Shown in pieces: positions 1 through 64,000 of a stretch of 64,000 nucleotides of DNA (position 1 is its first letter; each line of letters starts with the position of its first letter). The stretch is from the NCBI GenBank assembly GCA_963786435.1, contig CAWAZK010000001.1, forward strand, positions 16,021 through 80,020, written 5' to 3'. A program made the translations under genes and the position numbers. The stretch comes from an uncultured Acidobacteriota bacterium. Its GTDB lineage: Bacteria; Acidobacteriota; Terriglobia; Terriglobales; Acidobacteriaceae. The notes beneath the pieces are model-generated. The model was not told the DNA's origin, ran no database searches, and was given only the letters and a program-made list of their open reading frames with translations.

Positions 1-557
1 AGGGCACTGGCTTAGGGCTGGCCATGGTATATGGCTTCGTGAAGCAGAGCGGCGGGCATATGGACGTCATCAGTGGAGCCGGACACGGCGCATGCTTCAA
101 TATTTATTTTCCCCAGGTGGTGAGCGTTTCTGTTGCGGAGGAACTGATCTCGAAATCTCCGCCTTCTAAGGGCTGTGAGACGATTCTTGTCATCGAGGAC
201 GAAGAAGCGCTTCGAGAACTGGTTGCCCACATCCTCAAGAGCCGTGGCTATCATGTGCTGCAAGCACCGGACGGCCCGTCGGCAATCGCCCTCAACAGAG
301 AGTATCCATCGCCAATCGACTTGGTGCTTTGTGATGTGATCATGCCAGGACTGTCCGGCCCTGACGTGGTCAAGCAGGTAAGGTTAGATAGGCCAGGGCT
401 GAGGGTTCTCTATGTGACTGGTTATGCGGAGAACGAAATATTGGATTACGGCGGGACGGAATACGCGGCAAGGATCTTGTTGAAACCATATACACCCGAC
501 TCGCTATTCAGGGCCGTCCGGCAGATGCTTGATGATGCTATTAAGCTATGTGCTTAG
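1..557 (+). CDS. Hybrid sensor histidine kinase, C-terminal fragment (end of HATPase_c plus receiver domain); the 5' end lies outside the window
   Basis: From nt 3 the frame reads GTGLGLAMVYGFVKQSGG (G2 box of HATPase_c). A CheY-like receiver follows (ILVIEDEE...DLVLCDVIMPGLSG...LLKPY). Stop at 555-557. Confidence 0.85.
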   Translation, partial: GTGLGLAMVYGFVKQSGGHMDVISGAGHGACFNIYFPQVVSVSVAEELISKSPPSKGCETILVIEDEEALRELVAHILKSRGYHVLQAPDGPSAIALNREYPSPIDLVLCDVIMPGLSGPDVVKQVRLDRPGLRVLYVTGYAENEILDYGGTEYAARILLKPYTPDSLFRAVRQMLDDAIKLCA

Positions 558-761
558 GCTGAGGTAAGAGACTGAATAGGTCCTCCACCACCGCAAGCAG
601 GTTAGGCCGCTCGGCAGTTGGAGGTGATAGTTCTCCCAGCCCATGGCGATCTGCAGAATGCGGTGAAACTGCTTCAGTGTCGTCCGGCTGGAGAGTTCGA
701 TGCGCCTCCAAATAGGAGGTTCGATATCGATCACTGCAACGTGAACGCGATAGATAAGCAT
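546..761 (-). pseudogene. Truncated pRiA4b ORF-3-like (PF07929-type) gene remnant
   Basis: The N-terminus IYRVHVAVIDIEPPIWRRIELSSRTTLKQFHRILQIAMGWENYHL matches my recollection of the family signature (PPIWRR...QxAMGW..xHL). Family-like sequence stops after about 45 aa, and the ORF runs into the 3' end of the kinase gene. Confidence 0.55.
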
Positions 762-773
762 GTCTGCCTTCTC

Positions 774-1094
774 CTATTCCGATTGTCCCGCGTCTTGGAA
801 CTGCGAAAGCCTCTCCGGTGCGCCCGCCGGCGACGCCTGCTCTTTGGCTTCATCTGCATTCCCAAAGACCTCTTCGTGGATGATGCGCTCTGTCGCCTCG
901 TTCAGGTATTCGTCAAGGGCATCCTTGATCTGCAGAAACTCCGGCCAGAGGGTATTGTTGATGAACGATTTTGGAGCGCGCAGAACCACGCTGGAATACC
1001 GCTGACGCGGATAGCGGTAGGGCTTTATCCCATAGCGGCGGCACAAGGCGAGGAACAGTCGTCGGTGCCAGCGGTCGCTGAGCCGGAACTGCAT
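774..1094 (-). CDS. Conserved hypothetical protein, upstream partner of the pRiA4_ORF3-like remnant
   Basis: 106-aa ORF (MQFRLSDRWHRRLFLALCRRYGIKPYRYPRQR...) ending 13 nt before the remnant on the same strand. No domain recognised. Confidence 0.45.
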   Translation of the reverse strand: MQFRLSDRWHRRLFLALCRRYGIKPYRYPRQRYSSVVLRAPKSFINNTLWPEFLQIKDALDEYLNEATERIIHEEVFGNADEAKEQASPAGAPERLSQFQDAGQSE

Positions 1095-1301
1095 TTCGAT
1101 GTCTGTTCCGTCTCCTCGGCGGCGGCAAGGGCAGCCCGAATACGGGCGATGGCGGCCGCAGCCGCGTCACGCTCTCCGGCAGTGGTAGCTCCCTCGACCT
1201 GAATTCCGGCTTCGCAAACAAGTTGCGCAACTAGGATTTCAGGTCGCCCCGCAGAGAACAGTTAATGTTCCTTGGGAGTTGACAGCTCTTTTCCGCCAAA
1301 C

Positions 1302-3593
<2,292 letters not shown>

Positions 3594-4209
3594 CTATAAC
3601 CCATCCTGGTTTTCCATTCGCGCAATCGCCGTCGGACGCGCCTTTCATCCGGTAGCCAAACGCCTACGACACTCAACCGGAAGCGTGGCGCGGAGCGCCT
3701 TTCGTGCACAGTCCAGGAAAATGAGTTCGCATTCGCGAAGAATCCGCTCACCGAGCCCGAGACAGGGCGGATGCAACAACAAGGAGGTTAGTCCCGGCGG
3801 CCAAATCAGACCGTGATGGGGATCACATGAAGTTGTTTCACGCGATCCTTTCAGATCGCATCTCTGACGCGGCTGCGCAGGTCCAGCGGATTGCTGCTGG
3901 AGCGGTCAAAGGACGAGATTACCCAATCGTCGGCTACTCTTCCCTTACCGGATCGGAGAAGTGTTGCCCGTAATCCATCCACAACCCGACCAGTCCGGGC
4001 CACATTCGCACCTTGCCTTAAGGGCCGGGAAAGACCAGAACATCTAAAGTGGGTTTGGCATCGAAGTTTGCCCCGGTTATCGGTTCAGCACATCATCATC
4101 ATGCTGCAGGAGGAGCGCGGCTCGCGCGCGAGATGCTTGTGCGGGTTGTGAATTATACTTCCTCGGTGAGGAGCGGGGGTTAACGCGGGAGCGCGAGAAT
4201 CGAGAAGAG

Positions 4210-4446
4210 ATGAAGCTGGAGGTTGTGTGTTACGCGGGAAGCAAGGCAGACGAGAGGCCTGTCCGTTTCCGACTGGACGGACATGAGTATCTGGTCGAAG
4301 AGATCCTCGATCAGTGGTATGGACCCGATAAGGCCTTTTTCAAGGTTCGTGCGGATGGGAACCTTTATATCCTCAGCAGACAGACCTCGATGCCTGACGG
4401 GCCTTGGGATCTCGTATCATTCCGGCAATTGCCGGAACAGCGCTAA
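4210..4446 (+). CDS. Small conserved hypothetical protein (78 aa)
   Basis: ATG-initiated [43 protein letters not shown]..., ending 32 nt before the threonine aldolase start. No known domain recognised. Confidence 0.45.
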
Positions 4447-4478
4447 CCGGTCTCTGTACGGCGTTTTTGGGAGCACTT

Positions 4479-5531
4479 ATGAGCCCTTCATGGATTGATC
4501 TTCGCAGTGATACCGTGACCCTGCCCAGCGACGAAATGCGCCGTGCCATGGCCTCCGCTGAAGTCGGCGATGACGTCTATGGAGAGGATCCCACCATCAA
4601 TCGCCTGGAAGCACGCGCCGCCGAAATCTTCGGCCGAGAAGCAGCAATCTTCGTTCCCTCCGGAACCATGGGCAACCAGATCGCCATAAAGCTGCACACC
4701 CGTCCCGGCCAGGAGATACTCTGCGAGGAGCGCAGCCACATATTCAACTATGAGATGGCAATGCTGAGCTGGTTCAGCGGCTGCATCGCGCGCCCCATCA
4801 GCGCCCCGCACGGAATTCTCTCGTGGGGGCTGCTCGCCCCGAAGATTGCGCCGTCAACGTATTACGTCGCGCAGACCGGCCTCATCAGCCTGGAGAACAC
4901 CCATAATATGGCCGGCGGAACCATCACGCCCATCAGCGCGATGGAGGAAATTTGCGCCCGCGCTCATGAGCGAAACATCCCCGTGCACCTGGATGGCGCA
5001 CGCATCTTCAACGCCGCAGCTTATCTCGGCAAGCCGGTCGCCGAGCTCACCCGCAGCTTTGACTCTGTAATGTTCTGCCTCTCTAAAGGCTTGGGCGCAC
5101 CAGTTGGCTCCCTTCTCGTCGGCAGCAAGGACTTCATTCAGCACGCACGCCCGGTACGCAAGGCACTCGGAGGCGGTATGCGCCAGGCAGGGATACTCGC
5201 CGCCGCCGGTCTCATTGCGCTTGAGCAAGGCCCCGCCCGCCTACACGAAGACCACGCCACCGCCCGCGTGATCGCCGAAGGAGTGGCCACCATCCCTGGC
5301 CTTAAGATTGACCTGGCCACCGTGCAGACTAACATCGTTATCTTCGACGTAAGCGGCACGGGGAAAACTTCCACCGAAATCGCAGCTGCTCTCAAATCCC
5401 ACGGAGTCCTCGCGGGAACCGTGAATCCACAGATGATCCGCTTCGTTACTCACCTCAACGTCTCACGCACAAACTGCGAGCACGCTCTGCACAGCCTTCG
5501 TATGGTCTGCGCTCCGCCTGTCGGCGTCTGA
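4479..5531 (+). CDS. ltaE: Low-specificity L-threonine aldolase (beta-hydroxy-amino-acid aldolase, PLP-dependent)
   Basis: [19 protein letters not shown]...[15 protein letters not shown]...[10 protein letters not shown] is typical of the LtaE / Beta_elim_lyase family. I chose the ATG at 4479 ([11 protein letters not shown]) over the upstream extension of the 4404 ORF. Confidence 0.9.
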
Positions 5532-5554
5532 CCAGACGCGCGCCTCAAAACCGT

Positions 5555-6280
5555 CTAGTGCGCTTTCAATCCTTCGGAGCGGCCGATGTCAATCAAGAAG
5601 TCGCGATAATGAACGTCGGCGCTGCACCCATTGACTACGAGGGCGGCACTGTATTGCTTGGCGGATGTAACCCGATGCAACAGCCAGGTCTTTTCTCCAT
5701 CGTCCAGCAGCCTGGAGTACTCATCGGCCAACCCCAATTCGATATTCTTTAAGTTAAACGCTAATCCTTTTCCGTTCGCTTTGAGATACGCTTCTTTGCA
5801 GGTCCAGATTGTAAAAAACAAGCGCGTACGCGCCAGCTCCGGTAACACACTGAATTTCGCAAACTCGCGCTTCGAGAGTACGATTGCGGCGACCTCCGAA
5901 TTGACGAAACGCGAATCAATCTGCTCGACATCGATGCCGATTTGGCGCCGCGCCACAGCGTACAGAGCCAACGCACCGGAATGTGAAAGATTGAATTCTA
6001 CTGTCGAATCGTTGCAACTAAGCTGGGGTTTACCGGACGGCGAGTTCCGCAGTTGTAACTCGTGCGACTCCGCCGGCACATAGCATGAGAGAATCCGTCT
6101 CAGAATGCCACGCGATGCTACAAACAGATTACGATGGCGGACGAAACGGAATTGGCATGCATGATCCATTTCATCTTTGGATAGTGCCGCACCCAAAGCC
6201 CGGAGCTCGCCCGAAGTCACATCCAGATTCGCGTGCCAGACATCTACTTGATCCGGTTTGAGTTTCAACTTATTGAGCAC
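5555..6280 (-). CDS. Sfp-type 4'-phosphopantetheinyl transferase
   Basis: 241 aa with GKPQL, FNLSHSG, GIDVE and WTCKEAYLKANG motifs characteristic of Sfp/EntD PPTases. It lies 19 nt downstream of the P450 gene. Confidence 0.85.
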   Translation of the reverse strand: MLNKLKLKPDQVDVWHANLDVTSGELRALGAALSKDEMDHACQFRFVRHRNLFVASRGILRRILSCYVPAESHELQLRNSPSGKPQLSCNDSTVEFNLSHSGALALYAVARRQIGIDVEQIDSRFVNSEVAAIVLSKREFAKFSVLPELARTRLFFTIWTCKEAYLKANGKGLAFNLKNIELGLADEYSRLLDDGEKTWLLHRVTSAKQYSAALVVNGCSADVHYRDFLIDIGRSEGLKAH

Positions 6281-6299
6281 AGCAAAAAATCGTTCTCCC

Positions 6300-7571
6300 C
6301 TACGCGGCTTTTGACTCCTGTGAAGCCTGAAAAGTTATAGGCAGCCGTAGTAGACCGCGTAAGCCAAGGTTCGAACGCCATTCGCATGGGCCGGGTTCGA
6401 GCTTTAAGTTGTCCAGTCGCCGCAACATGGTTTCAAACGCCACTTGGCCCTCGATGCGCGCCAGCGCTGCGCCAAAACAAAAATGCGCGGCCCAGCCAAA
6501 TGCAAGATGGCGGTTGTCCTTACGGGTGATGTCAAGCCGGTCGGGATCAGGGAAGACTTCAGGATCACGGTTCCCGGCTGCCATCACCGCAATTACCGCC
6601 TGACGCTTGCGAATGCTTTTCCCACCCAATTCCACATCAGCCGGAGCGAGGCGACCCGTGTGTTGGCTTGGACTCTGATAACGCAACAGTTCCTCGACTG
6701 CGGATGGAATAAGTGTCAAATCCTCCCGCAGCCTCTGGAGTTCAGTGGGATTTTGCAGAAGGCTGAGAAGGCCATTGCCAATCAGGTTGGTTGTGGTCTC
6801 CTGACCTCCAACCATGGTGACGATGGCGTTTGCGACAACCTCTTCCTCGGTCAATCTGTCTCCATTGATTTCCGCCGTCATGAGCGAATGCACGAGGCCT
6901 TCCCTGGGATGGACTCGCAGTTCTCGGATCGCCGATTTGAAATAAGCGGTCAAGTCTTCCACCGTACGCAGCACTGTCGGCACGCGGTCTGGATTATGCT
7001 GAAAATTTCCGAGCATCTCCGCAAAGATGGCCGACCAATCTTTGAGTTGCTCATGATCGCTTACGGGAACGCCTAGCATTTCAGCGGTTACGATTGCGGG
7101 TAGGGGCGCAGCGAGATCGGCGATCACATCCATCTTCCCGCGAGCCGCTACCGCATCGATAAGCTTATTGCAGATCTCCTGGATGTGAGAGCGGAGAACG
7201 GCGACCCTGTTTGGATTAAAGGCATACGACGCCAGAGCCCGCAGACGCGTATGTGCGGGCGCGTCCATGAAGAGCATCTGTTTCACCATTACAGCCGCGA
7301 TTGGACTGAGCTTCGATAGGCCCATGCTCTCCAGTTGCTCCGGCGTAGGAGTCCGATCAGCCGAAAACCGTAAGAGCACGGTGACGACGTCGGAGTACCG
7401 CGTTACGACCCAAGCGTGTAAATAGGGGTCCCAATGCACAGGATCTTCGGTCCGAAGCCGGCGGTATAGTGGATAAGGGTTGGCAAGTACTTCCGGGTCC
7501 AGCAGATGGTACAAACTAAGCGGGGATACAGGCGTGCGGCTCATTGCAGCGCGTTCAGTTGTAGAAGACAT
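6300..7571 (-). CDS. Cytochrome P450 monooxygenase
   Basis: I-helix GGQETT, ExxR (EELLRY) and heme loop FGWAAHFCFGAALAR. Start set to the ATG at 7571 (MSSTTERAAM...), because the longer 7751 ORF overlaps the upstream A-PCP gene. Confidence 0.9.
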   Translation of the reverse strand: MSSTTERAAMSRTPVSPLSLYHLLDPEVLANPYPLYRRLRTEDPVHWDPYLHAWVVTRYSDVVTVLLRFSADRTPTPEQLESMGLSKLSPIAAVMVKQMLFMDAPAHTRLRALASYAFNPNRVAVLRSHIQEICNKLIDAVAARGKMDVIADLAAPLPAIVTAEMLGVPVSDHEQLKDWSAIFAEMLGNFQHNPDRVPTVLRTVEDLTAYFKSAIRELRVHPREGLVHSLMTAEINGDRLTEEEVVANAIVTMVGGQETTTNLIGNGLLSLLQNPTELQRLREDLTLIPSAVEELLRYQSPSQHTGRLAPADVELGGKSIRKRQAVIAVMAAGNRDPEVFPDPDRLDITRKDNRHLAFGWAAHFCFGAALARIEGQVAFETMLRRLDNLKLEPGPCEWRSNLGLRGLLRLPITFQASQESKAA

Positions 7572-7623
7572 GGCGATTATGGCTACTCCACTCGGTTGAA
7601 AGATGAATTGAATGTCGCAGCAC

Positions 7624-9522
7624 TCAGGCAACTCGCCGAAATGAAGTAGGCGAGTCCTCTTCAGGAGTTGGCAGTTCGCAAACGTCGAATGCCGCCTCGG
7701 TCTGAGCCTGCTCAATCGCCGTTGCGAGTCCTCGAATCGTAGGCTGCTCAAACAGCGTGCGCAATAAAATGTTTACCTGGAACCTGTCCCGCACCCGTGC
7801 AATCAACTGTGTGCCAAGCAGTGAATGCCCTCCGAGCAGGAAGAAGTCATCGTCAGGGCCCACGTCGGAGACTTGCAACAGCTCGGAAATAATCTCGGCC
7901 ACACTGGTCTCAAGCACCGAACACGGAGCTTCGAATGTGTCGTGCAGTGTGTTCTCCGGGGTCGGAGGTGGTAAAGCGGCTGCATCCAGTTTCCCGTTAA
8001 TAGTGAGTGGAAGAGCTTCGAGCACAACGAACTGGGACGGAACCATATACTCGGGCAAGCGTGCGAGTAGAAATTCTTGCAGTTGGCTCCGAGCGATCTC
8101 CTCATTCGTTACGATATAGCCGACCAGACGCTTATTTTCAGCGTCCCCATCAGCAACCACGGCACTGGCCGAGATTGTCTGGTACGCATTCATCGCAGCC
8201 GCGATTTCGCCGGGTTCGATTCTGTACCCGCGAATTTTGATCTGGTCATCGATGCGGCCGAGGAATGCAATCTGGCCGTTCGGCAAACGCCTACCCAGAT
8301 CACCCGTCCTGTATAACCTTGACCCAGCCATGAACGGATTAGGAATAAACCGCTCCGATGTGAGATCCGGGCGATTGCGATAACCGCGGGCAACATTCAC
8401 ACCGCCCACGTAAATTTCACCATCCTCACCGTCGGTCACCGGTTGCAGGTTTGCTGTCAAAAGGTGAACCTGCGAGTTGTCGATTGGCATTCCAATTGGC
8501 GGTAGACCCGGCTGGTTCGACCCGGCTGGAATGATTGTCCAGGTGGAAACCACCGTACACTCAGTCGGGCCGTAGTTGTTTACTACGGTAAATGGTAATC
8601 CGTGTGGAGGGTACGTGTGCAGTGTGTCGCCACCCGTGAGCAGCATCCGCAGCTTCGTCGATTCCGGCCATCCCAGGTTGAACATGCGCTCCGCCATGGG
8701 AGTCGGGACAAAGCTTATCGTTACACCATTTGCCAGCAGCCATGAGTGAAGCTGTTCGGGACTGTTTAGCGTATCCGGATCGGCAAGCCGCAGGCTGGCT
8801 CCAACCGCGAGGTAGGGCCAAGTCTCCCACACAGTGGCATCAAAGCCAAGGCCTGCCAAGTGGCTGGCACGATCCGCACTGCTAACCTGGAAGACGCGGT
8901 TGTGCCATGAGACCAAGTTCGCGAGACTGGCGTGAGTGATCTCTACCCCTTTTGGCACCCCAGTCGATCCGGATGTATAAATCACATACGCCAGTCCGTC
9001 CGGCCGCAATGCCACATCTGGAGCCTGCTCCTTTCCCTTGAGTGCGGTTAACTTGGCCGATTCTGCATCGATATTCAACACCGGACAACACGCCGGGCTC
9101 GCATACTCTGCCGAAGCAGAGTCAGTGATCACAACCTTTGCGCCCGAGTCCTTAACCATGAACAAAAGCCGTTCGCATGGGTTCGAAGGGTCCAGTGGTA
9201 AGTATGCGGCGCCTGCCTTCATTGCGGCCAAAGCACTTATGATCACCCAAGGCGATCGCGTCATCCACAGCGCAACGACGTTCTCCGGGCCTACTTGCAT
9301 GGCAAGGAGACGCTGAGCCAGACTGTTCGAAAGGGAATCCAGTTCTCCATAGCTCAGCGTATCTTCGGCGGAGATTACGGCAGCGGCATCGGGCCGCTCG
9401 GAAGCCATAGCCGAAATCATCGAACACACATGATTGTCGTCACCGACCATGAAGTCAGCAACAGTATTGCTATTAGTTTCCAAGTAGAACGAATGTTGCT
9501 CGTCGATTCGCATTTCTTCCAC
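7624..9522 (-). CDS. Stand-alone NRPS-like adenylation-thiolation (A-PCP) didomain protein with no C, TE or R domain
   Basis: Core motifs LSYGELD, AYVIYTSGSTGVPKGV, FDATVWE, NNYGPTE, YRTGDLG, GRIDDQIKIRGYRIEPGEI and NGKLD, then the PCP motif FFLLGGHSLLG. A GTG start at 9522 sits 7 nt after an AAGGTG Shine-Dalgarno; an alternative ATG is at 9513. Confidence 0.93.
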   Translation of the reverse strand: MEEMRIDEQHSFYLETNSNTVADFMVGDDNHVCSMISAMASERPDAAAVISAEDTLSYGELDSLSNSLAQRLLAMQVGPENVVALWMTRSPWVIISALAAMKAGAAYLPLDPSNPCERLLFMVKDSGAKVVITDSASAEYASPACCPVLNIDAESAKLTALKGKEQAPDVALRPDGLAYVIYTSGSTGVPKGVEITHASLANLVSWHNRVFQVSSADRASHLAGLGFDATVWETWPYLAVGASLRLADPDTLNSPEQLHSWLLANGVTISFVPTPMAERMFNLGWPESTKLRMLLTGGDTLHTYPPHGLPFTVVNNYGPTECTVVSTWTIIPAGSNQPGLPPIGMPIDNSQVHLLTANLQPVTDGEDGEIYVGGVNVARGYRNRPDLTSERFIPNPFMAGSRLYRTGDLGRRLPNGQIAFLGRIDDQIKIRGYRIEPGEIAAAMNAYQTISASAVVADGDAENKRLVGYIVTNEEIARSQLQEFLLARLPEYMVPSQFVVLEALPLTINGKLDAAALPPPTPENTLHDTFEAPCSVLETSVAEIISELLQVSDVGPDDDFFLLGGHSLLGTQLIARVRDRFQVNILLRTLFEQPTIRGLATAIEQAQTEAAFDVCELPTPEEDSPTSFRRVA

Positions 9523-9559
9523 TTTGATTCACCTTGATTTCATCGGAAAGTCGATCAGA

Positions 9560-10741
9560 TTACAGGGTCATATCCCCATCGTAGAGTGTTGGACACCAGG
9601 CTTGTGCGTCGCCAAGGGCCTTCGACAATGCCGGGTCACGTGCCTTATACAAAGAGGTTGAGTGCTGAGGGCGCGGACGGCGATAGGGAGCCAACCCGCT
9701 CATGTCCGTCCCGCTCGCACTGATACCCATTGTCACCAGCAGGTGACTGCAGGATCGCAGGCACTGTTCCCGGGCTTTCCGGAGCATCGCATAGAACACA
9801 CCATCGTCGCGATCGAGAGATTGAAAATCTGCCAAGATCATCTGCCGAGTGCGACCTTTCGGCTTATCAAAGCGCTGCAGCAAGAAAATTGCATATGCCC
9901 GCAGACATCCGCCCTGGCTGAAAGTTGCAATCCAAATCCTCCGTTGATGCAACGCGAAATGAAAGCGCCACTTCAGAGTCGCTAGCGAGCGCACTGCTAG
10001 AAGCCTGTAAGGATATCGGGCGCGGAGATCATTCCAGAAGGTATCGAACCGGCTGTCAAAGTCTGTGCTGATTTGAATACAGTCTTCCTGCCGCACGTTA
10101 ATTCGAAGCAGCATTCGATTCCAGGCGTCCTTCGTCGTGAGCGCGACGGCCGCTGGGTATGCCAGCAACTCAGAGGCAGGCAGTTTTTTGTATTGCAGCC
10201 ATTCGGCGATGAACTCCCGGCGCCTGGTAATCCAAAAAGATTTTTGATCCCATGCACCCAGCGGAACGGGTCTTATTCCGAGTTCGGCGTGTATCTGGAA
10301 GCCATCGGAATTGGTCTGATACCCTGACACGACATCCGGCAATCTCTGATTCCAGTACTGCTCGGCAAGAAAAGGCGCATATCCGCGATAATGTGGCTCC
10401 AGGACAAACCCATACCCATTGCTAACCAGAAGCTGTTGCTCTTCAAATTCATAAAGAAGAGGCAGATCGCCTATGTGCCCAACAATTCGGCCCTCGGCTT
10501 CAAGTACCCAGCCTCGTGGAAGATTCTCACCGAAGCGTAGGTAAGCAGGATTGTTTATCCAGAGATGACGCCATTGTTCGTAGCTCCAAATCGACGGAGG
10601 AAATCCGTGCACCGCTGTGATCGCGGCAATTTGGGGATAATCTCCGACAGCAATTGCGCGTAACTTCGGAGAGTGAGTTGCACGGGACGGTCTGATATCC
10701 GAAGTTGTTTTCGGACTCACACTATGGATCGGCTGAGGCAT
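9560..10741 (-). CDS. Two-domain GNAT-fold acyltransferase-like protein (function unknown)
   Basis: 393 aa. The N-terminal half has a GNAT motif-A-like stretch (GYGFVLEPHYRGYAPFL). Length and layout resemble double-GNAT proteins found in exopolysaccharide loci, an assignment made from memory. Confidence 0.5.
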   Translation of the reverse strand: MPQPIHSVSPKTTSDIRPSRATHSPKLRAIAVGDYPQIAAITAVHGFPPSIWSYEQWRHLWINNPAYLRFGENLPRGWVLEAEGRIVGHIGDLPLLYEFEEQQLLVSNGYGFVLEPHYRGYAPFLAEQYWNQRLPDVVSGYQTNSDGFQIHAELGIRPVPLGAWDQKSFWITRRREFIAEWLQYKKLPASELLAYPAAVALTTKDAWNRMLLRINVRQEDCIQISTDFDSRFDTFWNDLRARYPYRLLAVRSLATLKWRFHFALHQRRIWIATFSQGGCLRAYAIFLLQRFDKPKGRTRQMILADFQSLDRDDGVFYAMLRKAREQCLRSCSHLLVTMGISASGTDMSGLAPYRRPRPQHSTSLYKARDPALSKALGDAQAWCPTLYDGDMTL

Positions 10742-10810
10742 CTCGCTCCCGCTATATACGACATCCGATGCACTCCCAAGTTGGAAAGTTGCGGCTCTTA
10801 TATCCGGAGC

Positions 10811-12508
10811 TCAGAAGAGCCCGTAGATTTCGAGCTGGTTTATAGTTCCGATGTACACCTTGCCGTTCGCAATTGTAGGAACCGTAAACTTTACCGCCGT
10901 CCCGGCGCCATCACGAGTGGCATTCTGCGTACTGTTATAAAATTCGTTGGCAACGTTGGTTGCGTCGTAAGCGTGGAGAATAGCCTGACTCGAGCTCGTG
11001 CGTTCAATCGTCCAGACAATTGCGTTGGCCGTGCCATTGGCTGAAATGGCCGGGGAGGCGCCAGGGAAGGAATACTGAGTAGCGCCGACCGCCACCGGCG
11101 TGGAACTGATGAGGCCGTTGGTCCAGCTATATTGTTTAAGCACGTCTCCGTTGCCCACAAAGTACAGGTTCCCGTTCCAATATGCAGGCGTGGAAAAAAT
11201 TCCCGCCGGGAATGCCCCAGCTATCTCCTGCACAATCTGGCTGTCGCTGAGGGATTGAAATTGTCCCATGTTGTCGCGATCGACCAGAAAGATGTTTCCC
11301 TGCTTGCCGGAGAAAACCAACTGGTGTGGGTGGGAGGAGGTGTTGTCTGGAAGCGCCAGCGCACCGCCGGACCCAACATCAAGATCAGTAGCATCCAGTG
11401 TGGACCAGTTGTAGGGGGTGAAGTAGTCGGCCAGAGTGAGCGCGCCATTGGCATAGGAAAGCCGTATCGCACTTTGGGCATAGTTGCTGCCCGAAGAGGC
11501 AAACGTACCGTTGCCGGAGATGACGTAAAGGTTGCCATTGGAGTCGACCACCGGTGCGGCACCTGCCATCCAGATTCCGCCCCGGCTTCCGTTTGGCGAA
11601 GTGTTGAAAACCGCGACCAACTTCAGCGTGTCGGCATCAAAGCCAAGAATCCATCCGTGATAAGGATCTTCGTCGTCGTTGATCGACGCCCAGCCTGCGT
11701 ACACGACGTTGTTAACCAAAGCCAGCGAAACCCGATTGTTTTCACGCCAGGGATTGAAGCAAACTTGGCCACCGGAAGCGTCATAGCCTGTGCCGGGTAC
11801 GCATACGCTGATCTCGACGGGTTGCCCGGTGTGCTCCGCGCCGGTGCTTAAGTCGAGGGCGTGAATGTACTGTTGATAGGAACTGATAGCCGTGGGGGAG
11901 CCATTCGCGTTTACCACGCGCGAAACAACATACATCGCGTTGCGTGTGCGGTCGATCACCGGCGTGCCCATAATGCCAGTTTGGCTGTCGGCTCCCACGT
12001 CAGCGGCCGGAACCGCGGTAATTCCGTTCGCGGCGTCCAAGAAACTGTCCTGCCAGTAAGGCGTGGTGGACGCGCCATCGGCGTCGAAGGCATAGACGCT
12101 ATCGTTGGCCGTGACCACGTAAACGACGTTATGCGTACCCCCGGCAATGCTCTGGTTGGTGACCACCAGCGGCTGGCCGTAGATGAAAGCATCCACGGTG
12201 AAAGCGAACTTCTTGCCGAACGTGCTTACATTCACATTAGAGGGCGTCAGAACCGTTTCATTCAGGTTCTGCCCGGTGCGGGCGGCATCGTTGCGCCAAG
12301 TCAAAACGTCCGCGGCGGTGGTGACTGGGGCTGTGGGAGTTTGCGTGGGGTTGACGGGAGTTGGCGAGGGGTTGACGGGAGCTGGCGAGGGATTGACGGG
12401 AGCTGGGGTGGTGGCGCTCGACTTAGCCGAATTGCTGCCGCATCCGCTAAGCGCAAGCAGAAAAACGGCTAGAGCCGGTACGACGATGTGCGAGGACACT
12501 CTATTCAT
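10811..12508 (-). CDS. Secreted lipoprotein with a PQQ-like/BamB-like beta-propeller and a Pro-rich linker
   Basis: Lipobox LLALSGC, then a PVNPSP repeat linker, then repeated beta-propeller blades (VVYVVTANDSVYAFDADG, GWILGFDADTLKLV, GGIWMAGAAPVVDSNGNLYV). Possible ATG starts at 12508 and 12526. Confidence 0.7.
   Translation of the reverse strand: MNRVSSHIVVPALAVFLLALSGCGSNSAKSSATTPAPVNPSPAPVNPSPTPVNPTQTPTAPVTTAADVLTWRNDAARTGQNLNETVLTPSNVNVSTFGKKFAFTVDAFIYGQPLVVTNQSIAGGTHNVVYVVTANDSVYAFDADGASTTPYWQDSFLDAANGITAVPAADVGADSQTGIMGTPVIDRTRNAMYVVSRVVNANGSPTAISSYQQYIHALDLSTGAEHTGQPVEISVCVPGTGYDASGGQVCFNPWRENNRVSLALVNNVVYAGWASINDDEDPYHGWILGFDADTLKLVAVFNTSPNGSRGGIWMAGAAPVVDSNGNLYVISGNGTFASSGSNYAQSAIRLSYANGALTLADYFTPYNWSTLDATDLDVGSGGALALPDNTSSHPHQLVFSGKQGNIFLVDRDNMGQFQSLSDSQIVQEIAGAFPAGIFSTPAYWNGNLYFVGNGDVLKQYSWTNGLISSTPVAVGATQYSFPGASPAISANGTANAIVWTIERTSSSQAILHAYDATNVANEFYNSTQNATRDGAGTAVKFTVPTIANGKVYIGTINQLEIYGLF
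12347..12409 (-). repeat. Three tandem copies of a 21-bp unit inside the lipoprotein gene (encodes the PVNPSPA/T linker)
   Basis: ggggttgacgggagttggcga / ggggttgacgggagctggcga / gggattgacgggagctggggt, read directly at 12347-12367, 12368-12388 and 12389-12409. Confidence 0.9.
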
Positions 12509-12552
12509 GCAACAGTACCTTCCCATGATGAATATGGGCAGTTTGGAACGCC

Positions 12553-12601
12553 TGGTTAACGACTTGGTAACTAACGCTTTTGGTTAACGACTGGGTTACT
12601 A
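12553..12601 (-). promoter_or_regulatory. Imperfect 21-bp direct repeat upstream of the lipoprotein / GNAT / A-PCP / P450 / PPTase genes (candidate operator)
   Basis: tggttaacgacttggtaacta (12553-12573) and tggttaacgactgggttacta (12581-12601) match at 19 of 21 positions with 28-nt periodicity. They lie 27-75 nt upstream of the 12526 start. Any function is inferred. Confidence 0.35.
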
Positions 12602-12860
12602 GAGTTGCTGAGCCACGTTGCTCAGTTAATCAACGTGAGATGCCTCTTTCGAATGCAGGTTGGCTGAATTGGAATTAATTCTTGGACTTTTAATTGCCCG
12701 AAATGGCTTATGGGAAACGCGGGGGTAGTTCTGGGCGGATCGTCGGCGAGTCTTCCCGGACGGCTCTGTCCGGTTAGCCCGTATACGACCGAAATAGCGC
12801 ACAGCCGCTAAGAACACAATCTTCGCGCGTCACTATGGTTACGCAGAATGTTACGAACAT

Positions 12861-14114
12861 TCAATGTTCAATTTGAGATGTGTGAAGGTGTCTATATTTT
12901 GCGTGCAGCTTTATCCGGTCAAGCGAATGGCGCAATTTTTGTAGCATCTTCCACATCCTGTCCGAAGTGTGCCCCTTGAGCCAGCTTTTGACGGTACTCA
13001 AGGCTCGGCGTCTCGCAAAGTATGCAGCGCCTAAACTGCTGGATGAGGCAAAGTGCATATCGACATAATGGCCCACATCCGCACCCCAGCGTTGCTTGCT
13101 CTCCTCGTCTCCACCGAGAAAATCATAGCTACGAATGCCGGTCTCAATGCACTGACGCAAAACGTGGCTCCGCAGGACGTACCCTACGCTTTCGGCGGCA
13201 TAGTCCGGATCGAATCCTTCCTGCAGCGCAAAGCAACAGTCTCGATAGTCCATCCCGATCTGCGATGCCACTGGTGCCCCGTCAATTTCCAACTGCCATA
13301 ACTCAAGCCAGCCGAGGCGAAGTAAACCCCGCGTCATTTCTTCGTAGAAACGCCGACGTGCAGTGAGACTGAAACTTCCCGGCTCGCCCCTGGCTTCCCA
13401 CCTCTTCTGGTGGAGCGAATACAGTGTCTTCAAGAATATGGGTAGCTCATCAGGGCGCTCACAGCGCCGGAAGAGCACCTTGTGACGTGACTGCAGTCGG
13501 CGGAGATGGTGGCCAATCTTCCACCGCTGGTTGGCAGTGAGTTGATTTAGATACTGTTCCCAAGTATTAGGAAGCGCAGCCTTGGTTTGTGGGCGACGTG
13601 AGATCTCACTCTTCCAGCCGAGAACACGTACTCCGTCCTCCAATAGTGTCGCCATCTCGGATTTCGATGAGAGGTAATCAAACTCGCACAAGTCCCATGC
13701 TGTGTGGCGCAGCCAGTTCAGGAAGGCGTGCGCAACCGCAGTCGCATACCCAGGCTTGACGATGAAATCCAAATCGTCAGAGTCCCCCGATCCGTTACCC
13801 ATCAACCGCAACACGCGGAGTTCGAGAAGAGTCAGCAATTTCCGGCGCTCCCAATATAAGGGAATGATTCCTACAACTCCCGCCTGCAGATCAGATAAAG
13901 AAAGCACACACAGAACTTTATTTTCGCCATACGCACGCCACCAGGGAAATAACCATTCCGGCGTCATGAAGACACTCAGTCCTTCAACTTGGGCGACGAG
14001 GCTGCTCCACTCGTTGCGTATGCTTTCCAGTTCGGTCCACTCGCGATACTCCGCAATGACTAGCGGATGCGCACTGGAAAACGCGGGATAGGGGATGTTG
14101 GCTTGTGCGCTCAT
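12861..14114 (-). CDS. CelD/BcsL-like, FemAB-related GNAT-fold protein (Acetyltransf_6 type)
   Basis: 417 aa. The N-terminus (W..L......SVFMTPEWLFPWWRAYGENKVLCVL...GIIPLY) and overall length match my recollection of the CelD / FemAB-like PEP-CTERM-associated family. ATG confirmed at 14112-14114. Confidence 0.7.
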   Translation of the reverse strand: MSAQANIPYPAFSSAHPLVIAEYREWTELESIRNEWSSLVAQVEGLSVFMTPEWLFPWWRAYGENKVLCVLSLSDLQAGVVGIIPLYWERRKLLTLLELRVLRLMGNGSGDSDDLDFIVKPGYATAVAHAFLNWLRHTAWDLCEFDYLSSKSEMATLLEDGVRVLGWKSEISRRPQTKAALPNTWEQYLNQLTANQRWKIGHHLRRLQSRHKVLFRRCERPDELPIFLKTLYSLHQKRWEARGEPGSFSLTARRRFYEEMTRGLLRLGWLELWQLEIDGAPVASQIGMDYRDCCFALQEGFDPDYAAESVGYVLRSHVLRQCIETGIRSYDFLGGDEESKQRWGADVGHYVDMHFASSSSLGAAYFARRRALSTVKSWLKGHTSDRMWKMLQKLRHSLDRIKLHAKYRHLHTSQIEH

Positions 14115-14586
14115 CAGGATTTCGGAGATAACCGGACGACATCAATCGGCTTTTCTCACTTTGGTTGGAAGCGGGGACATTTTAGATGCCTGATGTTTGC
14201 TGGATTTCCCCAATTCTGTCGAGGAGCTTCTAAACTGAGGTGACTCTTCCCCATGCCGAGTTGGGAAAGCCGAACTCGATTTCGGCTGCATGAGCGCTGG
14301 ATTCGGCGCAGGCCACAAATTTCGGCCAACACAGGTGAAAAAAGCGGAATCAAAGTGGTGCGTCAGGGACTTCCGCCTGCCGTGGTGATTTCAATGGACG
14401 CGCTCGACTCGAAAAACTCCGGCTCAATCTCCCTGTCTTTGTGTGCTGTCTTTTTGATCCTTGCGATGTTTCAGAACCTCACAGAAGGGAGCCGATATTC
14501 TAAGATGTACTGAGCCGGTACGTGGTGGCTTGGGTGAAATCAGTAGCTCGGTTTAGCGCACACATTTATCGTGTCGAATACGTTTT

Positions 14587-15468
14587 TTAACCCTTGAGTG
14601 CTAATGAAGCCTGATCTCCTACGATCACGGATTTGCGGCGCGAACGCTGGGAGAGCGGCCGGTCGGTATGAAAGTAAGTCTTGTAAGCCGCAATCCAGTC
14701 CGTAGCGATGTCGCGTTGCGCCTTGGACAGATCGAGTTTCCCTTCACAGACCATCTGGTGGAGATGTTCTTCTAACGTGTCCTTCACGTGTGCGTTCCAG
14801 ATGCGGGATGTGTAGGGTTGGGGCCAAAGGTTATGGATGTCTTCCGCGCCGCCCAATCCCGGAGCTATCAGGTAATCGATCTCGTAGTCTCCCGCACGCG
14901 CATTGGCGATGCCGTACTCATGAAACACCTCCTGACGCAGCGACGTTGATACCTCAGCGACTACCTCCTCGTGAGACATCGAACAGACGTCACTCACCGT
15001 AACGTTGCGTGTGGCTCCAGGAGTCAGGCCGCGGTTGGGGACTGCGGCGCGTTCAACCGCAGCGCCTTCATGTAAACGAGAATGCTGAACGAGAAGACCA
15101 CTCGCCATCGCGACGATGAGTGTCGCAACGCATAGAAACGCGGCGCGACGCGTGGCGGCTTTGAAGTGGAATAACGTCCGCCAGAAACTTACCTGCTGTC
15201 TCGTGGACATTTCGGCGAGCCGCGCTCGCAGAAGCGCACGCGGGCCTGTGATAGGAGGCAATTGCGGGTCGAGTGCCTGACGGTAAGCGTTCGTAAATTC
15301 TGCCATTGCGGTCTCGAACTCAGCCATGCGGGTGCGGCACTTCTGGCAGTGTTCGAGATGCGCGCGGACCTGATCTGCACGGCGGGCTGGAAGTTCGCCG
15401 TCGATTGCCATGAGCAATTCTTCTTCTGGCAAATGTGTATCCGGATGCAGCATAACGTTATCTCCCAT
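14587..15468 (-). CDS. Anti-sigma factor (zf-HC2 N-terminus, one TM helix) with an HNH-like extracytoplasmic domain
   Basis: HLEHCQKCRTRM (HxxxCxxC), TM segment AAFLCVATLIVAMASGLLV, and a C-terminal domain YEIDYLIAPGLGG...NLWPQP...KD..EEHLHQMVCEGKLDLSKAQRDIATDW. It overlaps the sigma gene by 11 nt. Confidence 0.75.
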   Translation of the reverse strand: MGDNVMLHPDTHLPEEELLMAIDGELPARRADQVRAHLEHCQKCRTRMAEFETAMAEFTNAYRQALDPQLPPITGPRALLRARLAEMSTRQQVSFWRTLFHFKAATRRAAFLCVATLIVAMASGLLVQHSRLHEGAAVERAAVPNRGLTPGATRNVTVSDVCSMSHEEVVAEVSTSLRQEVFHEYGIANARAGDYEIDYLIAPGLGGAEDIHNLWPQPYTSRIWNAHVKDTLEEHLHQMVCEGKLDLSKAQRDIATDWIAAYKTYFHTDRPLSQRSRRKSVIVGDQASLALKG

Positions 15469-16030
15469 CTGCGCGGGTCAGCCGCGCCAACGATCTAGTC
15501 AGCGAAATCGATACGGCGCCCAGAGACATTCCCAGCGCCGACGCAATTTCCCGGTAGCGAAGACCCTCCGCACGCAAACGAAGGCAACCCTGATCTGCTT
15601 CCGGCAGGGCATCGACGACGGCCAGCAGGCGGTGCCGCCTTTGAGCCGACGAGAGCAACTCCTCAGGGTCCGGCGAGGGGGCAACCGGTTCTTCCGTATC
15701 GGCCCAACAGGAGGCCGTACCGTCGGGAGATCGTTGGTTTGCAGAACGCTGCTTTAACGCAAGATTATGTGCGACACGGAAGAGCCAACCACGAAGATTG
15801 CTGCGAGAACGGCCTAACTGAAGGTGCCGAAATAGAGCCAGAAATACTTCCTGAATGATTTCTTCGGCGTCGTGCACAGGCAAGCCAAACGAGAGTGCAT
15901 ACCGGAGCAGGGAATTACGAAACTGCTCGAAAAGATCCATAACCTCACGCTCGATCTCCGAGGGTTCCGCCGATAAGGCAGCGTCGTCGGCGACAGGCAG
16001 AAACTCGGAGATCAGGTCCGTTGGGGGCAT
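15458..16030 (-). CDS. ECF-type RNA polymerase sigma-70 factor
   Basis: Region 2 (AEEIIQEVFLALFRH...WLFRVAHNLALK) and region 4 (LPEADQGCLRLRAEGLRYREIASALGMSLGAVSISLTRS). ATG verified at 16028-16030 (MPPTDL...). Confidence 0.9.
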   Translation of the reverse strand: MPPTDLISEFLPVADDAALSAEPSEIEREVMDLFEQFRNSLLRYALSFGLPVHDAEEIIQEVFLALFRHLQLGRSRSNLRGWLFRVAHNLALKQRSANQRSPDGTASCWADTEEPVAPSPDPEELLSSAQRRHRLLAVVDALPEADQGCLRLRAEGLRYREIASALGMSLGAVSISLTRSLARLTRADGR

Positions 16031-16415
16031 GTGCGTGGCTTTCTTTAAGTATATATTCCGTTTTCGCCGCTTCCGTTCAAGGTTTTTCAAACATGTTTTT
16101 GAATTCATCGAAAGATCGCAAAGAGACTGAACAAAACAACCAGAAACGGAATTACAGGCATAGAGCTGGAAAAGGAAAGTATGGGGCTGAAAAAAGCTGT
16201 CTTTACACCACCCGATGGTGGTTGTCGGAAGATAAACGCGTGTCTGGGTGACTCCAGTGCTTGAACTCGTTGCGATTGGGATCTTTGGGCCTATGGTCTT
16301 CGCGCTCTGAGTTTAAGGAGATTTATTTCAACGGCATCATCAAGGCATCTCTGCTTTCGCGTTCAAGTATGGCGTGGCCGAACATTCCGCTGTGCAGGCC
16401 GGGCACGGCGGGGGA

Positions 16416-17309
16416 TCAATCTTCGGAGGGTTTCGCGGCACTCGAGTCGAGCAGACGTAAGTACTCCTGGGTCAACATCTTGCGGATAACCTCCGAGGTG
16501 TCTGGAGCACACCCGACGCTGAGATTGCGGCATCGTGCGATGACCTTTTCGAGGTCGCGAATGAAGGCTACGCATGGTGCACAGCCCTCAATGTGCTTCT
16601 GCATTTCCTCACAAGTCAGGTGGTCCGCCCGACGGTCGAGATACTCGGAAATATTTGCAAACATCTCACGGCAGTCGGCGGAGCGCTTCCTGCAACGACC
16701 TATCTCCTTGCGGCTTTCGTTTGCCTCTTGCGCTGCGCGCGGCCGCGCCAGTTCGCGGCGGACCATCAGTCGCGCCCGGTGCAACCGGACCCGAACGGTG
16801 CCCTCCTTGAGGGAGGTAACCTTCGCAATTTCAGATGTGTCGAGCTCTTCCATGTCATGCAGTACGAGGATAAGACGATAGCGTGGCGGAATCCTCAGGA
16901 CAACTTGGTGGAGCAGTTGCCCGTCCTGCTGGTGAATAGCGGAATCTTCGGGACTCTGCCTTGAGTCGGCCAGCAACATCGCTAACTCATGATCATCTGG
17001 CATCAACGCGTCGAGCGACATCGCCTGCATTGGCGCGAACTTGCTCTTCCGTCTTGCCATCCAGCATTGATTTCGAGTGACGGTATAGAGCCAGACGGCC
17101 ATTGCACGAGGATCCTCAAGCTTCGCTAGGTGCGGAAGTGATTTGAACAACACCTCCTGCATCGTGTCTTCGGCGTCTTCACGGTGCCCGCATACCTTCA
17201 TGCTGAAGGAATACACCGTGTTCTGGAGTAATCCGAGTGCCTCATTGACCCGCGTCTCATCCTTGGAAGCCAGTAGTTCAATCGCTTGTAGCAACTCAGG
17301 TCGCATCAC
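16416..17309 (-). CDS. ECF sigma factor fused to a C-terminal Cys-rich ZAS-like (HxxxCxxC) domain
   Basis: Region 2 (AEDTMQEVLFKSL...WLYTVTRNQC) and region 4 (RYRLILVLHDMEELDTSEIAKVTSLKEGTVRVRLHRAR). About 100 further aa contain 8 Cys, including HIEGCAPC. Confidence 0.8.
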   Translation of the reverse strand: MMRPELLQAIELLASKDETRVNEALGLLQNTVYSFSMKVCGHREDAEDTMQEVLFKSLPHLAKLEDPRAMAVWLYTVTRNQCWMARRKSKFAPMQAMSLDALMPDDHELAMLLADSRQSPEDSAIHQQDGQLLHQVVLRIPPRYRLILVLHDMEELDTSEIAKVTSLKEGTVRVRLHRARLMVRRELARPRAAQEANESRKEIGRCRKRSADCREMFANISEYLDRRADHLTCEEMQKHIEGCAPCVAFIRDLEKVIARCRNLSVGCAPDTSEVIRKMLTQEYLRLLDSSAAKPSED

Positions 17310-17486
17310 GTCCTTCCAAATTTTCCCTGAAACACTTTCATCCCAAAGGGTGGTTCAAATACGCTGGAACGCGTGTCAAGAATGGTCTCGGAGCGGCACG
17401 GCGGGAAAGACCTGGGCCAGCTGAAATTGTGGGAGTTGTAATGGCTGCGTTTTAAGTCCATGAGTCAGGTTTCAGGGTAGGCAGGA

Positions 17487-17888
17487 CTAGACTCCCAGTT
17501 TACTACCTTCGTCGATTTGCTTGCGGAGTACGTTCCGGATGAGTTCGCAGGCATTCTTCACCTCAGGCATGGTAAGGGTGCAAGACAACTGCTTGCCAAC
17601 ACGACTGGTGGTGACCACACCTGCATTCCTTAAGATTGCCAGATGCTGCGAGAGGTTCGGCTTGGAGATTCCGAGTTCCTCAAGCAATTCGGAGACATAA
17701 CGCTCCCGCTGCCCGAGCATCTCCAGTATTTGTATACGGACAGGATTCGCAAAGGCCTTGCATATCTGGCTTTGGCGCTGATAAATGAGCCGGTCTGTAT
17801 TGGTTGCACGTTTGCCCTTTCCATTTGGACGCAGTGCGATCGATTCAGTTTTACTCTTCGCCAACGCATGCTCCTTCAGTTGGCCCAC
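17487..17888 (-). CDS. ArsR/SmtB-family metalloregulator
   Basis: ICKAFANPVRIQILEMLGQRERYVSELLEELGISKPNLSQHLAILRNAGVV is a canonical ArsR winged-helix region. The true start may be internal. Confidence 0.85.
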   Translation of the reverse strand: MGQLKEHALAKSKTESIALRPNGKGKRATNTDRLIYQRQSQICKAFANPVRIQILEMLGQRERYVSELLEELGISKPNLSQHLAILRNAGVVTTSRVGKQLSCTLTMPEVKNACELIRNVLRKQIDEGSKLGV

Positions 17889-18012
17889 CTTCGCTCACCT
17901 ATTTTATGTCTTTTCCACGATTTGAAGTGATCTTTACATTAATTAATGAATCTCTTCATCCCCTTACAGGCGCCCAATTCGATCCGCGGTTGGAGTCCAT
18001 CCGACCGACATA

Positions 18013-18522
18013 CTATGAATTGCTTTTCGGCTCGCTCGGTGAACTTGATTGAAATTCCTTCTGCCACTCTCTTTTCTCAATTTTGACCTGTCTCCACCAT
18101 TTGAAGTGATGGTCATACGCAAAAAGCTCGTTCACCTTCCCGGTGATCATAGAGAAGAACGCGGGCGGCTCTTCGGGAAACACTGCGCCCATATACACGT
18201 GCACCATCAGGCCGGAGACAACCATTCCAAGGGCCACAAAATGAAGAAGCATTGCCCATGCCACCATCGCAGTTCCAAATAGGTGGAAGGTCATGATTAG
18301 CGATTAACGGCAGGCCGAGTACACGAGCAATGCGAACATCTTCTGTCCTGCATTGTAGGACCCCTGCTCCGGCAATCCATCTTTGGTTCGGTTCAAAATC
18401 AGGAGGAGTTTGATCCGCAACCATTGAAAATCGTCCTGAGCTTCGTGTCGGAAGTTCCCCGCCGGAAGGCCTTTCGCATCTTCGGTGTAACAGGCCCGAA
18501 ACCATGCACCATGTATGCGCAA
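18013..18522 (-). pseudogene. Remnant of a b-type cytochrome membrane subunit (FdnI/PhsC-like), C-terminal half only and frame-disrupted
   Basis: Fragments NRTKDGLPEQGSYNAGQKMFALLV (18304..18522 frame) and FHLFGTAMVAWAMLLHFVALGMVVSGLMVHVYMG... (18013..18294) sit in different frames. No N-terminal half is present. Confidence 0.6.
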
Positions 18523-19433
18523 TCATCGCGAATTCTCTCCGTGACGCGCACGTGGATGGGATCGCTGCGGAAACCATCCTGATTTTCGAGCGTGACCCGA
18601 TCGCCTTCAGTTAGCTTTAGCATCGCGGCGTTCTTGATGCGATCCAAACCTGGTTTTCGGGCATAAGATCATCCAGCCAGGCATTGTTTTCCGTGCGTGT
18701 TATCGTGTGCATCGGCGCCCTGCCATAAATCAGCCGGAGATAGCCGGAGGGCGGCTGTTCGGGGGCTTGATAGACGGGCATGGGGTCGAAGTGGAGATCG
18801 TTCAGCGTTGAGGAATAGAGCTCGATCTTGCCGCTCGAGGTGGGGCTCCGGCGAGCCCACTGGACGGCCGAAGGTGAGCAGATAAGCAACATCGCGCGGG
18901 CCGAAGCACTGCGCAAATGCGGTCTCGGCCCCGTTCGGCGTTCCATAAGCCTTCATCACCGTGGAAAAGAAACCGGAGCCGACGCCGTGCGGAAATATCG
19001 CCACCGTCTCGGGCCCGTACTTCTGCTTGATCTCTTTCAGTTTCCCGGCAAACTGATCGAGAGCTTCATCCCAGGAGATGCGCTTCAACTTTCCTGCGCC
19101 ACGCGAACCCGTCCGCACCTGAGGATATTTAAGCCGGTCTGGATCATAGAGCAACTGCGTCCCGGAGTTGCCGCGAGCGCAGAGTTTCCCTTTGGTCATG
19201 GGGTGATTCGGATTGCCTTGCAGCTTCAGAACCTTGCCGTCTTTGACTTCTGCTAATACTCCGCAACGCCAGAAACACATCTCACAGTTGGTCGCGATCA
19301 TTTCAACGCGATCACCGCCCCGGTGCCCGGGAGGCCGTGATATCTGTTCTGCAACTGCACAGGTAGTTCCGGCGATCGCCGCACCGGTTGCCGATGCTTT
19401 CATAAAATCGCGGCGAGAGATTTTCGAATTCAT
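18399..19433 (-). pseudogene. Eroded Tat-dependent molybdopterin oxidoreductase catalytic subunit (PsrA/PhsA-like) with a large internal deletion and frameshifts
   Basis: The Tat signal SRRDFMKASA, the CxxC..C FeS motif (ATNCEMCFWRCG) and about 200 N-terminal aa are intact. The sequence then jumps frame directly into the C-terminal region (GKIELYSSTLNDLHFDPMPVY...ENQVWI) and shifts again into the molybdopterin-binding tail ([42 protein letters not shown]). About 450 central aa are missing. Confidence 0.8.
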
Positions 19434-19725
19434 AATTTATCTCCGAGCATGGTTAAAACGTGGGACCGTAGAAGACCACATTGCGAAGCACGGATAAAAA
19501 CGCGAGTGCCAGTGGAGACTTTGCGCTGGTTTAGGTTCTGTCTGTGACACAGATCACGTGTTGCTATATTAAGAAAGTGCGCAACGGTTGCAGTGATTCA
19601 TTAAGCAGCAGCGTGTCGCAGGCGGCAAGCGTATCGAGCGTAAAATGCCGGAAACGTGTACGCGGAAGAAAGGCTTACGGTTGTCAGCAGCTAGAGTTGG
19701 AAGAAATCGAAAGGAAAACCGATTT

Positions 19726-20940
19726 ATGCTCGCATTTGAGGAAGCACGCCGCATCATTCTGGAGTATGTCATTCCACTTGGCGAAGAGCGCGTGGCGCTG
19801 CTGGAGTCGCTGGGACGCGTGCTGTCGGAAGATTTTAAGGCCCCATGGAACCTGCCCTCGTTCAGCAACTCAGCGATGGATGGCTACGCGGTGCGTGCGG
19901 CAGATTGCAGAAACGCGCAGGCGCTGCCGATCATCGGCTATGTCGCCGCCGGGGCTCGGGCAACAAACGTCCTGGGGCGAGGAACGGCAATGAAGATCAT
20001 GACCGGGGCGCCGCTCCCCGAGGGCAGCGACAGCGTCGTGCCCTTTGAGGACGCGGATCAATCCAGTGGCGAACTTCGCGTGGTAAAGCCTGCGGCCCTG
20101 GGCCAACACGTCCGTTTTGCGGGGGAGGACGTGCGAGCAGGAGAGATTATTCTCGCTGCCGGGACGCTTGTACGTCCCTATGAAATCAATATGCTAGCCA
20201 GCTTCGGACAGACTGAGGTAGCCGTGGTGCGGAGGCCGAGGGTTGCGATTGTCGCGACGGGTGATGAGTTAGTTGCGTTAGGCGAGACACCGTCGGTCGG
20301 GCAGATTGTGAATAGCAATTCCTATTCCTTGGCCGCCGCACTCACCAGCGCGGGCGCGCTTCCGATGCTGGTGGGAATCGCGCGGGACAACATAGATAGC
20401 CATCGAGAGAAGCTGAAAGAAGGGCTAAAGGCGGATGTGCTGATTACTTCCGCAGGGGTCTCTGTCGGTGATCGCGACTGTGTACGCGAGGTCCTGCATG
20501 AGCTTGGAGTAGAGATCGTTTTTTGGCGGGTGAAGGTAAAGCCTGGAAAGGCGCTGGCGTTCGGCAGGAGGAAAGAGACACTAGTGTTCGCACTCCCGGG
20601 AAATCCTGTCTCGTCGATGCTGACTTTTGAGGAGTTTGTGGCCCCGGCGCTGTTGAAGATGATGGGACACAAACAGACGATGAAGCCACTGTTCCCCGCA
20701 GTACTGCAAAGCGACCTGACGAAGAGGGCAGGACAGATACATCTGGCGCGAGTGCGGTTGGAATACTCCGGCGGAAAGTACCTGGCGTGGAGCGCGGGCA
20801 ATCAGGACACGGGCCGGATGAAAACCCTTTTACAGACGAACGCACTCGCCGTGCTTCCCGCGGATCGCGATTTCTTTGCCGCGGGCGAAGAAATCCAGGT
20901 CCATCTGCTCGATGGAGTTGTGGGAATGAGGGCACGGTAG
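19726..20940 (+). CDS. moeA: Molybdopterin molybdotransferase
   Basis: FEEARRIILEYV...SNSAMDGYAVRAAD...ITSAGVSVGDRD...LPGNPVSS is typical of MoeA. ATG verified at 19726. Confidence 0.92.
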   Translation: MLAFEEARRIILEYVIPLGEERVALLESLGRVLSEDFKAPWNLPSFSNSAMDGYAVRAADCRNAQALPIIGYVAAGARATNVLGRGTAMKIMTGAPLPEGSDSVVPFEDADQSSGELRVVKPAALGQHVRFAGEDVRAGEIILAAGTLVRPYEINMLASFGQTEVAVVRRPRVAIVATGDELVALGETPSVGQIVNSNSYSLAAALTSAGALPMLVGIARDNIDSHREKLKEGLKADVLITSAGVSVGDRDCVREVLHELGVEIVFWRVKVKPGKALAFGRRKETLVFALPGNPVSSMLTFEEFVAPALLKMMGHKQTMKPLFPAVLQSDLTKRAGQIHLARVRLEYSGGKYLAWSAGNQDTGRMKTLLQTNALAVLPADRDFFAAGEEIQVHLLDGVVGMRAR

Positions 20941-20961
20941 ACCGTTGGAGGAGATGAAACT

Positions 20962-21327
20962 ATGAATTGGATAACGACTTTAATCATTGCAGCAGTCGTC
21001 GCGCTGGTGTTCATTCTGAAGCGGGCAGGCCAGATTTCACTCAAGGACGCACGGAAGCATTTGGAGAACGGGGCCTTAGTAATTGACGTGCGCAGCTCCG
21101 TCGAATTCAGCTCCGGCCATCTGCCGAATGCGATCAATCTGCCACTGGGCGAGATCAGAAACCTCTTGCCGCAGCGCGTGAAGAATAGGGATCGGGTGCT
21201 ACTGTTGCATTGCCAGAGTGGAATGCGCAGCAATGTGGCGAAGAATCAATTGAGGAGCCTGGGCTTTGCCAACGCCTTCAACCTCGGTTCGCTTGGCCGG
21301 GCGGCAAAGATTGTGAGCGGCAAATAA
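20962..21327 (+). CDS. Membrane-anchored single-domain rhodanese (sulfurtransferase)
   Basis: N-terminal TM helix, then VIDVRSSVEFSSGHLPNAINLP and the active-site loop HCQSGMRS. A GGAGGAG Shine-Dalgarno precedes the ATG. Confidence 0.85.
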   Translation: MNWITTLIIAAVVALVFILKRAGQISLKDARKHLENGALVIDVRSSVEFSSGHLPNAINLPLGEIRNLLPQRVKNRDRVLLLHCQSGMRSNVAKNQLRSLGFANAFNLGSLGRAAKIVSGK

Positions 21328-21734
21328 CGGCGTCGAAACTTTCTGCTGAATAATAATTCCATCCGGTTTTGAACTTTTGAGGTCCTTCTGCATTTCTTCG
21401 TCAGGACGTAGCCATAGAGTCGGCAAAGACTCCCTGGTAGCGGACGACTGTCGTCAGGACCCGCGCGCAGGATATTAGAAAGCCGGGCCGTTGCTGACAG
21501 TACACGCACTCCATTACGTGGCCCAATCGAGAGGCTGATGTGCGGAATGTGGTGCAAAGAGAAGCCAGATGGCGAAGAGACAGCCGCATTGAAGTACATA
21601 ACCTGCGTACCATCGCCAATGGCCCAAAGGACATGCTCTGCTGGCAGTGCTAACTTACTCCTGAACTGCTCGTCTAACCAGAACGCTGTGCTACGGTTGT
21701 TCCGAAGGTACTATGCCGGAGCGGGGACTTAGAC

Positions 21735-22130
21735 TCACGCCGTTGGCCGTAGACTCGGTTCCAACTTCGATATGATGAGGCACAGAAGCTGCTTTATAGA
21801 AAATGGCTTGAGCAGCAAAGTGAAATCACCTAGTCTGCTTTGTGAATTTCCGCGTGCTTTCCAGTCGGGATTGCCGGAGATGAGAATTATCTTGCAGTTG
21901 GGGTTTTGCTTCCGCAACGTTTCGGCCAGGGTAATCCCATCCATCCCCGGCATTGTAATATCGCTAATCAAGATATCAGGCAAACAATTACTCGCTCTTT
22001 GCAGGGCTGAACGGGCGTCGTAGAACGTCTCGACATCGGATGATACCTCCCGGAGGTTTAGACTCAACAGGTCGGCAATCTGCACCTCGTCATCAACAAC
22101 AAAAACCTTTTGCTCAGAAATGGCACCCAT
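21735..22130 (-). CDS. Stand-alone CheY-like response regulator receiver protein
   Basis: VFVVDDE...DILISDITMPGMDGITL...ILISG...LLKPF. No output domain. Confidence 0.85.
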   Translation of the reverse strand: MGAISEQKVFVVDDEVQIADLLSLNLREVSSDVETFYDARSALQRASNCLPDILISDITMPGMDGITLAETLRKQNPNCKIILISGNPDWKARGNSQSRLGDFTLLLKPFSIKQLLCLIISKLEPSLRPTA

Positions 22131-22769
22131 AAAAGAGACACCCCACGTGTGAATAGAACGTCGATTTTAAAAAGATACGTCGAGCCAGAATAGGGCACGT
22201 TGACGTCCATGTTGGGAGTGGACTTTAAAACGAAAGACACAGCTTGCGGGCTGTCAATAACCTTCTCTTTCCGAATATTAGCCGCCCACCGCGACACAAT
22301 AGCGATTTCCATATTGCTCCCCGGCAGCTTCGTGCGGGCTGGGCTTGATTGTCAGAGGTGCTCGATGAACTTAAAAAGAATTCGTTAGACAGAAGGGCAT
22401 GGCCGATTATCAGAACAACGTTTATCGTTCTCTTCAACGCTGGCATGAATCGAAAAATGCGATGTTCCCTTTGGTAATGCCAGATTGTTATCGTGCATAA
22501 GAGCCGACGGTGTCAGCGCATTCTGCGTCACCATCGGGAGGGTAGAAAGTTCCGCCCAGAGTGTAAAAATAACTTCAATCAGATCCCAATCCTACCTATC
22601 AGCACTCTTACGAACTACGACACATCGTACCTCTGAACAAAGCAGTTCGCGATTCTGTTCTCCCATGTGATGTATATGTGAGTTACATAAAGTTGTCCAC
22701 CTGGCTTGGAGAACAACCTTCAAAGATATGCGCTCATCAGACCATGAACCTTCCACGGGAGTCCCGTTT

Positions 22770-23528
22770 ATGACTAACAAAACGTTGCTCGTTTTATTTT
22801 TCGTCGTCGCTTCGATAACTATGTATGCCCAGACATACAGCAACATTGATGATTCTACATATGTGGACGACGGACTTGCAGGCGCGGTAGGATGGGGATC
22901 TTGCGTGACCTGTGCTGGCGGCAGTAGCGATGCCGTTATTTCGACCGCCCCTTTCCAAACAAGCCCATCTGTTGACGGCTCCAGTAGGGACTTCTATATC
23001 GACGGTGCTGCTGGCGCGAATGGGTTGTGGTGGTATAAGGTCGGGCCAAACGATGCCGTCTCTAACTTCGAGTTCGACTTCTGGGTTTACGTCGCTAGTA
23101 ATACGAGTTACGCCGCAGCGCTGGAGTTCGATACGTTTCAGTTTAACAAAGGCGTGGAGTACATGTTCGGTACGCGATGTAACTACGAGTCAGGGAAATG
23201 GGACGTGTGGAACATGGGGGAGAAAGAGTGGGTGCAATCGAGCTTTCACTGCGCGGAGTTCCGGCCGGACACGTGGTATCACCTGAGTTGGAAGTTTCAT
23301 CGGACTAGCCCGAATAATTATGAACACTACGACAGCCTCACGATTGAGCAGCCCGGGAGCCACGGCCGACTCAGTACAACTACTTATAATTTCAACCTTG
23401 CGTTCCCCTCTGGGCCGATGCCGTCAGGGTGGACGGAAAACATGGGCGTCCAGTTCCAAATGGACATTGGCGGAACCGGAGCGACATTGGAAGAGTGGGT
23501 CGATGAAGTAACGCTTACGACTCATTAA
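22770..23528 (+). CDS. Secreted hypothetical protein
   Basis: Signal peptide MTNKTLLVLFFVVASITMYAQ, then about 230 aa rich in W, Y, F and G. No family recognised. ATG verified at 22770. Confidence 0.55.
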   Translation: MTNKTLLVLFFVVASITMYAQTYSNIDDSTYVDDGLAGAVGWGSCVTCAGGSSDAVISTAPFQTSPSVDGSSRDFYIDGAAGANGLWWYKVGPNDAVSNFEFDFWVYVASNTSYAAALEFDTFQFNKGVEYMFGTRCNYESGKWDVWNMGEKEWVQSSFHCAEFRPDTWYHLSWKFHRTSPNNYEHYDSLTIEQPGSHGRLSTTTYNFNLAFPSGPMPSGWTENMGVQFQMDIGGTGATLEEWVDEVTLTTH

Positions 23529-23725
23529 TTGTTCGCGGGCCCTCTGCCATTTGTTTTCGTCATGAGAGAACTACGGTATCAACCGGGGCTCAAATGCAGG
23601 AGTTGACCTTGTCGGCAGCTCGGCCTTGACCAGTTCGCGGGCGGCGGTTCACTCGGCGTTGGAAGCAGTACTTACAGTTTTTCAGGGAGAGAACTGGTAC
23701 CTCAATCGTCATTCGACATTGGGGT

Positions 23726-24129
23726 TCAGGGTTTCGCAAACTCAAGCACTTCAATCGGAGCACCATTCTCAACTATCATTGCCGCCAGAACCCCCGAATA
23801 AGGCGAGAACGGTGGAAAAATCACTTTTTTCCCGGCAATGGCCGCTTCAAGGTTATCCACCTCGAAAGCAACATGGGGAACGGAACGGACGAGTTCTGGA
23901 ACGGGGCTGCCGATTCGAACTGCAGCCACTCAACTCCATACGGGCTTGTCTCGAAGCCGGATGCGAAAACCTTGAAGGCTTCGAGATAATGTTCCGCTGA
24001 CTGTGGGATGTCGGTGGGAATTCCGACATGATGAAATCGCCAGCCTTGCAATGAAGTGGCGGCTGGTGGCTCCTGAAACCTTCGGTACTTGGTGAGGTCG
24101 CCGTTTGCCGGAACTTGCGACGTATTCAT
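23726..24129 (-). pseudogene. Glyoxalase/VOC-family protein interrupted by a -1 frame disruption near 23912
   Basis: The N-terminal part WRFHHVGIPTD...YGVEWLQFE (24129 frame) continues as GSPVPELVRSVPHVAFEVDNLEAAIAGKK... in the 23929 frame. One nucleotide appears to be missing at about 23911-23914. Confidence 0.6.
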
Positions 24130-24304
24130 TTCCTTTCCTACATTGACGTATCAAGGCAAGGTCAGGTGCTTCGCGCATGCATTGGCGTGCCGCACACGGG
24201 AATACATATGCGACCGGCAGAGAATAAGGGGAGCATCGGTATTTTCATACAACCCACCTCAGCCGCAAATCACCGGCGAAGGTGGGGCACAGAGAGCATC
24301 TGCT

Positions 24305-24478
24305 CTAGCGTCTTTTGCCACGGATGGTTGCTTGTCGGGCGGTTTTCCGAGCATCGTCTTTATGTTCACGATTATGACGTTGCACAGCTTTTGCAATTTC
24401 CTCAGCGGAAAGCATGCTGTGATGCTCAGAACGGAGTACATCGTTTTGTAAGTTGGCGTTTTCCTGTTTGTTTTCCAT
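24305..24478 (-). CDS. Possible small basic protein (57 aa), below the ORF-track cutoff
   Basis: ATG at 24478 preceded by tGAGGAGAGGtt. Hand translation: MENKQENANLQNDVLRSEHHSMLSAEEIAKAVQRHNREHKDDARKTARQATIRGKRR, stop at 24305-24307. No homology known to me. Confidence 0.35.
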   Translation of the reverse strand: MENKQENANLQNDVLRSEHHSMLSAEEIAKAVQRHNREHKDDARKTARQATIRGKRR

Positions 24479-24819
24479 AACCTCTCCTCAGCAGATTGAA
24501 GCTGCGCAGGATCAGGGTATGGTTATCGTAGCCGCTGCGCAGTCACTGGGCTCGGTGGCATGGAACTGATGCGGGTCAGGACGAGCCTGAGCGCTCAGAG
24601 TTCCAGCCACTGAGCAGCATCGCAAACTCGTACTGGTATTACGATAGTCCTTTTTTGCCTGAAAAGCCGAAAATTCTTTTGGCTCCCGAGGCGAATGGCA
24701 GGTTCGATCGAACTCTCGGTGGAGAAATCCTGAGTGGGGCTAAAGTTTACTGCCGCTTCTGCCGTTGAATATGGATCAGTACTTCGATCAAATGCGACCA
24801 GCAGCGAGGATGTGATTTT

Positions 24820-25497
24820 ATGGGAGTGAGTTCAGATGTTTGTTTTGATCGCCGCCGTTTTCCCCGCTATCCGTGTACGGGTGAGGCGGAGATACTCCAA
24901 GGCGGAAAACCCTGGGGATGGGGAACAGTGAGCGATATAAGCCGGGGTGGTTGTTACATCGAAACAAACCACCCATTGCCTACTGGTGCTGAGGCGCAAC
25001 TTCGGCTCACCATCGCCGGCATCTTTTTGGATCTATGTGCGAACGTGGTTTCCAGTGATCCTATGTTTGGAATGGGAATGGACTTCGTTGTGGTGCCCAT
25101 AGAGGAGTGGAATAAGCTTCCAGAGATTATCGAAAAAGTCTCCGAGGCAGATACTTCATTCGATCTGCAGCAAAATACGAGAAGGCATGACGGGGCGCAG
25201 CATCATATGCAAGCAGCCCTGCAGCATTTAGAGAAAGCTCAAAAGGAACTTCAGGAAGTAAAGCAAAGTACGGGAGGATACAGGGCTTTGCAACTAACCG
25301 AAAATGCGATCAAGGACGTAAGGGGGAGCGGCACGGGACGGGACCATCCTGCGCTGAAAACATCGTGCGTTGTTGATGTAGGTGATTCGGCAGCTACAGA
25401 ATTGCCGGTAAGTTCGGCTAGATTCGACGTTACCATTGATAATGGAGCAGATGATCAAGGACGTGCTGAAAGGGCAGACGAGACATCTGGCGTGTAA
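24820..25497 (+). CDS. PilZ-domain protein (putative c-di-GMP receptor)
   Basis: RRRFPRYP ... DISRGGCYIE matches the RxxxR / D-x-S-x-x-G PilZ signature. The C-terminal half is low-complexity or coiled. Confidence 0.75.
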   Translation: MGVSSDVCFDRRRFPRYPCTGEAEILQGGKPWGWGTVSDISRGGCYIETNHPLPTGAEAQLRLTIAGIFLDLCANVVSSDPMFGMGMDFVVVPIEEWNKLPEIIEKVSEADTSFDLQQNTRRHDGAQHHMQAALQHLEKAQKELQEVKQSTGGYRALQLTENAIKDVRGSGTGRDHPALKTSCVVDVGDSAATELPVSSARFDVTIDNGADDQGRAERADETSGV

Positions 25498-26050
25498 GGC
25501 GTGGCTCGGATTGTTGGCTGTTTTGCTTGCAGGCAGTGCGGTCGCGCAACAAAGAACAGTTAGCTTCGATCCAGACAACACTAAAATTGAATTCACCCTG
25601 GGCGCCGTTCTGCACAATGTGCACGGCGCTTTCAAACTTAAGAACGGCGTAATCCGTTTCGATCCGACGACTGGGGCCGCTTCCGGCGCACTGGTCATTG
25701 ATGCCAACAGCGGTGAAAGCAGCAATAAATCTCGCGACGAAAAGATGCACGCGGAAGTGCTTGAAAGTCGCAAATATCCTGAAATCATCTTTGTCCCGCA
25801 AAAGGTTGAGGGCAGCACACCGCTTCAAGGCAGCTCACAAGTGAAAGTGCAGGGGCTGTTGCGAATGCACGGTTCGGAGCACCCTTTGACATTGGTTGTG
25901 CGGATTTCTATCAACGGCGCTCACATCGCGGCGAACACGCAGTTTGTATTTCCCTACGAGAATTGGGGTCTGAAGAACCCAAGCACGTTCATTCTGCGCG
26001 TCAGCAACAGGGTCGAGATCAACGTTACTGCCAATGGGGTCATCGAGTAA
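25442..26050 (+). CDS. YceI-like periplasmic polyisoprenoid/lipid-binding protein
   Basis: Signal peptide, then TKIEFTLGAVLHNVHGAFK...DANSGESSNKSRDEKMHAEVLESRKYPEIIF. The start is ambiguous (TTG 25436, ATG 25442 or 25451), and every option overlaps the PilZ gene end. Confidence 0.8.
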   Translation: MEQMIKDVLKGQTRHLACKAWLGLLAVLLAGSAVAQQRTVSFDPDNTKIEFTLGAVLHNVHGAFKLKNGVIRFDPTTGAASGALVIDANSGESSNKSRDEKMHAEVLESRKYPEIIFVPQKVEGSTPLQGSSQVKVQGLLRMHGSEHPLTLVVRISINGAHIAANTQFVFPYENWGLKNPSTFILRVSNRVEINVTANGVIE

Positions 26051-26165
26051 GGGCAGGAGAGCCCCGGATTGGTAAATGCCAAAGTATTCTTCGTACTAAG
26101 TACCCGTAGTGCCCGAAATTGGTACTTTCCCGAATTGCTCAAGATGAACAATTCTGTGATAGTGA

Positions 26166-26181
26166 GGCAACGATCGTTGCC
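26166..26181. promoter_or_regulatory. Perfect 16-bp palindrome GGCAACGATCGTTGCC upstream of the receptor gene
   Basis: Read directly. It lies 57-72 nt upstream of the ATG at 26238 and 116 nt after the yceI-like stop. No T-tract follows, so an operator is more likely than a terminator. Confidence 0.3.
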
Positions 26182-26237
26182 CTGACGCAAAGCATCTTAC
26201 GGGCTGACTTGGTTAAACTTTTCTCTTGCAGCCTGAA

Positions 26238-28778
26238 ATGAACGGATGTCGAACGCAATTCACGAGAACCTTCCTTCGCTCGGCGAGGCGCCTTGCGTTG
26301 GTGTCTGTCGTGCTTGTGAGTTCGTGCCTTGCGCTATGGGCAGCGGGAAACGATGGAGGCGCGCCGACATCGATCTCCATCTCAGTTACTGACGATGGAA
26401 GCCAGCCCGTGGGTCAAGCCAAGATTGATGTTCTCCGCGAAGGCCGAGTCCTAGCTAGCGGAGAGACGGATGGTGCGGGTAAGGCGAGCTTCACGGTCCC
26501 AGGTGCGGGACGGTATCAACTTAAGATACACAAGTTAGGCTACGTTACTACAGAAAGTGCATTGAATTTGGACACAGCCACCGCACCGCACGTGGATGCG
26601 GTCCTGGTAAAAGCAGGTTCCAGCCAGCAGAATGTCGAGGTGCAGGGGACGGCTGTGAATCCGGTCACCGAAGTGGCGACAAGCAGTCAGACAACCCTGG
26701 ATACGAAGCAAGCGAAAGAAGTGGCAGGGAAACCCGCTACGCTCAAGGAAACTTTGCCGCTCATCCCTGGCATCGTGCGGGCAAAGGACGGCTCGGTGAG
26801 GATCGACGGGTATGGGGAAAGCCATAGCGCGTTGCTAGTGAATTCGGTGGATGTAACCGATCCGGCGACGGGCGCGTTCGGGCAGAGTGTGCCGATTGAC
26901 AGCGTGGACACCATTTCCGTTTCAGACATGCCCTACCTGGCGCAATACGGACGGTTCACGGCGGGCGTTGTAGCGGCGCAAACGAGGCGCGGTGGTGACA
27001 AATGGGATTTCAGCCTCAATGACCCGCTTCCTGAGTTCCGGATCAGAAGCTGGCACCTCGAGGGATTGAAAGATGCTACCCCGCGAGTAAACCTGAACGG
27101 GCCGATCATCGCAAACAAGGTTCACATTCTCGAAGGCACTGAGTACGAGATCAGGAAGGACTCTGTAATAACGCTGCCGTTTCCACTGAACACAACGACG
27201 ACTACCGGGATCAATTCGTTTACCCAACTCGACGCGATCATCTCTCCGTCTCAGACACTGATGGCGAGCTTCCACTTCGCTCCGCATTCGCAGACTTTTT
27301 CCGGACTCGATTATTTCAATCCGCAACCAGTGACGCCCAACTCCAGTTTTCACGAAGACACCGGCACGATGCTTGACTGGCTGTCGTTCGGGGGCGGAGT
27401 ACTGCAAAGCGCTATTGCGGTGACACATGTGAGCAGCGCGACATCTCCGCAAGGCTCGGCGGAAATGATACTGACCCCGGGCGGGAACCAGGGGAACTAC
27501 TTTGGCCAAGAATCGCGGCTAGCGTCGCGCTATCAATGGATAGAAAACTGGACGCTTCGCGCCGTGCATTTTGCTGGGGAACAAAAGCTACAAATCGGAT
27601 TGGTCATGGCCCATGCCGAAAACGAAGGCGCGTTTCATGCTCAGTCTGTGCAGATTCAAGATAGCAGTGAACATCTCGTGCAACGCATAGACTTTACGGG
27701 CGGACAATCGTACTCGGTTGCAGACACCGAGCCTGCCGTGTACATACAGGACCACTGGGTAATAAACCCTCATTTTGCTCTTGATGCCGGCCTTCGCGTG
27801 GAAGCGCAGACGATCACCCACACATTCCGCACCGCACCGCGTAGCGGGTTTATCTGGTCGCCTGACGAGTCAGGTAAGACTGTAGTCCGGGGCGGAGTAG
27901 GCGTTTTCTATGACGCCGTTCCGCTGGATGTGTACGCATTCGGCAGCTATCCCCAGCAGACGGTTGTCAGCTACGACTTGTCAGGTTCGGTAACTACTGT
28001 TCAGCAGTTTGTGAACGTCACTTCTCAGCAGCCCGACAAGGGATTTCCGTTAATAGAGAGGTCGCAGAAGAGCGGAAACTTCGCTCCGTACAGCACGGCG
28101 TGGAACATGTCATTAGATCGCGCTGTCACTCGTTTCCTCATGCTTCGCGTCAAGTATCTGCAAAGTCTCGCGCGAGATAACATCACGCTTCAACCGCAGC
28201 AAATAGCAAACGAGAATGCACTCGTGCTGGGATCCTCCGGTTCGGCGCAAACACGCCAGTATGAATTTACGGCGAAGATCGGCGCCGTATCGAACCGCCA
28301 ATTTTACTTTTCCTACGTGCGTCAGTACGCGCGGGGAAACTTCAGCGATGCGGCCAGCTATCTTGGGGAGGTGCCGTTTCCGGTCGTGCGTCAGGAGTTA
28401 TTTGCGAGTTCGCCAAGCGAAATCCCCAACCGATTTCTATTGTGGGGAACATACTCAATGTCCCACACGATTCGTTTAATGCCACATATCGAACTCAGGA
28501 ACGGGTTTCCATATCAGCCTACAGACGTGCTGCAGCAGTATGTCTTTATGAGCCTCGCGCAGCCGCGTTTCCCACGCTACTTCTCAGCGGATGTACGGGT
28601 TTCAAAGGATATTCAGATCAGAAACAAACACGCGATCCGATTGTCCGGTACGGTCCTGAATATGACAAACCACTTCAATCCGTTGGAGGTGCATTCGAAC
28701 ATCGCCGACCCGCTGTACGGTACATTCTTTGGAAATTACGGCCGTAAGTTCCTGATGGATTTCGACTTCTTGCACTAG
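26238..28778 (+). CDS. TonB-dependent receptor-like outer-membrane protein with an N-terminal carboxypeptidase-regulatory-like domain
   Basis: Signal peptide, a CarboxypepD_reg-like beta-sandwich (ISISVTDDGSQPVGQAKIDV...GRYQLKIHKLGYV), a plug (TLPLIPGIVRAKDGSVRIDGYGESHSALLVNSVDVTDP), and a long beta-barrel. Confidence 0.8.
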   Translation: MNGCRTQFTRTFLRSARRLALVSVVLVSSCLALWAAGNDGGAPTSISISVTDDGSQPVGQAKIDVLREGRVLASGETDGAGKASFTVPGAGRYQLKIHKLGYVTTESALNLDTATAPHVDAVLVKAGSSQQNVEVQGTAVNPVTEVATSSQTTLDTKQAKEVAGKPATLKETLPLIPGIVRAKDGSVRIDGYGESHSALLVNSVDVTDPATGAFGQSVPIDSVDTISVSDMPYLAQYGRFTAGVVAAQTRRGGDKWDFSLNDPLPEFRIRSWHLEGLKDATPRVNLNGPIIANKVHILEGTEYEIRKDSVITLPFPLNTTTTTGINSFTQLDAIISPSQTLMASFHFAPHSQTFSGLDYFNPQPVTPNSSFHEDTGTMLDWLSFGGGVLQSAIAVTHVSSATSPQGSAEMILTPGGNQGNYFGQESRLASRYQWIENWTLRAVHFAGEQKLQIGLVMAHAENEGAFHAQSVQIQDSSEHLVQRIDFTGGQSYSVADTEPAVYIQDHWVINPHFALDAGLRVEAQTITHTFRTAPRSGFIWSPDESGKTVVRGGVGVFYDAVPLDVYAFGSYPQQTVVSYDLSGSVTTVQQFVNVTSQQPDKGFPLIERSQKSGNFAPYSTAWNMSLDRAVTRFLMLRVKYLQSLARDNITLQPQQIANENALVLGSSGSAQTRQYEFTAKIGAVSNRQFYFSYVRQYARGNFSDAASYLGEVPFPVVRQELFASSPSEIPNRFLLWGTYSMSHTIRLMPHIELRNGFPYQPTDVLQQYVFMSLAQPRFPRYFSADVRVSKDIQIRNKHAIRLSGTVLNMTNHFNPLEVHSNIADPLYGTFFGNYGRKFLMDFDFLH

Positions 28779-29023
28779 GTCCTTCCAGCAGTAAATACAT
28801 CGTTCTTACATCATGAATCTGCGCGAAACGCAGTACGCAGAATACCAGCGACAACTTGGAACATCCGTCATTTTTCGTCATACTATTGATACAGAGATGC
28901 GCAAGTACGCGGTGCCGAAATGAACGTTGCAGCCGCTCGCAGTGCGAACGATTCACCTTCGTCTGAATAGCTGGTTAGACCCGAGGCAAAATTATCAAAC
29001 ATCGTTTTCGATTTTTAAACAGC

Positions 29024-30847
29024 GTGATATCGAGTGGACGCGCGCTGGTGATCGCCATGTCAGCGGTCGTGCTGATCTCCTGCATTGTTGGCAATTATCT
29101 GACACGTGACTCGATGGCCAACTTTCACTTCACTTCAGGACCGGGCGGCCGATCCTCTGATGGATTGGTGGATCAGAGCCCATGGACGACTGCCGCAGCT
29201 TTGTCACCTCTGGCCGCATCCGCGGAAGAGCAGCATTATGCCCGGGAAGCACAACGACTCGCAGATCATGAGGTGGACCAGGCATTTGCCATGGCACTTC
29301 GCCAGGCAACTCTTCAGACAAAGATCCTAACAGGAAAGTCGTTGGCTCTTTCGCACAAAGTCGAGGATCTGCAGAAGACAGTCAGAGATGACCAGGCTCT
29401 GGTGAATAGATTGACCGAGCAGGCGAAGGCTCCGAAGACAGCAACGGTTGCCGACGATCTGGAGGTCGCGACGGCACAGCTTTCGCTGGATACGGATGTA
29501 CTCAACGATGCAGTCTTAAGTCTCGCGCGCGAGAGCGGAGACCAGCGCGGTACGATTCAGCAGGAACTCGCGGCACACGAAGCTGCGATGCACTCATATG
29601 ACGAGCAGGCTAATAACTCGCAGACTGCAGTGGTATCAGCGCGAGCGAAAGGGACGCTGTATCGCCGCCTCGCAGCGTGGTTCAACCAGCGCAGCCGCCA
29701 TGATTCGATAGTTCAGGCGATGCAACAGGCGGACCGAGATGCGGCCTCGCTGAAAACCCAATATGCGCAATTACAAAACCTGGTGAATTCCGGCAGGATC
29801 GGAACTACGCAAACTGCGGTCCGGCCGTCTTCGGACGGAGTTGCAGCTCCCGGAGAACCTCTGCCGATACAAGCCCAGGCTAATAGGCTGGAGTTGCTCA
29901 AGCGTTTATCGGCGGAGAGCAGCATTCTTAGCATCATGGGCGACCGCCTGCAAACCCAGCAACAACTCTCCGCAGTGTACGGCAAGTGGGCCGCGCAGGT
30001 GATGTTGCAGCACCGCATGCTCTGGCACTTGATGCTCGAGTCTTTTGCATGGATCGCATTCATCATTTTGTGCGCCGGATCGGTGATCTCGCTGGTGAAC
30101 TCGCTACTGAGGCGACCGTTGATCGACAATCGCCGCAGGCACACGCTGCACACAATTCTTGTACTGGCGACGCAGGTTGTCGCACTCGTGTGCATCCTAC
30201 TTGTAATCTTTGGGCCGCCCAATCAGATGCCTACAATTCTCGGCTTGGCTACGGCGGGATTGACGGTCGCTCTTCAGGATTTCATCATCGCCTTTCTGGG
30301 CTGGTTCGTATTGATGGGCAAGAACGGAATACGGGTGGGCGACTGGATTGAAATCAACGGCGTCGGCGGAGAAGTTGTCGAAATCGGACTCTTTCGCACC
30401 ACGCTGCTGGAGACGGGCAACTGGACCGACAGGGGCCATCCAACCGGCCGGCGTGTCACCTTCCTGAATAAGTTCGCCATCTCCGGTCAATATTTCAACT
30501 TCTCCACCAACGGCCAATGGATGTGGGACGAGATTAAGGTCAACATTCCATTTTCTGAAAACAGTCAGGAAATGATAGAGCTCATTCACAGCACCGTGGC
30601 CAGGGAGACCGCGAAAGACGCCAAGCTTGCGGAAGTTGAATGGCAACGCGTCACCAAACAGAATGGCCTCGCCCAGTTCAGTGCCAGCCCTGCGCTTGAT
30701 ATGTGCCCATCCGCTTCTGGAGTGGACATCATCGTGCGTTATGTCACACGGGCCGCCGACCGTTTTGAAATGCATAACCGACTTTATAAGGCAGTGATCG
30801 ATCTGCTCCATCGTGCGGACGAACTTCAGGACGTGGCAAGTAAGTAG
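29024..30847 (+). CDS. MscS-family mechanosensitive channel with a long coiled-coil periplasmic N-terminal region (MscK-like layout)
   Basis: TM helices followed by GIRVGDWIEINGVGGEVVEIGLFRTTLLE...GRRVTFLNKF, the MscS beta-domain signature. Confidence 0.88.
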   Translation: MISSGRALVIAMSAVVLISCIVGNYLTRDSMANFHFTSGPGGRSSDGLVDQSPWTTAAALSPLAASAEEQHYAREAQRLADHEVDQAFAMALRQATLQTKILTGKSLALSHKVEDLQKTVRDDQALVNRLTEQAKAPKTATVADDLEVATAQLSLDTDVLNDAVLSLARESGDQRGTIQQELAAHEAAMHSYDEQANNSQTAVVSARAKGTLYRRLAAWFNQRSRHDSIVQAMQQADRDAASLKTQYAQLQNLVNSGRIGTTQTAVRPSSDGVAAPGEPLPIQAQANRLELLKRLSAESSILSIMGDRLQTQQQLSAVYGKWAAQVMLQHRMLWHLMLESFAWIAFIILCAGSVISLVNSLLRRPLIDNRRRHTLHTILVLATQVVALVCILLVIFGPPNQMPTILGLATAGLTVALQDFIIAFLGWFVLMGKNGIRVGDWIEINGVGGEVVEIGLFRTTLLETGNWTDRGHPTGRRVTFLNKFAISGQYFNFSTNGQWMWDEIKVNIPFSENSQEMIELIHSTVARETAKDAKLAEVEWQRVTKQNGLAQFSASPALDMCPSASGVDIIVRYVTRAADRFEMHNRLYKAVIDLLHRADELQDVASK

Positions 30848-30898
30848 CTGGAATGTGTTCAGCAATTTCTACGTCATTCGCGTGTGTTTCCCGCACCT

Positions 30899-30936
30899 CG
30901 ATGACTCACATCTTCGCCAGTAGATGTGAGTCATCG
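30899..30936 (+). terminator. Strong hairpin between convergent genes (candidate intrinsic terminator of the MscS-like gene)
   Basis: CGATGACTCACATCT-tcgccagt-AGATGTGAGTCATCG forms a perfect 15-bp stem with an 8-nt loop, followed by GGCATTTTG. It lies 52 nt after the stop. Confidence 0.6.
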
Positions 30937-30970
30937 GGCATTTTGCGACTTTCCTTGCAATTTATGGCGC

Positions 30971-32008
30971 CTACTTCTTCGGTGTAACGACCAGCACTTC
31001 AAATGAGTCTGGAATCATGGCCGGACGGGGATGCGGTGTCTCGGCGGGCGGTTCAGGCAGAGCGCCGAACTTCGCAGTCACCAGGTACAACGTGTGTGAT
31101 TTGGGATCCAAGGCCATGGTGCGTGCTCCGAAAGCCGTCGCCAGATTCTGAACGACGCTGTAGTGGTTGGGTGAATCCTGGTGAACCACGGTGAGGGTGC
31201 CATCGCCGTTTGAACTGAATGCAAGCCCAAGCTCGGGATCGAAGGCGGCGGCATCGGGGTGCTTTCCGATAGGCAGGGTTGCCACGAGTGAACCGTTGGT
31301 TGCGTCGAGCACGGTCATGACCTGATCGGCGCAAACGGAGAACAGGCGGTCGTTCTTGCGATCGATCGCGAGGCCAGTTGGGCTATCACAGCCCTTAAGG
31401 GGCCAATGCGCCAGTACGGTCTTATTCTGCACGTCGATCTCTGCGATCTCATTCTTATCTTCAATGTTGACGAAGACGTGGCCGCGAAGGTCGGTGGCGG
31501 CGAATTCGGGTGCGCCGCCGAGCGGAATGGTTGCGATGACAGCGGCTTTCGCCGGATCGACAACTGTTGTGTTCTGGCTCTTGCCATTAAACGCGAAGAC
31601 AAGGTGGGACGGCGGATCGTAGAGGATCGCGTCGGGCTTACTTCCGGCTTTGACTTCGCCGGTTTTGCGCAGGCTCTTGAGATCAAAGATGGAGAGGGTT
31701 CCGGCTTTGCCGTTGCTGGTGATGCCGAGTCCGAGATCGGTGGCGAGTGCGACGCCATGCACGCCCGGGGTATCAGGAATGTCGCCCAGCGATTTTCCGG
31801 TGGCGGTATCGAGCACCATTACGTGGGTGCCGCGGGTTATGAAGAGCCGCGCTCCGTCGGGATCGAAGGTGAGATAGTCCCAGCCGCCTCCACCGCCGAC
31901 GGCGAAGTGGTTCGTCACCTGGTAGTTGGAGTTATCGGCTGCAAACAGGGCTGGCGAAAGCGTTAATAGCAGTGCAAGGGAGAGTAGGCTGTTCCGCTTC
32001 GATTTCAT
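30971..32008 (-). CDS. YncE/YVTN-like seven-bladed beta-propeller periplasmic protein
   Basis: Signal peptide, then repeated blades (GGWDYLTFDPDGARLFITRG, VHGVALATDLG, PDAILYDPPSHLVFAFNG, PTGLAIDRKNDRLFS, HPDAAAFDPELGLAFSSNGDG). Confidence 0.7.
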   Translation of the reverse strand: MKSKRNSLLSLALLLTLSPALFAADNSNYQVTNHFAVGGGGGWDYLTFDPDGARLFITRGTHVMVLDTATGKSLGDIPDTPGVHGVALATDLGLGITSNGKAGTLSIFDLKSLRKTGEVKAGSKPDAILYDPPSHLVFAFNGKSQNTTVVDPAKAAVIATIPLGGAPEFAATDLRGHVFVNIEDKNEIAEIDVQNKTVLAHWPLKGCDSPTGLAIDRKNDRLFSVCADQVMTVLDATNGSLVATLPIGKHPDAAAFDPELGLAFSSNGDGTLTVVHQDSPNHYSVVQNLATAFGARTMALDPKSHTLYLVTAKFGALPEPPAETPHPRPAMIPDSFEVLVVTPKK

Positions 32009-32028
32009 GGCATAGCTCCGTGTAGTTT

Positions 32029-35000
32029 TTAGCGAGTGGCATAGTAGTGAATGGTTGGAGTGATTATGAGAGAGAGCACCATCGAGATCAGGATTCCTCC
32101 GATGACCGCGATTGCGAGAGGTTGGAGCATCTGTGAGCCTGCTCCGAGTCCGAGAGAAAGCGGCAGCATGCCGGCCATGGTCGCCAGAGCCGTCATCAGG
32201 ATGGGGCGCAAACGGCGTCGTCCGGCTTGCACGACGGCGGCTTCGGCGTCGAGCCCCACGGCGCGAAAGCGCTGCGCGGCATCGAGCAGAAGAATGCCGT
32301 TTTTGGCCACGATGCCGACTACCATGATGAGTCCCATGAATGACGCGATGTTGAAGGTGGTGTTTGTGATGAGCAGCGCGAAGAAGACGCCCGAGACCGA
32401 AAGCAATGCCGAAGCCAGTATGGACAAGGGCGCGGAAAACGTGCGGAATTCAAAGAGCAGAACGATGAAAACCAGAACGATGGCAAGCAGCAGTACAAGT
32501 AAAAGATCGCGGAACGAGTTTTGCTGCTGTTCATAGGTTCCGCCATAGACGACGTGAATTGCGGGCGGCAGATGCAGTTCGGTGACCGCCTTCTGTACAT
32601 CGCGAATGCCGCTGCCCATGTCGCGGCCTTCCAGTCGCGCCGTTACGGCGACGTCGCGCTGAAGATCCTCGCGCCGGATTTCTGTTTGGCCGGGACTTTG
32701 AACGATGGAAGCGACACCTCCGAGAGTTGCGGTCCTTCCCGACGCGCTGTTGAGAATCGTGTTGCTCATCGTCGCCAGCGAGCGGCGATTTTCCTCCGGG
32801 TAGCGGACGCGAATGGTGTAGGCGCGATCGTTGGCGACTAGGGGCGTGGCTGCGGGTTCTCCTTCGAGAATAGCCGATGCATCGACGGCAGATCTCCTCC
32901 GGGGTAAAACCGCTGCGCGCGGCGATCGTCGGGTCGACCTGGAAGGTAGTCGCTGGACCGCTCATGGAGCTCTCGATTCCGTCCTTCAAATCGACCACGC
33001 CGTTCACCTTTTGAATCTCATTGGCAACGCGCGGAGCCCATTGGCAAAGCAGTTCGGGATCGTTGGAGAAGAGCTTGATCTCAATGGGCTCGGGGGCGCC
33101 GGTAAGATCGCCGATCATGTCCTGCAAACTCTGAGCAAACTCCACATCCACAGCAGGTTCACTCTTGGCAAATTGCGTGCGTGCGTCCGCAATGATCTCG
33201 TCCACTCCGCGGCTACGTTTGGTTTTCAGCATCACGGAGATGTCGCCCCTGTTTGCTTCGGTCACGGCCGCCAGTCCGAGTTGCAGTCCGGTGCGGCGCG
33301 CTATGCTCTTTACCTCCGGCATGGAGAGCAGGATCTGCTCCATGTGGCTGACCACGCGATTGGTTTCGGCGAGCGAACTTCCCGGCGGCATCAGATAGTC
33401 CACTACCAGCGCTCCTTCGTCCATCTCCGGCAAGAGATCGGAGCCGATAAATCGGTAGCACACCAGCGAGGCCACAATCAGCAGAAGACTTCCGCCAATC
33501 AGCCAAAGGGGGCGGCGCAGTGACGTAAGCAGGCACTTTTCGTAGAACGCGACAATGCGTCCGAAACTTCCCTGGAGGTTTTTCTCTTCATCCGGCAGCA
33601 AGCTCGCGGCTGTCTGTTCTTCCATTTCCGGCATGGGTGCCATTGTGCGAATGTTGTGCTCAGAGATGAAGAAGTGGCTGAGTGTGGGCGTCCATGTGAG
33701 CGCCAGCGCAAGCGAGGTAAACAGCGACACCCCTACGGTAATGGCCAGCGCGCGGAAGAACGTGCCGGTAACACCGCTGATTGCAACCAGCGGAAGAAAT
33801 ACAACCACCGGGGTGATCGTGGAGCCGAGGAGCGGGACCGTGATCTCTCGCAATGCGCTGCGAATTGCCATGGTGCGCGTTTGTCCGGCTTCGCGATGCA
33901 GAACGATGTTTTCCACCACGACGATTGCATCGTCGATGACCAACCCGACGGCGGCGGCCAATCCGCCGAGCGTCATCAGGTTGAAGCTTTGCCCAATCAG
34001 CTTGAGCGCGATCACCGTTAGCAGCACGGTGACCGGGATGACCAGCGCGGCTACAATCGAGGTGCCCCAGTCGCGGAGGAACAAGACCATGATGATCGAT
34101 GCAAGAACGATGCCAATCAGAATCGCATCGCGAACACTCCGGATCGACTCACCGACGATGAGCGACTGATCATAGAAAGGCTCGAGCTTCACTCCGGCGG
34201 GCAGAGTCTTGCGAAGTTCATCGACCTGCTGGTGAACCTCGGCGGCCACGCGCATGGTGTTGCTGTCGGGCTGGCGGTTGATGTTGAGCAGAACCGCAGG
34301 CTTTCCGTTGGCGGTGACGATCGTGTACACCGGTTTGACTCCGGGCACAACCTGCGCGACATCGGCAACGCGAATGGGAATGCCGGCGGGAGTTGTCTTG
34401 ACCACGAGCTGCGAGAGTTGATCCGGGTTCTGAACCTGTCCACTGACGAGGCCCAGCACGATCTGATGATCGGTCTGGAAGAGTCCGGGCGAGTCGATGA
34501 GGTTGGAGCGGCGCACCGCGTCCAGCAGATCCTGAACCGTCACACTTGCGGCAATCAGTTTCGCGGGATCGGGAACGATGTGGTATTCGGGCTCTTGGCC
34601 TCCCTGCACAACGACCGTGGAAACGCCATCGAGGCGATTGAGTCGCGGCTTGAGTTCGTAGGTTGCCAGCTCCCACAGTTTGGTTTGCGGAATTGATTGC
34701 GAGGTGAGGCTGTAACCCAGGATCGGAAATGAGGCGAAGGTCAGCCGGTTGCTCGTGATCTGCACAGTCGCGGGAAGACTCGCCCGCACCCGTGACAGCG
34801 CGGCGTCCACGTACTGCAGTGTCTGGAACATATCTACATTCCAGTCGAAGAACAGATTAATCTCCGCGGAGCCTCGGCTGGTGATCGAGCGAACACTGTG
34901 GAGTCCTGGGACACTGTTGACGGCCTCCTCGATGGGGCGAGTCACCGCGATCTGCATCTGGTCGATGGGCATCACGCCGTTGTCGAGTCCGATGACGATT

Positions 35001-35188
35001 CGCGGAAAATCTGTGGCAGGGAAGACCGAGATAGGAACCGAGAAGGCGAGATACGCGCCCAGGCAAGCCAGAGTGAGGACCACAAAAATAGTGGGCTTCG
35101 CGTTGCGTGTTAGCCAGTGCGCGTCCGGTTCGTAACTGGAGCGCATTCGCTGATACAGCTTGGTTGTGAACTCCGCCGAGGATGCCAT
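32029..35188 (-). pseudogene. RND efflux permease (AcrB/CzcA superfamily) with one +1 frame disruption near 32890-32893
   Basis: The 885-aa ORF is family-like up to ...TFQVDPTIAARSGFTPEE. The sequence SAVDASAILEGEPAATPLVANDRAYTIRVRYPEENRRSLATMSNTILNSASG... continues in the frame of ORF 32029..32769 to a normal C-terminus. The start overlaps the adaptor stop (TGATG). Confidence 0.9.
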
Positions 35189-36528
35189 CAGTTCTTCTCA
35201 GTTGTGCCACTGTTTGCAGGCACTGCATGTGTTGCAGGCTGAGCCTCTGCGGGTTGGACATCTGCAGGCTGCACCTGGGTTCCGTCGGGCAATCCATATG
35301 CGCCGGAGGCGACCACAATGTCGCTGGCTTTCAGACCTTCGACGATCTGAATCGAACCGCCTTGGCGGATTCCGGTCTTAACTTCGGTTAGGCGGGCGAT
35401 GTTGTCTTTTCCGACGACCATCACGCTGCTTTGGCCTTCACTGGCGGGAAGCACGGAGCTGAACGGTACAGCCAGCGCTGCCGGGATCTTCATTACCGAA
35501 ATTGAAAGATGTGCGCTGCTGCCGGGATGCAGCTTACCGTCCGGGTTTGCAGCTTGCACCCAAATTTCGATGGTGGTGCTGTTGGCGTCCACCGCAGGGC
35601 TGACGAGGGTGACCTTGCCTTCGAAAGGATTCGGGGCTCCCGGCAAAGTGAGGGTGGCGTTGTCGCCTACTTTCACCAGCGCGGCCTGCTCCTGCGCCAG
35701 ATGAGCCTTTGCAATGATCTTCGACGAGTCCACGATCACGAGCATCGGAACTCCGGCGGCTGCGGTTTCACCTTCATAAATTGAGCGGTCGGCAACGACG
35801 CCTGTGATCGGGCTACGTACCTCCGAGTAGCGAAGTTGCGCTGAGGCGGCCATGAACTTACCGCGTGCCGACTCCAACTGCGCTTTGGCTGACTTGAGTT
35901 GATCGCTTTTTCCAACAGCGCGAAGGGCGTCCAGGTGCTGCTGCGCAATGTCGTGCTGATTGCGCGCGTCGGTCAGTGATACCGCTGCCTGATCCACTTC
36001 TTTCCTTGGCAGTGCGCCTTCTTTATAGAGCTCTTCGCGGCTGGAATAAAGCTTCTGCTGAACTTCCAGCATCTGCCTAGTGGCGGCTTCATCCAGTTCC
36101 GCTTTCTTCCACTCTTCGGGGAGACTCGCGCGGGTAGCGATCGAGTAAGCAGCCTGCGCCTGTTCGAGGCCGCCTCGATTTTCAATGGCGGCTGCCGAAA
36201 GGTCGTTATTATCCAGTACGGCGAGCAATTGGCCCTGCTCCACGCGGTTGCCGCGGTTCACATAGAACCGCTTTACCGGAGCGTTGATCTTGGGAGTGAT
36301 GGCCGCTTGGTTGATGGGAAACAGCGTCGCCTCGCTCTCGACGGTTTGGACGAGATCGGTTGTCCGCACGATCGCGGTCTGCACGGTAACGATTGGCCTG
36401 ACTTCTTGCTCGGTTTTCTTGCAGGCAGAGAAGGGAAGCAGCATGGCCAGCATAAAGGGCAGATAGGCAAAGGCGCGAAGCTGGGGCAAGGAGAACCGCG
36501 AAGACTTCATTGAGACAGTGTTGGTCAT
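35188..36528 (-). CDS. RND efflux periplasmic adaptor (membrane fusion protein, HlyD family)
   Basis: Lipoprotein-type signal (LLPFSAC), coiled-coil hairpin and beta-barrel segments (VRSPITGVVADR, VTLVSPAVDANSTTIEIWV), positioned between the OMF and permease genes. Confidence 0.9.
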   Translation of the reverse strand: MTNTVSMKSSRFSLPQLRAFAYLPFMLAMLLPFSACKKTEQEVRPIVTVQTAIVRTTDLVQTVESEATLFPINQAAITPKINAPVKRFYVNRGNRVEQGQLLAVLDNNDLSAAAIENRGGLEQAQAAYSIATRASLPEEWKKAELDEAATRQMLEVQQKLYSSREELYKEGALPRKEVDQAAVSLTDARNQHDIAQQHLDALRAVGKSDQLKSAKAQLESARGKFMAASAQLRYSEVRSPITGVVADRSIYEGETAAAGVPMLVIVDSSKIIAKAHLAQEQAALVKVGDNATLTLPGAPNPFEGKVTLVSPAVDANSTTIEIWVQAANPDGKLHPGSSAHLSISVMKIPAALAVPFSSVLPASEGQSSVMVVGKDNIARLTEVKTGIRQGGSIQIVEGLKASDIVVASGAYGLPDGTQVQPADVQPAEAQPATHAVPANSGTTEKN

Positions 36529-36529
36529 A

Positions 36530-37846
36530 TCAGAGCGTCCCCGTCAGCGTTTGCAGATTGGCTAGCGCGAGTCTGTATCGAAGGGATTGGTCTACGTAGG
36601 TGTTGCGCGCGTTATTGAGGGTGTTCTGCGCGTCCACTACTTCGAGCGCGGTGGATTCGCCGGCCTGATAGCGCAGGTTGATGAGGCGTAGACTCTCGGT
36701 GGCGATTTCCACCGATTGGCGCAGCGTCGCCTGCGCGGTGAAGGCGGTATCTGCCTCGTGGTAGAACTCTTCCACATTGGCCAGCAGTTGCTTCTGCGCA
36801 ACCGTCAGTTCCAGCTTTGATTGATCGAAGCGGATGAGCGATTGCCGCACCCGGCTCCGGGTGGCTCCCCAATCGAAGACCGGTATATTCAGCGTCGCCG
36901 AGGCCGCGTAACCCAGATTGCGCACGCCTTCGGAGCGGGTTGCGAAATGGTTGGCGTCGATTCCGTAGTAGAAGTCCAAGGCGAGGCTGGGCAGGTATGC
37001 GGCGCGCGAGGCATTCACCTCGGCATGGCTGGCGCTCATTGCAGCCAGTGCGGCGCGCAGCTCTGGATTGTTGGTCGCGGCGGCTTCGCGCACTTCGGTC
37101 AGTGGCGGAAGAGGTGGCTCATCCTCCAGCCTGTCGGCGAGTTTGATGTCGGTGCTTACGCTTGGCAGGATCAGGACTGCGAGTTCGAGGCGCGCGTTCA
37201 GTAGCTCGGTCTGGGAATTTTCGAGTTCGCGCTTGCGATCATTGCATTGCAGTTGCGCCTTGAGCACATCCGAGTGCGCGGCCTCGCCCGCGGCCTCCAG
37301 CTTCTGGCTCAGGCTGAGGAAGTGCGCGGCGTCATCGGCGGCGGCAGTGGCGTTGGCTTGTTTCTGTTCGGCGCCCAGAACGGCGTAGTAGCTACGCACC
37401 ACCGTCACCACCAGTCCTCGCGCCGCAACCTCCGCTCTGGCGCGTGCCAAGGCTGCCACGGCTCCGGCTCTGCGGTAGTCGGCCCATTGCTGCACGCTCA
37501 GAAGTTGGTGGGCATTGCCTTGGCTGACATACTCGTGAACCGCGTTGTTGGCGATAAAGCGTCCTGTCAGAGTTCCGTTGCCTTGAGTGTAGAGGAACTG
37601 ATTGTTGTAGATGACGCCGGGCAACAGAGTGGAGCGTGCTTGCACGCGGTCTTCTCTTGCCAGCGCGGCATCGCCTTGGGCGGCGCGGAACTGCACGCTG
37701 TTGGCCTGTGCCATCTTCAGTGCTGCGCTGAGCGTGATCGCCTCGGAATCCGACGGCGCCGCCGGGGAACTCTGCGGCTGCGCCCAGATTCCGCCAACTC
37801 CAAGAAGCAGCAAGAGCAGCAGCATTGGATGGCGCAGACGCATCAT
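36530..37846 (-). CDS. TolC-family outer-membrane efflux protein
   Basis: 438 aa with a signal peptide and two OEP repeats (LSAALKMAQANSVQFRAAQGD...; ...ALEVVDAQNTLNNARNTYVDQSLRYRLALANLQ). First gene of the efflux operon. Confidence 0.9.
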   Translation of the reverse strand: MMRLRHPMLLLLLLLGVGGIWAQPQSSPAAPSDSEAITLSAALKMAQANSVQFRAAQGDAALAREDRVQARSTLLPGVIYNNQFLYTQGNGTLTGRFIANNAVHEYVSQGNAHQLLSVQQWADYRRAGAVAALARARAEVAARGLVVTVVRSYYAVLGAEQKQANATAAADDAAHFLSLSQKLEAAGEAAHSDVLKAQLQCNDRKRELENSQTELLNARLELAVLILPSVSTDIKLADRLEDEPPLPPLTEVREAAATNNPELRAALAAMSASHAEVNASRAAYLPSLALDFYYGIDANHFATRSEGVRNLGYAASATLNIPVFDWGATRSRVRQSLIRFDQSKLELTVAQKQLLANVEEFYHEADTAFTAQATLRQSVEIATESLRLINLRYQAGESTALEVVDAQNTLNNARNTYVDQSLRYRLALANLQTLTGTL

Positions 37847-38025
37847 GCCGCGCTCTCCACAAAAACCATCTCCACGGGATTACTCTCCACAATTTCAGCG
37901 CGAAAGAATTCCAACGCTGTTGGTTATGGCATGATTATCTGCGACATACCTGAAGAGTTTCTGAAGGCTTTATTAATACCTGACTAATGTGGTAAAGAGC
38001 GCGAAGCGATACCATTTCATTCAAA

Positions 38026-38700
38026 ATGCGAATTTTAGTTGTCGAAGATGAACGCACAATGGCCGAGCTTCTCAAGCAAGGTCTGGAGGAGGAGCAGCAT
38101 TCTGTCTGCGTTGCCGCCGATGGTCTTTGCGCGCTCGATCACGCGGAGGGTGAGGAGTTTGATGTAATTGTGCTCGACGTGATGCTGCCGGGAATCGACG
38201 GCTTTGAGTTTGCCCGTCGCCTGCGTGCCGGGAAGAACCACACGCCGATCCTTATGCTCACCGCGCGCGACGCAGTCACCGACATTGCGCGCGGCTTGGA
38301 TACAGGCGTTGACGACTATATGACGAAGCCTTTTTCGTTTGTCGAACTGCTGGCTCGGCTACGTGCGGTTGCACGCCGCGGCCATGCTCCTCGACCATTG
38401 ACGCTGCAGGTTGGCGATCTGGTTCTCGATCCGCTTTCGCGCCAGGTGACTCGCGCCGGGTGTGAACTCCACCTTACGGCAACCGAGTTCAAACTGCTGG
38501 AGTTGCTGATGCGGCGAGCCGGGCGCGTGGTGGAGCGCGATACGATTGCAGACGTGCTGTGGGGGACACTGGACGATGTCGGCGAAAACACCCTCGACGC
38601 ATTCATCTCGCTGTTGCGCGGCAAGGTGGACCGCAGCGCGCAGTACAAGCTGATTCATACGGTCCGGGGCGTGGGATACATGCTGCGGGAACGCCAATGA
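38026..38700 (+). CDS. OmpR-family response regulator (CusR/CopR-like)
   Basis: MRILVVEDE...DVIVLDVMLPGIDGF...MLTARD...DDYMTKPF, plus a winged-helix output (LTATEFKLLELLMRRAGRVV...IHTVRGVGYML). Confidence 0.93.
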   Translation: MRILVVEDERTMAELLKQGLEEEQHSVCVAADGLCALDHAEGEEFDVIVLDVMLPGIDGFEFARRLRAGKNHTPILMLTARDAVTDIARGLDTGVDDYMTKPFSFVELLARLRAVARRGHAPRPLTLQVGDLVLDPLSRQVTRAGCELHLTATEFKLLELLMRRAGRVVERDTIADVLWGTLDDVGENTLDAFISLLRGKVDRSAQYKLIHTVRGVGYMLRERQ

Positions 38701-40127
38701 AAATGCGCTCCATTCCGATAAAGGCCCGCCTCGCCGCCTGGTATTTCGTCATCATGGCCATGGCCATGTCAACCCTTGGCGGTCTTGCTCTCGCGGGCAT
38801 GGAGCACAGCATTCGCACCACAGTTAATGAGCAGTTGGAAGGCCGGGTCGGGATGATCGGCAAGCTGTTGCAGAACTATGCTCCCGCGCGTACCCAGACG
38901 AGGCTTGCGGCGGAGCTGCACCAGAGCCTTGGGCCGGACGGCAAGGAGATACTCGTCCAGATCTTCGATGAGCATGGCGGGCGCGTCTTTCAGTCAAGCT
39001 GGCTGGAGGGCCGCACACTGATCTCTGCCGGCGACGCGGAACGCATACAGAGGAAGCGGCACCCATATTTCAATGCCGCGCCAGATGGCGAGCCCTTTCA
39101 TGGAATCAGCGCAAACGTTGTGGCTGGCCCCCATCGCTACAGCATTCAGGTAGCCCAGAACATGGACGATTTTGACGAAGCCACTTCGCGCTTTCGCCAC
39201 CTTCTGCTGGCAATCATTCCCGCAGTGTTGATTGTCGCCTCGCTGGTCGGTTACTGGATGAGCCGGCTGGCGCTCGCTCCGGTCGATCAGATCACCCGAG
39301 CTGCGCAGGAGATCAGCGGCAGAAATCTTTCCGCGCGATTGGCTGTGCCGGAGGGCGGAGACGAACTGGCACGGCTCGCCGAAACCCTGAACGCAATGCT
39401 CAAGCGGATCGATCTTGCGTTGAAGCAGATCGCGCAGTTTACCGCCGACGCTTCTCACGAGCTGCGCACACCGATCGCGCTGATGCGCACCCGCGCCGAG
39501 CTGGCGCTGCGCCGCCCGCGCTCAGCCGAGGAGCATCGCGGCACCATCGAGCAGCTTCACGCGGAGATCGTGAGGACTTCCGAATTGGTTGAGCGATTGA
39601 TGCTGCTGGCGCGGACGGATTCGGGAGCATCCCTGGTGCGCTACGTAGGCGTCGAGTTGGCGCAACTGGTGGGAGAGGTGCTGGCGCAAACCTCGGTGCT
39701 TGCAGAGCAGAAGCAACTGATAGTGGAGTCCAGTCTAGGCAGTACTCCGGTTTGGGTGCTGGGCGATGCACAGTATCTCCGGCAGTTGGTGGTCATCCTT
39801 ATCGACAATGCCGTGAAGTACACGCCTGCGCCGGGTAAGATCACGGTCTCGCTGGAGCAATCGAATGGCTCGGCAATTTTGTCAGTTGCAGACACCGGAA
39901 TCGGCATAGAACACCTGGAGCTGGAAAATATCTTTGAGCGATTCTATCGCGCTGACAGGGCACGCTCGCGCGAGACTGGCGGTGCGGGATTGGGGCTCGC
40001 CATCGGACGCTGGATTGCGGAATCGCACCGCGGCACGCTGACGGCGGAGAGTCAACCCGGAGTGGGATCGGTTTTCCGCGTCAGCCTGCCGCTGACAGTG
40101 GCTGCGCCGAATTCTGAAAAGGCTTAA
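38697..40127 (+). CDS. Sensor histidine kinase (CusS-like: two TM helices, HAMP, HisKA, HATPase_c)
   Basis: The ATG at 38697 overlaps the regulator stop (ATGA). H-box FTADASHELRTPIA, N-box LIDNAVKYT, and G-boxes DTGIGI and GGAGLGLAIGRWI. Confidence 0.9.
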   Translation: MKMRSIPIKARLAAWYFVIMAMAMSTLGGLALAGMEHSIRTTVNEQLEGRVGMIGKLLQNYAPARTQTRLAAELHQSLGPDGKEILVQIFDEHGGRVFQSSWLEGRTLISAGDAERIQRKRHPYFNAAPDGEPFHGISANVVAGPHRYSIQVAQNMDDFDEATSRFRHLLLAIIPAVLIVASLVGYWMSRLALAPVDQITRAAQEISGRNLSARLAVPEGGDELARLAETLNAMLKRIDLALKQIAQFTADASHELRTPIALMRTRAELALRRPRSAEEHRGTIEQLHAEIVRTSELVERLMLLARTDSGASLVRYVGVELAQLVGEVLAQTSVLAEQKQLIVESSLGSTPVWVLGDAQYLRQLVVILIDNAVKYTPAPGKITVSLEQSNGSAILSVADTGIGIEHLELENIFERFYRADRARSRETGGAGLGLAIGRWIAESHRGTLTAESQPGVGSVFRVSLPLTVAAPNSEKA

Positions 40128-40235
40128 TGCGTAGGTTTACTTCGGACTCCGTTCCTTTGGGCTTCTCCGTTAAGCGGTTTGTTTGCTTGCAGCACGCAGG
40201 CAGAGTGCGGCATCAGAGGAATGCGAGGTGTTAGG

Positions 40236-40760
40236 ATGAGAGTCTTTCGATTCCCTTTTTTGATCGCAATATTGACAGTCCTCAGTCTGTCCGCGTTCGG
40301 GCAGAAGGTGAGCACTGACTACGACCATCATGTTGATTTCGAGAAGTTCCACACTTATAGCTGGGGAAAAGTGGAGACTGACGATCCATTGTGGCAGCAG
40401 CGCATTATGGATGCAGTGGATAAGCAACTACAAGCAAAGGGGCTGCGGAGGGTTGATTCGGGCGGAGATCTTACCGTGACCGCCGTTGGTTCCGTCCACA
40501 GTCAGCAGGAATATCAAACTTTTTATAATGGACTTGGGCCGGGCTGGTACTGGGGTGGGTTTGGCACTACGGCGACTACCACGGTGCAAAACTATCATAT
40601 TGGAACAGTAGTGGTTGACCTGTACGATACACCTACGAAGCAGTTGGTTTGGCGGGGAAGAGCCAGGGACACGCTTGCCGGCAACCCTCAGAAGAACGAA
40701 AAGAAGCTTGAGAAAGCTTCGGAAAAGATGTTCAAGAATTTTCCACCAAAGGAAAAGTAG
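40236..40760 (+). CDS. DUF4136-like lipoprotein
   Basis: Signal peptide MRVFRFPFLIAILTVLSLSAFG, then STDYDHHVDFEKFHTYSW...GTVVVDLYDTPTKQLVWRG, which matches DUF4136 as I remember it. Confidence 0.65.
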   Translation: MRVFRFPFLIAILTVLSLSAFGQKVSTDYDHHVDFEKFHTYSWGKVETDDPLWQQRIMDAVDKQLQAKGLRRVDSGGDLTVTAVGSVHSQQEYQTFYNGLGPGWYWGGFGTTATTTVQNYHIGTVVVDLYDTPTKQLVWRGRARDTLAGNPQKNEKKLEKASEKMFKNFPPKEK

Positions 40761-40804
40761 GGTCGCTGGTTCCGCCGATTCGTGCTTCGCAACTTCTCAC
40801 ACCA

Positions 40805-41581
40805 TCACTGTACCCTGCGAAACATGCGGTTCCAGCGCGTCTCATCAAAGAAGTGGAATATAACCCTGCTCAAAAACGCCAGGCGTTGCCTAATGCTTGT
40901 TTTCAGATACTGGTTCGGAGGCGTCTCGAATGACCAGTAGATGAACATGGGACTTCCAACAATGTTTTGCCCTGGCACGAAGCCCCAATATCGGCTGTCA
41001 TAGCTGACATCACGGTTGTCGCCCATTGCGAAGTACTTTCCGGCAGGCACGACTAGGTTGCCATTCACGATGAATGATCCCATCGTCGATTGCCACTGCG
41101 GAGTAACTCCACTGGCCTCATTCGGCGGCACCGAAGGAAAGTTATCGCGATAGGCATCATAGCTTCCGTTGTGAATGACATAGGGTTCATTCAACATACG
41201 ATTATTGCGGTAAACGATTCCGTCCCGCAGGTGGATAAGGTCGCCAGGAACACCGATTACCCGCTTCACGAGGTACAGGCCAGGTTCTGATGGGGATAGA
41301 AACACAATGATGTTTCCATCTCTCGGGCGCTGATAAGGAATGATCGGTTCGATCCATTTTGTTGGCGGAGCCTCTAGTTCGCGATCTACGAACACATGAT
41401 CGCCGATTAACAGCGTGTTCTCCATTGAGCTAGAAGGGATTTCAAAAGCCTGCACGCAGAACGTGATGATAAACAATCCGAGCACGAGCACGCTGGCCAG
41501 CGAAGCGATGAACTCCGGAGTTGTCTCGCGCTTCTTTAGTGAGGTGCTTTTTGGTCGCGTCCAGCGCTGCTTGCCGGTCAT
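40805..41581 (-). CDS. lepB: Signal peptidase I
   Basis: IPSSSMENTLLIGDHVFV (catalytic Ser box), VKRVIGVPGD, and GDNRDVSYDSRYWGFVP. The start overlaps the degP-like stop (ATGA). Confidence 0.9.
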   Translation of the reverse strand: MTGKQRWTRPKSTSLKKRETTPEFIASLASVLVLGLFIITFCVQAFEIPSSSMENTLLIGDHVFVDRELEAPPTKWIEPIIPYQRPRDGNIIVFLSPSEPGLYLVKRVIGVPGDLIHLRDGIVYRNNRMLNEPYVIHNGSYDAYRDNFPSVPPNEASGVTPQWQSTMGSFIVNGNLVVPAGKYFAMGDNRDVSYDSRYWGFVPGQNIVGSPMFIYWSFETPPNQYLKTSIRQRLAFLSRVIFHFFDETRWNRMFRRVQ

Positions 41582-43107
41582 TGGGGTTGAATCACGATGA
41601 ATGTTGTAGACCCTGCACGGTTGATCAGCAGCATGATTGGCTGCTGGCCGGCCTGCTGCACTGCATGCTGGTATTCGCTGGCGTTTGTCACTGCTTGGCG
41701 GTTCACCTCCTCGATCACGTCACCACGTTTTAGGCCCGCGTCAGCCGCAGCGGAACCCGGTTCAACCGAATCGACGATTACTCCTTTCGTACCCGCAGGC
41801 AGCTTAGCTTCTCTAGCAATCTCAGGCGTGAGTGTTTCAACCTGCACCCCAGCCATAGGGCCGTTTGCCTGCTGCGCTGAGGGTGATGATTTTGCGGCGC
41901 TTTCGGGCAGTTCTCCCAGTTTGACTGTGATGTCCTTTGACTGTCCGTTGCGGATAACTTTCAAGTGGGCGTCCGTTCCGGGAGCTATTTCTGATATCTG
42001 CAAGCGTAGTTCGTTTGGTCCGGTGATGGGCTTTCCGTTCAGTTCGACAATTACATCGCTCCGCTTGACACCCGCTCCTGCGGCAGGTCCTTTGGGATCA
42101 ACGTCGCCTACCAAGGCACCGTGCGTCTGTGGAATTCCAAACGCCTTCGCCAGCGCCGGAGTAAGATCTTGCACAGAGATTCCCAGCCATCCGCGAACAA
42201 CCTTTCCGTGCTGCAGAATCTGCTCCATGACATAGCGGGCGAGATTGACAGGTATGGCAAAACCAATGCCTTGATTGCCGCCGCCCGAACTGATGATCGC
42301 GGTATTGATGCCCACAAGATTCCCATGAGCGTTGATCAGCGCACCTCCGGAGTTGCCGGGATTGATGGGAGCATCGGTCTGGATAAAGTCTTCGTAGTTT
42401 TCGATATCCAGACCACCACGGCCAGTCGCACTGACGATCCCGTTCGTGACCGTCTCTCCGACGCCGAAAGGATCTCCGATTGCGAGCACGTAATCGCCAA
42501 CATTCAGAGTCGAAGAATCACCCAGCGTGACGGTCGGCAGTCCGGTCGCATCGATCTTCACTACTGCAATATCAGTTTTGGAATCTCGTCCGACTAAGTG
42601 CCCTTTGAATTCACGTTTATCCGGAAGAAATACTTTGATATCCGTAGCGCCATCGATCACATGATTGTTGGTGAGAATGTAGCCGTCAGGGCTGATGATG
42701 ACTCCCGAACCCAGTGCTTCTTCACGCTGCTCCTTTGGAACCTGCCCGAACTGATTGCCAAAGAACTGGCGAAAAAACGGATCGTTGAAGAAAGGAGAGA
42801 TGGGCGATTGTGTCTTTACGATTCTTGACGTTGAGATGTTGACGACCGCCGGAAGCACTGGCTTCACGACCGCAGCGAATCCCATGGGAGTGGGACCATT
42901 CGCAACCGCTGCTGCTGACGCAGCATTGTGCTCCGGCGGGGCAAGGTAAACCGGTACTCGCAGCGGGCGGGTTGCAAATACGGTTTGGCCGGTAATCAGG
43001 AAAATAGCCGTTACCAAGGCGGCGCCAAAGATCACCGCAAAAATAAGCGCAATAATTGCCGTTCGGCGTTGGAGTTGCAGTATCAACCCGGTCATAGCAT
43101 TCCCCAT
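41578..43107 (-). CDS. DegP/HtrA-family periplasmic serine protease with two PDZ domains
   Basis: Catalytic triad contexts TNNHVI, DIAVVKI and GNSGGALIN, followed by two PDZ-like segments. Confidence 0.93.
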   Translation of the reverse strand: MGNAMTGLILQLQRRTAIIALIFAVIFGAALVTAIFLITGQTVFATRPLRVPVYLAPPEHNAASAAAVANGPTPMGFAAVVKPVLPAVVNISTSRIVKTQSPISPFFNDPFFRQFFGNQFGQVPKEQREEALGSGVIISPDGYILTNNHVIDGATDIKVFLPDKREFKGHLVGRDSKTDIAVVKIDATGLPTVTLGDSSTLNVGDYVLAIGDPFGVGETVTNGIVSATGRGGLDIENYEDFIQTDAPINPGNSGGALINAHGNLVGINTAIISSGGGNQGIGFAIPVNLARYVMEQILQHGKVVRGWLGISVQDLTPALAKAFGIPQTHGALVGDVDPKGPAAGAGVKRSDVIVELNGKPITGPNELRLQISEIAPGTDAHLKVIRNGQSKDITVKLGELPESAAKSSPSAQQANGPMAGVQVETLTPEIAREAKLPAGTKGVIVDSVEPGSAAADAGLKRGDVIEEVNRQAVTNASEYQHAVQQAGQQPIMLLINRAGSTTFIVIQPQ

Positions 43108-43381
43108 TTTCGTGCGATCACTGGTTCTTTAGAGGGCTGGGTAGAAGAAGACGTGGATATGCGGTGGGGAGCCGTGAACCGTGATGATTTTGGAATCAAT
43201 TTCAACCGCATTCGACCTGCCTTGCCATTCATACGATGCGACGCCGACACGCAATGTCGTAGCAGTTACGAGTGCGCAGGATTGTGAGAAGCCGGTGATT
43301 TGCAAGCTTCTCAAGCGAAGCGGTGCTCCACGTTGAAGGAAGTGCATCTCAGTAGAGAATCGATTTGTGAAGGAGCGGAAG

Positions 43382-44440
43382 ATGGCGCTAAGCAGATTGT
43401 CTCAAGCAGTAATTGCTGGAACGGCGGCCGTTGGGGCCGCCGGTCTGTTGGCCGCGGTGGCAGGACGGGCGATGTGGGATGCGTATGCAACTAGATCGCT
43501 TTCCGGCAGGCCGCTGTCCGGCGACGTTGTGCTTATTACGGGCTCAAGTCGGGGCTTGGGTCTTGCCCTCGCGGAAGAGTGTGCAAAGCAGGGCTGTCGT
43601 TTGGCAATCTGCGGACGTGATCCGCATTCGTTGATGCGCGCCGAGGCCAAACTGCGCCGCAGAGGTGCGGAGGTGCTGGCGCTCAGTTGCGACATCTCAA
43701 AGAGGCAAGACGTGGAACAGATGGTACGCATGGTTATAACGCATTACGGAAAAATAGATATGTTAATTAATAACGCGGGCACGATCATTGTTGGCCCACT
43801 GCGTGCGCAAGTACCAGAGGATTTCAAAGAAGCCATGGATGTGATTTTCTGGGGTACGGTTCACACCACGCTTCTCGTACTTCCTTACATGCTGGAGCGG
43901 CATCAGGGACGCATTGCCAACATAGCCTCCATTGGCGGAAAGATGGCAGTCCCACATCTGCTGCCCTATTCGGCAGCCAAGTTCGCGGTCACTGGATTCT
44001 CCGAAGGCATCACTGCTGAACTTGCGGCAGAGGGTATTCAAGTCACCACCGTAGTCCCAGGACTGATGCGCACGGGGTCTCATCTCAATGCGTTCTTCAA
44101 AGGTGATAATCGTGCTGAATACGCGTGGTTTGGCCTGTCTGCGAGCAATCCATTTCTGGCGATGGATGCGGAGCGTGCCGCGAAAAAAATCATTCGCGCA
44201 ATCCGTCGCGGAGATGCGGAGTTGATTCTGGGCCTGCCTGCGAAGGTTGCTGCCCTGGCTCATGGTTTGGCTCCTGCCACCACGGTGCGAGCATTAGGCG
44301 TGGTCAATCGACTTATGCCCGGTGGGAGTTCCGAAGATCGTCATCGAGGGCACGAAAGCGAGAGCGTGCCGACAAAGAGTCCGCTGACTGCATTCGGCAA
44401 ACGCGCTGCAAGGCGTTGGAATCAGGAGAAACTTGCCTGA
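43382..44440 (+). CDS. Short-chain dehydrogenase/reductase with an N-terminal membrane anchor
   Basis: TGSSRGLG, NNAG and YSAAK motifs. ATG at 43382 lies 6 nt after AAGGAG. Confidence 0.88.
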   Translation: MALSRLSQAVIAGTAAVGAAGLLAAVAGRAMWDAYATRSLSGRPLSGDVVLITGSSRGLGLALAEECAKQGCRLAICGRDPHSLMRAEAKLRRRGAEVLALSCDISKRQDVEQMVRMVITHYGKIDMLINNAGTIIVGPLRAQVPEDFKEAMDVIFWGTVHTTLLVLPYMLERHQGRIANIASIGGKMAVPHLLPYSAAKFAVTGFSEGITAELAAEGIQVTTVVPGLMRTGSHLNAFFKGDNRAEYAWFGLSASNPFLAMDAERAAKKIIRAIRRGDAELILGLPAKVAALAHGLAPATTVRALGVVNRLMPGGSSEDRHRGHESESVPTKSPLTAFGKRAARRWNQEKLA

Positions 44441-44482
44441 CACAGTTCCGTGTATTGCGATATTCAGCAGTAGAATGCGCGT

Positions 44483-44938
44483 ATGACGATAGGCGTGATC
44501 AGCGACACGCATGGATTGCTTCGGACGGAAGCCAGAGAAGCACTGCGCGGCAGTGAACTGATTCTGCACGCGGGAGATGTGGGTTCGGCAGAGGTGCTGC
44601 GCGAACTAAAGCGAATTGCGCCAGTGGTGGCCGTGCGCGGAAACGTGGACCTGGAGAACTGGGCGAAGCAGTTGCATGGTGTGGAAGTGGCCGAGTCGTC
44701 GGGAAGAAGTTTCTACATCCTGCACAGGATCGCCGATCTGGATTTGAAGCCGAAGGCCGCTGGGTTTGCCGCCGTAATCTTTGGACATTCCCACCAACCA
44801 ACGATTGAATGGCGCGAGGGAGTGCTGTTCTTCAATCCCGGTAGCTCGGGGCCTCGCCGATTTTCTCTGCCGGTAACCGTGGGCAAAATCGAAATCGTGG
44901 ATGGGGAACTGCGTCCGGAGATTATTCCACTGCTGTAG
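44483..44938 (+). CDS. YfcE/MJ0936-family metallophosphoesterase
   Basis: IGVISDTHG, HAGDVG, VRGNVD and GHSHQP motifs. Confidence 0.85.
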   Translation: MTIGVISDTHGLLRTEAREALRGSELILHAGDVGSAEVLRELKRIAPVVAVRGNVDLENWAKQLHGVEVAESSGRSFYILHRIADLDLKPKAAGFAAVIFGHSHQPTIEWREGVLFFNPGSSGPRRFSLPVTVGKIEIVDGELRPEIIPLL

Positions 44939-44944
44939 ATCCGG

Positions 44945-46029
44945 TTACCAGATTCCTTTATCGCTGCCGGTAAGTTTGTAGCTGATGGCGGCTGCCGAAG
45001 CAAGGTAGGGCAGCAGCGAGAGACGCAGGGTTCCGGCGAGGTCTCCATGCATTGCGGCGTTTGTGACCTGCGCAGTGTATAGCGCGGCGCCCTGCGGCAT
45101 AATGGGCACGCGAAGGAAGCCCCTCTTGACGTATACCTTTTCGCCGCCGAAAATGGCGTCGGCAAGAACCTCGGAGGGAAGCACAATAGGCGTGCCGCGA
45201 TATTTGAGCACGTAATCGCTGACGATGCGAAGAAGTGAACACACGCCCTTCCAGATGCCTCCCATCGATGCGGCTCGATGCAACTCAACGAAGTCCACAG
45301 CGCCGGATTCGACAAGCGCTGCGATGTTCACGATATCGCAGATGCGGAAATAAAAATGCCGGTACATGCGTTGCAGCGTAGCGACAATAATGCGCTCCTC
45401 TGGCGCCGGCACGCGGAATTCAAGGCCGAGCACTGATTTATTTACGCGGCGGGTGACAAAGCGTTGCGCCATCGCAATGTGTTCACCGGTCTGGCCCAGA
45501 CGTTGGGCATGTACCTCAATGGATTCCGGAAGCCCCGGAATACCAAAGTTCCACTTATTGGCGAGGCGGTCACCCCAGCTCTGCGGTTCAATGTGCGCGC
45601 CTAACTGGGTGGTCATTACATGGCGGACCTGCTTGGCGCTGGCAGTGGTATAGAGGTCAAGATCATTGCCGAGGTCGGGCCAGTGGTCGAGCGATTTCAT
45701 GACCGTCGTGGGGCAACCGGCGGATTCAAGCGCTTCTGTGACGGCGAAAGATGCTGTACTGCGTTTGTAATGCGAACCTGCTCCTGCTGAATGTGAGCCT
45801 GGCAGCGGGAGACGAGCGCGTCATCGGCAAATTCCTCAGCTACACGTTGCAGCGGCACCAGGGCCCGCAGCACAACATGATTCGAAGCAGCCAGTGAGAC
45901 TAGCTCTGCGAACTCCTCCACGGCGAGTTCGCAGAGTTGGGGATAGACTTGCACTGCGCGGGCTGGCGCCAGCGTCAGAATCGAGAGGGCTCGAAAGAAG
46001 CCTTTTTCGTGAGAGCTGGAATTCGGCAT
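44945..46029 (-). pseudogene. Uncharacterised nucleotidyltransferase (NTP_transf_5-like), split by a -1 frame disruption in an A3/T3 run near 45747-45749
   Basis: The N-terminal ORF (to ...QEQVRITNAVQHL) and the C-terminal ORF join as ...FAVTEALESAGCPTTVMKSLDHWPDLGNDLDLYT... if one T is added to the cat-ctt-tcg run. The family assignment is from memory. Confidence 0.55.
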
Positions 46030-46149
46030 AGGTTTCGTCTCTCACTGGGATGAGTAGGACGTATGGGGAGTTGGCGGGAACTAAAAATTAGGAAGGTGAG
46101 AGCGAGGGCTGGTCCCGGCGAGCTTTGCGCTGAAGTTCCTCTCGGCGAC

Positions 46150-47043
46150 TTACTGTTCTTTCTTGTGAGTTGCTGGGCGCGAGTTGGACGCGCCCAATTT
46201 GTGCAGACGTTCGCGCGCCTGCGTCGCTTCAATGGAGCGTGGATAACGCTGAATGAGGGCGTTCAACTCGCGTATTCCGGCATCCTTTCTTCCGAGTTCG
46301 AGGAGCGAATAGCCCTTTTTGAGCTGAGCTGCCGCAGCCTTGTTGCCGCCGGGGAATTGCTCGATCACTTTGTCGTAATCGGCTACGGCGGCTTCATAGT
46401 TTCCGGAGCGGTACTCCATGTCGGCGATATAAAACTGCGCGTTGCCGGCCAGGTCCGTATTGGGATAGTACTTCAGGTAATCCTGAAACTGGGAGAGCGC
46501 CAGATCGTAGCGGGCAGAGTTGTAGTCGCGCAGCGCATTGTTGTACAGCACGTCTGCGGGCGGTGCCTGAATAGCTGCGGCGGGAGGCGCGGTAGGTGCA
46601 CCTGTAGGAGCGTTAGGAGTTCCGGCCGGTGCGCTTGCGGGCTGCGTCATGTTCTGCTGCTGGTTCTGAATGTCGTCAAGCTGCTTGCTCGTTTTGACAA
46701 GCCGCGCTTTGAGCTCATCGATCGAGTCGTTGAGGGTCTGGATCTGTCCAGAGACTTGATCGATCTTGCCCTGTGAGTCGGTGTTCTGCTGCTGCAGTCC
46801 CTTCTGTAAGGTCTGTACCGACTCGGAAAGCTTGTTGACGTTGTCGGTGCTTTGCTCAATCAGGTTCTGCATGACTCCCATGCGCGCATCGAAGGACTGC
46901 TGCATTTGGGTCATGCGATCGGTGAGATCCTGAACCTGAGTTTGGAGCTGAATGATTTCCTTGGAGACGGCGAAGGCTGGGGTTGCGGGTGCTGCCACCA
47001 GCAGGGCCAAAATCGCCAGAACGCTTATTTTTTTCAAATTCAT
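46150..47043 (-). CDS. cpoB: Tol-Pal system protein CpoB/YbgF (coiled coil plus TPR)
   Basis: Signal peptide, coiled coil (LQTQVQDLTDRMTQMQQ...), a Pro/Ala linker and a TPR region (YNNALRDYNSARYDLALSQFQDYLKYYPNTDLAGNAQFYIADMEY). It lies directly downstream of pal. Confidence 0.8.
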   Translation of the reverse strand: MNLKKISVLAILALLVAAPATPAFAVSKEIIQLQTQVQDLTDRMTQMQQSFDARMGVMQNLIEQSTDNVNKLSESVQTLQKGLQQQNTDSQGKIDQVSGQIQTLNDSIDELKARLVKTSKQLDDIQNQQQNMTQPASAPAGTPNAPTGAPTAPPAAAIQAPPADVLYNNALRDYNSARYDLALSQFQDYLKYYPNTDLAGNAQFYIADMEYRSGNYEAAVADYDKVIEQFPGGNKAAAAQLKKGYSLLELGRKDAGIRELNALIQRYPRSIEATQARERLHKLGASNSRPATHKKEQ

Positions 47044-47150
47044 TTTTATCTCCGGGCGCCGTGGCGCCGGAATCTGTTTGCAATCGGCGAAAAGAGAGCA
47101 GCCGAATAAAATCAGTTTAATACAATTGAATTCGGCAGTGTGTAAAGAGC

Positions 47151-47172
47151 CGGGGCGCCCGAAGACGCCCCG
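47151..47172 (-). terminator. GC-rich hairpin between pal and cpoB (weak terminator or attenuator candidate)
   Basis: CGGGGCG-cccgaaga-CGCCCCG forms a 7-bp stem. On the minus strand it is followed by GCTCTTTAC and lies 20 nt after the pal stop. Confidence 0.4.
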
Positions 47173-47191
47173 CTGCTATTTAATACGATGT

Positions 47192-47923
47192 TTACTGTTG
47201 TCCGTAAACGAAGTGGTCGCGACGATTCTGCTGCCAGCACTCCTCGTTGCTCTGGGTGCAGAACGGCTTTTCCTTGCCATAGCTGATCACCTTAATCTGT
47301 GAGGCATTCACGCCGGCCTTGACGAGAGCATCGCGTGCTGCGTTGGCGCGGTTATCGCCAAGTGCAAGGTTGTAGTCGGTAGAGCCGCGCTCGTCGCAGT
47401 GTCCCTCGATGGTGAACTTGATCGAAGGATGGGCCTTGAGGAACGCAGCATCGGTATTGATTGTGGACTGATCGGCGGAGGTCAGGTCATAGCTATCGTA
47501 CGCGAAGTAGATGTCTTTGACTGACTGAGCAAACAGCTCTGCTTCACCCTGTGGTGCCGCGGCTTGCGGCGTTGGCGGTGGCGGAGCCTGAATTACGGTG
47601 AGGCGGGCGGTTGCATCCGTCGAGCCGCCAGGTCCGGTTGCGGTGAGGCGGTACGTAGTGGAAGTTGAGGGCGAAACCTGCTGCGAGCCGCTTGGTTGCA
47701 CGCCCCCAATGGGATCAATGGTAACGCTGGTGGCATCCTGTGTGGACCAGGTGAGAGTTGCGGTGCCGCCACTGTTAATGCTCTCCGGGCTGACGCTCAG
47801 GGTTGCCTGGGGTTGCGGCGACGGCGGAGGAGCGGCGGGCGGAGCCGGCGGAACCTGCTTCTTTTTACAGCCGCCTACGACCACAATGGCAGCCAAGGCC
47901 AAAACAATCAAAGTCCACTTCAT
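47192..47923 (-). CDS. pal: Peptidoglycan-associated lipoprotein with an extra Ig-like domain
   Basis: Lipobox VVVGGC and an OmpA-like C-terminus (IYFAYDSYDLT...IEGHCDERGSTDYNLALGDNRANAARDALV). ATG verified at 47921-47923. Confidence 0.88.
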   Translation of the reverse strand: MKWTLIVLALAAIVVVGGCKKKQVPPAPPAAPPPSPQPQATLSVSPESINSGGTATLTWSTQDATSVTIDPIGGVQPSGSQQVSPSTSTTYRLTATGPGGSTDATARLTVIQAPPPPTPQAAAPQGEAELFAQSVKDIYFAYDSYDLTSADQSTINTDAAFLKAHPSIKFTIEGHCDERGSTDYNLALGDNRANAARDALVKAGVNASQIKVISYGKEKPFCTQSNEECWQQNRRDHFVYGQQ

Positions 47924-48030
47924 CTTGCGGTGGTTCAAATCATCCTCCAAAGCGAGAGAGCTCGCCGAAGCGTTTAGTCGGTGACACCTTTGAAGCCGGG
48001 TATTACTTGTGAAGCAAGCTACTACCTGTT

Positions 48031-49356
48031 CTACTTCCAGCTCCAATCAGGCTGCGAGTTGGAGCCGCTAAAGGTCAACTGTGTCTGCTGGCTGCCATCG
48101 GCCAGCATGGACCAAATCTGGTCCGAGCCACCGCGGGTGGATTGATATACGATGTGGCGCCCATCGGGCGACCAGGATGGAAAGTCGTTGCGTCCTCCAT
48201 CGTGCGTGAGCTGCACCCACTGTCGGCTGGCCACGTCCATGACGTAAATGTCTGAGGCTCCCGGTGCTCCGGGGCCGTAATGGCGAACCCAGGCGAAAGC
48301 GAGGAACTGTCCATTCGGCGACCACGATGGGGAAACCGCATAACCCTGGTCGGTGATTCGTTGCACGTTGGTTCCATCTGCTTCCATGACGTAGATCTGA
48401 GGCAGGCCAGTTCGTCCGCTGACCCAGGCGATCTGCGCGTTGGTCTTAGGGTTCCATACTGGCGAGACATCGGGACCATGATACGCCGTCAATCGCTTCA
48501 GGTTATTTCCATTCTGATCGCAAACATAAATCTCAGGGTCGCCGGTGCGTGAGGATGAAAATGCGATGCGGGTGCCGTCGGAGCTCCAGGCGGGCGATAA
48601 AGTTGTACCTCCGAAGGTCGGGAATTTGACCAGGCGCCCGAGGTCAAGCGACCAGACCGCAATGCTGGGGCCGCCTTTGAAAAACGAAGCGAAAGCGATC
48701 CGCGAATTGTCCGGTGAAATCCGGGGCGAAAGTGAGATGGAGTCGAGACGGGTGATGGAATGCTGCCCCGCGCCATCATAATCCATCGCCCATACTTCCT
48801 TGTGGCCGGTACGATTGCTGACAAAGTAGAGCTTGGTTTCGGCGATTCCCGAGAGTCCACCACCGAGCCGGAAGATAATCTCGTCGGCAAAACGGTGGGC
48901 GATCAGGCGGGCGTTGTCCTCGGTCGCGCTTTCGCGGTACTGCTTTGCCAGCACCTGCGGATTCTGCGCGCTCTTCACGTCAAAAAGCCAGCCCTGTACT
49001 TGCAGGCTCCCACCGTTCACGCTGAGGCTACCGAAAGCCAGCATCGCGGCACTGGGTGGAGCCGCGGCCCAGACGTCGAGATGGGCGTCCGCAGGACCAC
49101 CAATAGCGCCGAGCGGATAGAAGCTCTTGGAAACCATGTCGAAGATACCGGCCTGATACAGGTCATTGAACAGTACGGTATTGAAGGTCTTATCGAGCGG
49201 CGTGGACTGCGGGTCCGCGCTTGCGATCTTGAAGTCGGGCACTGCCAAACGAATCTTTTCACCGCCGACGCCGGTGCCCGTACGAATCCAATCCTGCGAA
49301 ACGGCAGGTAGCACGAGCGCGAAAAATACGGCGGACAGGACTGCAAATCGCTTCAT
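48031..49356 (-). CDS. tolB: Tol-Pal system beta-propeller protein
   Basis: TolB N-terminal domain plus PD40 repeats (SPRISPDNSRIAF, SPAWSSDGTRIAF, SPSWSPNGQFLAF, FPSWSPDGRHIVY). ATG at 49356 lies 7 nt after GGAGAG. Confidence 0.9.
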   Translation of the reverse strand: MKRFAVLSAVFFALVLPAVSQDWIRTGTGVGGEKIRLAVPDFKIASADPQSTPLDKTFNTVLFNDLYQAGIFDMVSKSFYPLGAIGGPADAHLDVWAAAPPSAAMLAFGSLSVNGGSLQVQGWLFDVKSAQNPQVLAKQYRESATEDNARLIAHRFADEIIFRLGGGLSGIAETKLYFVSNRTGHKEVWAMDYDGAGQHSITRLDSISLSPRISPDNSRIAFASFFKGGPSIAVWSLDLGRLVKFPTFGGTTLSPAWSSDGTRIAFSSSRTGDPEIYVCDQNGNNLKRLTAYHGPDVSPVWNPKTNAQIAWVSGRTGLPQIYVMEADGTNVQRITDQGYAVSPSWSPNGQFLAFAWVRHYGPGAPGASDIYVMDVASRQWVQLTHDGGRNDFPSWSPDGRHIVYQSTRGGSDQIWSMLADGSQQTQLTFSGSNSQPDWSWK

Positions 49357-49389
49357 TTCAATTCTCTCCAAAATACTATGGCGCGGCGT

Positions 49390-50259
49390 TCAGCGCCGGT
49401 AATCAAACCAGAATTCCACGGAAACATAACTGCCGCTATATCCCGGCGGCAGCGGGCCGAAGGTGTCAATGCGCTGCAGTGCCCGTACCGCCGACTGATC
49501 GAGCGACGGTATTCCTGACGACTGCTCGATGCGAACGTTGGACGGCGACCCAGAATGCGAGATGTCAAAAGTTACATAAACCCGCTTTGCTGAATCGATA
49601 CTCGGATTTACTTCGCTTTCCCATGCTTGATGAACCTTTCTCGCCACTACGTCCGTGTACCATCCGAAGCGGCTGCCAAAGCTCCCGGTACCACCTTCGC
49701 CAAACTTCAAGCCTCCGGTGCTGCTGCCGCTCTGGAACGTAGTATAGGGACCGGCAACGGGGCCGCCCTCACCATAAGGAACCGTGTTTTCGACCGCTGC
49801 CATCTCTCGCGGTTGAACGCGGGTTGGGGTCGCAAGCGCCGGCTTCTGCTTCGCGGGAGCGCGGCCTGTGACAGGCGCCTCGGGGGTGGCGACCTTTTCG
49901 TGCTTGAGCGGCTTAATTTTGGCTTGCCTGTCAGGAATTGCGATGGCTTGCTTATCTTCTTTTACCTTCGCGGCAGGCGCCGGAATTGATTGCGACAATC
50001 CCTTGTTTTCAGTGGCCAGCACATTTTCTGGTTTGGCGTCGGGATTTGGAGGCAAGGGAATTCCACTGACAAGGTTGGCGCTCATGGCTCCGCCCGGAGC
50101 TGCGCCACTGCCGTTGTTGCCCCAGTTCTCTCCGTGGTGGGAGAGGATTGCGGGAAGGAAGACGATGCAGGCCAGCAGCGCGAGGTGCAGCGCGGTAGAG
50201 GCGGCGAACGACGGCGCCATCGCTTCCTTATGATCGTAGATGTCAGCGTCCAGCGGCAT
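49390..50259 (-). CDS. TonB-family energy transducer in the TolA position
   Basis: N-terminal TM helix, a Pro/Ala/Lys-rich spacer and a TonB_C-like domain (RVYVTFDISHSGSPSNVRIEQSSGIPSLDQSAVRALQRI). Located between tolR and tolB. Confidence 0.75.
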   Translation of the reverse strand: MPLDADIYDHKEAMAPSFAASTALHLALLACIVFLPAILSHHGENWGNNGSGAAPGGAMSANLVSGIPLPPNPDAKPENVLATENKGLSQSIPAPAAKVKEDKQAIAIPDRQAKIKPLKHEKVATPEAPVTGRAPAKQKPALATPTRVQPREMAAVENTVPYGEGGPVAGPYTTFQSGSSTGGLKFGEGGTGSFGSRFGWYTDVVARKVHQAWESEVNPSIDSAKRVYVTFDISHSGSPSNVRIEQSSGIPSLDQSAVRALQRIDTFGPLPPGYSGSYVSVEFWFDYRR

Positions 50260-50677
50260 TGGCTTTCGTAATCAAGGGTTGCGTGACGATGCTTACGTTG
50301 GTGATGCCGGTCTGCTTCACGGCGTCCATCACAGTGGCAAAGGCGCCGAAGGGCACATTCTCGTCGGAGCGGATGAAAATGCTCTGGCCCTGCGGATCGC
50401 GAATCTTCTGATGCAACCGGTCGGAGATTTCGTTGATGTTGATGGGATCGTTGCCGAGATAGACACGCTGATCCTTGTCAATGGTGATAACCAGCCGCTC
50501 CTCGGAAATTTCCTTCACCGTCTTCGTCTTGGGCACCTGAACCTCGATGCCAGACTGGAGCACCGGCGCGGTAACCATGAACATCACCAGCAGCACGAGG
50601 ACAACATCCACGAACGGAGTGATGTTGATCTCCGAGAGTGAAGATTGCGTGCGTCCCTTATTATTTGTAAACGCCAC
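50243..50677 (-). CDS. tolR: Biopolymer transport protein TolR/ExbD
   Basis: SEINITPFVDVVLVLLVMFMV and the ExbD fold, directly downstream of tolQ. Confidence 0.88.
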   Translation of the reverse strand: MAFTNNKGRTQSSLSEINITPFVDVVLVLLVMFMVTAPVLQSGIEVQVPKTKTVKEISEERLVITIDKDQRVYLGNDPININEISDRLHQKIRDPQGQSIFIRSDENVPFGAFATVMDAVKQTGITNVSIVTQPLITKANAAGR

Positions 50678-50686
50678 CGCAGTCTC

Positions 50687-51364
50687 CTATCGGTCGTCGC
50701 CGTTGCGGTCGATGATGTTGAGCAACTCGAGGCTGAAGTCGTCCATGCGAGCGGCAAATACACGAATCTGCTGCAGGAAGAAATTGTAGGCGACCACGGC
50801 GGGAACGGCGGCAAAGAGTCCGGCGGCCGTGGTAATCAGAGCCTCGGAGATGCCGGGTGCCACCGCGCGCAGCGTCGCAGCGCCGGCATCGCCGAGGCCG
50901 TGGAAGGCGTCAATGATGCCCCATACGGTGCCAAAGAGTCCGACAAAAGGAGCGATGGAGCCGGTGGTAGCAAGCCAGGTCAGGCGGCTCTCCAGGCGCG
51001 TAAGCTCCTCGGACGCCGCGATTTGCGTCGCACGCTGCACGGAGAGCGTACGCGGATTCGTCCCGCAGCGCTTCAGCTCTTCAACTGCGCCGTCAAAGAC
51101 AGCAACCAGGGGCGAGGGCTTGAACTGCTCGGAGACAGCGGTGAGTTCCTGCAGACGATTCGCCTTCCGAAAGACGCGGACAAAGCGTCCGCTCTGCGTA
51201 CTGGCGCGGCGGTAGAGGCCGTATTTGGAGAGGATGATCGCCCACGAGAGAAGGCTGAAGGCGAGCAAAATGAAGAGCACGACTTTGGCGACCAAGCCGG
51301 TATTGGAAACCATGTCCAATACCTCTCCGCCCATTGCGAAAGCAAAGAAATTTGTAATCGGCAT
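50687..51364 (-). CDS. tolQ: MotA/TolQ/ExbB proton-channel protein
   Basis: Three TM helices, with the conserved LATTGSIAPFVGLFGTVWGII and APGISEALITTAAGL. Confidence 0.9.
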   Translation of the reverse strand: MPITNFFAFAMGGEVLDMVSNTGLVAKVVLFILLAFSLLSWAIILSKYGLYRRASTQSGRFVRVFRKANRLQELTAVSEQFKPSPLVAVFDGAVEELKRCGTNPRTLSVQRATQIAASEELTRLESRLTWLATTGSIAPFVGLFGTVWGIIDAFHGLGDAGAATLRAVAPGISEALITTAAGLFAAVPAVVAYNFFLQQIRVFAARMDDFSLELLNIIDRNGDDR

Positions 51365-51712
51365 CCTTATCTCATTGGAGCAGGCGCTGAAATCGCATCA
51401 CTGCCGGATCAAACTATGCGCCGTGATGCGAATCCTTTTTTATTATAGTCAGCTCTGTAGGCCTTTGTGGGGGAGGTTTGTACATATCGAGCAAACCCGA
51501 ATATAGATAGATACTTTTGGAACTGGATTGAGGGCGATGACCTCATGAGTGTACGTTGCAGTGTGAACTTCGCCAACTCCTGCAAGTTGTGGTAGCTGCG
51601 ATGGATGCGCGCGATTATCGGAGCGAGGGTTTCAGTAATGGCTTTTTAGCGTAGGGCGCATTGGCCCTGCCGTGTTATTCTCGCCGGGAAAACTCTAACG
51701 AACGGGTGCCGA

Positions 51713-53396
51713 GTGCTCAGGGAATTGCGGGTAGAAAACTACGCCGTTATCGACAACGTGGTGGTTGAGTTTGGGGCTGGGTTGAACCTGCTGACCGGCG
51801 AAACCGGCGCGGGCAAGTCCATTCTGATCGACGCACTGGCGCTGCTGTTGGGCGAGAAGGCATACAGCGATGTGGTGCGCCACGGCGCGGAGAAAGCCAC
51901 GGTCGCCGCCGTTTACGAGAGCGACGATCCGGCCATCGCTCAGGTGCTAGAGGAGAACGGAATCGACGGCGCTGGCACGGAGATCATTCTCCGCCGCGAC
52001 ATTGCAGTCAACGGCAAGGGCCGCGTCTTTATCAATAACCAGCCCGCAACTGTGGCCGTGCTGAAGGCCCTAGCGCCTCGCCTGGCAATTGTTCACGCGC
52101 AAAATCAAGCCATTCTGATGTTTGATCCTCCTGAGCGTTTGGCGCTGCTGGATGCCGCCGCAGGCTTGAGCCTGAATGCCGTTGCGGAGGCTTATGCAAA
52201 GTGGAGAGAGGTTGCGCGGCGGATTGCGGAGTTGGAAAAAGGCGAGCAGGAAAAGCTGCGTCTCGTCGATCTGTGGAAGTTTCAATTGAAGGAGATTCGC
52301 GAGGCCAACCTTACGGCGGGAGAGGATCAGAGGCTCGAAGCGGAAAAGCGCGTATTGGCTAATTCCGAGCGAGTATACGGTGCGGCGATGGGCGCATTCG
52401 ACGTGCTGTATGAGGTGGAGGAGTCGGCGATTGCGCGCCTTGGTGCCGCAGCCAAGCACCTGGAAGAGTTGTCGCGCTTCGACGATTCGTTCAAGGAAGC
52501 GCTGAGCCAGCTTGAAAGTGCGCGCATTACGGTAGAGGACGTTGCCACGACTCTGCGCGACTTCGCCGATGGCATGGATGCTTCGCCCGAGCGCCTCGCC
52601 GAGGTGGAAGATCGCCTGGCGGTTCTCGACAAGCTCCGCCGCAAGTACGGCAAGACTTTGGAGGATGTGCTGGCCTTTGAGCAGGACATTGCGGGAAAGC
52701 TCAACGACATTGAAAACAAGGATGAGCTGCTCGCAACTCTGCGCAAGGAACTGGCGTGTGACGACAGCCAAGTATCTGGACGAAGCTCGCTATTTGAGTA
52801 AGCAGCGCTATGAGATAGCGCGGAAACTTGAGAAAACGGTTGAAGCGGAGATCAACGATCTGGCGATGAAGGCGAAGTTCAAGATCGAGGTTTCCGGTTC
52901 GGACGAGGAGGGCAACTGGAGCGCCTCGGGCTTTGACCAGGTGGCTTACCTGATCTCCACCAATCCGGGGGAGCCGATGGGGCCCATCGAAGAGATCGCC
53001 TCTGGCGGAGAACTCTCGCGGGTGATGCTGGCGCTGAAGGCCAGCGTGGAGGCCGGCCGCTCGAACAGCAAGGGTTCGGATGCACAGCGTTCACTGGTTT
53101 TCGACGAAATCGATACGGGCATCGGTGGCCGCGCTGCGGATGCCGTGGGCAAAAAACTGAAGGCGCTATCGACAAGCAAGCAGGTTCTCTGCATCACCCA
53201 TCTGCCGCAGATTGCGTCGTTTGCCGACCGGCATTACCTGATCGAGAAACATGAAAGCGCTGGGCGCACGAAAACAACGGTTCGTCCCTTGAGTCCCGAA
53301 GAGCGGCGCAGCGAGATTGCGCGGATGCTGAGCGGGGCCAAGGTCACCGAGGCTAGCCTGCAGAACGCCGAGCAACTGATTCGGGCAAACGCCTGA
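51713..53396 (+). pseudogene. recN: DNA repair protein RecN with one +1 frame disruption at about 52757
   Basis: Walker A (LTGETGAGKSIL) at the N-terminus; GGELSRVMLALK and LVFDEIDTGIGG at the C-terminus. Frame 1 reads ...LRKELA and the next frame continues VTTAKYLDEARYLSKQRY... after skipping t52757. Confidence 0.92.
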
Positions 53397-53657
53397 GTGG
53401 TTCGCCTCTGTTTACCGTAAGGGCACTCTGTGGAACTATCCCCGGCCCGTCTCACCTGCTAGAATAAGGAGAGATCAACGACGCAGCTTGTGCCCCTAGG
53501 CAAGGCGCTATTCGCCTATGGTCGGGCTGCTGGATGGTGGTTTCCGCACTTCTATGGGTTGTAATGGTGGGGAAGTGTGCGGGGCCATAGACTTACAAGA
53601 TGTGATGTGGCTCGTGTGGCATCTAGGTGCTGGCGGGCTTCATCTGAATCGAAGCGA

Positions 53658-54631
53658 ATGACCGAAACCAAAACTCTTCTGCTGTTAAAGCCCCGTGGAT
53701 TCTGTGCGGGCGTGGTGCGCGCCATTGATATTGTGCGCATTGCCCTGGAAACCTTCGGCCCGCCGATTTACGTCCGCAAGGAAATCGTACACAACAAGTA
53801 TGTGGTCGAGGACCTCAAGGGCAAGGGCGCCATCTTTGTGGATGACGTGGAGGAAGTACCCAATGGCGAGCGCGTGATCTACAGCGCGCACGGTGTTGCG
53901 CCATCGGTACGCGAAGCCTCCAAGTTGCGAATGTTGCGCGTCATTGACGCGACCTGTCCGCTGGTGACCAAGGTTCACGTGGAAGCGATCCGCTTTGCCA
54001 AGGATGGCTACTCGCTGATCCTGATCGGGCACCTCAATCATGATGAGATTGTCGGCACACTCGGCGAGGCTCCTGAGGTGACCCAGGTGGTCAGTAACCC
54101 GGAGCAGGTGGCGCGCATCGTTGTGCCGGACCCGGATCGTGTCGCTTACCTGACACAGACAACGCTTTCGGTCGACGAGGCGAAGGACATTATCGAGGCG
54201 CTCAAGGCGAAGTTCCCCAACATCCGCGGCCCGCAGGCGCAGGATATCTGCTACGCCACGGAGAACCGTCAGGTGGCAGTAAAGAACGTTGCCGAGCAGG
54301 CAGACCTGGTGCTGGTGGTTGGATCGCCGAATAGCTCGAACTCGAATCGGCTTGTCGAGGTAGCGCGGAAATCTTGGCACTAAATCGTTTCTGATTGATA
54401 CCTGTCAGGACATCGACGAGAAATGGTTGGAAGGCGTAAAGACCGTCGCTCTTACTGCGGGTGCTTCGGCGCCGGAAATACTGGTTCAGGAAGTGATCGC
54501 CTTCCTTGGGAACAAAGGCTTCTCGAATATGCACGAGACTTGAAGTGATGCCGGAGCATGTACGATTTGCGCTGCCTCCGGAGATCGTGGCCGCGATCTC
54601 CGCGGCTTCCGAAACACCAGGGGTGGGGTAA
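53658..54631 (+). pseudogene. ispH: 4-hydroxy-3-methylbut-2-enyl diphosphate reductase with two +1 frame disruptions (about 54375 and 54538)
   Basis: [35 protein letters not shown] and [55 protein letters not shown]...NMHE follows in the next frame, and LEVMPEHVRFALPPEIV... in the third. Stop at 54629-54631. Confidence 0.9.
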
Positions 54632-54637
54632 GAATCC

Positions 54638-56583
54638 ATGGAAGCAAGTTCGGCGCATTCGACTTCGATTCGATTTGGAAAAATTGCAGGTCTGGCTGCG
54701 CGGCTCAATAGTTCGATTCAGGCGGCGCAGGAAGTTCCTGTTTGCCCGGCAGCACGAAGATGGCTGGTGGTGCGGCGAATTGGAAGCCGACACTACGCTG
54801 GAATCCGATTATATTTTTCTGCACACCGTTCTCGGCACTCGCGACGAGCGCCGCTTTCAGCAGTGTGCAGACGAAATTCTGCGTCATCAGAATGAGGACG
54901 GCGGTTGGCCGATTTACCAGGGTGGCCCTTCGAACATCTCGGCCAGCGTGAAAGCGTATTTTGCGCTGAAAATGTGCGGCTATTCGCCGGACGATGAGCG
55001 CATGGCGCGCGCCCGCGAGCGCATCCTCGCCATGGGCGGCGTGCCCGCCTGCAATACCTTCAGCAAGATCTATCTCTGCGCCCTTGGGCAATACGATTAC
55101 GATGCGGTCCCGGCAATTCCGCCCGAGATTGTGCTGTTTCCCAACTGGTTCTGGTTCAACATCTACGAGATCTCTTCGTGGTCGCGCGCGATTCTGATTC
55201 CGCTTTCGATCTGCTACGCGAAGAAGCCGTTCAAGAAAATTCCCGACGAGTGGAATATCGACGAGTTGTTTCCGCATGGGCGGCACGGCAGTTCGCTGCG
55301 CCTGAAATGGGATAGCAAACTGATTGGCTGGCGGAATTTCTTCCTCGTTCTGGACCGTATGGTTCACGCCTTCGAGCGCGTGCATGTGCGCCCTCTGCGC
55401 TCGATTGCATTGAAAGCGGCGGAAGAAGTGGATGCTGGAGCGCTTCGAAATGAGCGATGGACTGGGAGCGATTTATCCTTCGATCCTGAATTCGATCATT
55501 GCGATGCGCTGCCTCGGCTACTCGCTCGATGATCCGCAGGTGATTCGCGCTCTCGACGAATTTGAAAAGCTGGGTATCGAAGAAGGCGATCGCTTCCGAA
55601 TGCAGCCCTGCGTCTCCCCCGTGTGGGATACCGCCTACGCCCTGTTTGCCCTAGGTGAGAGCGGCGTTGAAGCGGCGGAGCCGCGCATGGTGAAGGCCGC
55701 CGAGTGGATGCTCAAAAAGCAGAATCGCCGCAAGGGCGACTGGTCGGTTAAGGTCCCAATGCAGAACCCGGCGGCTGGTATTTCGAACATAACAATGAGT
55801 TCTATCCCGACGTGGACGACACCGCGCAGGTGCTGCTCGCACTGAACCACATTGAAACCAAGGATGCGCGATTCCAGAGCGAGTCGGTGCAGCGCGGAAT
55901 TCAGTGGGTGCTGGCCATGCAGTGCAAAAATGGCGGCTGGGCGTCCTTCGATAAAGACAACGACCGCATGGTCTTCCAATACGTTCCCTTCGCCGATCAC
56001 AATGCCATGCTCGATCCGGCGACGGTTGATATTACCGGACGCGTGCTGGAGTGCCTTGCCGCGCATGGCTTTACCCTGGAAGATAAACCGGTCATGCGCG
56101 CCATCGATTTCATCCGCAAGGAACAGGAATCCGATGGCTCGTGGTTCGGGCGCTGGGGCGTCAACTACATTTACGGCACCATGTGCGTGCTGCGCGGTCT
56201 GGACGCGATTGGCTTCGATAATCACGACGCGATGATTCAGCAGGCGACCGAGTGGCTGCGCATGATGCAAAATCCCGACGGCGGTTGGGGCGAGACCATC
56301 GGCTTCTTACGATGACGTAAATCTGAAGGGAATGGGTTCCAGCACCAGTTCGCAGACTGCATGGGCGGTGCTTGGATTGATGGCGGGCGGAGATTACCGC
56401 TCGGAATCGCTGGCGCGCGGAATCGCTTACCTGCTGGATCATCAGCAAGCCGATGGCGGTTGGAGCGAGATTCCCTACACAGGCACGGGATTCCCCCGCG
56501 TCTTCTACCTGAAATATCACGCCTATCCGTGGTATTTCCCGCTGATGGCGCTGGCTAAGTACGCTCGCAACCAGGGAGAGTAG
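54638..56583 (+). pseudogene. shc: Squalene-hopene cyclase with four frame disruptions (about 54734 +1, 55428 +1, 55757 -1, 56304 +1)
   Basis: QW and DxDD-region motifs are spread over four frames: ARQHEDGWWCGELEADTTLESDYIF, HQNEDGGWPIY, WMLERFEMSDGLGAIYP, NAEPGGWYFEHNNEFYPDVDDTAQ, MQCKNGGWASF, EQESDGSWFGRWGVNYIYGT, MQNPDGGWGE, SYDDVNLKGMGSSTSSQTAWA, HQQADGGWSE. Confidence 0.93.
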
Positions 56584-56657
56584 AGTAAAACGTCCGCGGT
56601 TTCAGTAATTAAGCGCAGCCTGGAAAGGCTGCGTTCATACTTTCGGAGAGATCGATT

Positions 56658-57674
56658 TTGAAAGCTTTTGTAACCGGAGCAACAGGGTTTGTGGGGAGTC
56701 ACGTGGCACGCCTGCTGGCAGAGCAGGGAGCCGACCTGCGTCTCCTGGTACGGGCCGGAAGCCGGCAGGAAAACCTTGAGGGACTGCGCGCGGATCTTGT
56801 CACCGGCGACCTTACCGATCCGGCATCGCTGCGCAAGGGAATGGACGGTTGCGAAGCAGTCTTTCATGTGGCCGCCGATTATCGCCTGTGGATTCGCGAT
56901 CCGAAGCCGATGTATGCGGCCAACGTGGACGGCACCGCAGCCGTGATCGAGGCGGCCCATGCCGCGGGCGTGCGCCGCACGGTGTACTGCTCCTCGGTGG
57001 CGACGCTTGGATTTGGCTATGACCGCAAGGCGGTGAACGAAGAGACTCCGGTTGACGTTGCCGACATGATCGGTCACTACAAACGCTCCAAGTATTTGGC
57101 CGAGCGCAAGGCTGTGGAGCTTGCGGCCAAGGGCGCTGAGGTAGTGATCGTCAATCCCAGCACTCCGGTTGGTGAGCAGGACATCAAGCCGACGCCGACC
57201 GGGCGCATCGTGCTGGATTTCCTGCTGGGAAATTTTCCCGCCTACATGGAAACCGGGATGAACCTGGTGGATGTTCACGATGTTGCGCGCGGGCATCTGC
57301 TGGCATTCGAAAAGGGACGTCGCGGCGAGCGCTATATCCTGGGCGGAGAGAACCTCACGCTGAAGCAAATTCTCGACCTTCTGGCGGAGTTGACCGGCTT
57401 GCCATCGCCCACAATGAAGGTTCCGCACTCGGTGGCAATGGCTTTTGCAGCCTTTGACCAAACCTTCAACGGATACTTGAGGAATCGCGAGCCAAGAGCA
57501 ACAATCGAAGAGGTTCGCATGGGTAAGAAATTTATGTGGGTGGATTCCGCCAAGGCGGAGCGTGAGCTGGGATACACGCACGGCGCGGTAGGCGAGGCAC
57601 TGGCGCGTGCGGCTCGGTGGTTTGTGGCAAAAGGCTACGCGCCGGCTTACGAGGCGATGTGTCCAACCGCATGA
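56658..57674 (+). CDS. hpnA: Hopanoid-associated NAD-dependent sugar epimerase/dehydratase-family protein
   Basis: Intact 338 aa with VTGATGFVGSHV, FHVAADYRLW and YKRSKYLAE. Position directly after shc. TTG start. Confidence 0.88.
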   Translation: MKAFVTGATGFVGSHVARLLAEQGADLRLLVRAGSRQENLEGLRADLVTGDLTDPASLRKGMDGCEAVFHVAADYRLWIRDPKPMYAANVDGTAAVIEAAHAAGVRRTVYCSSVATLGFGYDRKAVNEETPVDVADMIGHYKRSKYLAERKAVELAAKGAEVVIVNPSTPVGEQDIKPTPTGRIVLDFLLGNFPAYMETGMNLVDVHDVARGHLLAFEKGRRGERYILGGENLTLKQILDLLAELTGLPSPTMKVPHSVAMAFAAFDQTFNGYLRNREPRATIEEVRMGKKFMWVDSAKAERELGYTHGAVGEALARAARWFVAKGYAPAYEAMCPTA

Positions 57675-58415
57675 GCATGAATGCAGTCGAGTTCGGATTT
57701 GTGGCGGCGCTGGAGAGAGAGGTTTCCGGCCTGGTACGGGGCTGGAGCCGTTTTAATGTGCGCACGCCGAACGCGCAGCGAAAAATCTACTCGCTCAGAG
57801 AATGCCGTGCTGATCTGCGCTGGCACTGGGGTTGACCGGGCGTATACCGCTACGAGAGCTCTCATTGAGAAGTGCTCGCCGAGGGTGATAATTTCTATAG
57901 GGTTTGCTGGTTCGTGTGTGCCAAATCTGCACCCGGGTTCGGTGGTGGTTCCGGCGAATGTGTTGGAGGCGGCTACAGGTAAAAGCTTTCGTTGTGCTTT
58001 CGGCTGCGGGCAGTTGGTCACGCTGGATCGAGTGGCGGGCAAAGCTCTGAAGCAGGATGCTTTCGCCCGTTTTGGCGCATTGGCCGTAGATATGGAAGCC
58101 GCCGGCGTTGCCGCTGCAGCAGCCGAGTGTCGCAGGGAATTCGCGGCGATCAAAGTGATTTCCGACGACGCGGAGGAGGATCTTGAGTTCCTTTCAAGAT
58201 TCGTGAAGCCGGAGGGCTTCGAGACCGGGCGTTTCATCGCGCACATTGCGTTGCGCCCCGGACTGTGGCCGAGCGTGGCGGCATTGAAGCGAAACAGTAA
58301 ACTGGCAGCCGCGGCTCTGGCGAGCGCGGTGAGCGATTGCACAAGTGACTGGCGGAGCTTTTTCGGCCAAGCACTGCGATGCTGCAGCACAAGTTTGATG
58401 AGAGAGGGTTGTTGA
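57671..58415 (+). pseudogene. hpnG: Hopanoid-associated nucleosidase/phosphorylase (adenosylhopane nucleosidase) with one +1 frame disruption in 57781-57800
   Basis: ATG at 57671 overlaps the hpnA stop (ATGA). The N-terminus MSMNAVEFGFVAALEREVSGLVRGW... is in one frame; ENAVLICAGTGVDRA...SIGFAGS...AVDMEAAGVA (PNP_UDP_1-like) is in the next. Confidence 0.75.
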
Positions 58416-58419
58416 AAGA

Positions 58420-59542
58420 ATGGAAGTTACTCCTAAAACGGGGGCCGCTCTACCGGCACTGGATTCGATTCCTGACCGGATGCTGGCCGCCGTTTATTAC
58501 GGACAGAATGATATGCGGCTGGAGACGGTTTCCGTACCGAGGATCGGTCCGGGCGAACTGCTCGTGCGCATTCATAGCTGTGGTATTTGCGGCACGGATC
58601 TTAAGAAGATCTCAACGGGTTCACACTCGGCCCCGCGCGTCTTTGGCCATGAGATGGCCGGGGTGGTGGTGGCCCGTGGCGCTGGCGTCACCAGGTTTGC
58701 CGAGGGAGACCGCGTAATGGTCTTCCACCATATCCCCTGCGGCAACTGTTATTACTGCGAGCGCAAAGTGTTCTCGCAGTGTCCGGTGTACAAACGGGTG
58801 GGCACCACGGCGGGCTTCGGCGAGCCATCCGGCGGCGGCTTCTGCCGAGTACATCCGGGTGATGGACTGGATTGTCGAAAAGGGCGTAATTGCGATTCCG
58901 GATTCGGTAAGTTTCGATCAGGCTTCCCATATCGAACCGGTGAATACGGTGTGGAAGGGAATTGAGACGCTGGCGGTTAGCAGGGCGAAACCGTGCTGGT
59001 GATCGGGCAGGGGCCCATCGGGTTGATGCTGGGCAAATTGGCCCAACGTGCAGGTGCAAACGTAATTACTTCCGATTTGTTCCCGCAGCGGCTTACAATT
59101 GGGGAGCGCTACGGATTAACCCAGTCGATCGATGCCTCTCGAGTGCGATGTCGTGCAGGCAATTCGCGAGAGAACCGAGGGCCGTGGCGCGGACGCAGTG
59201 ATCCTTGCCGTAGGCGGCAGCTCGCTGATCCGGCCGGCGATTGATGCGGCGCGTTTCGGCGGGCGGGTGCTGTTATTTGCGCAGACGGTTCGGGGTGAGG
59301 TCGTGATCGATCCTGCCTCGGTTTGTGTGGACGAGAAAACGTTACTTGGTTCCTATAGCGCATCGGTGGAACTGAATGAGGAAGTGGCTCAATTTGTCTT
59401 CAGCGGCGAGATGGACCTGGCCGGGCTCTACAGTCACCGGTTCCCATTGGCTCAGTCGCTGGAAGCTTTGAGATTAGCTGCGCATCCGCAGCCGGACACG
59501 ATGAAAATCGCGATTCAGCCATGCAGCGTCTGGGAAGGATAG
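58420..59542 (+). pseudogene. Zinc-dependent medium-chain alcohol dehydrogenase (sorbitol/threonine-dehydrogenase-like) with three frame disruptions (about 58843 +1, 58982 -1, 59140 +1)
   Basis: CGICGTDL, GHEMAGVV and the structural-Zn CGNCYYCERKVFSQC are in frame 1. AEYIRVMDWIVEKGVIAIPDSVSFDQASHIEPVNTVWKGI, GETVLVIGQGPIGLMLGKL and ECDVVQAIRERTEGRGADAVILAVGG... lie in shifted frames. Confidence 0.85.
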
Positions 59543-59546
59543 CAGA

Positions 59547-60596
59547 GTGAACGGACAAATGACGGCAGCAATCCTCTACGGCAAAGAGGACGTAAAGATC
59601 GAGCGGGTACCGATTCCAGAGTTGGAGAACGGTGAGGTACTGATTCGCGTTCAGGCCGCGTTGACCTGCGGCACCGATCTTAAGGTGTATCGCCGCGGCT
59701 ACCATGCCAAGATGATCGTTCCACCGGCGCTGTTCGGCCATGAGTTTGCGGGAGTGATCGAGAAGGTTGGCCCGGAGGTCAAGAACTTCAAGGTGGGGCA
59801 GCGCGTGGTCGCGCTCAACTCGGCTCCCTGCGGACAGTGCTTCTTCTGCAAGAAACATCAGGAGAATCTGTGCGAGAACCTGCTGTTCAACAACGGCGCT
59901 TATGCGGAGTTCATTCGCATCCCGCGTCGCATTGTTGAAAACAATATGCTGGTGGTGCCCAAGGAGATCAGCTTTGAAACCGCAGCACTCACTGAGCCTC
60001 TGGCATGCGTGCTGCGCGGGTTGCATGAAACCGGGGTGAAGATCGGTGAGACGGTTACGGTGATCGGAGCCGGACCCATCGGCCTGATGTTTATGCAGGT
60101 GGCCGCTATCATGGGCTGCGACGTAATCGCAGTTGTGAAACACGATGAGCAGGTTCTCACGGCGAAGCACGCCGGAGCCAAGAAGGTAGTGGTGTTTCCC
60201 AAGGTAGCCGATCCGATTGAGGCAGTGCGCGATCTGACTCCGGAGCGCCGCGGTTCCGACGTAGTGATTGAAGCCGTCGGCCGTCCCGAAGCCTGGGAGT
60301 GGGCGATCGACATGGTGCGCAAGGGCGGAACAGTCAACCTGTTCGGCGGATGCGCCAAGGGAACGCGGGTGCAATTGAATACCGAGCGCCTGCACTACTC
60401 GGAGATTACACTGAAGGCTACATTCCATCACACTCCCGATACGGTGCGCCGTGCCTTCGCACTGATTGCCGAGCGCAAAATCAAAAGTGCGGACTACATC
60501 ACTGGGGAAGCACCTCTCTCCAAACTGCAATCCGTGTTGCGGGAAATGCTGACACGCGGCGGCGAGATCAAAACCGCCATCATTCCTGGACACTGA
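59547..60596 (+). CDS. Zinc-dependent medium-chain alcohol dehydrogenase (intact paralogue)
   Basis: 349 aa with CGTDLKVY, GHEFAGVI, CGQCFFCKKHQENLC and the Rossmann motif VIGAGPIGLM. A GTG start lies 7 nt after GGAAGGA. Confidence 0.9.
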   Translation: MNGQMTAAILYGKEDVKIERVPIPELENGEVLIRVQAALTCGTDLKVYRRGYHAKMIVPPALFGHEFAGVIEKVGPEVKNFKVGQRVVALNSAPCGQCFFCKKHQENLCENLLFNNGAYAEFIRIPRRIVENNMLVVPKEISFETAALTEPLACVLRGLHETGVKIGETVTVIGAGPIGLMFMQVAAIMGCDVIAVVKHDEQVLTAKHAGAKKVVVFPKVADPIEAVRDLTPERRGSDVVIEAVGRPEAWEWAIDMVRKGGTVNLFGGCAKGTRVQLNTERLHYSEITLKATFHHTPDTVRRAFALIAERKIKSADYITGEAPLSKLQSVLREMLTRGGEIKTAIIPGH

Positions 60597-60609
60597 TAAG
60601 GAAAGACGA

Positions 60610-61631
60610 TTGACGTCATTTGTGCCCAGCACTCATTCAAACGGCGCCGGTTCATCCGGCGCGAATCAAAATTCCAGCGACATCGAAACTCTGCTGGCTC
60701 GCGGATGGGCAAGCCTGCCGCCGGAGTACGCCATTCCTGCGGTTGCGCCCTCGCTGGATGAGGCGCGCAATTACTGCCGGAGGCTGGCTACTTCGCATTA
60801 CGAGAATTTTTCGGTTGCGACCTGGTTTTTGCCCAAGCGTCTGCATCAGCATTTCTTCAATGTTTATGCTTATTGCCGCATCTCCGACGATTTAGGTGAT
60901 GAGGTTGGAGATACCCGCGTCTCGCTCGCGTTGCTTGACCGCTGGGAGCAGGAGCTAAACGCCACCTACAGCGCGCTTGAAGGGACTGCTGCAGGCGCGA
61001 CGGCATCCCGTCTTCGTCGCGCTAGCCGAGACGATTCGGAGTTGCGCGATTCCCAGGCATGAGTTCAGCGATCTGCTCATGGCATTCCGTCAGGATCAGG
61101 CGGTCACGCGCTATGAAACATTCGACGAACTGCTTGGCTACTGCAGAAATTCTGCGAACCCCGTCGGCCACCTCGTGCTCTATCTCTGCGGATACAGGGA
61201 TGAGGAACGGCAGCAGCTGTCTGACTTCACCTGCACGGCCCTGCAACTGGCAAATTTCTGGCAGGACGTTTCGGTGGACTGGAAGAAGGGACGCGTCTAT
61301 CTGCCGCTCGAAGATCTTCGCCGCTTCGGCGTGAGTGAAGCTCAGATTGCTGAGGGCTGTTTCAACAGTCAGTTCCGCGAACTTGATGCGCTTCGAGGTG
61401 GAGCGGGCGCGTCAGTGGTTCGAGCGCGGACTTCCCTTGGTGAAGATGGTGAACCGCTCGCTTGCGCTGGATCTCGAACTGTTCAGCCGGGGAGGGTTGG
61501 CGATTCTTCAGGCGATCGAAAAGCAGGATTTCAACGTATTGGCGCGACGCCCCAGTTTAAGCCGCTTCCGTAAGGTTGAGTTGGTCTTCCGCGCGCTGGC
61601 CGGCCGGATCGCATTAGGAAGAGTGGGATGA
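60610..61631 (+). pseudogene. hpnC: Hydroxysqualene synthase (squalene synthase-like HpnC) with two +1 frame disruptions (60970-61003 and about 61385)
   Basis: SHYENFSVATWFLPKRLHQHFFNVYAYCRISDDLGDE in frame 1; HPVFVALAETIRSCAIPRHEFSDLLMAFRQDQ...LQLANFWQDVSVDWKKGRVYLP in frame 2; MRFEVERARQWF...LELFSRGGLAIL in frame 3. Confidence 0.85.
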
Positions 61632-62568
61632 GCGACACTGGTATCAGCGACACCAAGAAACATGCCACGCTGCAACTGACCACAGCCTACAGCGTATGCC
61701 GCCATATTGCGCGCTCCTCGGCGAAGAATTTCTATTACGGTTTCATGTTGCTGCCTGCTCGAAAGCGCAATGCACTCAGCGCCGTTTACGCTTTCATGCG
61801 TCATGCTGACGATCTGAGCGATGATCCGGGCATGACGCTGCCAGAGCGGAGGATAAAGCTCAGCCGAGTTCATCGAGATCCTATCGGCGCTCGTTTGAAA
61901 GCGGTCGCACCGATGATCCGGTCTTCCTTGCACTGCGTGACTCCCAGCAGCGATACAGCATTCCGATGGAACTGCTTGAGCAACTGGTGGCAGGAACGGC
62001 GATGGACGTCTGCGAGGGTGGCGAGCAGAACGGTACCCCGCCGAACGATGCCCCGCGAGTGGTCTACACCAGTTTCGATGAGCTTTACAACTATTGCTAT
62101 CACGTCGCGTCGGTCGTGGGTCTGGTCTGCATTCGCATCTTCGGCTATCGCGACCCTGTTGCCGAGCAGTATGCCGAACACCTCGGCATCGCCTTCCAAC
62201 TCACCAATATTTTGCGCGATGTCAAAGAAGACGCAGCCATGGCTCGCGTTTATCTGCCGCAGGAAGATCTTGACCGCTTCGGCGTAAATCCTGCCGAGCT
62301 AGGCTCGGGTGTTCCCATGGAGAAGTTGCGTCCGCTGCTGGCGTTTGAGGCCGAGCGTGCGCGCGAGTACTATACTTTCGCCGACCGCCTGCTTCCTCTG
62401 ATTGATGAGGTCAGCCAGCCAGCGCTCTGGGCGATGGTGGAGATCTATCGTGGCATCCTCGACCGAATTGAGCTCAAGCAGTTTGATGTGTATTCCGAGC
62501 GCATGCGCCTCTCGCTGGGCGATAAACTGAAAATCCTGGCCAAAGGATTCGGGAAGAGACTATTGTGA
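61628..62568 (+). pseudogene. hpnD: Presqualene diphosphate synthase (HpnD) with probably two +1 frame disruptions (about 61862 and 61896)
   Basis: SAKNFYYGFMLLPARKRNALSAVYAFMRHADDLSDD in frame 1; AEFIEILSALV in the second; ESGRTDDPVFLALRDSQQRYSIPMELLEQLVAGTAMDV...YCYHVASVVG...FQLTNILRDVKEDAAMARVYLP in the third. The start overlaps the hpnC stop (ATGA). Confidence 0.85.
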
Positions 62569-64000
62569 GCGCCACGGTTGTACCGCGCGAAGCTGCACCG
62601 CGCGAAACAGAAGCGAAGCTTCCGAGTGTTGGCGTTATCGGTGGTGGGCTCGCCGGACTCTCAGCCGCCTGCGCACTGGCCGACGCCGGTTACAAGGTGA
62701 CGCTCTTTGAGCGCAGAGCATTTCTCGGTGGCCGTGCATCCTCCTATGAGCATCCCGGCACCGGCGAGGTAGTGGACAACTGCCAGCATGTGCTGCTGGG
62801 CTGTTGCACCAATCTGCTGAATCTTTATCACCGCCTCGGCGTCGAGGACAAAGTGCGCTGGTACAAGCGCATCACGTTCATCGAGCCCGGCGGCCGCTCC
62901 AGCTTCATCGAAGCATCGTCTCTACCCGCCCCCTTCCACTCCGCGCTTTCGTTTCTGCAATACAAGTTGCTTTCGCTGCGCGATAAGCTCGGCATCGCCC
63001 GGGCCTTGGCTGCGTTACTGGCCGGAGTGCCGGAAGACAGCAGCGAGGACTTCCTCTCCTGGCTGCGACGCAAAGGGCAAACGCAAGCTGCCATTGACCG
63101 GTTCTGGGCTCCGGTGCTCATCAGCAGTTTGAATGAAGACCTCGATAAGTCTTCGGTCAAGTATTCCGCGATGGTGTTCCGTGACGCTTTTCTCAAGTCC
63201 GCCGAGGCCGGAAAGATGGGCGTGCCGACGGCTCCGCTCTCAGAAATTTACGGAGTGGCCGAAGAATACATTCGCTGCACGAGGCGGCGAAGTTCTGTTG
63301 CGCAGCGGAGTCGATGCCGCGTCGTTTGGTGATGGCGTCAACGGCAACGTAACGCTGCGTTCCAATGATCGCGATTTCATCTTCGATTACGCGATCAGCG
63401 CGATACCGTTTCATGCGTCTCGGGCGCATCTTGCCGCAATCAGCGGCGAGTGAAGCACTGCAGCAGAAGGTAAGTCATCTCCGGACGGTGCCGATCACCG
63501 GAATCCACCTCTGGTTCGATCGCGAAGTGACAGAGCTGGAGCACGCTGCATTGCTGGATCGCAACATTCAGTGGATGTTTCAGAAATCGAAGATCCTCAC
63601 GAGTTCTGCCGCACATTCTGCAGACCAGTCCGCCAACGGCGGCGGCAGCTATCTGGAACTCGTGGTGAGTTCGTCGAGACACCTGCTGGAGATGGGCCGC
63701 GCGGAGATTATCGAACTCGCGATGAAAGAATTGGCAGAGTTCTTTCCCAGCCGCTCGCAATGCAAAGCTCGTGAAGGCGACCGTGATTAAAGAAGTTCAC
63801 GCGACCTTCGCGCCCGCACCTCTGAGCGAGGAATTCCGCCTTTGTCCTTCGACTCCCTGGCCGCGGCTATTTCTAAGTGGCGATTGGACTGCGACAGGTT
63901 GGCCTTCCACAATGGAAGGCGCGGTGCGCGCCGGCTATCTGACGGCAGAAGCTCTTTCCAAAGCTGCCGGAAATGCACAGCAATTCATCATTCCGGATCT
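62565..64000 (+). pseudogene. hpnE: FAD-dependent hydroxysqualene dehydroxylase (HpnE) with three +1 frame disruptions (about 63276, 63418, 63761); the 3' end lies outside the window
   Basis: A GTG start overlaps the hpnD stop (GTGA). GVIGGGLAGLSAACALADAGYKVTLFERRAFLGGRA is the dinucleotide-binding fold. Later segments ARGGEVLLRSGV..., LGRILPQ...ITGIHLWFDREV... and AKLVKATVIKEVHATFAP...LFLSGDWTATGWPSTMEGAVRAG each lie in the next frame. Confidence 0.85.

Follow-up and report, generated by a model that had tools for sequence, protein, structure and literature searches.

Clustered single-base frame breaks in an acidobacterial recN-ispH-hopanoid region are very probably long-read consensus errors

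Tracts of adjoining frameshifted genes are known from reductive genomes, such as those of Mycobacterium leprae and recent endosymbionts, in which nonsense codons and deletions accompany the frameshifts and selection is relaxed. Conserved genes are also split by single-base indels in low-coverage Nanopore-only and other long-read assemblies (PMC9262707; PMC12313526). Nanopore R10.4 data require ~40x coverage if frameshifts caused by indels are to be avoided (PMC9262707), and the MFD long-read bins, which are Nanopore-only, were assembled by Flye (--meta --nano-hq) and received a single Medaka round but no short-read polishing, show reduced coding density at lower coverage (PMC12313526). Here, we analyzed a 64,000-nucleotide stretch of DNA (hereafter the window) from a soil acidobacterium that is Terriglobales/Korobacteraceae-like. 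As in the pseudogene tracts of M. leprae and endosymbionts, several adjoining genes near the end of the window are frameshifted, but this tract lacks nonsense codons, larger deletions and relaxed selection. As in long-read gene fragmentation, the indels that split these genes are 1-base events private to one assembly, the genes are full-length once the indels are removed, and the pattern is confined to long-read bins of the locus. Two features differ from the classic form of such fragmentation: the events are non-homopolymer insertions, not homopolymer-length errors, and they are packed into a single tract spanning 11 kb or more, at ~28 times the rate of the preceding 52 kb. Taking the evidence below as a whole, we consider it highly probable that the frame breaks arose as consensus errors in a long-read metagenome assembly, and not as mutations.

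We aligned positions 46.5–64 kb of the window with eight syntenic relatives using MAFFT (75–87% nucleotide identity across the aligned locus). A sequence-only reading of the window had listed 18 frame breaks, 16 of them +1 and two –1; each was matched one-to-one by a window-private single-nucleotide indel no more than 20 nt from the listed site, with the same 16:2 split in direction. A 19th break, absent from that list, is an extra C at 58358, within the final ~13 codons of hpnG. The resulting unstranded tract of 19 coding 1-nt indels (17 insertions and two deletions) runs from 52756 to 63742, a span of ~11 kb that is a lower bound, as the window stops at 64000. All 19 indels were missing from 8–12 related Acidobacteriota loci whose flanking sequence is otherwise conserved. 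As an independent check, we searched 7,554 ORFs of 115 related loci against the window by tblastn and counted frame-switch junctions. The junctions at the recN, ispH, shc, hpnG, hpnD and hpnE sites and at hpnC 61380 had 9–76 loci behind them, and support was thinner (1–5 loci per strand) for the three sites in the first alcohol dehydrogenase gene and for the first hpnC site (~60991). Every frame break in the tract is a 1-nt indel private to this assembly.

Deleting or filling only these bases produced ten uninterrupted ORFs (recN, ispH, shc, hpnA, hpnG, two Zn-dependent alcohol dehydrogenase genes, hpnC, hpnD and hpnE), most of which align with curated family models along their whole length. 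The indels are fully reversible to intact genes, in agreement with the earlier observation that nonsense codons and large deletions are absent. We scored the corrected proteins against NCBIfam models with curated cut-offs; all ten genes lie on the + strand. recN (51713–53396) carries an extra G at 52756, seen by tblastn as a junction at ~52763 with 44 supporting loci, and corrected RecN covers positions 1–562 of the 563 in TIGR00634 (508.6 bits; cut-off 407.85). In ispH (lytB, 53655–54631) there are insertions at 54365 (G) and 54539 (C), with junctions supported by 70 and 37 loci, and the corrected protein scores 454.7 bits against NF002189 (cut-off 444). The spacer between these two genes (53403–53609) holds five small window-private indels, which may be errors or real changes, as several relatives vary in length there too. 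The squalene-hopene cyclase gene shc (54638–56583) has one extra base at each of 54729 (A), 55426 (A) and 56304 (T) and one missing base at 55753, with 35–76 supporting loci for each junction. Corrected SHC is 647 aa, equal in length to its best homologues (94–95% identical), and reaches 748.7 bits against TIGR01507 (cut-off 431.1).

The next gene, encoding an hpnA-type hopanoid-associated sugar epimerase (56658–57674), is intact and its product matches TIGR03466 with 486.1 bits (cut-off 367.65). It is followed by an hpnG-like nucleosidase/phosphorylase gene (57671–58400) with insertions at 57792 (C) and 58358 (C). The corrected product scores 76.8 bits against TIGR03468, under the cut-off of 187.1, so the putative hpnG assignment is tentative. 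The first Zn-dependent alcohol dehydrogenase gene (58420–59542) has extra bases at 58842 (C) and 59142 (A) and is one base short at 58978; once corrected, its 373-aa product gives near full-length matches to medium-chain dehydrogenase models, all under their curated cut-offs, and the orthologue in one relative (L116) has ADH_N and ADH_zinc_N domains. The second such gene (59547–60596) is intact. hpnC, for squalene synthase HpnC (60610–61631), contains insertions at 61001 (C), seen at ~60991 with only 4–5 loci, and at 61380 (A), with 42 loci; corrected HpnC scores 351.5 bits against TIGR03464 (cut-off 250.45). The hpnD-like presqualene diphosphate synthase gene (61628–62568) has insertions at 61862 (A) and 61877 (G), a junction with 48 supporting loci and a corrected product slightly under the TIGR03465 cut-off (243.7 versus 278.6 bits). 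Finally, the hydroxysqualene dehydroxylase gene hpnE (62565–64000, running past the window end) has insertions at 63275 (C), 63418 (T) and 63742 (C), supported by 18–45 loci, and its corrected product reaches 456.6 bits against TIGR03467 (cut-off 283.05).

These scores uphold the previously proposed identities of recN, ispH, shc, hpnA, hpnC and hpnE, all above their cut-offs across the full profile, and give weaker backing to hpnD and hpnG, whose predicted products are best called HpnD-like and HpnG-like. Like described bacterial hopanoid (hpn) clusters, the locus encodes SHC, HpnA, HpnC and HpnE proteins that, once corrected, exceed the equivalog cut-offs, and its gene order is the same in all related Acidobacteriota loci. 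It differs in that the hpnG-like gene and hpnC are separated by two Zn-dependent alcohol dehydrogenase genes, and in that the HpnD-like and HpnG-like proteins fall below the curated cut-offs.

The breaks are strongly clustered, as had been claimed, with ~1.6 per kb past 52.7 kb and no more than 0.06 per kb up to that point. Of 21 events, 18 lie inside 11 kb (binomial probability 2e-11), and a scan statistic reached the observed clustering in none of 200,000 simulations. Inside the tract, the events are evenly spread (KS p = 0.92). The chance of a gene receiving no event at the tract rate is 0.20 for hpnA (1 kb) and 0.19 for the second alcohol dehydrogenase gene; chance alone would spare about 2.0 genes, and these two were spared. 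Upstream, the tblastn comparison found no junction backed by more than three loci between 46.2 and 52.7 kb. Pfam scans of 50 ORFs 5' of the tract identified one clear split gene, an RND/AcrB transporter with a net +1 shift whose halves lie at 32531–35188 (profile positions 12–735) and 32029–32769 (profile positions 779–1018). ORFs at two other sites where upstream breaks had been proposed, 23912 and 45748, gave no family match in these scans. The same scans identified one truly eroded gene, a molybdopterin oxidoreductase remnant at 18399–19433 from which the central ~500 codons are gone.

The remnant at 18399–19433 shows that this genome does hold some real pseudogenes, and it lends some weight to an alternative that we consider very improbable: that a very recent burst of 1-base insertions, confined to this neighbourhood, deprived the lineage of recN, ispH and hopanoid synthesis. 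The indels are truly in the deposited sequence, and most of the struck genes belong to one pathway, late isoprenoid plus hopanoid synthesis. However, the tract strikes functionally unrelated neighbours (recN, ispH and shc) alike, and recN and ispH are hit as densely as the hopanoid genes, indicating that the breaks follow position, not function. ispH is normally essential if the MEP pathway is the sole isoprenoid route, which also counts against its loss. The decayed gene at 18399–19433, with its missing center, is itself unlike the genes of the tract, where 19 frameshifts over eight genes are accompanied by no nonsense codon and no large deletion.

Real decay is also difficult to reconcile with the signature of selection on the affected genes. 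These genes contain 268 window-private substitutions, of which only 63 (23.5%) are at codon positions 1 and 2, the lowest share among the nine taxa compared (range 0.235–0.345). The private substitutions thus retain the codon-position spectrum of purifying selection, with no flattening, and the affected genes show no sign of relaxed selection. We found no in-frame stops in the single-base-corrected genes; random or neutral substitutions would yield ~3.5 per 100. As a purifying-type spectrum leaves room for few neutral substitutions, the indels would have to be roughly as numerous as the neutral substitutions. Bacterial mutation-accumulation studies give an indel-to-substitution ratio of ~0.1.

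The indel spectrum points the same way. Bacterial indels are deletion-biased and originate by slippage. The tract has 17 insertions to two deletions, no homopolymer run longer than 2 at any indel site, and an inserted base identical to a neighbour in only three of 17 cases, whereas random insertion would give 45% (P = 0.017). This is the opposite of replication slippage, and the insertion bias and non-homopolymer context oppose the pattern usual for bacterial indels. If the indels were nonetheless real, they would represent a very recent, confined, insertion-biased burst, for example from error-prone repair synthesis over at least 11 kb, which we regard as extremely unlikely; such a burst would have inactivated recN, ispH and the entire hopanoid pathway together, too recently for substitutions to follow. 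The spectrum also departs from the classic Nanopore one, in which homopolymer-length errors predominate and most are deletions. Being non-homopolymer and insertion-rich, it argues for random low-depth errors and not systematic homopolymer errors, and other long-read bins at this locus show a spectrum like that of the window.

The uniform direction of the events, 17 of 19 being +1, could suggest programmed recoding, in which ribosomal +1 frameshifting or transcriptional slippage would be needed for expression. However, the sites share no motif. The sole enrichment, GGCGG located 3–4 nt upstream of four of the 17 sites, was noticed post hoc, and other bins did not reproduce it. Some genes would require up to four sites, which is to our knowledge unprecedented for programmed frameshifting. 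No site is conserved in any relative, and all orthologues are single-frame throughout. The absence of the frameshifts from every orthologue effectively refutes recoding, to which we assign a virtually negligible probability.

Comparison with other assemblies of the locus ties the indels to sequencing technology, which we assigned per locus from contig naming and PMC12313526. Private coding indels whose length is not a multiple of three number 17 in the window and 30, 8, 6 and 10 in L016, L049, L116 and L009, respectively, all four being Flye-style 'contig_' bins and L016, L049 and L009 named MFD bins. Among short-read assemblies, L006, L010 and L011 have no such indel and L003 has one 5-nt deletion; none of these four carries a private 1-nt coding frameshift. 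The four Flye-style bins have private +1 insertions in the same genes as the window but at different positions, so the same kind of indel recurs in other long-read bins of the locus. L016 has 30 private coding indels to 82 private substitutions, a biologically implausible proportion. Pseudogenisation would therefore require parallel, independent decay at other sites in the four other long-read bins, while sister short-read assemblies are clean. We searched for an independent same-strain assembly spanning the tract junctions and found none. The frameshifted fragments are on record solely from the source contig, and no record exists of the corrected proteins.

The patchiness is shared as well: eight of ten private 1-nt insertions in L049 lie between the equivalents of 56.1 and 60.2 kb. 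Patchy errors in another bin are also compatible with a mixed-population consensus, in which reads from co-occurring relatives (85–93% identical in the cluster) were recruited during polishing and the heterogeneous pile-up generated spurious inserted bases. Samples of this kind have yielded many closely related Acidobacteriota bins, and the tract is slightly more conserved among relatives than the upstream DNA (86–87% versus 84–85%). A mixture should, however, also leave mosaic substitutions, and yet the spectrum of private substitutions looks natural, making this scenario improbable. It is in any case a sub-variant of the artefact explanation, with an identical outcome for annotation.

Consensus error in a long-read assembly, our preferred explanation, could have arisen as follows. 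The source contig (497,499 bp, present in NCBI and ENA) has a length that fits a long-read assembly, and the source is most likely Nanopore-only data that went through Flye assembly and a single Medaka polishing step. Bases in the final 11 kb or more of the window were probably called from too few or poorly resolved reads, a local trough in effective depth that we propose as the proximate cause. Random 1-base insertion errors and a few deletions would then outlast polishing there, at ~1.6–2 per kb, while the remainder of the contig would be corrected down to ~0.02–0.06 per kb.

The sequence-only reading had left two alternatives standing, sequencing or assembly error and recent wholesale inactivation, and had held that sequence alone could not separate them. 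The evidence now strongly supports the first alternative and does not support the second; comparative sequence separates them to a large degree, through selection, the absence of stops, the indel spectrum and the link to technology. If the breaks are consensus errors, then the organism itself most likely has intact versions of the interrupted DNA-repair, isoprenoid and hopanoid genes. Judging from the corrected reading frames, this acidobacterium most likely carries intact recN and ispH together with a complete hopanoid cluster of shc, hpnA, an hpnG-like gene, two Zn-dependent alcohol dehydrogenase genes, hpnC, hpnD and hpnE, and the interrupted genes should be annotated as intact pending polishing.

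Using the hpnA-like ORF (56658-57671) as a query, we recovered 80 syntenic loci, all from Acidobacteriota metagenome bins (Terriglobales/Korobacteraceae-type), the nearest of which share 86-88% DNA identity with the window across 51.6-64 kb and conserve its gene order. Window 46.5-64 kb was aligned first with eight relatives and later with twelve, and a protein-level test compared 7,554 ORFs from 115 related loci with the window by tblastn. A sequence-only reading had listed 18 single-nucleotide frame breaks (16 +1, two -1) between ~52.7 and 64 kb, hereafter the tract, and had proposed a comparison with the closest relatives. In both alignments, its sites and directions were matched one-to-one by indels private to the window, meaning absent from all relatives aligned. 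Single-nucleotide insertions lie at 52756, 54365, 54539, 54729, 55426 and 56304 in recN-shc and at 57792, 58842, 59142, 61001, 61380, 61862, 61877, 63275, 63418 and 63742 in hpnG-hpnE; the two deletions lie at 55753 and 58978. Each site is clear in the alignment, where one base is surplus or absent amid conserved sequence. At 13 of the listed sites, tblastn placed frame-switch junctions each backed by 9-76 independent loci; for the three sites in adh1, the first dehydrogenase gene, and the first hpnC site (~60991), the backing was 1-5 loci per strand.

The alignments also revealed two events absent from the earlier list, a +1 C insertion at 58358 that changes the final ~13 codons of the hpnG-like gene and a 1-nt deletion at 58416 in the hpnG-adh spacer. 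Private insertions at 48031 and 49356 were considered as further frameshifts and rejected, as both lie outside the tolB coding sequence, one directly past the stop codon and the other between the ribosome-binding site and the ATG. Private length differences that preserve frame, namely two 6-nt deletions at 60987 in hpnC, a 15-nt insertion at 62034-62048 in hpnD and a 9-nt insertion at 62597-62605 near the hpnE start, fall where the sequence is variable and probably reflect true polymorphism, not error.

The concentration of frame breaks in the tract, also claimed from sequence alone, held up. Finding 18 of 21 events inside 11 kb has a binomial probability of 2e-11, where the count of 21 grants two upstream sites of the earlier list without Pfam confirmation. 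A scan statistic as extreme as the observed one was reached in 0 of 200,000 simulations, the ratio of tract to upstream rates is ~28, and tblastn with the 115 loci gave no junction with more than three supporting loci at 46.2-52.7 kb. The left edge of the tract lies between 49.4 and 52.7 kb. Inside it, event positions follow a uniform distribution (KS p = 0.92). At the tract rate 2.0 untouched genes are expected and two are observed, hpnA and the second adh; both had been called intact from the start, and because the count agrees with chance they require no special explanation.

For sequence farther upstream, a comparison of the 850-aa protein at 26226-28775 with JGI metagenomes returned only relatives at ≤62% identity and no usable synteny, so integrity was judged there by the continuity of Pfam profiles. 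Domain coverage was complete across 50 upstream ORFs but for two exceptions. One is an RND/AcrB-type transporter gene (32029-35188, minus strand), for which a break at ~32892 had been proposed; it is split with a net +1 into ORF 32531-35188, which spans profile positions 12-735, and ORF 32029-32769, which spans 779-1018. Its total length is 1 mod 3, which points to one surplus base near 32.77-32.89 kb. This split is the only clear frameshift that the Pfam scans found upstream of the tract and is probably an error of the same type. The other is the remnant of a TAT-exported molybdopterin oxidoreductase (18399-19433, minus strand; near 17487-17888, minus strand), which adjoins an ArsR-type regulator; the sequence-only reading had also named one eroded locus upstream. 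It retains the signal peptide, the Fe4S4 domain, positions 1-46 of the 353-position Molybdopterin profile and a Molydop_binding fragment, and the central ~500 codons are gone; in contrast to the tract, where only indels occur, this is a genuinely eroded gene.

Other upstream genes also drew our attention. The ORF at 16416-17309 (minus strand) joins ECF sigma-70 regions 2 and 4 to a zf-HC2 anti-sigma N-terminal motif, domains that ordinarily belong to two neighbouring genes, as at 15458-16108 and 14587-15468; it could be a natural fusion or the product of a lost stop codon or frameshift. A minus-strand set at 5555-9522, comprising intact genes for a 4'-phosphopantetheinyl transferase, a cytochrome P450 and an AMP-binding/PP-binding (adenylation plus carrier) protein, may form a minimal secondary-metabolite module. 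No tRNA or Rfam features were found in the window.

When each private 1-nt insertion was taken out and each 1-nt deletion filled, with no other change, ten uninterrupted ORFs resulted. None has an internal stop codon or a large deletion, consistent with what had been read from the sequence. Corrected RecN, IspH, squalene-hopene cyclase, HpnA, HpnC and HpnE exceed the curated NCBIfam equivalog cut-offs over nearly the whole profile; the HpnD-like and HpnG-like proteins score under their own. The corrected cyclase is 647 aa, identical in length to homologues at 94-95% identity. Between the hpnG-like gene and hpnC lie tandem genes for Zn-dependent medium-chain dehydrogenases (58420-60596; 11756-13949 in the related locus L116), whose top matches are threonine/iditol and scyllo-inosose dehydrogenase models, under cut-off. 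The relatives examined share this arrangement, so the pair looks to be an extra component of the hopanoid cluster that is typical of the lineage.

Frame breaks of this kind could reflect sequencing or assembly error or a recent wholesale inactivation of the genes, and the sequence-only reading had proposed both. Genuine inactivation would imply a neutral spell long enough to accumulate ~20 indels, during which many changes at codon positions 1 and 2 are expected. However, only 23.5% of the 268 window-private substitutions in tract genes fall at these positions, the lowest share among nine taxa (range 0.235-0.345), and a purifying-type pattern is thus kept. Stop codons, expected at ~3.5% of substitutions or ~7 per 200, number zero. 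Indels that occur naturally in bacteria tend to be deletions and come chiefly from slippage in repeats, whereas here insertions outnumber deletions 17:2, homopolymer runs are all ≤2, and just 3 of 17 inserted bases match a neighbour, where random insertion predicts 45% (P = 0.017). The tract tracks position and not function, with recN (DNA repair), ispH, which is normally essential, and the hopanoid genes affected alike. Programmed frameshifting was rejected and is essentially excluded as a cause, the sites having neither a motif nor conservation in orthologues.

Related assemblies of the locus carry the same kind of damage. Alignment counts gave 17 private coding indels of lengths not divisible by three in the window, 30 in L016, 8 in L049, 6 in L116 and 10 in L009, and among the loci compared such indels were mostly confined to Flye-style 'contig_' bins, which also argues against inactivation. 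Among short-read assemblies, L006, L010 and L011 had none, their private indels lying only in intergenic spacers, and the exception, L003, had one 5-nt deletion. Indels in the long-read bins are mainly non-homopolymer +1 events at positions that differ between bins, hpnA and the second adh included. In L016 the ratio of such indels to private substitutions, 30 to 82, is not credible as biology; L049 errors are likewise concentrated in a local patch; and in L116, shc, hpnD, hpnE and a peptidase M13 gene were called as split genes. By their names, L016, L049 and L009 belong to the Microflora Danica long-read bins, which are Nanopore-only assemblies made with Flye --meta --nano-hq and one Medaka round, without short-read polishing; the authors of that set report lower coding density where bin coverage was lower (PMC12313526). 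For R10.4 Nanopore assemblies, ~40x coverage is needed before indel-driven frameshifts disappear (PMC9262707).

The pentamer GGCGG lies 3-4 nt 5' of 4 of the 17 insertions (54729, 55426, 58358 and 58842; P ~9e-5, post hoc). No such enrichment appeared at private insertions of L016, L049 and L116, and we set aside this context as a cause; the enrichment may be chance or unexplained.

Exact protein matches were sought for intact genes, for frameshifted fragments and for corrected proteins, and in or near the tract no independent assembly turned up beside the source contig, which is 497,499 bp long and present in NCBI and ENA; the fragments are on record from that contig alone, and the corrected proteins are absent from the records. 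Logan contig ERR11523672_2541033 (3,243 bp) is 100% identical to window 34955-38197, indicating that the same strain is present in public run ERR11523672, and no independent contig spanning the tract was found. Clusters with the nearest cyclase homologues held no same-strain member, and a 105-aa peptide across two hpnE junctions had a best match at 86% identity.

Taken together, selection, indel spectrum, technology and position favour error, and the frame breaks are very probably long-read consensus errors that went uncorrected over one local stretch. If a mixed-population variant is included, we are nearly certain of an artefact; genuine recent inactivation is highly improbable. The source would be a long-read assembly in which low local depth may have let errors survive.

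The tract holds no new biology, and its value is as a warning for catalogue-based pathway surveys. An error density that varies ~28-fold along one contig means that whole-genome quality metrics can mask bad patches. Several more public long-read bins of related Acidobacteriota share the problem (~30 coding frameshifts in 12 kb of L016), so surveys of pathway presence need polished assemblies or gene calling that allows for frameshifts. We recommend that annotation treat the tract genes as intact, supply frameshift-corrected translations and add a 'sequence quality' flag. In its deposited form the bin would be scored without ispH, squalene-hopene cyclase and HpnC/D/E, falsely assigning the lineage no hopanoids and a broken MEP pathway.

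Follow-up and report, generated by a model that had tools for sequence, protein, structure and literature searches.

Conversion of ribosylhopane to bacteriohopanetetrol (BHT) is the one remaining gap in the core BHT pathway. Reviews of 2025-2026 still give the enzyme for this step as unknown, or the step itself as “non-enzymatic”, in agreement with the initial annotation of the locus described here, which held that no gene had been firmly assigned to the reduction, and our literature search found no published assignment of a ribosylhopane reductase to any family. A ribosylhopane-reducing activity, the same reaction that we propose below for a pair of dehydrogenases, has been described in extracts of Methylobacterium organophilum as an activity only, with no gene attached to it (Bodlenner et al. 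2015). The hopanoid-associated protein HpnA has been proposed to carry out the reduction, and is also reported to be non-essential for BHT production in Burkholderia and absent from Rhodopseudomonas (Sinninghe Damsté 2017, PMC5462960). The same paper (Sinninghe Damsté et al. 2017, Front Microbiol 8:968) described two genes in acidobacterial hopanoid clusters, ug1 and ug2, whose function was “not established”. ug1, encoding a Zn-dependent alcohol dehydrogenase (ADH) of ~370 aa, follows hpnA-hpnG to form “cluster C” in SD1, SD2 and SD3, and ug2, encoding a Zn-binding ADH of ~350 aa, precedes hpnC-D-E in “cluster A”, occurs in every SD1 and SD3 acidobacterium, and is absent from Chloracidobacterium (PMC5462960). 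A literature search for a published function of either gene found none.

The window, by which we mean the whole 64-kb stretch of DNA that was analyzed, comes from a soil acidobacterium and contains the following hopanoid gene cluster, for which L009, a relative sequenced with short reads, provided several of the comparisons.

53658-54631, plus strand: ispH, with two frame breaks (tblastn against L009 IspH, 87% identity over three HSPs)
54638-56583, plus strand: shc, squalene-hopene cyclase, in four frame pieces (tblastn against L009 SHC, 87% identity over four HSPs in alternating frames)
56658-57674, plus strand: hpnA, hopanoid-associated SDR (“sugar epimerase”; NCBIfam TIGR03466, 486 bits, cutoff 367.65)
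57671-58415, plus strand: hpnG-like nucleosidase/phosphorylase gene (PNP_UDP_1), with one frame break near 57795 and an ATGA overlap with the hpnA stop
58420-59542, plus strand: adh1 (ug1), Zn-dependent MDR dehydrogenase, 373 aa after correction of three single-base indels
59547-60596, plus strand: adh2 (ug2), Zn-dependent MDR dehydrogenase, intact, 349 aa
60610-61631, plus strand: hpnC, with a TTG start and two frame breaks (NCBIfam HpnC on fragments; tblastn)
61628-62568, plus strand: hpnD, with one frame break and an ATGA overlap with hpnC (NCBIfam HpnD; tblastn)
62565-64000, continuing past the window end, plus strand: hpnE, with three frame breaks and a GTGA overlap with hpnD (NCBIfam, 254.5 bits on the first fragment; tblastn match to query residues 15-464 of 476)

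This gene order, and the stop/start overlaps of 4 nt each at hpnA/hpnG, hpnC/hpnD and hpnD/hpnE, are as the initial annotation had given them. The gaps around the two ADH genes are 4 nt between hpnG and adh1, 4 nt between adh1 and adh2, and 13 nt between adh2 and hpnC, and adh2 has a GTG start with GGGAAGGA just upstream. The 4-13-nt spacing implies that adh1 and adh2 would be co-expressed with the hpn genes as members of a hopanoid operon, and a sequence scan for promoter- and terminator-like sites returned no more than expected from shuffled sequence. The HpnG-like protein has the HpnG model as its top NCBIfam match, at 75.6 bits and under the cutoff of 187; its intact L009 orthologue scores similarly low against this model. 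No hpnH was found in the cluster or across the 64-kb window, neither a tRNA scan nor an Rfam scan of the window gave a match, and no further hopanoid gene was seen among ten large ORFs scanned upstream (1-50 kb). The large ORFs upstream include those for an RND efflux protein, a histidine kinase, an HtrA-like protease, an SDR, MoeA and a TolB-like protein. In length and in position adh1 and adh2 match ug1 and ug2; the gene pair has therefore been known since 2017 and is not a new discovery here.

The deposited sequence breaks the adh1 reading frame three times and leaves adh2 intact, a difference to which the initial annotation had drawn attention and which is real in the letters but, as a biological contrast, is a sequencing artefact. 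Mapped against the L021 orthologue, the breaks are single-base indels (T inserted at 58843, C lost between 58978 and 58979, G inserted at 59143); with these undone, adh1 encodes a protein ~90% identical to its nearest relative, and every out-of-frame stretch still codes for conserved protein. Across 12.3 kb, eight of ten genes (shc, ispH and recN among them) together carry 16 frame breaks, all genes are intact in L009, and other long-contig MAGs have the same kind of frame damage. At ~1.3 breaks per kb, the Poisson probability of at least three breaks in a 1.1-kb gene is ~0.18, and that of none in adh2 is ~0.25. Because the breaks are spread over so many genes, those in adh1 are uninformative about decay. 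It is thus very improbable that adh1 is a decaying pseudogene and that adh2 alone is functional here: the three disruptions would fit such a history, but the error density, the dN/dS of corrected adh1 (0.07, compared with 0.02-0.05 for adh2) and the intact state of adh1 in all relatives rule it out.

ADH1 and ADH2 both carry PF08240, PF00107 and a GxGxxG motif, placing them in the MDR superfamily; the Pfam matches are ADH_N (92.6 bits) and ADH_zinc_N (84.8 bits) in ADH2, and the same two domains across all three fragments of ADH1. The nucleotide-binding motif takes the form GQGPIG in ADH1 and GAGPIG in ADH2, conserved in each. The catalytic zinc site corresponds to C54/H77/E78 in ADH1 and C41/H65/E66 in ADH2, and the structural zinc site to C107/C110/C113/C121 and C95/C98/C101/C109, respectively. 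These catalytic Cys/His/Glu residues, the four structural Cys and the GxGxxG motif are at least 98% conserved among 95 ADH1 and 112 ADH2 orthologues. Also conserved is the Glu of an “EP” motif (E172 in “IEPVNT” of ADH1, E150 in “TEPLAC” of ADH2), presumably acting near the zinc as in SDH and TDH structures. The best PDB matches (ketose reductase, SDH, TDH and butanediol DH), together with the conserved “EP(L/V)” Glu, assign both proteins to the polyol/threonine-dehydrogenase branch, and the earlier description of them as polyol/sorbitol-dehydrogenase-like MDR enzymes is borne out.

Both AlphaFold models adopt an MDR fold, and their Foldseek TM scores against TDH, ketose reductase and 4EJ6 are ~0.8; the Foldseek searches returned generic MDR neighbours only, giving no clue to substrate. 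The two proteins share with SDH (1PL6), ketose reductase (1E3J), TDH (2DFV/3GFB) and the putative dehydrogenase 4EJ6 a two-domain fold, a Cys-His-Glu zinc site, the “EP” Glu and a Cys4 zinc site (E ~1e-36 to 1e-40, TM ~0.8), but differ from them in being only 22-30% identical and in being encoded within a lipid-biosynthesis operon. Curated NCBIfam cutoffs rule out the Tdh, IolM, idonate-, galactitol-P- and sorbitol-DH equivalogs: the best scores for ADH2 are 177.5 against a cutoff of 458 for Tdh (TIGR00692) and 161 against 450 for IolM (NF041097), and those for ADH1, obtained with the intact L009 orthologue, are 173 against 450 for IolM and 151.5 against 458 for Tdh. The JGI auto-annotation reads “L-iditol 2-dehydrogenase”. 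The initial annotation spoke of tandem Zn-dependent MDR ADHs between hpnG and hpnC; the enzyme type and the location hold, but the genes are not tandem duplicates, since ADH1 and ADH2 are only 32% identical, which rules out a recent tandem duplication. Judged from their sequences, adh1 and adh2 encode two distinct, functional Zn-dependent medium-chain dehydrogenases.

The cofactor signatures of the two proteins are predicted to be opposite. In ADH1, D219 lines up with the Asp that binds NAD in 4CPD and is conserved to at least 98% across 95 orthologues, indicating an NAD-type site; in ADH2, V197-K198, with K198 conserved across 112 orthologues, line up with A199-R200 of 1E3J, a ketose reductase that uses NADP(H), indicating an NADP-type site.

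The gene neighbourhood was compared across genomes; for distant contexts, P0123 served as the seed of a metagenome scan and an ADH1-like protein of Omnitrophota as that of a further search. Among Terriglobales genome loci, adh1 and adh2 are adjacent in 76 of 77, hpnA lies upstream in 72/73, hpnG upstream in 65/73 and hpnC/D downstream in 76/77; among the other loci, hpnG is directly upstream in 14 of 26 and adh2 adjoins hpnC/D in 28 of 36. hpn genes are present in all 80 Terriglobales loci examined for them and in 34 of 43 further loci. The two ADH genes often overlap by 4 nt in related loci, and the pairwise distances of ADH1 and ADH2 correlate closely (r = 0.94, 36 loci); adh1 and adh2 are inherited as a closely linked pair. 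The surrounding arrangement varies, from ispH-shc-hpnH-hpnA-hpnG-adh1-adh2-hpnCDE in Acidoferrales to adh1-adh2-hpnCDE or adh2-hpnCD blocks that occur without hpnA/hpnG; the pair is found with hpnCDE, hpnA and hpnG being absent, in L083, L084, L111 and L173, in the order ispH-hpnA-adh1-adh2-hpnD-shc with no hpnG nearby in L174, and divergently oriented beside hpnCD-hpnE-ispA-dxs-shc-hpnH in an Omnitrophota MAG (L168). Because the pair is kept with hpnCDE or hpnA/shc where hpnG is absent, its linkage appears to be to the hopanoid cluster generally and not specifically to hpnG. An association with hopanoid side-chain genes, for which the initial annotation had suggested a synteny survey, is thus strong with respect to the hpn genes as a whole but does not appear to track hpnG.

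Hopanoid-linked ADH2 sequences form one clade. In a sister clade, with pairs from Omnitrophota (L087, L169, L170, L171) and Verrucomicrobia (L165), the ±9-10 kb around each pair is free of hpn genes, and the pairs are neighboured by genes for a Peripla_BP_2 protein, the arginine-succinyltransferase pathway or glycogen phosphorylase. In the next-closest family, at 43-49% identity, the gene stands by itself and outside any hpn context. In a representative search only three clusters were at least 50% identical to ADH2 beyond its own cluster, and a profile search from distant representatives, seeking members beyond Terriglobales, returned the same family. The 2017 paper (PMC5462960) has the same genes at the same positions and is silent on a coupled module, on opposite cofactor signatures and on the pair outside Acidobacteria; new here are the 76/77 adjacency, the other hopanoid arrangements, the hpn-free loci outside Acidobacteria and the opposite cofactor signatures.

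Our preferred reading, to which we assign a probability of roughly 35%, is that the two distinct, functional dehydrogenases act on the polyhydroxylated, ribose-derived C5 side chain of the C35 hopanoids made by HpnH and HpnG, ADH2 being most likely the ribosylhopane reductase and ADH1 an NAD-linked partner. Both substrate and reaction are inferred. As the most likely single assignment, NADP-type ADH2 would convert ribosylhopane to BHT with NADPH, taking as its substrate the open-chain aldehyde or keto tautomer, and NAD-type ADH1 would catalyse a further redox step, linked to NAD, on that side chain. In the cell-free reduction of ribosylhopane that Bodlenner and colleagues described in 2015, the cofactor was reportedly NADPH, which would agree with the preference predicted for ADH2. 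HpnA (TIGR03466) resembles the pair in being an NAD(P)-dependent oxidoreductase encoded in the same operon, and it is a published candidate for the missing reduction, but it differs in belonging to the extended SDR superfamily and in being widespread in hopanoid producers. A broader version is slightly more doubtful: for Acidobacteriota, and probably for those Omnitrophota that make hopanoids, ADH1-ADH2 might supply the missing ribosylhopane-to-BHT step or steps as a dedicated, lineage-specific solution, with ADH2 as NADPH reductase, ADH1 as an NAD-linked partner that sets or edits the redox state or stereochemistry of the side chain, and unlinked enzymes serving in other phyla.

Several observations count against a reductase role. 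A single reduction calls for one enzyme, and here there are two whose cofactor types are opposite. The pair also occurs in hpn-free loci (four from Omnitrophota, one from Verrucomicrobia), and hpnH is absent from the window. The proposal is weakened, too, by the membership of both proteins in the polyol/threonine-dehydrogenase branch, which typically works on secondary alcohols and ketoses, not on aldose aldehydes; aldose reduction is usually the work of aldo-keto reductases. Nor does the pair occur in BHT producers generally. According to a recent review, alphaproteobacterial BHT producers have no such ADH candidate near their hpn clusters, and with ug2 missing from Chloracidobacterium as well, the pair cannot be a universal ribosylhopane reductase. 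Of the original suggestion that the ADHs are candidates for this enzyme, what survives is the presence of Zn-dependent MDR proteins in a packed hopanoid operon, a vacant enzyme slot and a strong association with hpn genes; the link to hpnG and the fit to the chemistry of the branch are weakened, and universality is not supported.

A rival reading, which we consider unlikely, is that the pair tailors the hopanoid side chain without being the ribosylhopane reductase. ADH1 with NAD+ and then ADH2 with NADPH could act as an oxidation/reduction couple at C-34 of BHT, the carbon beside the terminal CH2OH and the site attacked by sorbitol/iditol 2-dehydrogenases, passing through a 34-keto intermediate to invert C-34 (34S/34R); alternatively, the lactol of ribosylhopane could be oxidized to a lactone (ribonylhopane). 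Such roles accord with the polyol/threonine-DH type, with ketose reductase, SDH, TDH and butanediol DH as best structures, with the L-iditol label, with opposite NAD/NADP signatures kept family-wide, and with the tight, often overlapping gene pairing; moreover, 34R and 34S BHT isomers both exist, our literature search found no epimerase assigned to them, and ribonylhopane has been reported as a natural hopanoid. The case is, however, purely one of chemical analogy, and we found no report of a BHT isomer, keto-hopanoid or lactone from Acidobacteria, whose BHPs were almost all determined to be tetrafunctionalised by Rohmer degradation, a method blind to C-34 isomers (Sinninghe Damsté 2017, PMC5462960).

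Less likely again is that the substrate is a soluble polyol, sugar or amino-alcohol with no connection to hopanoids and that the pair sits in the hpn operon through inherited gene order only, as the hpn-free sister-clade pairs and the lone next-closest gene might suggest, and as vertical descent could explain, the hopanoid-linked loci being mostly acidobacterial. Against this, the pair has kept its place among or next to hopanoid genes despite several independent rearrangements, and does so in at least one further phylum, its operon spacing implies co-expression with the hpn genes, and ug2 follows the distribution given above, present throughout SD1/SD3 and missing from Chloracidobacterium (PMC5462960). 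hpnG is not among the steadiest neighbours of the pair, which are hpnC/D/E, shc, ispH and dxs, and a role in squalene or isoprenoid-precursor supply instead of the side chain would agree with the adh2-hpnC/D adjacency (76/77 and 28/36), with the blocks lacking hpnA/hpnG, and with the grouping of ug2 with hpnC-D-E in cluster A (PMC5462960). We nevertheless regard this role as improbable, for a polyol-DH-type active site is a poor fit for farnesyl- or squalene-type substrates. To our knowledge, the hpnCDE clusters described in other bacteria include no such ADH. In E. coli, HpnC, HpnD and HpnE suffice to convert FPP to squalene, and ug1 keeps with hpnA-hpnG in cluster C of SD1, SD2 and SD3 (both described in PMC5462960).

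Most extended hopanoids derive from BHT, as do the C31-C35 geohopanes that serve as molecular fossils. If the pair is unrelated to hopanoids, it is merely two ordinary dehydrogenases, and if it instead edits C-34, it may explain BHT stereoisomer biomarkers. If the preferred reading holds and the cluster does encode a ribosylhopane reductase, the BHT pathway could be rebuilt in a heterologous host, and BHT output could be predicted from the genomes of abundant soil Acidobacteria.

The two Zn-dependent MDR dehydrogenase genes adh1 and adh2 lie in a tightly packed run of hopanoid genes, as the initial annotation had described; gene order, junctions and the ADH domains of both products bear that description out.

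Hopanoid gene region of the window
53658-54631, plus strand, ispH
54638-56583, plus strand, shc
56658-57674, plus strand, hpnA
57671-58415, plus strand, hpnG-like nucleosidase gene
58420-59542, plus strand, adh1 (ADH_N and ADH_zinc_N)
59547-60596, plus strand, adh2 (ADH_N and ADH_zinc_N)
60610-61631, plus strand, hpnC
61628-62568, plus strand, hpnD
62565 to window end, plus strand, hpnE

The hpnA/hpnG, hpnC/hpnD and hpnD/hpnE junctions are 4-nt overlaps, and the stop-to-start gaps are 4 nt for hpnG-adh1, 4 nt for adh1-adh2 and 13 nt for adh2-hpnC. Promoter-like and terminator-like sites were in no excess over shuffled sequence in a consensus scan of this region, and, judged from the sequence, adh1 and adh2 appear to be co-transcribed with the hopanoid genes. 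Across the whole window (1-64000), we found no hpnH, and scans for tRNA and tmRNA genes and for Rfam families at the gathering threshold were empty as well. A Tol/Ton-type block (48031-51364, minus strand; TolB-like PD40 protein, TonB/TolA-like ORF, ExbD/TolR-like and ExbB/TolQ-like proteins) lies directly upstream of recN, and the same block precedes the hopanoid cluster in two relatives' loci, L081 and L172.

This pair has been published before. In cultured Acidobacteria, Sinninghe Damsté et al. 2017 (PMC5462960) reported "cluster C" (hpnA-hpnG-ug1, in subdivisions 1, 2 and 3) and "cluster A" (ug2-hpnC-hpnD-hpnE), in which ug1 (adh1) encodes a Zn-dependent alcohol dehydrogenase of ~370 aa and ug2 (adh2) a Zn-binding alcohol dehydrogenase of ~350 aa, both of function "not established"; the genes are therefore not a new system. 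That study suggested HpnA for the conversion of ribosylhopane to bacteriohopanetetrol (BHT), and also noted that Burkholderia can do without HpnA and that Rhodopseudomonas lacks it; a 2026 review still draws this step as non-enzymatic. Our literature search found no proposal of ug1 or ug2 for the step and no assignment of it to any gene.

The initial annotation had contrasted one disrupted copy with one intact copy. The three breaks, all in adh1, are present in the sequence, but the contrast has no biological meaning. Alignment of the orthologue from a relative's locus, L021, resolved them as single-base errors (T inserted at 58843, C lost between 58978 and 58979, G inserted at 59143); the conserved protein is still encoded in each displaced segment, correction yields a 373-aa product, and dN/dS against three relatives is ~0.07 for corrected adh1 and 0.02-0.05 for adh2, making it very improbable that adh1 is a pseudogene. 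Sixteen single-frame switches occur in 12.3 kb (51677-63998), affecting 8 of 10 genes (recN 1, ispH 2, shc 3, hpnG 1, adh1 3, hpnC 2, hpnD 1, hpnE 3). At this density (~1.3 breaks per kb), three breaks in adh1 (Poisson P ~0.18) and none in adh2 (P ~0.25) are both unremarkable. All ten genes are intact in L009, from a short-read MAG, and several long-contig MAGs among the relatives have similar frame damage; the breaks in the window look like uncorrected long-read assembly error. Because they are pervasive, gene calls anywhere in the window should be treated with this in mind. An apparent ADH-ADH "fusion" in the public collection (P0436, 586 aa; L172 10001-11761) probably arises from an artefactual frameshift that merges adh1 with adh2, the neighbouring hpn genes of L172 all being fragmented as well, and the over-long P0271 (585 aa) and P0013 (488 aa) may have the same cause.

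ADH1 and ADH2 share 32% identity and are different enzymes by sequence. Both retain the Cys, His and Glu of the catalytic site, another Glu within an "EP" motif, the four cysteines of the structural zinc site and a glycine-rich loop, all conserved at ≥98% among 95 ADH1 and 112 ADH2 orthologues; both thus appear to be active, non-identical Zn-MDR enzymes. Neither reached an NCBIfam equivalog cutoff. The best solved relatives (E ~1e-36 to 1e-40, 22-30% identity) are 4EJ6 (uncharacterised), the NADP(H) ketose reductase 1E3J, archaeal threonine dehydrogenases, sorbitol dehydrogenase and butanediol dehydrogenase, and AlphaFold models of ADH2 (pLDDT 72.6) and the ADH1 orthologue P0492 (pLDDT 86) gave the same set of generic MDR matches (TM ~0.8). 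The usual substrates of this polyol/threonine-dehydrogenase fold class are secondary alcohols or ketoses. The two proteins differ where the second Rossmann strand ends: the invariant D219 of ADH1 is aligned to the Asp that binds NAD in 4CPD, and Val197-Lys198 of ADH2 (Lys invariant) aligns with Ala199-Arg200 of 1E3J. Given general MDR structure-function knowledge, we therefore predict ADH1 to be NAD(H)-type and ADH2 NADP(H)-type.

Gene order was alike in all 80 Terriglobales/Acidobacteriota loci from the genome scan (ADH2 identity 76-98%).

Gene context in Terriglobales genome loci, then in other loci (metagenome scan and context look-ups)
adh1-adh2 adjacent: 76/77, 29/33
hpnA upstream: 72/73, 15/26
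hpnC/D downstream: 76/77, 28/36
any hpn gene in locus: 80/80, 34/43

Synteny with hpnG and hpnH, a check proposed in the initial annotation, differed between the two sets of loci for hpnG, which is directly upstream in 65/73 Terriglobales loci, but in only 14/26 other loci. An hpnH gene (NCBIfam HpnH, 432 bits) lies between shc and hpnA in ~28/80 Terriglobales loci, many of which also encode there a ~145-aa protein, "ug3", with no NCBIfam match (region at L015 5989-6987, L024 5307-6979 and L064 5490-7042); the window's clade has only ~75 nt there, without either gene. Acidobacterial HpnG scores ~75 bits against an NCBIfam cutoff of 187 even when intact (window 57671-58415; L009 8132-8869), and hpnG is the fastest-evolving cluster gene (30-67% identity among loci with ADH2 at 77-98%).

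More distant loci vary in composition. L081 has hpnA-hpnG-adh1-adh2-hpnCDE without ispH-shc upstream; Pseudacidobacterium L083/L084, L111 and L173 have adh1-adh2-hpnCDE without hpnA/hpnG; L094, L103 and L107-L109 have adh2-hpnCD without adh1; L174 has ispH-hpnA-adh1-adh2-hpnD-shc without hpnG; and L167, an Acidoferrales MAG, has Lip_A_acyltrans-LpxD-x-ispH-shc-hpnH-hpnA-hpnG-adh1-adh2-hpnCDE. An LpxL-like lipid A acyltransferase gene flanks the cluster in several relatives (L081 14338-16273, L084 7313-8212, L167 129-2115), with LpxD also beside it in L081, L082 and L167, a setting that recalls the hopanoid-lipid A conjugates known from Bradyrhizobium. In L166, HpnJ (TIGR03471, 787 bits; 16508-17971, minus strand) is encoded ~2-3 kb downstream of hpnE and in the opposite orientation; the same position in L172 (17036-18508, minus strand) holds a comparable gene of the B12-binding radical SAM type.

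In a neighbour-joining tree, hopanoid-linked ADH2 sequences formed one clade, whose sister is, by sequence names, from Omnitrophota. There a Peripla_BP_2 gene (class III substrate-binding-protein fold) follows adh1-adh2 to make a module of three genes, which mostly overlap by 4 nt (L168 9001-11979, L169 10001-12953, L170 10001-13149, L087 8970-11966). In L168 the divergent module adjoins a complete squalene/shc/hpnH cluster (fused hpnCD-hpnE-ispA-dxs-shc-hpnH); no hpn gene occurs within about ±10 kb of the pair in L087, L169, L170 and L171, or beside that of L165 (Verrucomicrobia). The next family out (43-49% identity to ADH2; L116-L164, e.g. L153, L145, L128) is a single, unpaired gene with no hpn genes around it, among neighbour proteins that we take to be cyanobacterial from their look; in ~15/32 loci a GT4 glycosyltransferase gene lies directly upstream, its best NCBIfam match, below cutoff, being N-acetylglucosaminyl-phosphatidylglycerol synthase. 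A 4-nt adh1/adh2 overlap is frequent, and ADH1 and ADH2 pairwise distances correlate (r = 0.94, 36 loci), which agrees with their being inherited as one unit, although vertical descent would make any two genes correlate. The pair is conserved in three or more phyla; it lies inside hopanoid clusters throughout Acidobacteriota and next to one such cluster in Omnitrophota.

We infer that the target of ADH1 and ADH2 would be the polyol side chain that C35 hopanoids derive from ribose. The initial proposal that they reduce ribosylhopane to BHT fits the empty pathway slot, the location of the pair downstream of hpnG in most loci and the presence of an NADP-type site in ADH2; against it, the pair is linked to the cluster in general, and no less tightly to hpnCDE than to hpnG, both enzymes are conserved although a single one would be enough, secondary alcohols or ketoses are the normal substrates of the fold class, some loci carry the pair without an hpn neighbour, and other BHT producers lack it. 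We put the probability of this candidate role at about 0.35. Other redox tailoring of the side chain is a tentative reading of comparable weight: oxidation at C-34 with NAD+ followed by reduction back with NADPH would be iditol-2-dehydrogenase chemistry and could interconvert 34S and 34R BHT, or the pair could oxidize a lactol to a lactone. A substrate unrelated to hopanoids is unlikely, and a role in squalene or precursor supply is more doubtful still.

The observation of the pair is thus confirmed, and its interpretation as a ribosylhopane reductase is partly supported. Module conservation, cross-phylum linkage and opposite cofactor signatures are new comparative evidence that sharpens the choice of protein and cofactor for testing, and a long-missing step of hopanoid biosynthesis is now reducible to a simple expression-and-assay experiment.
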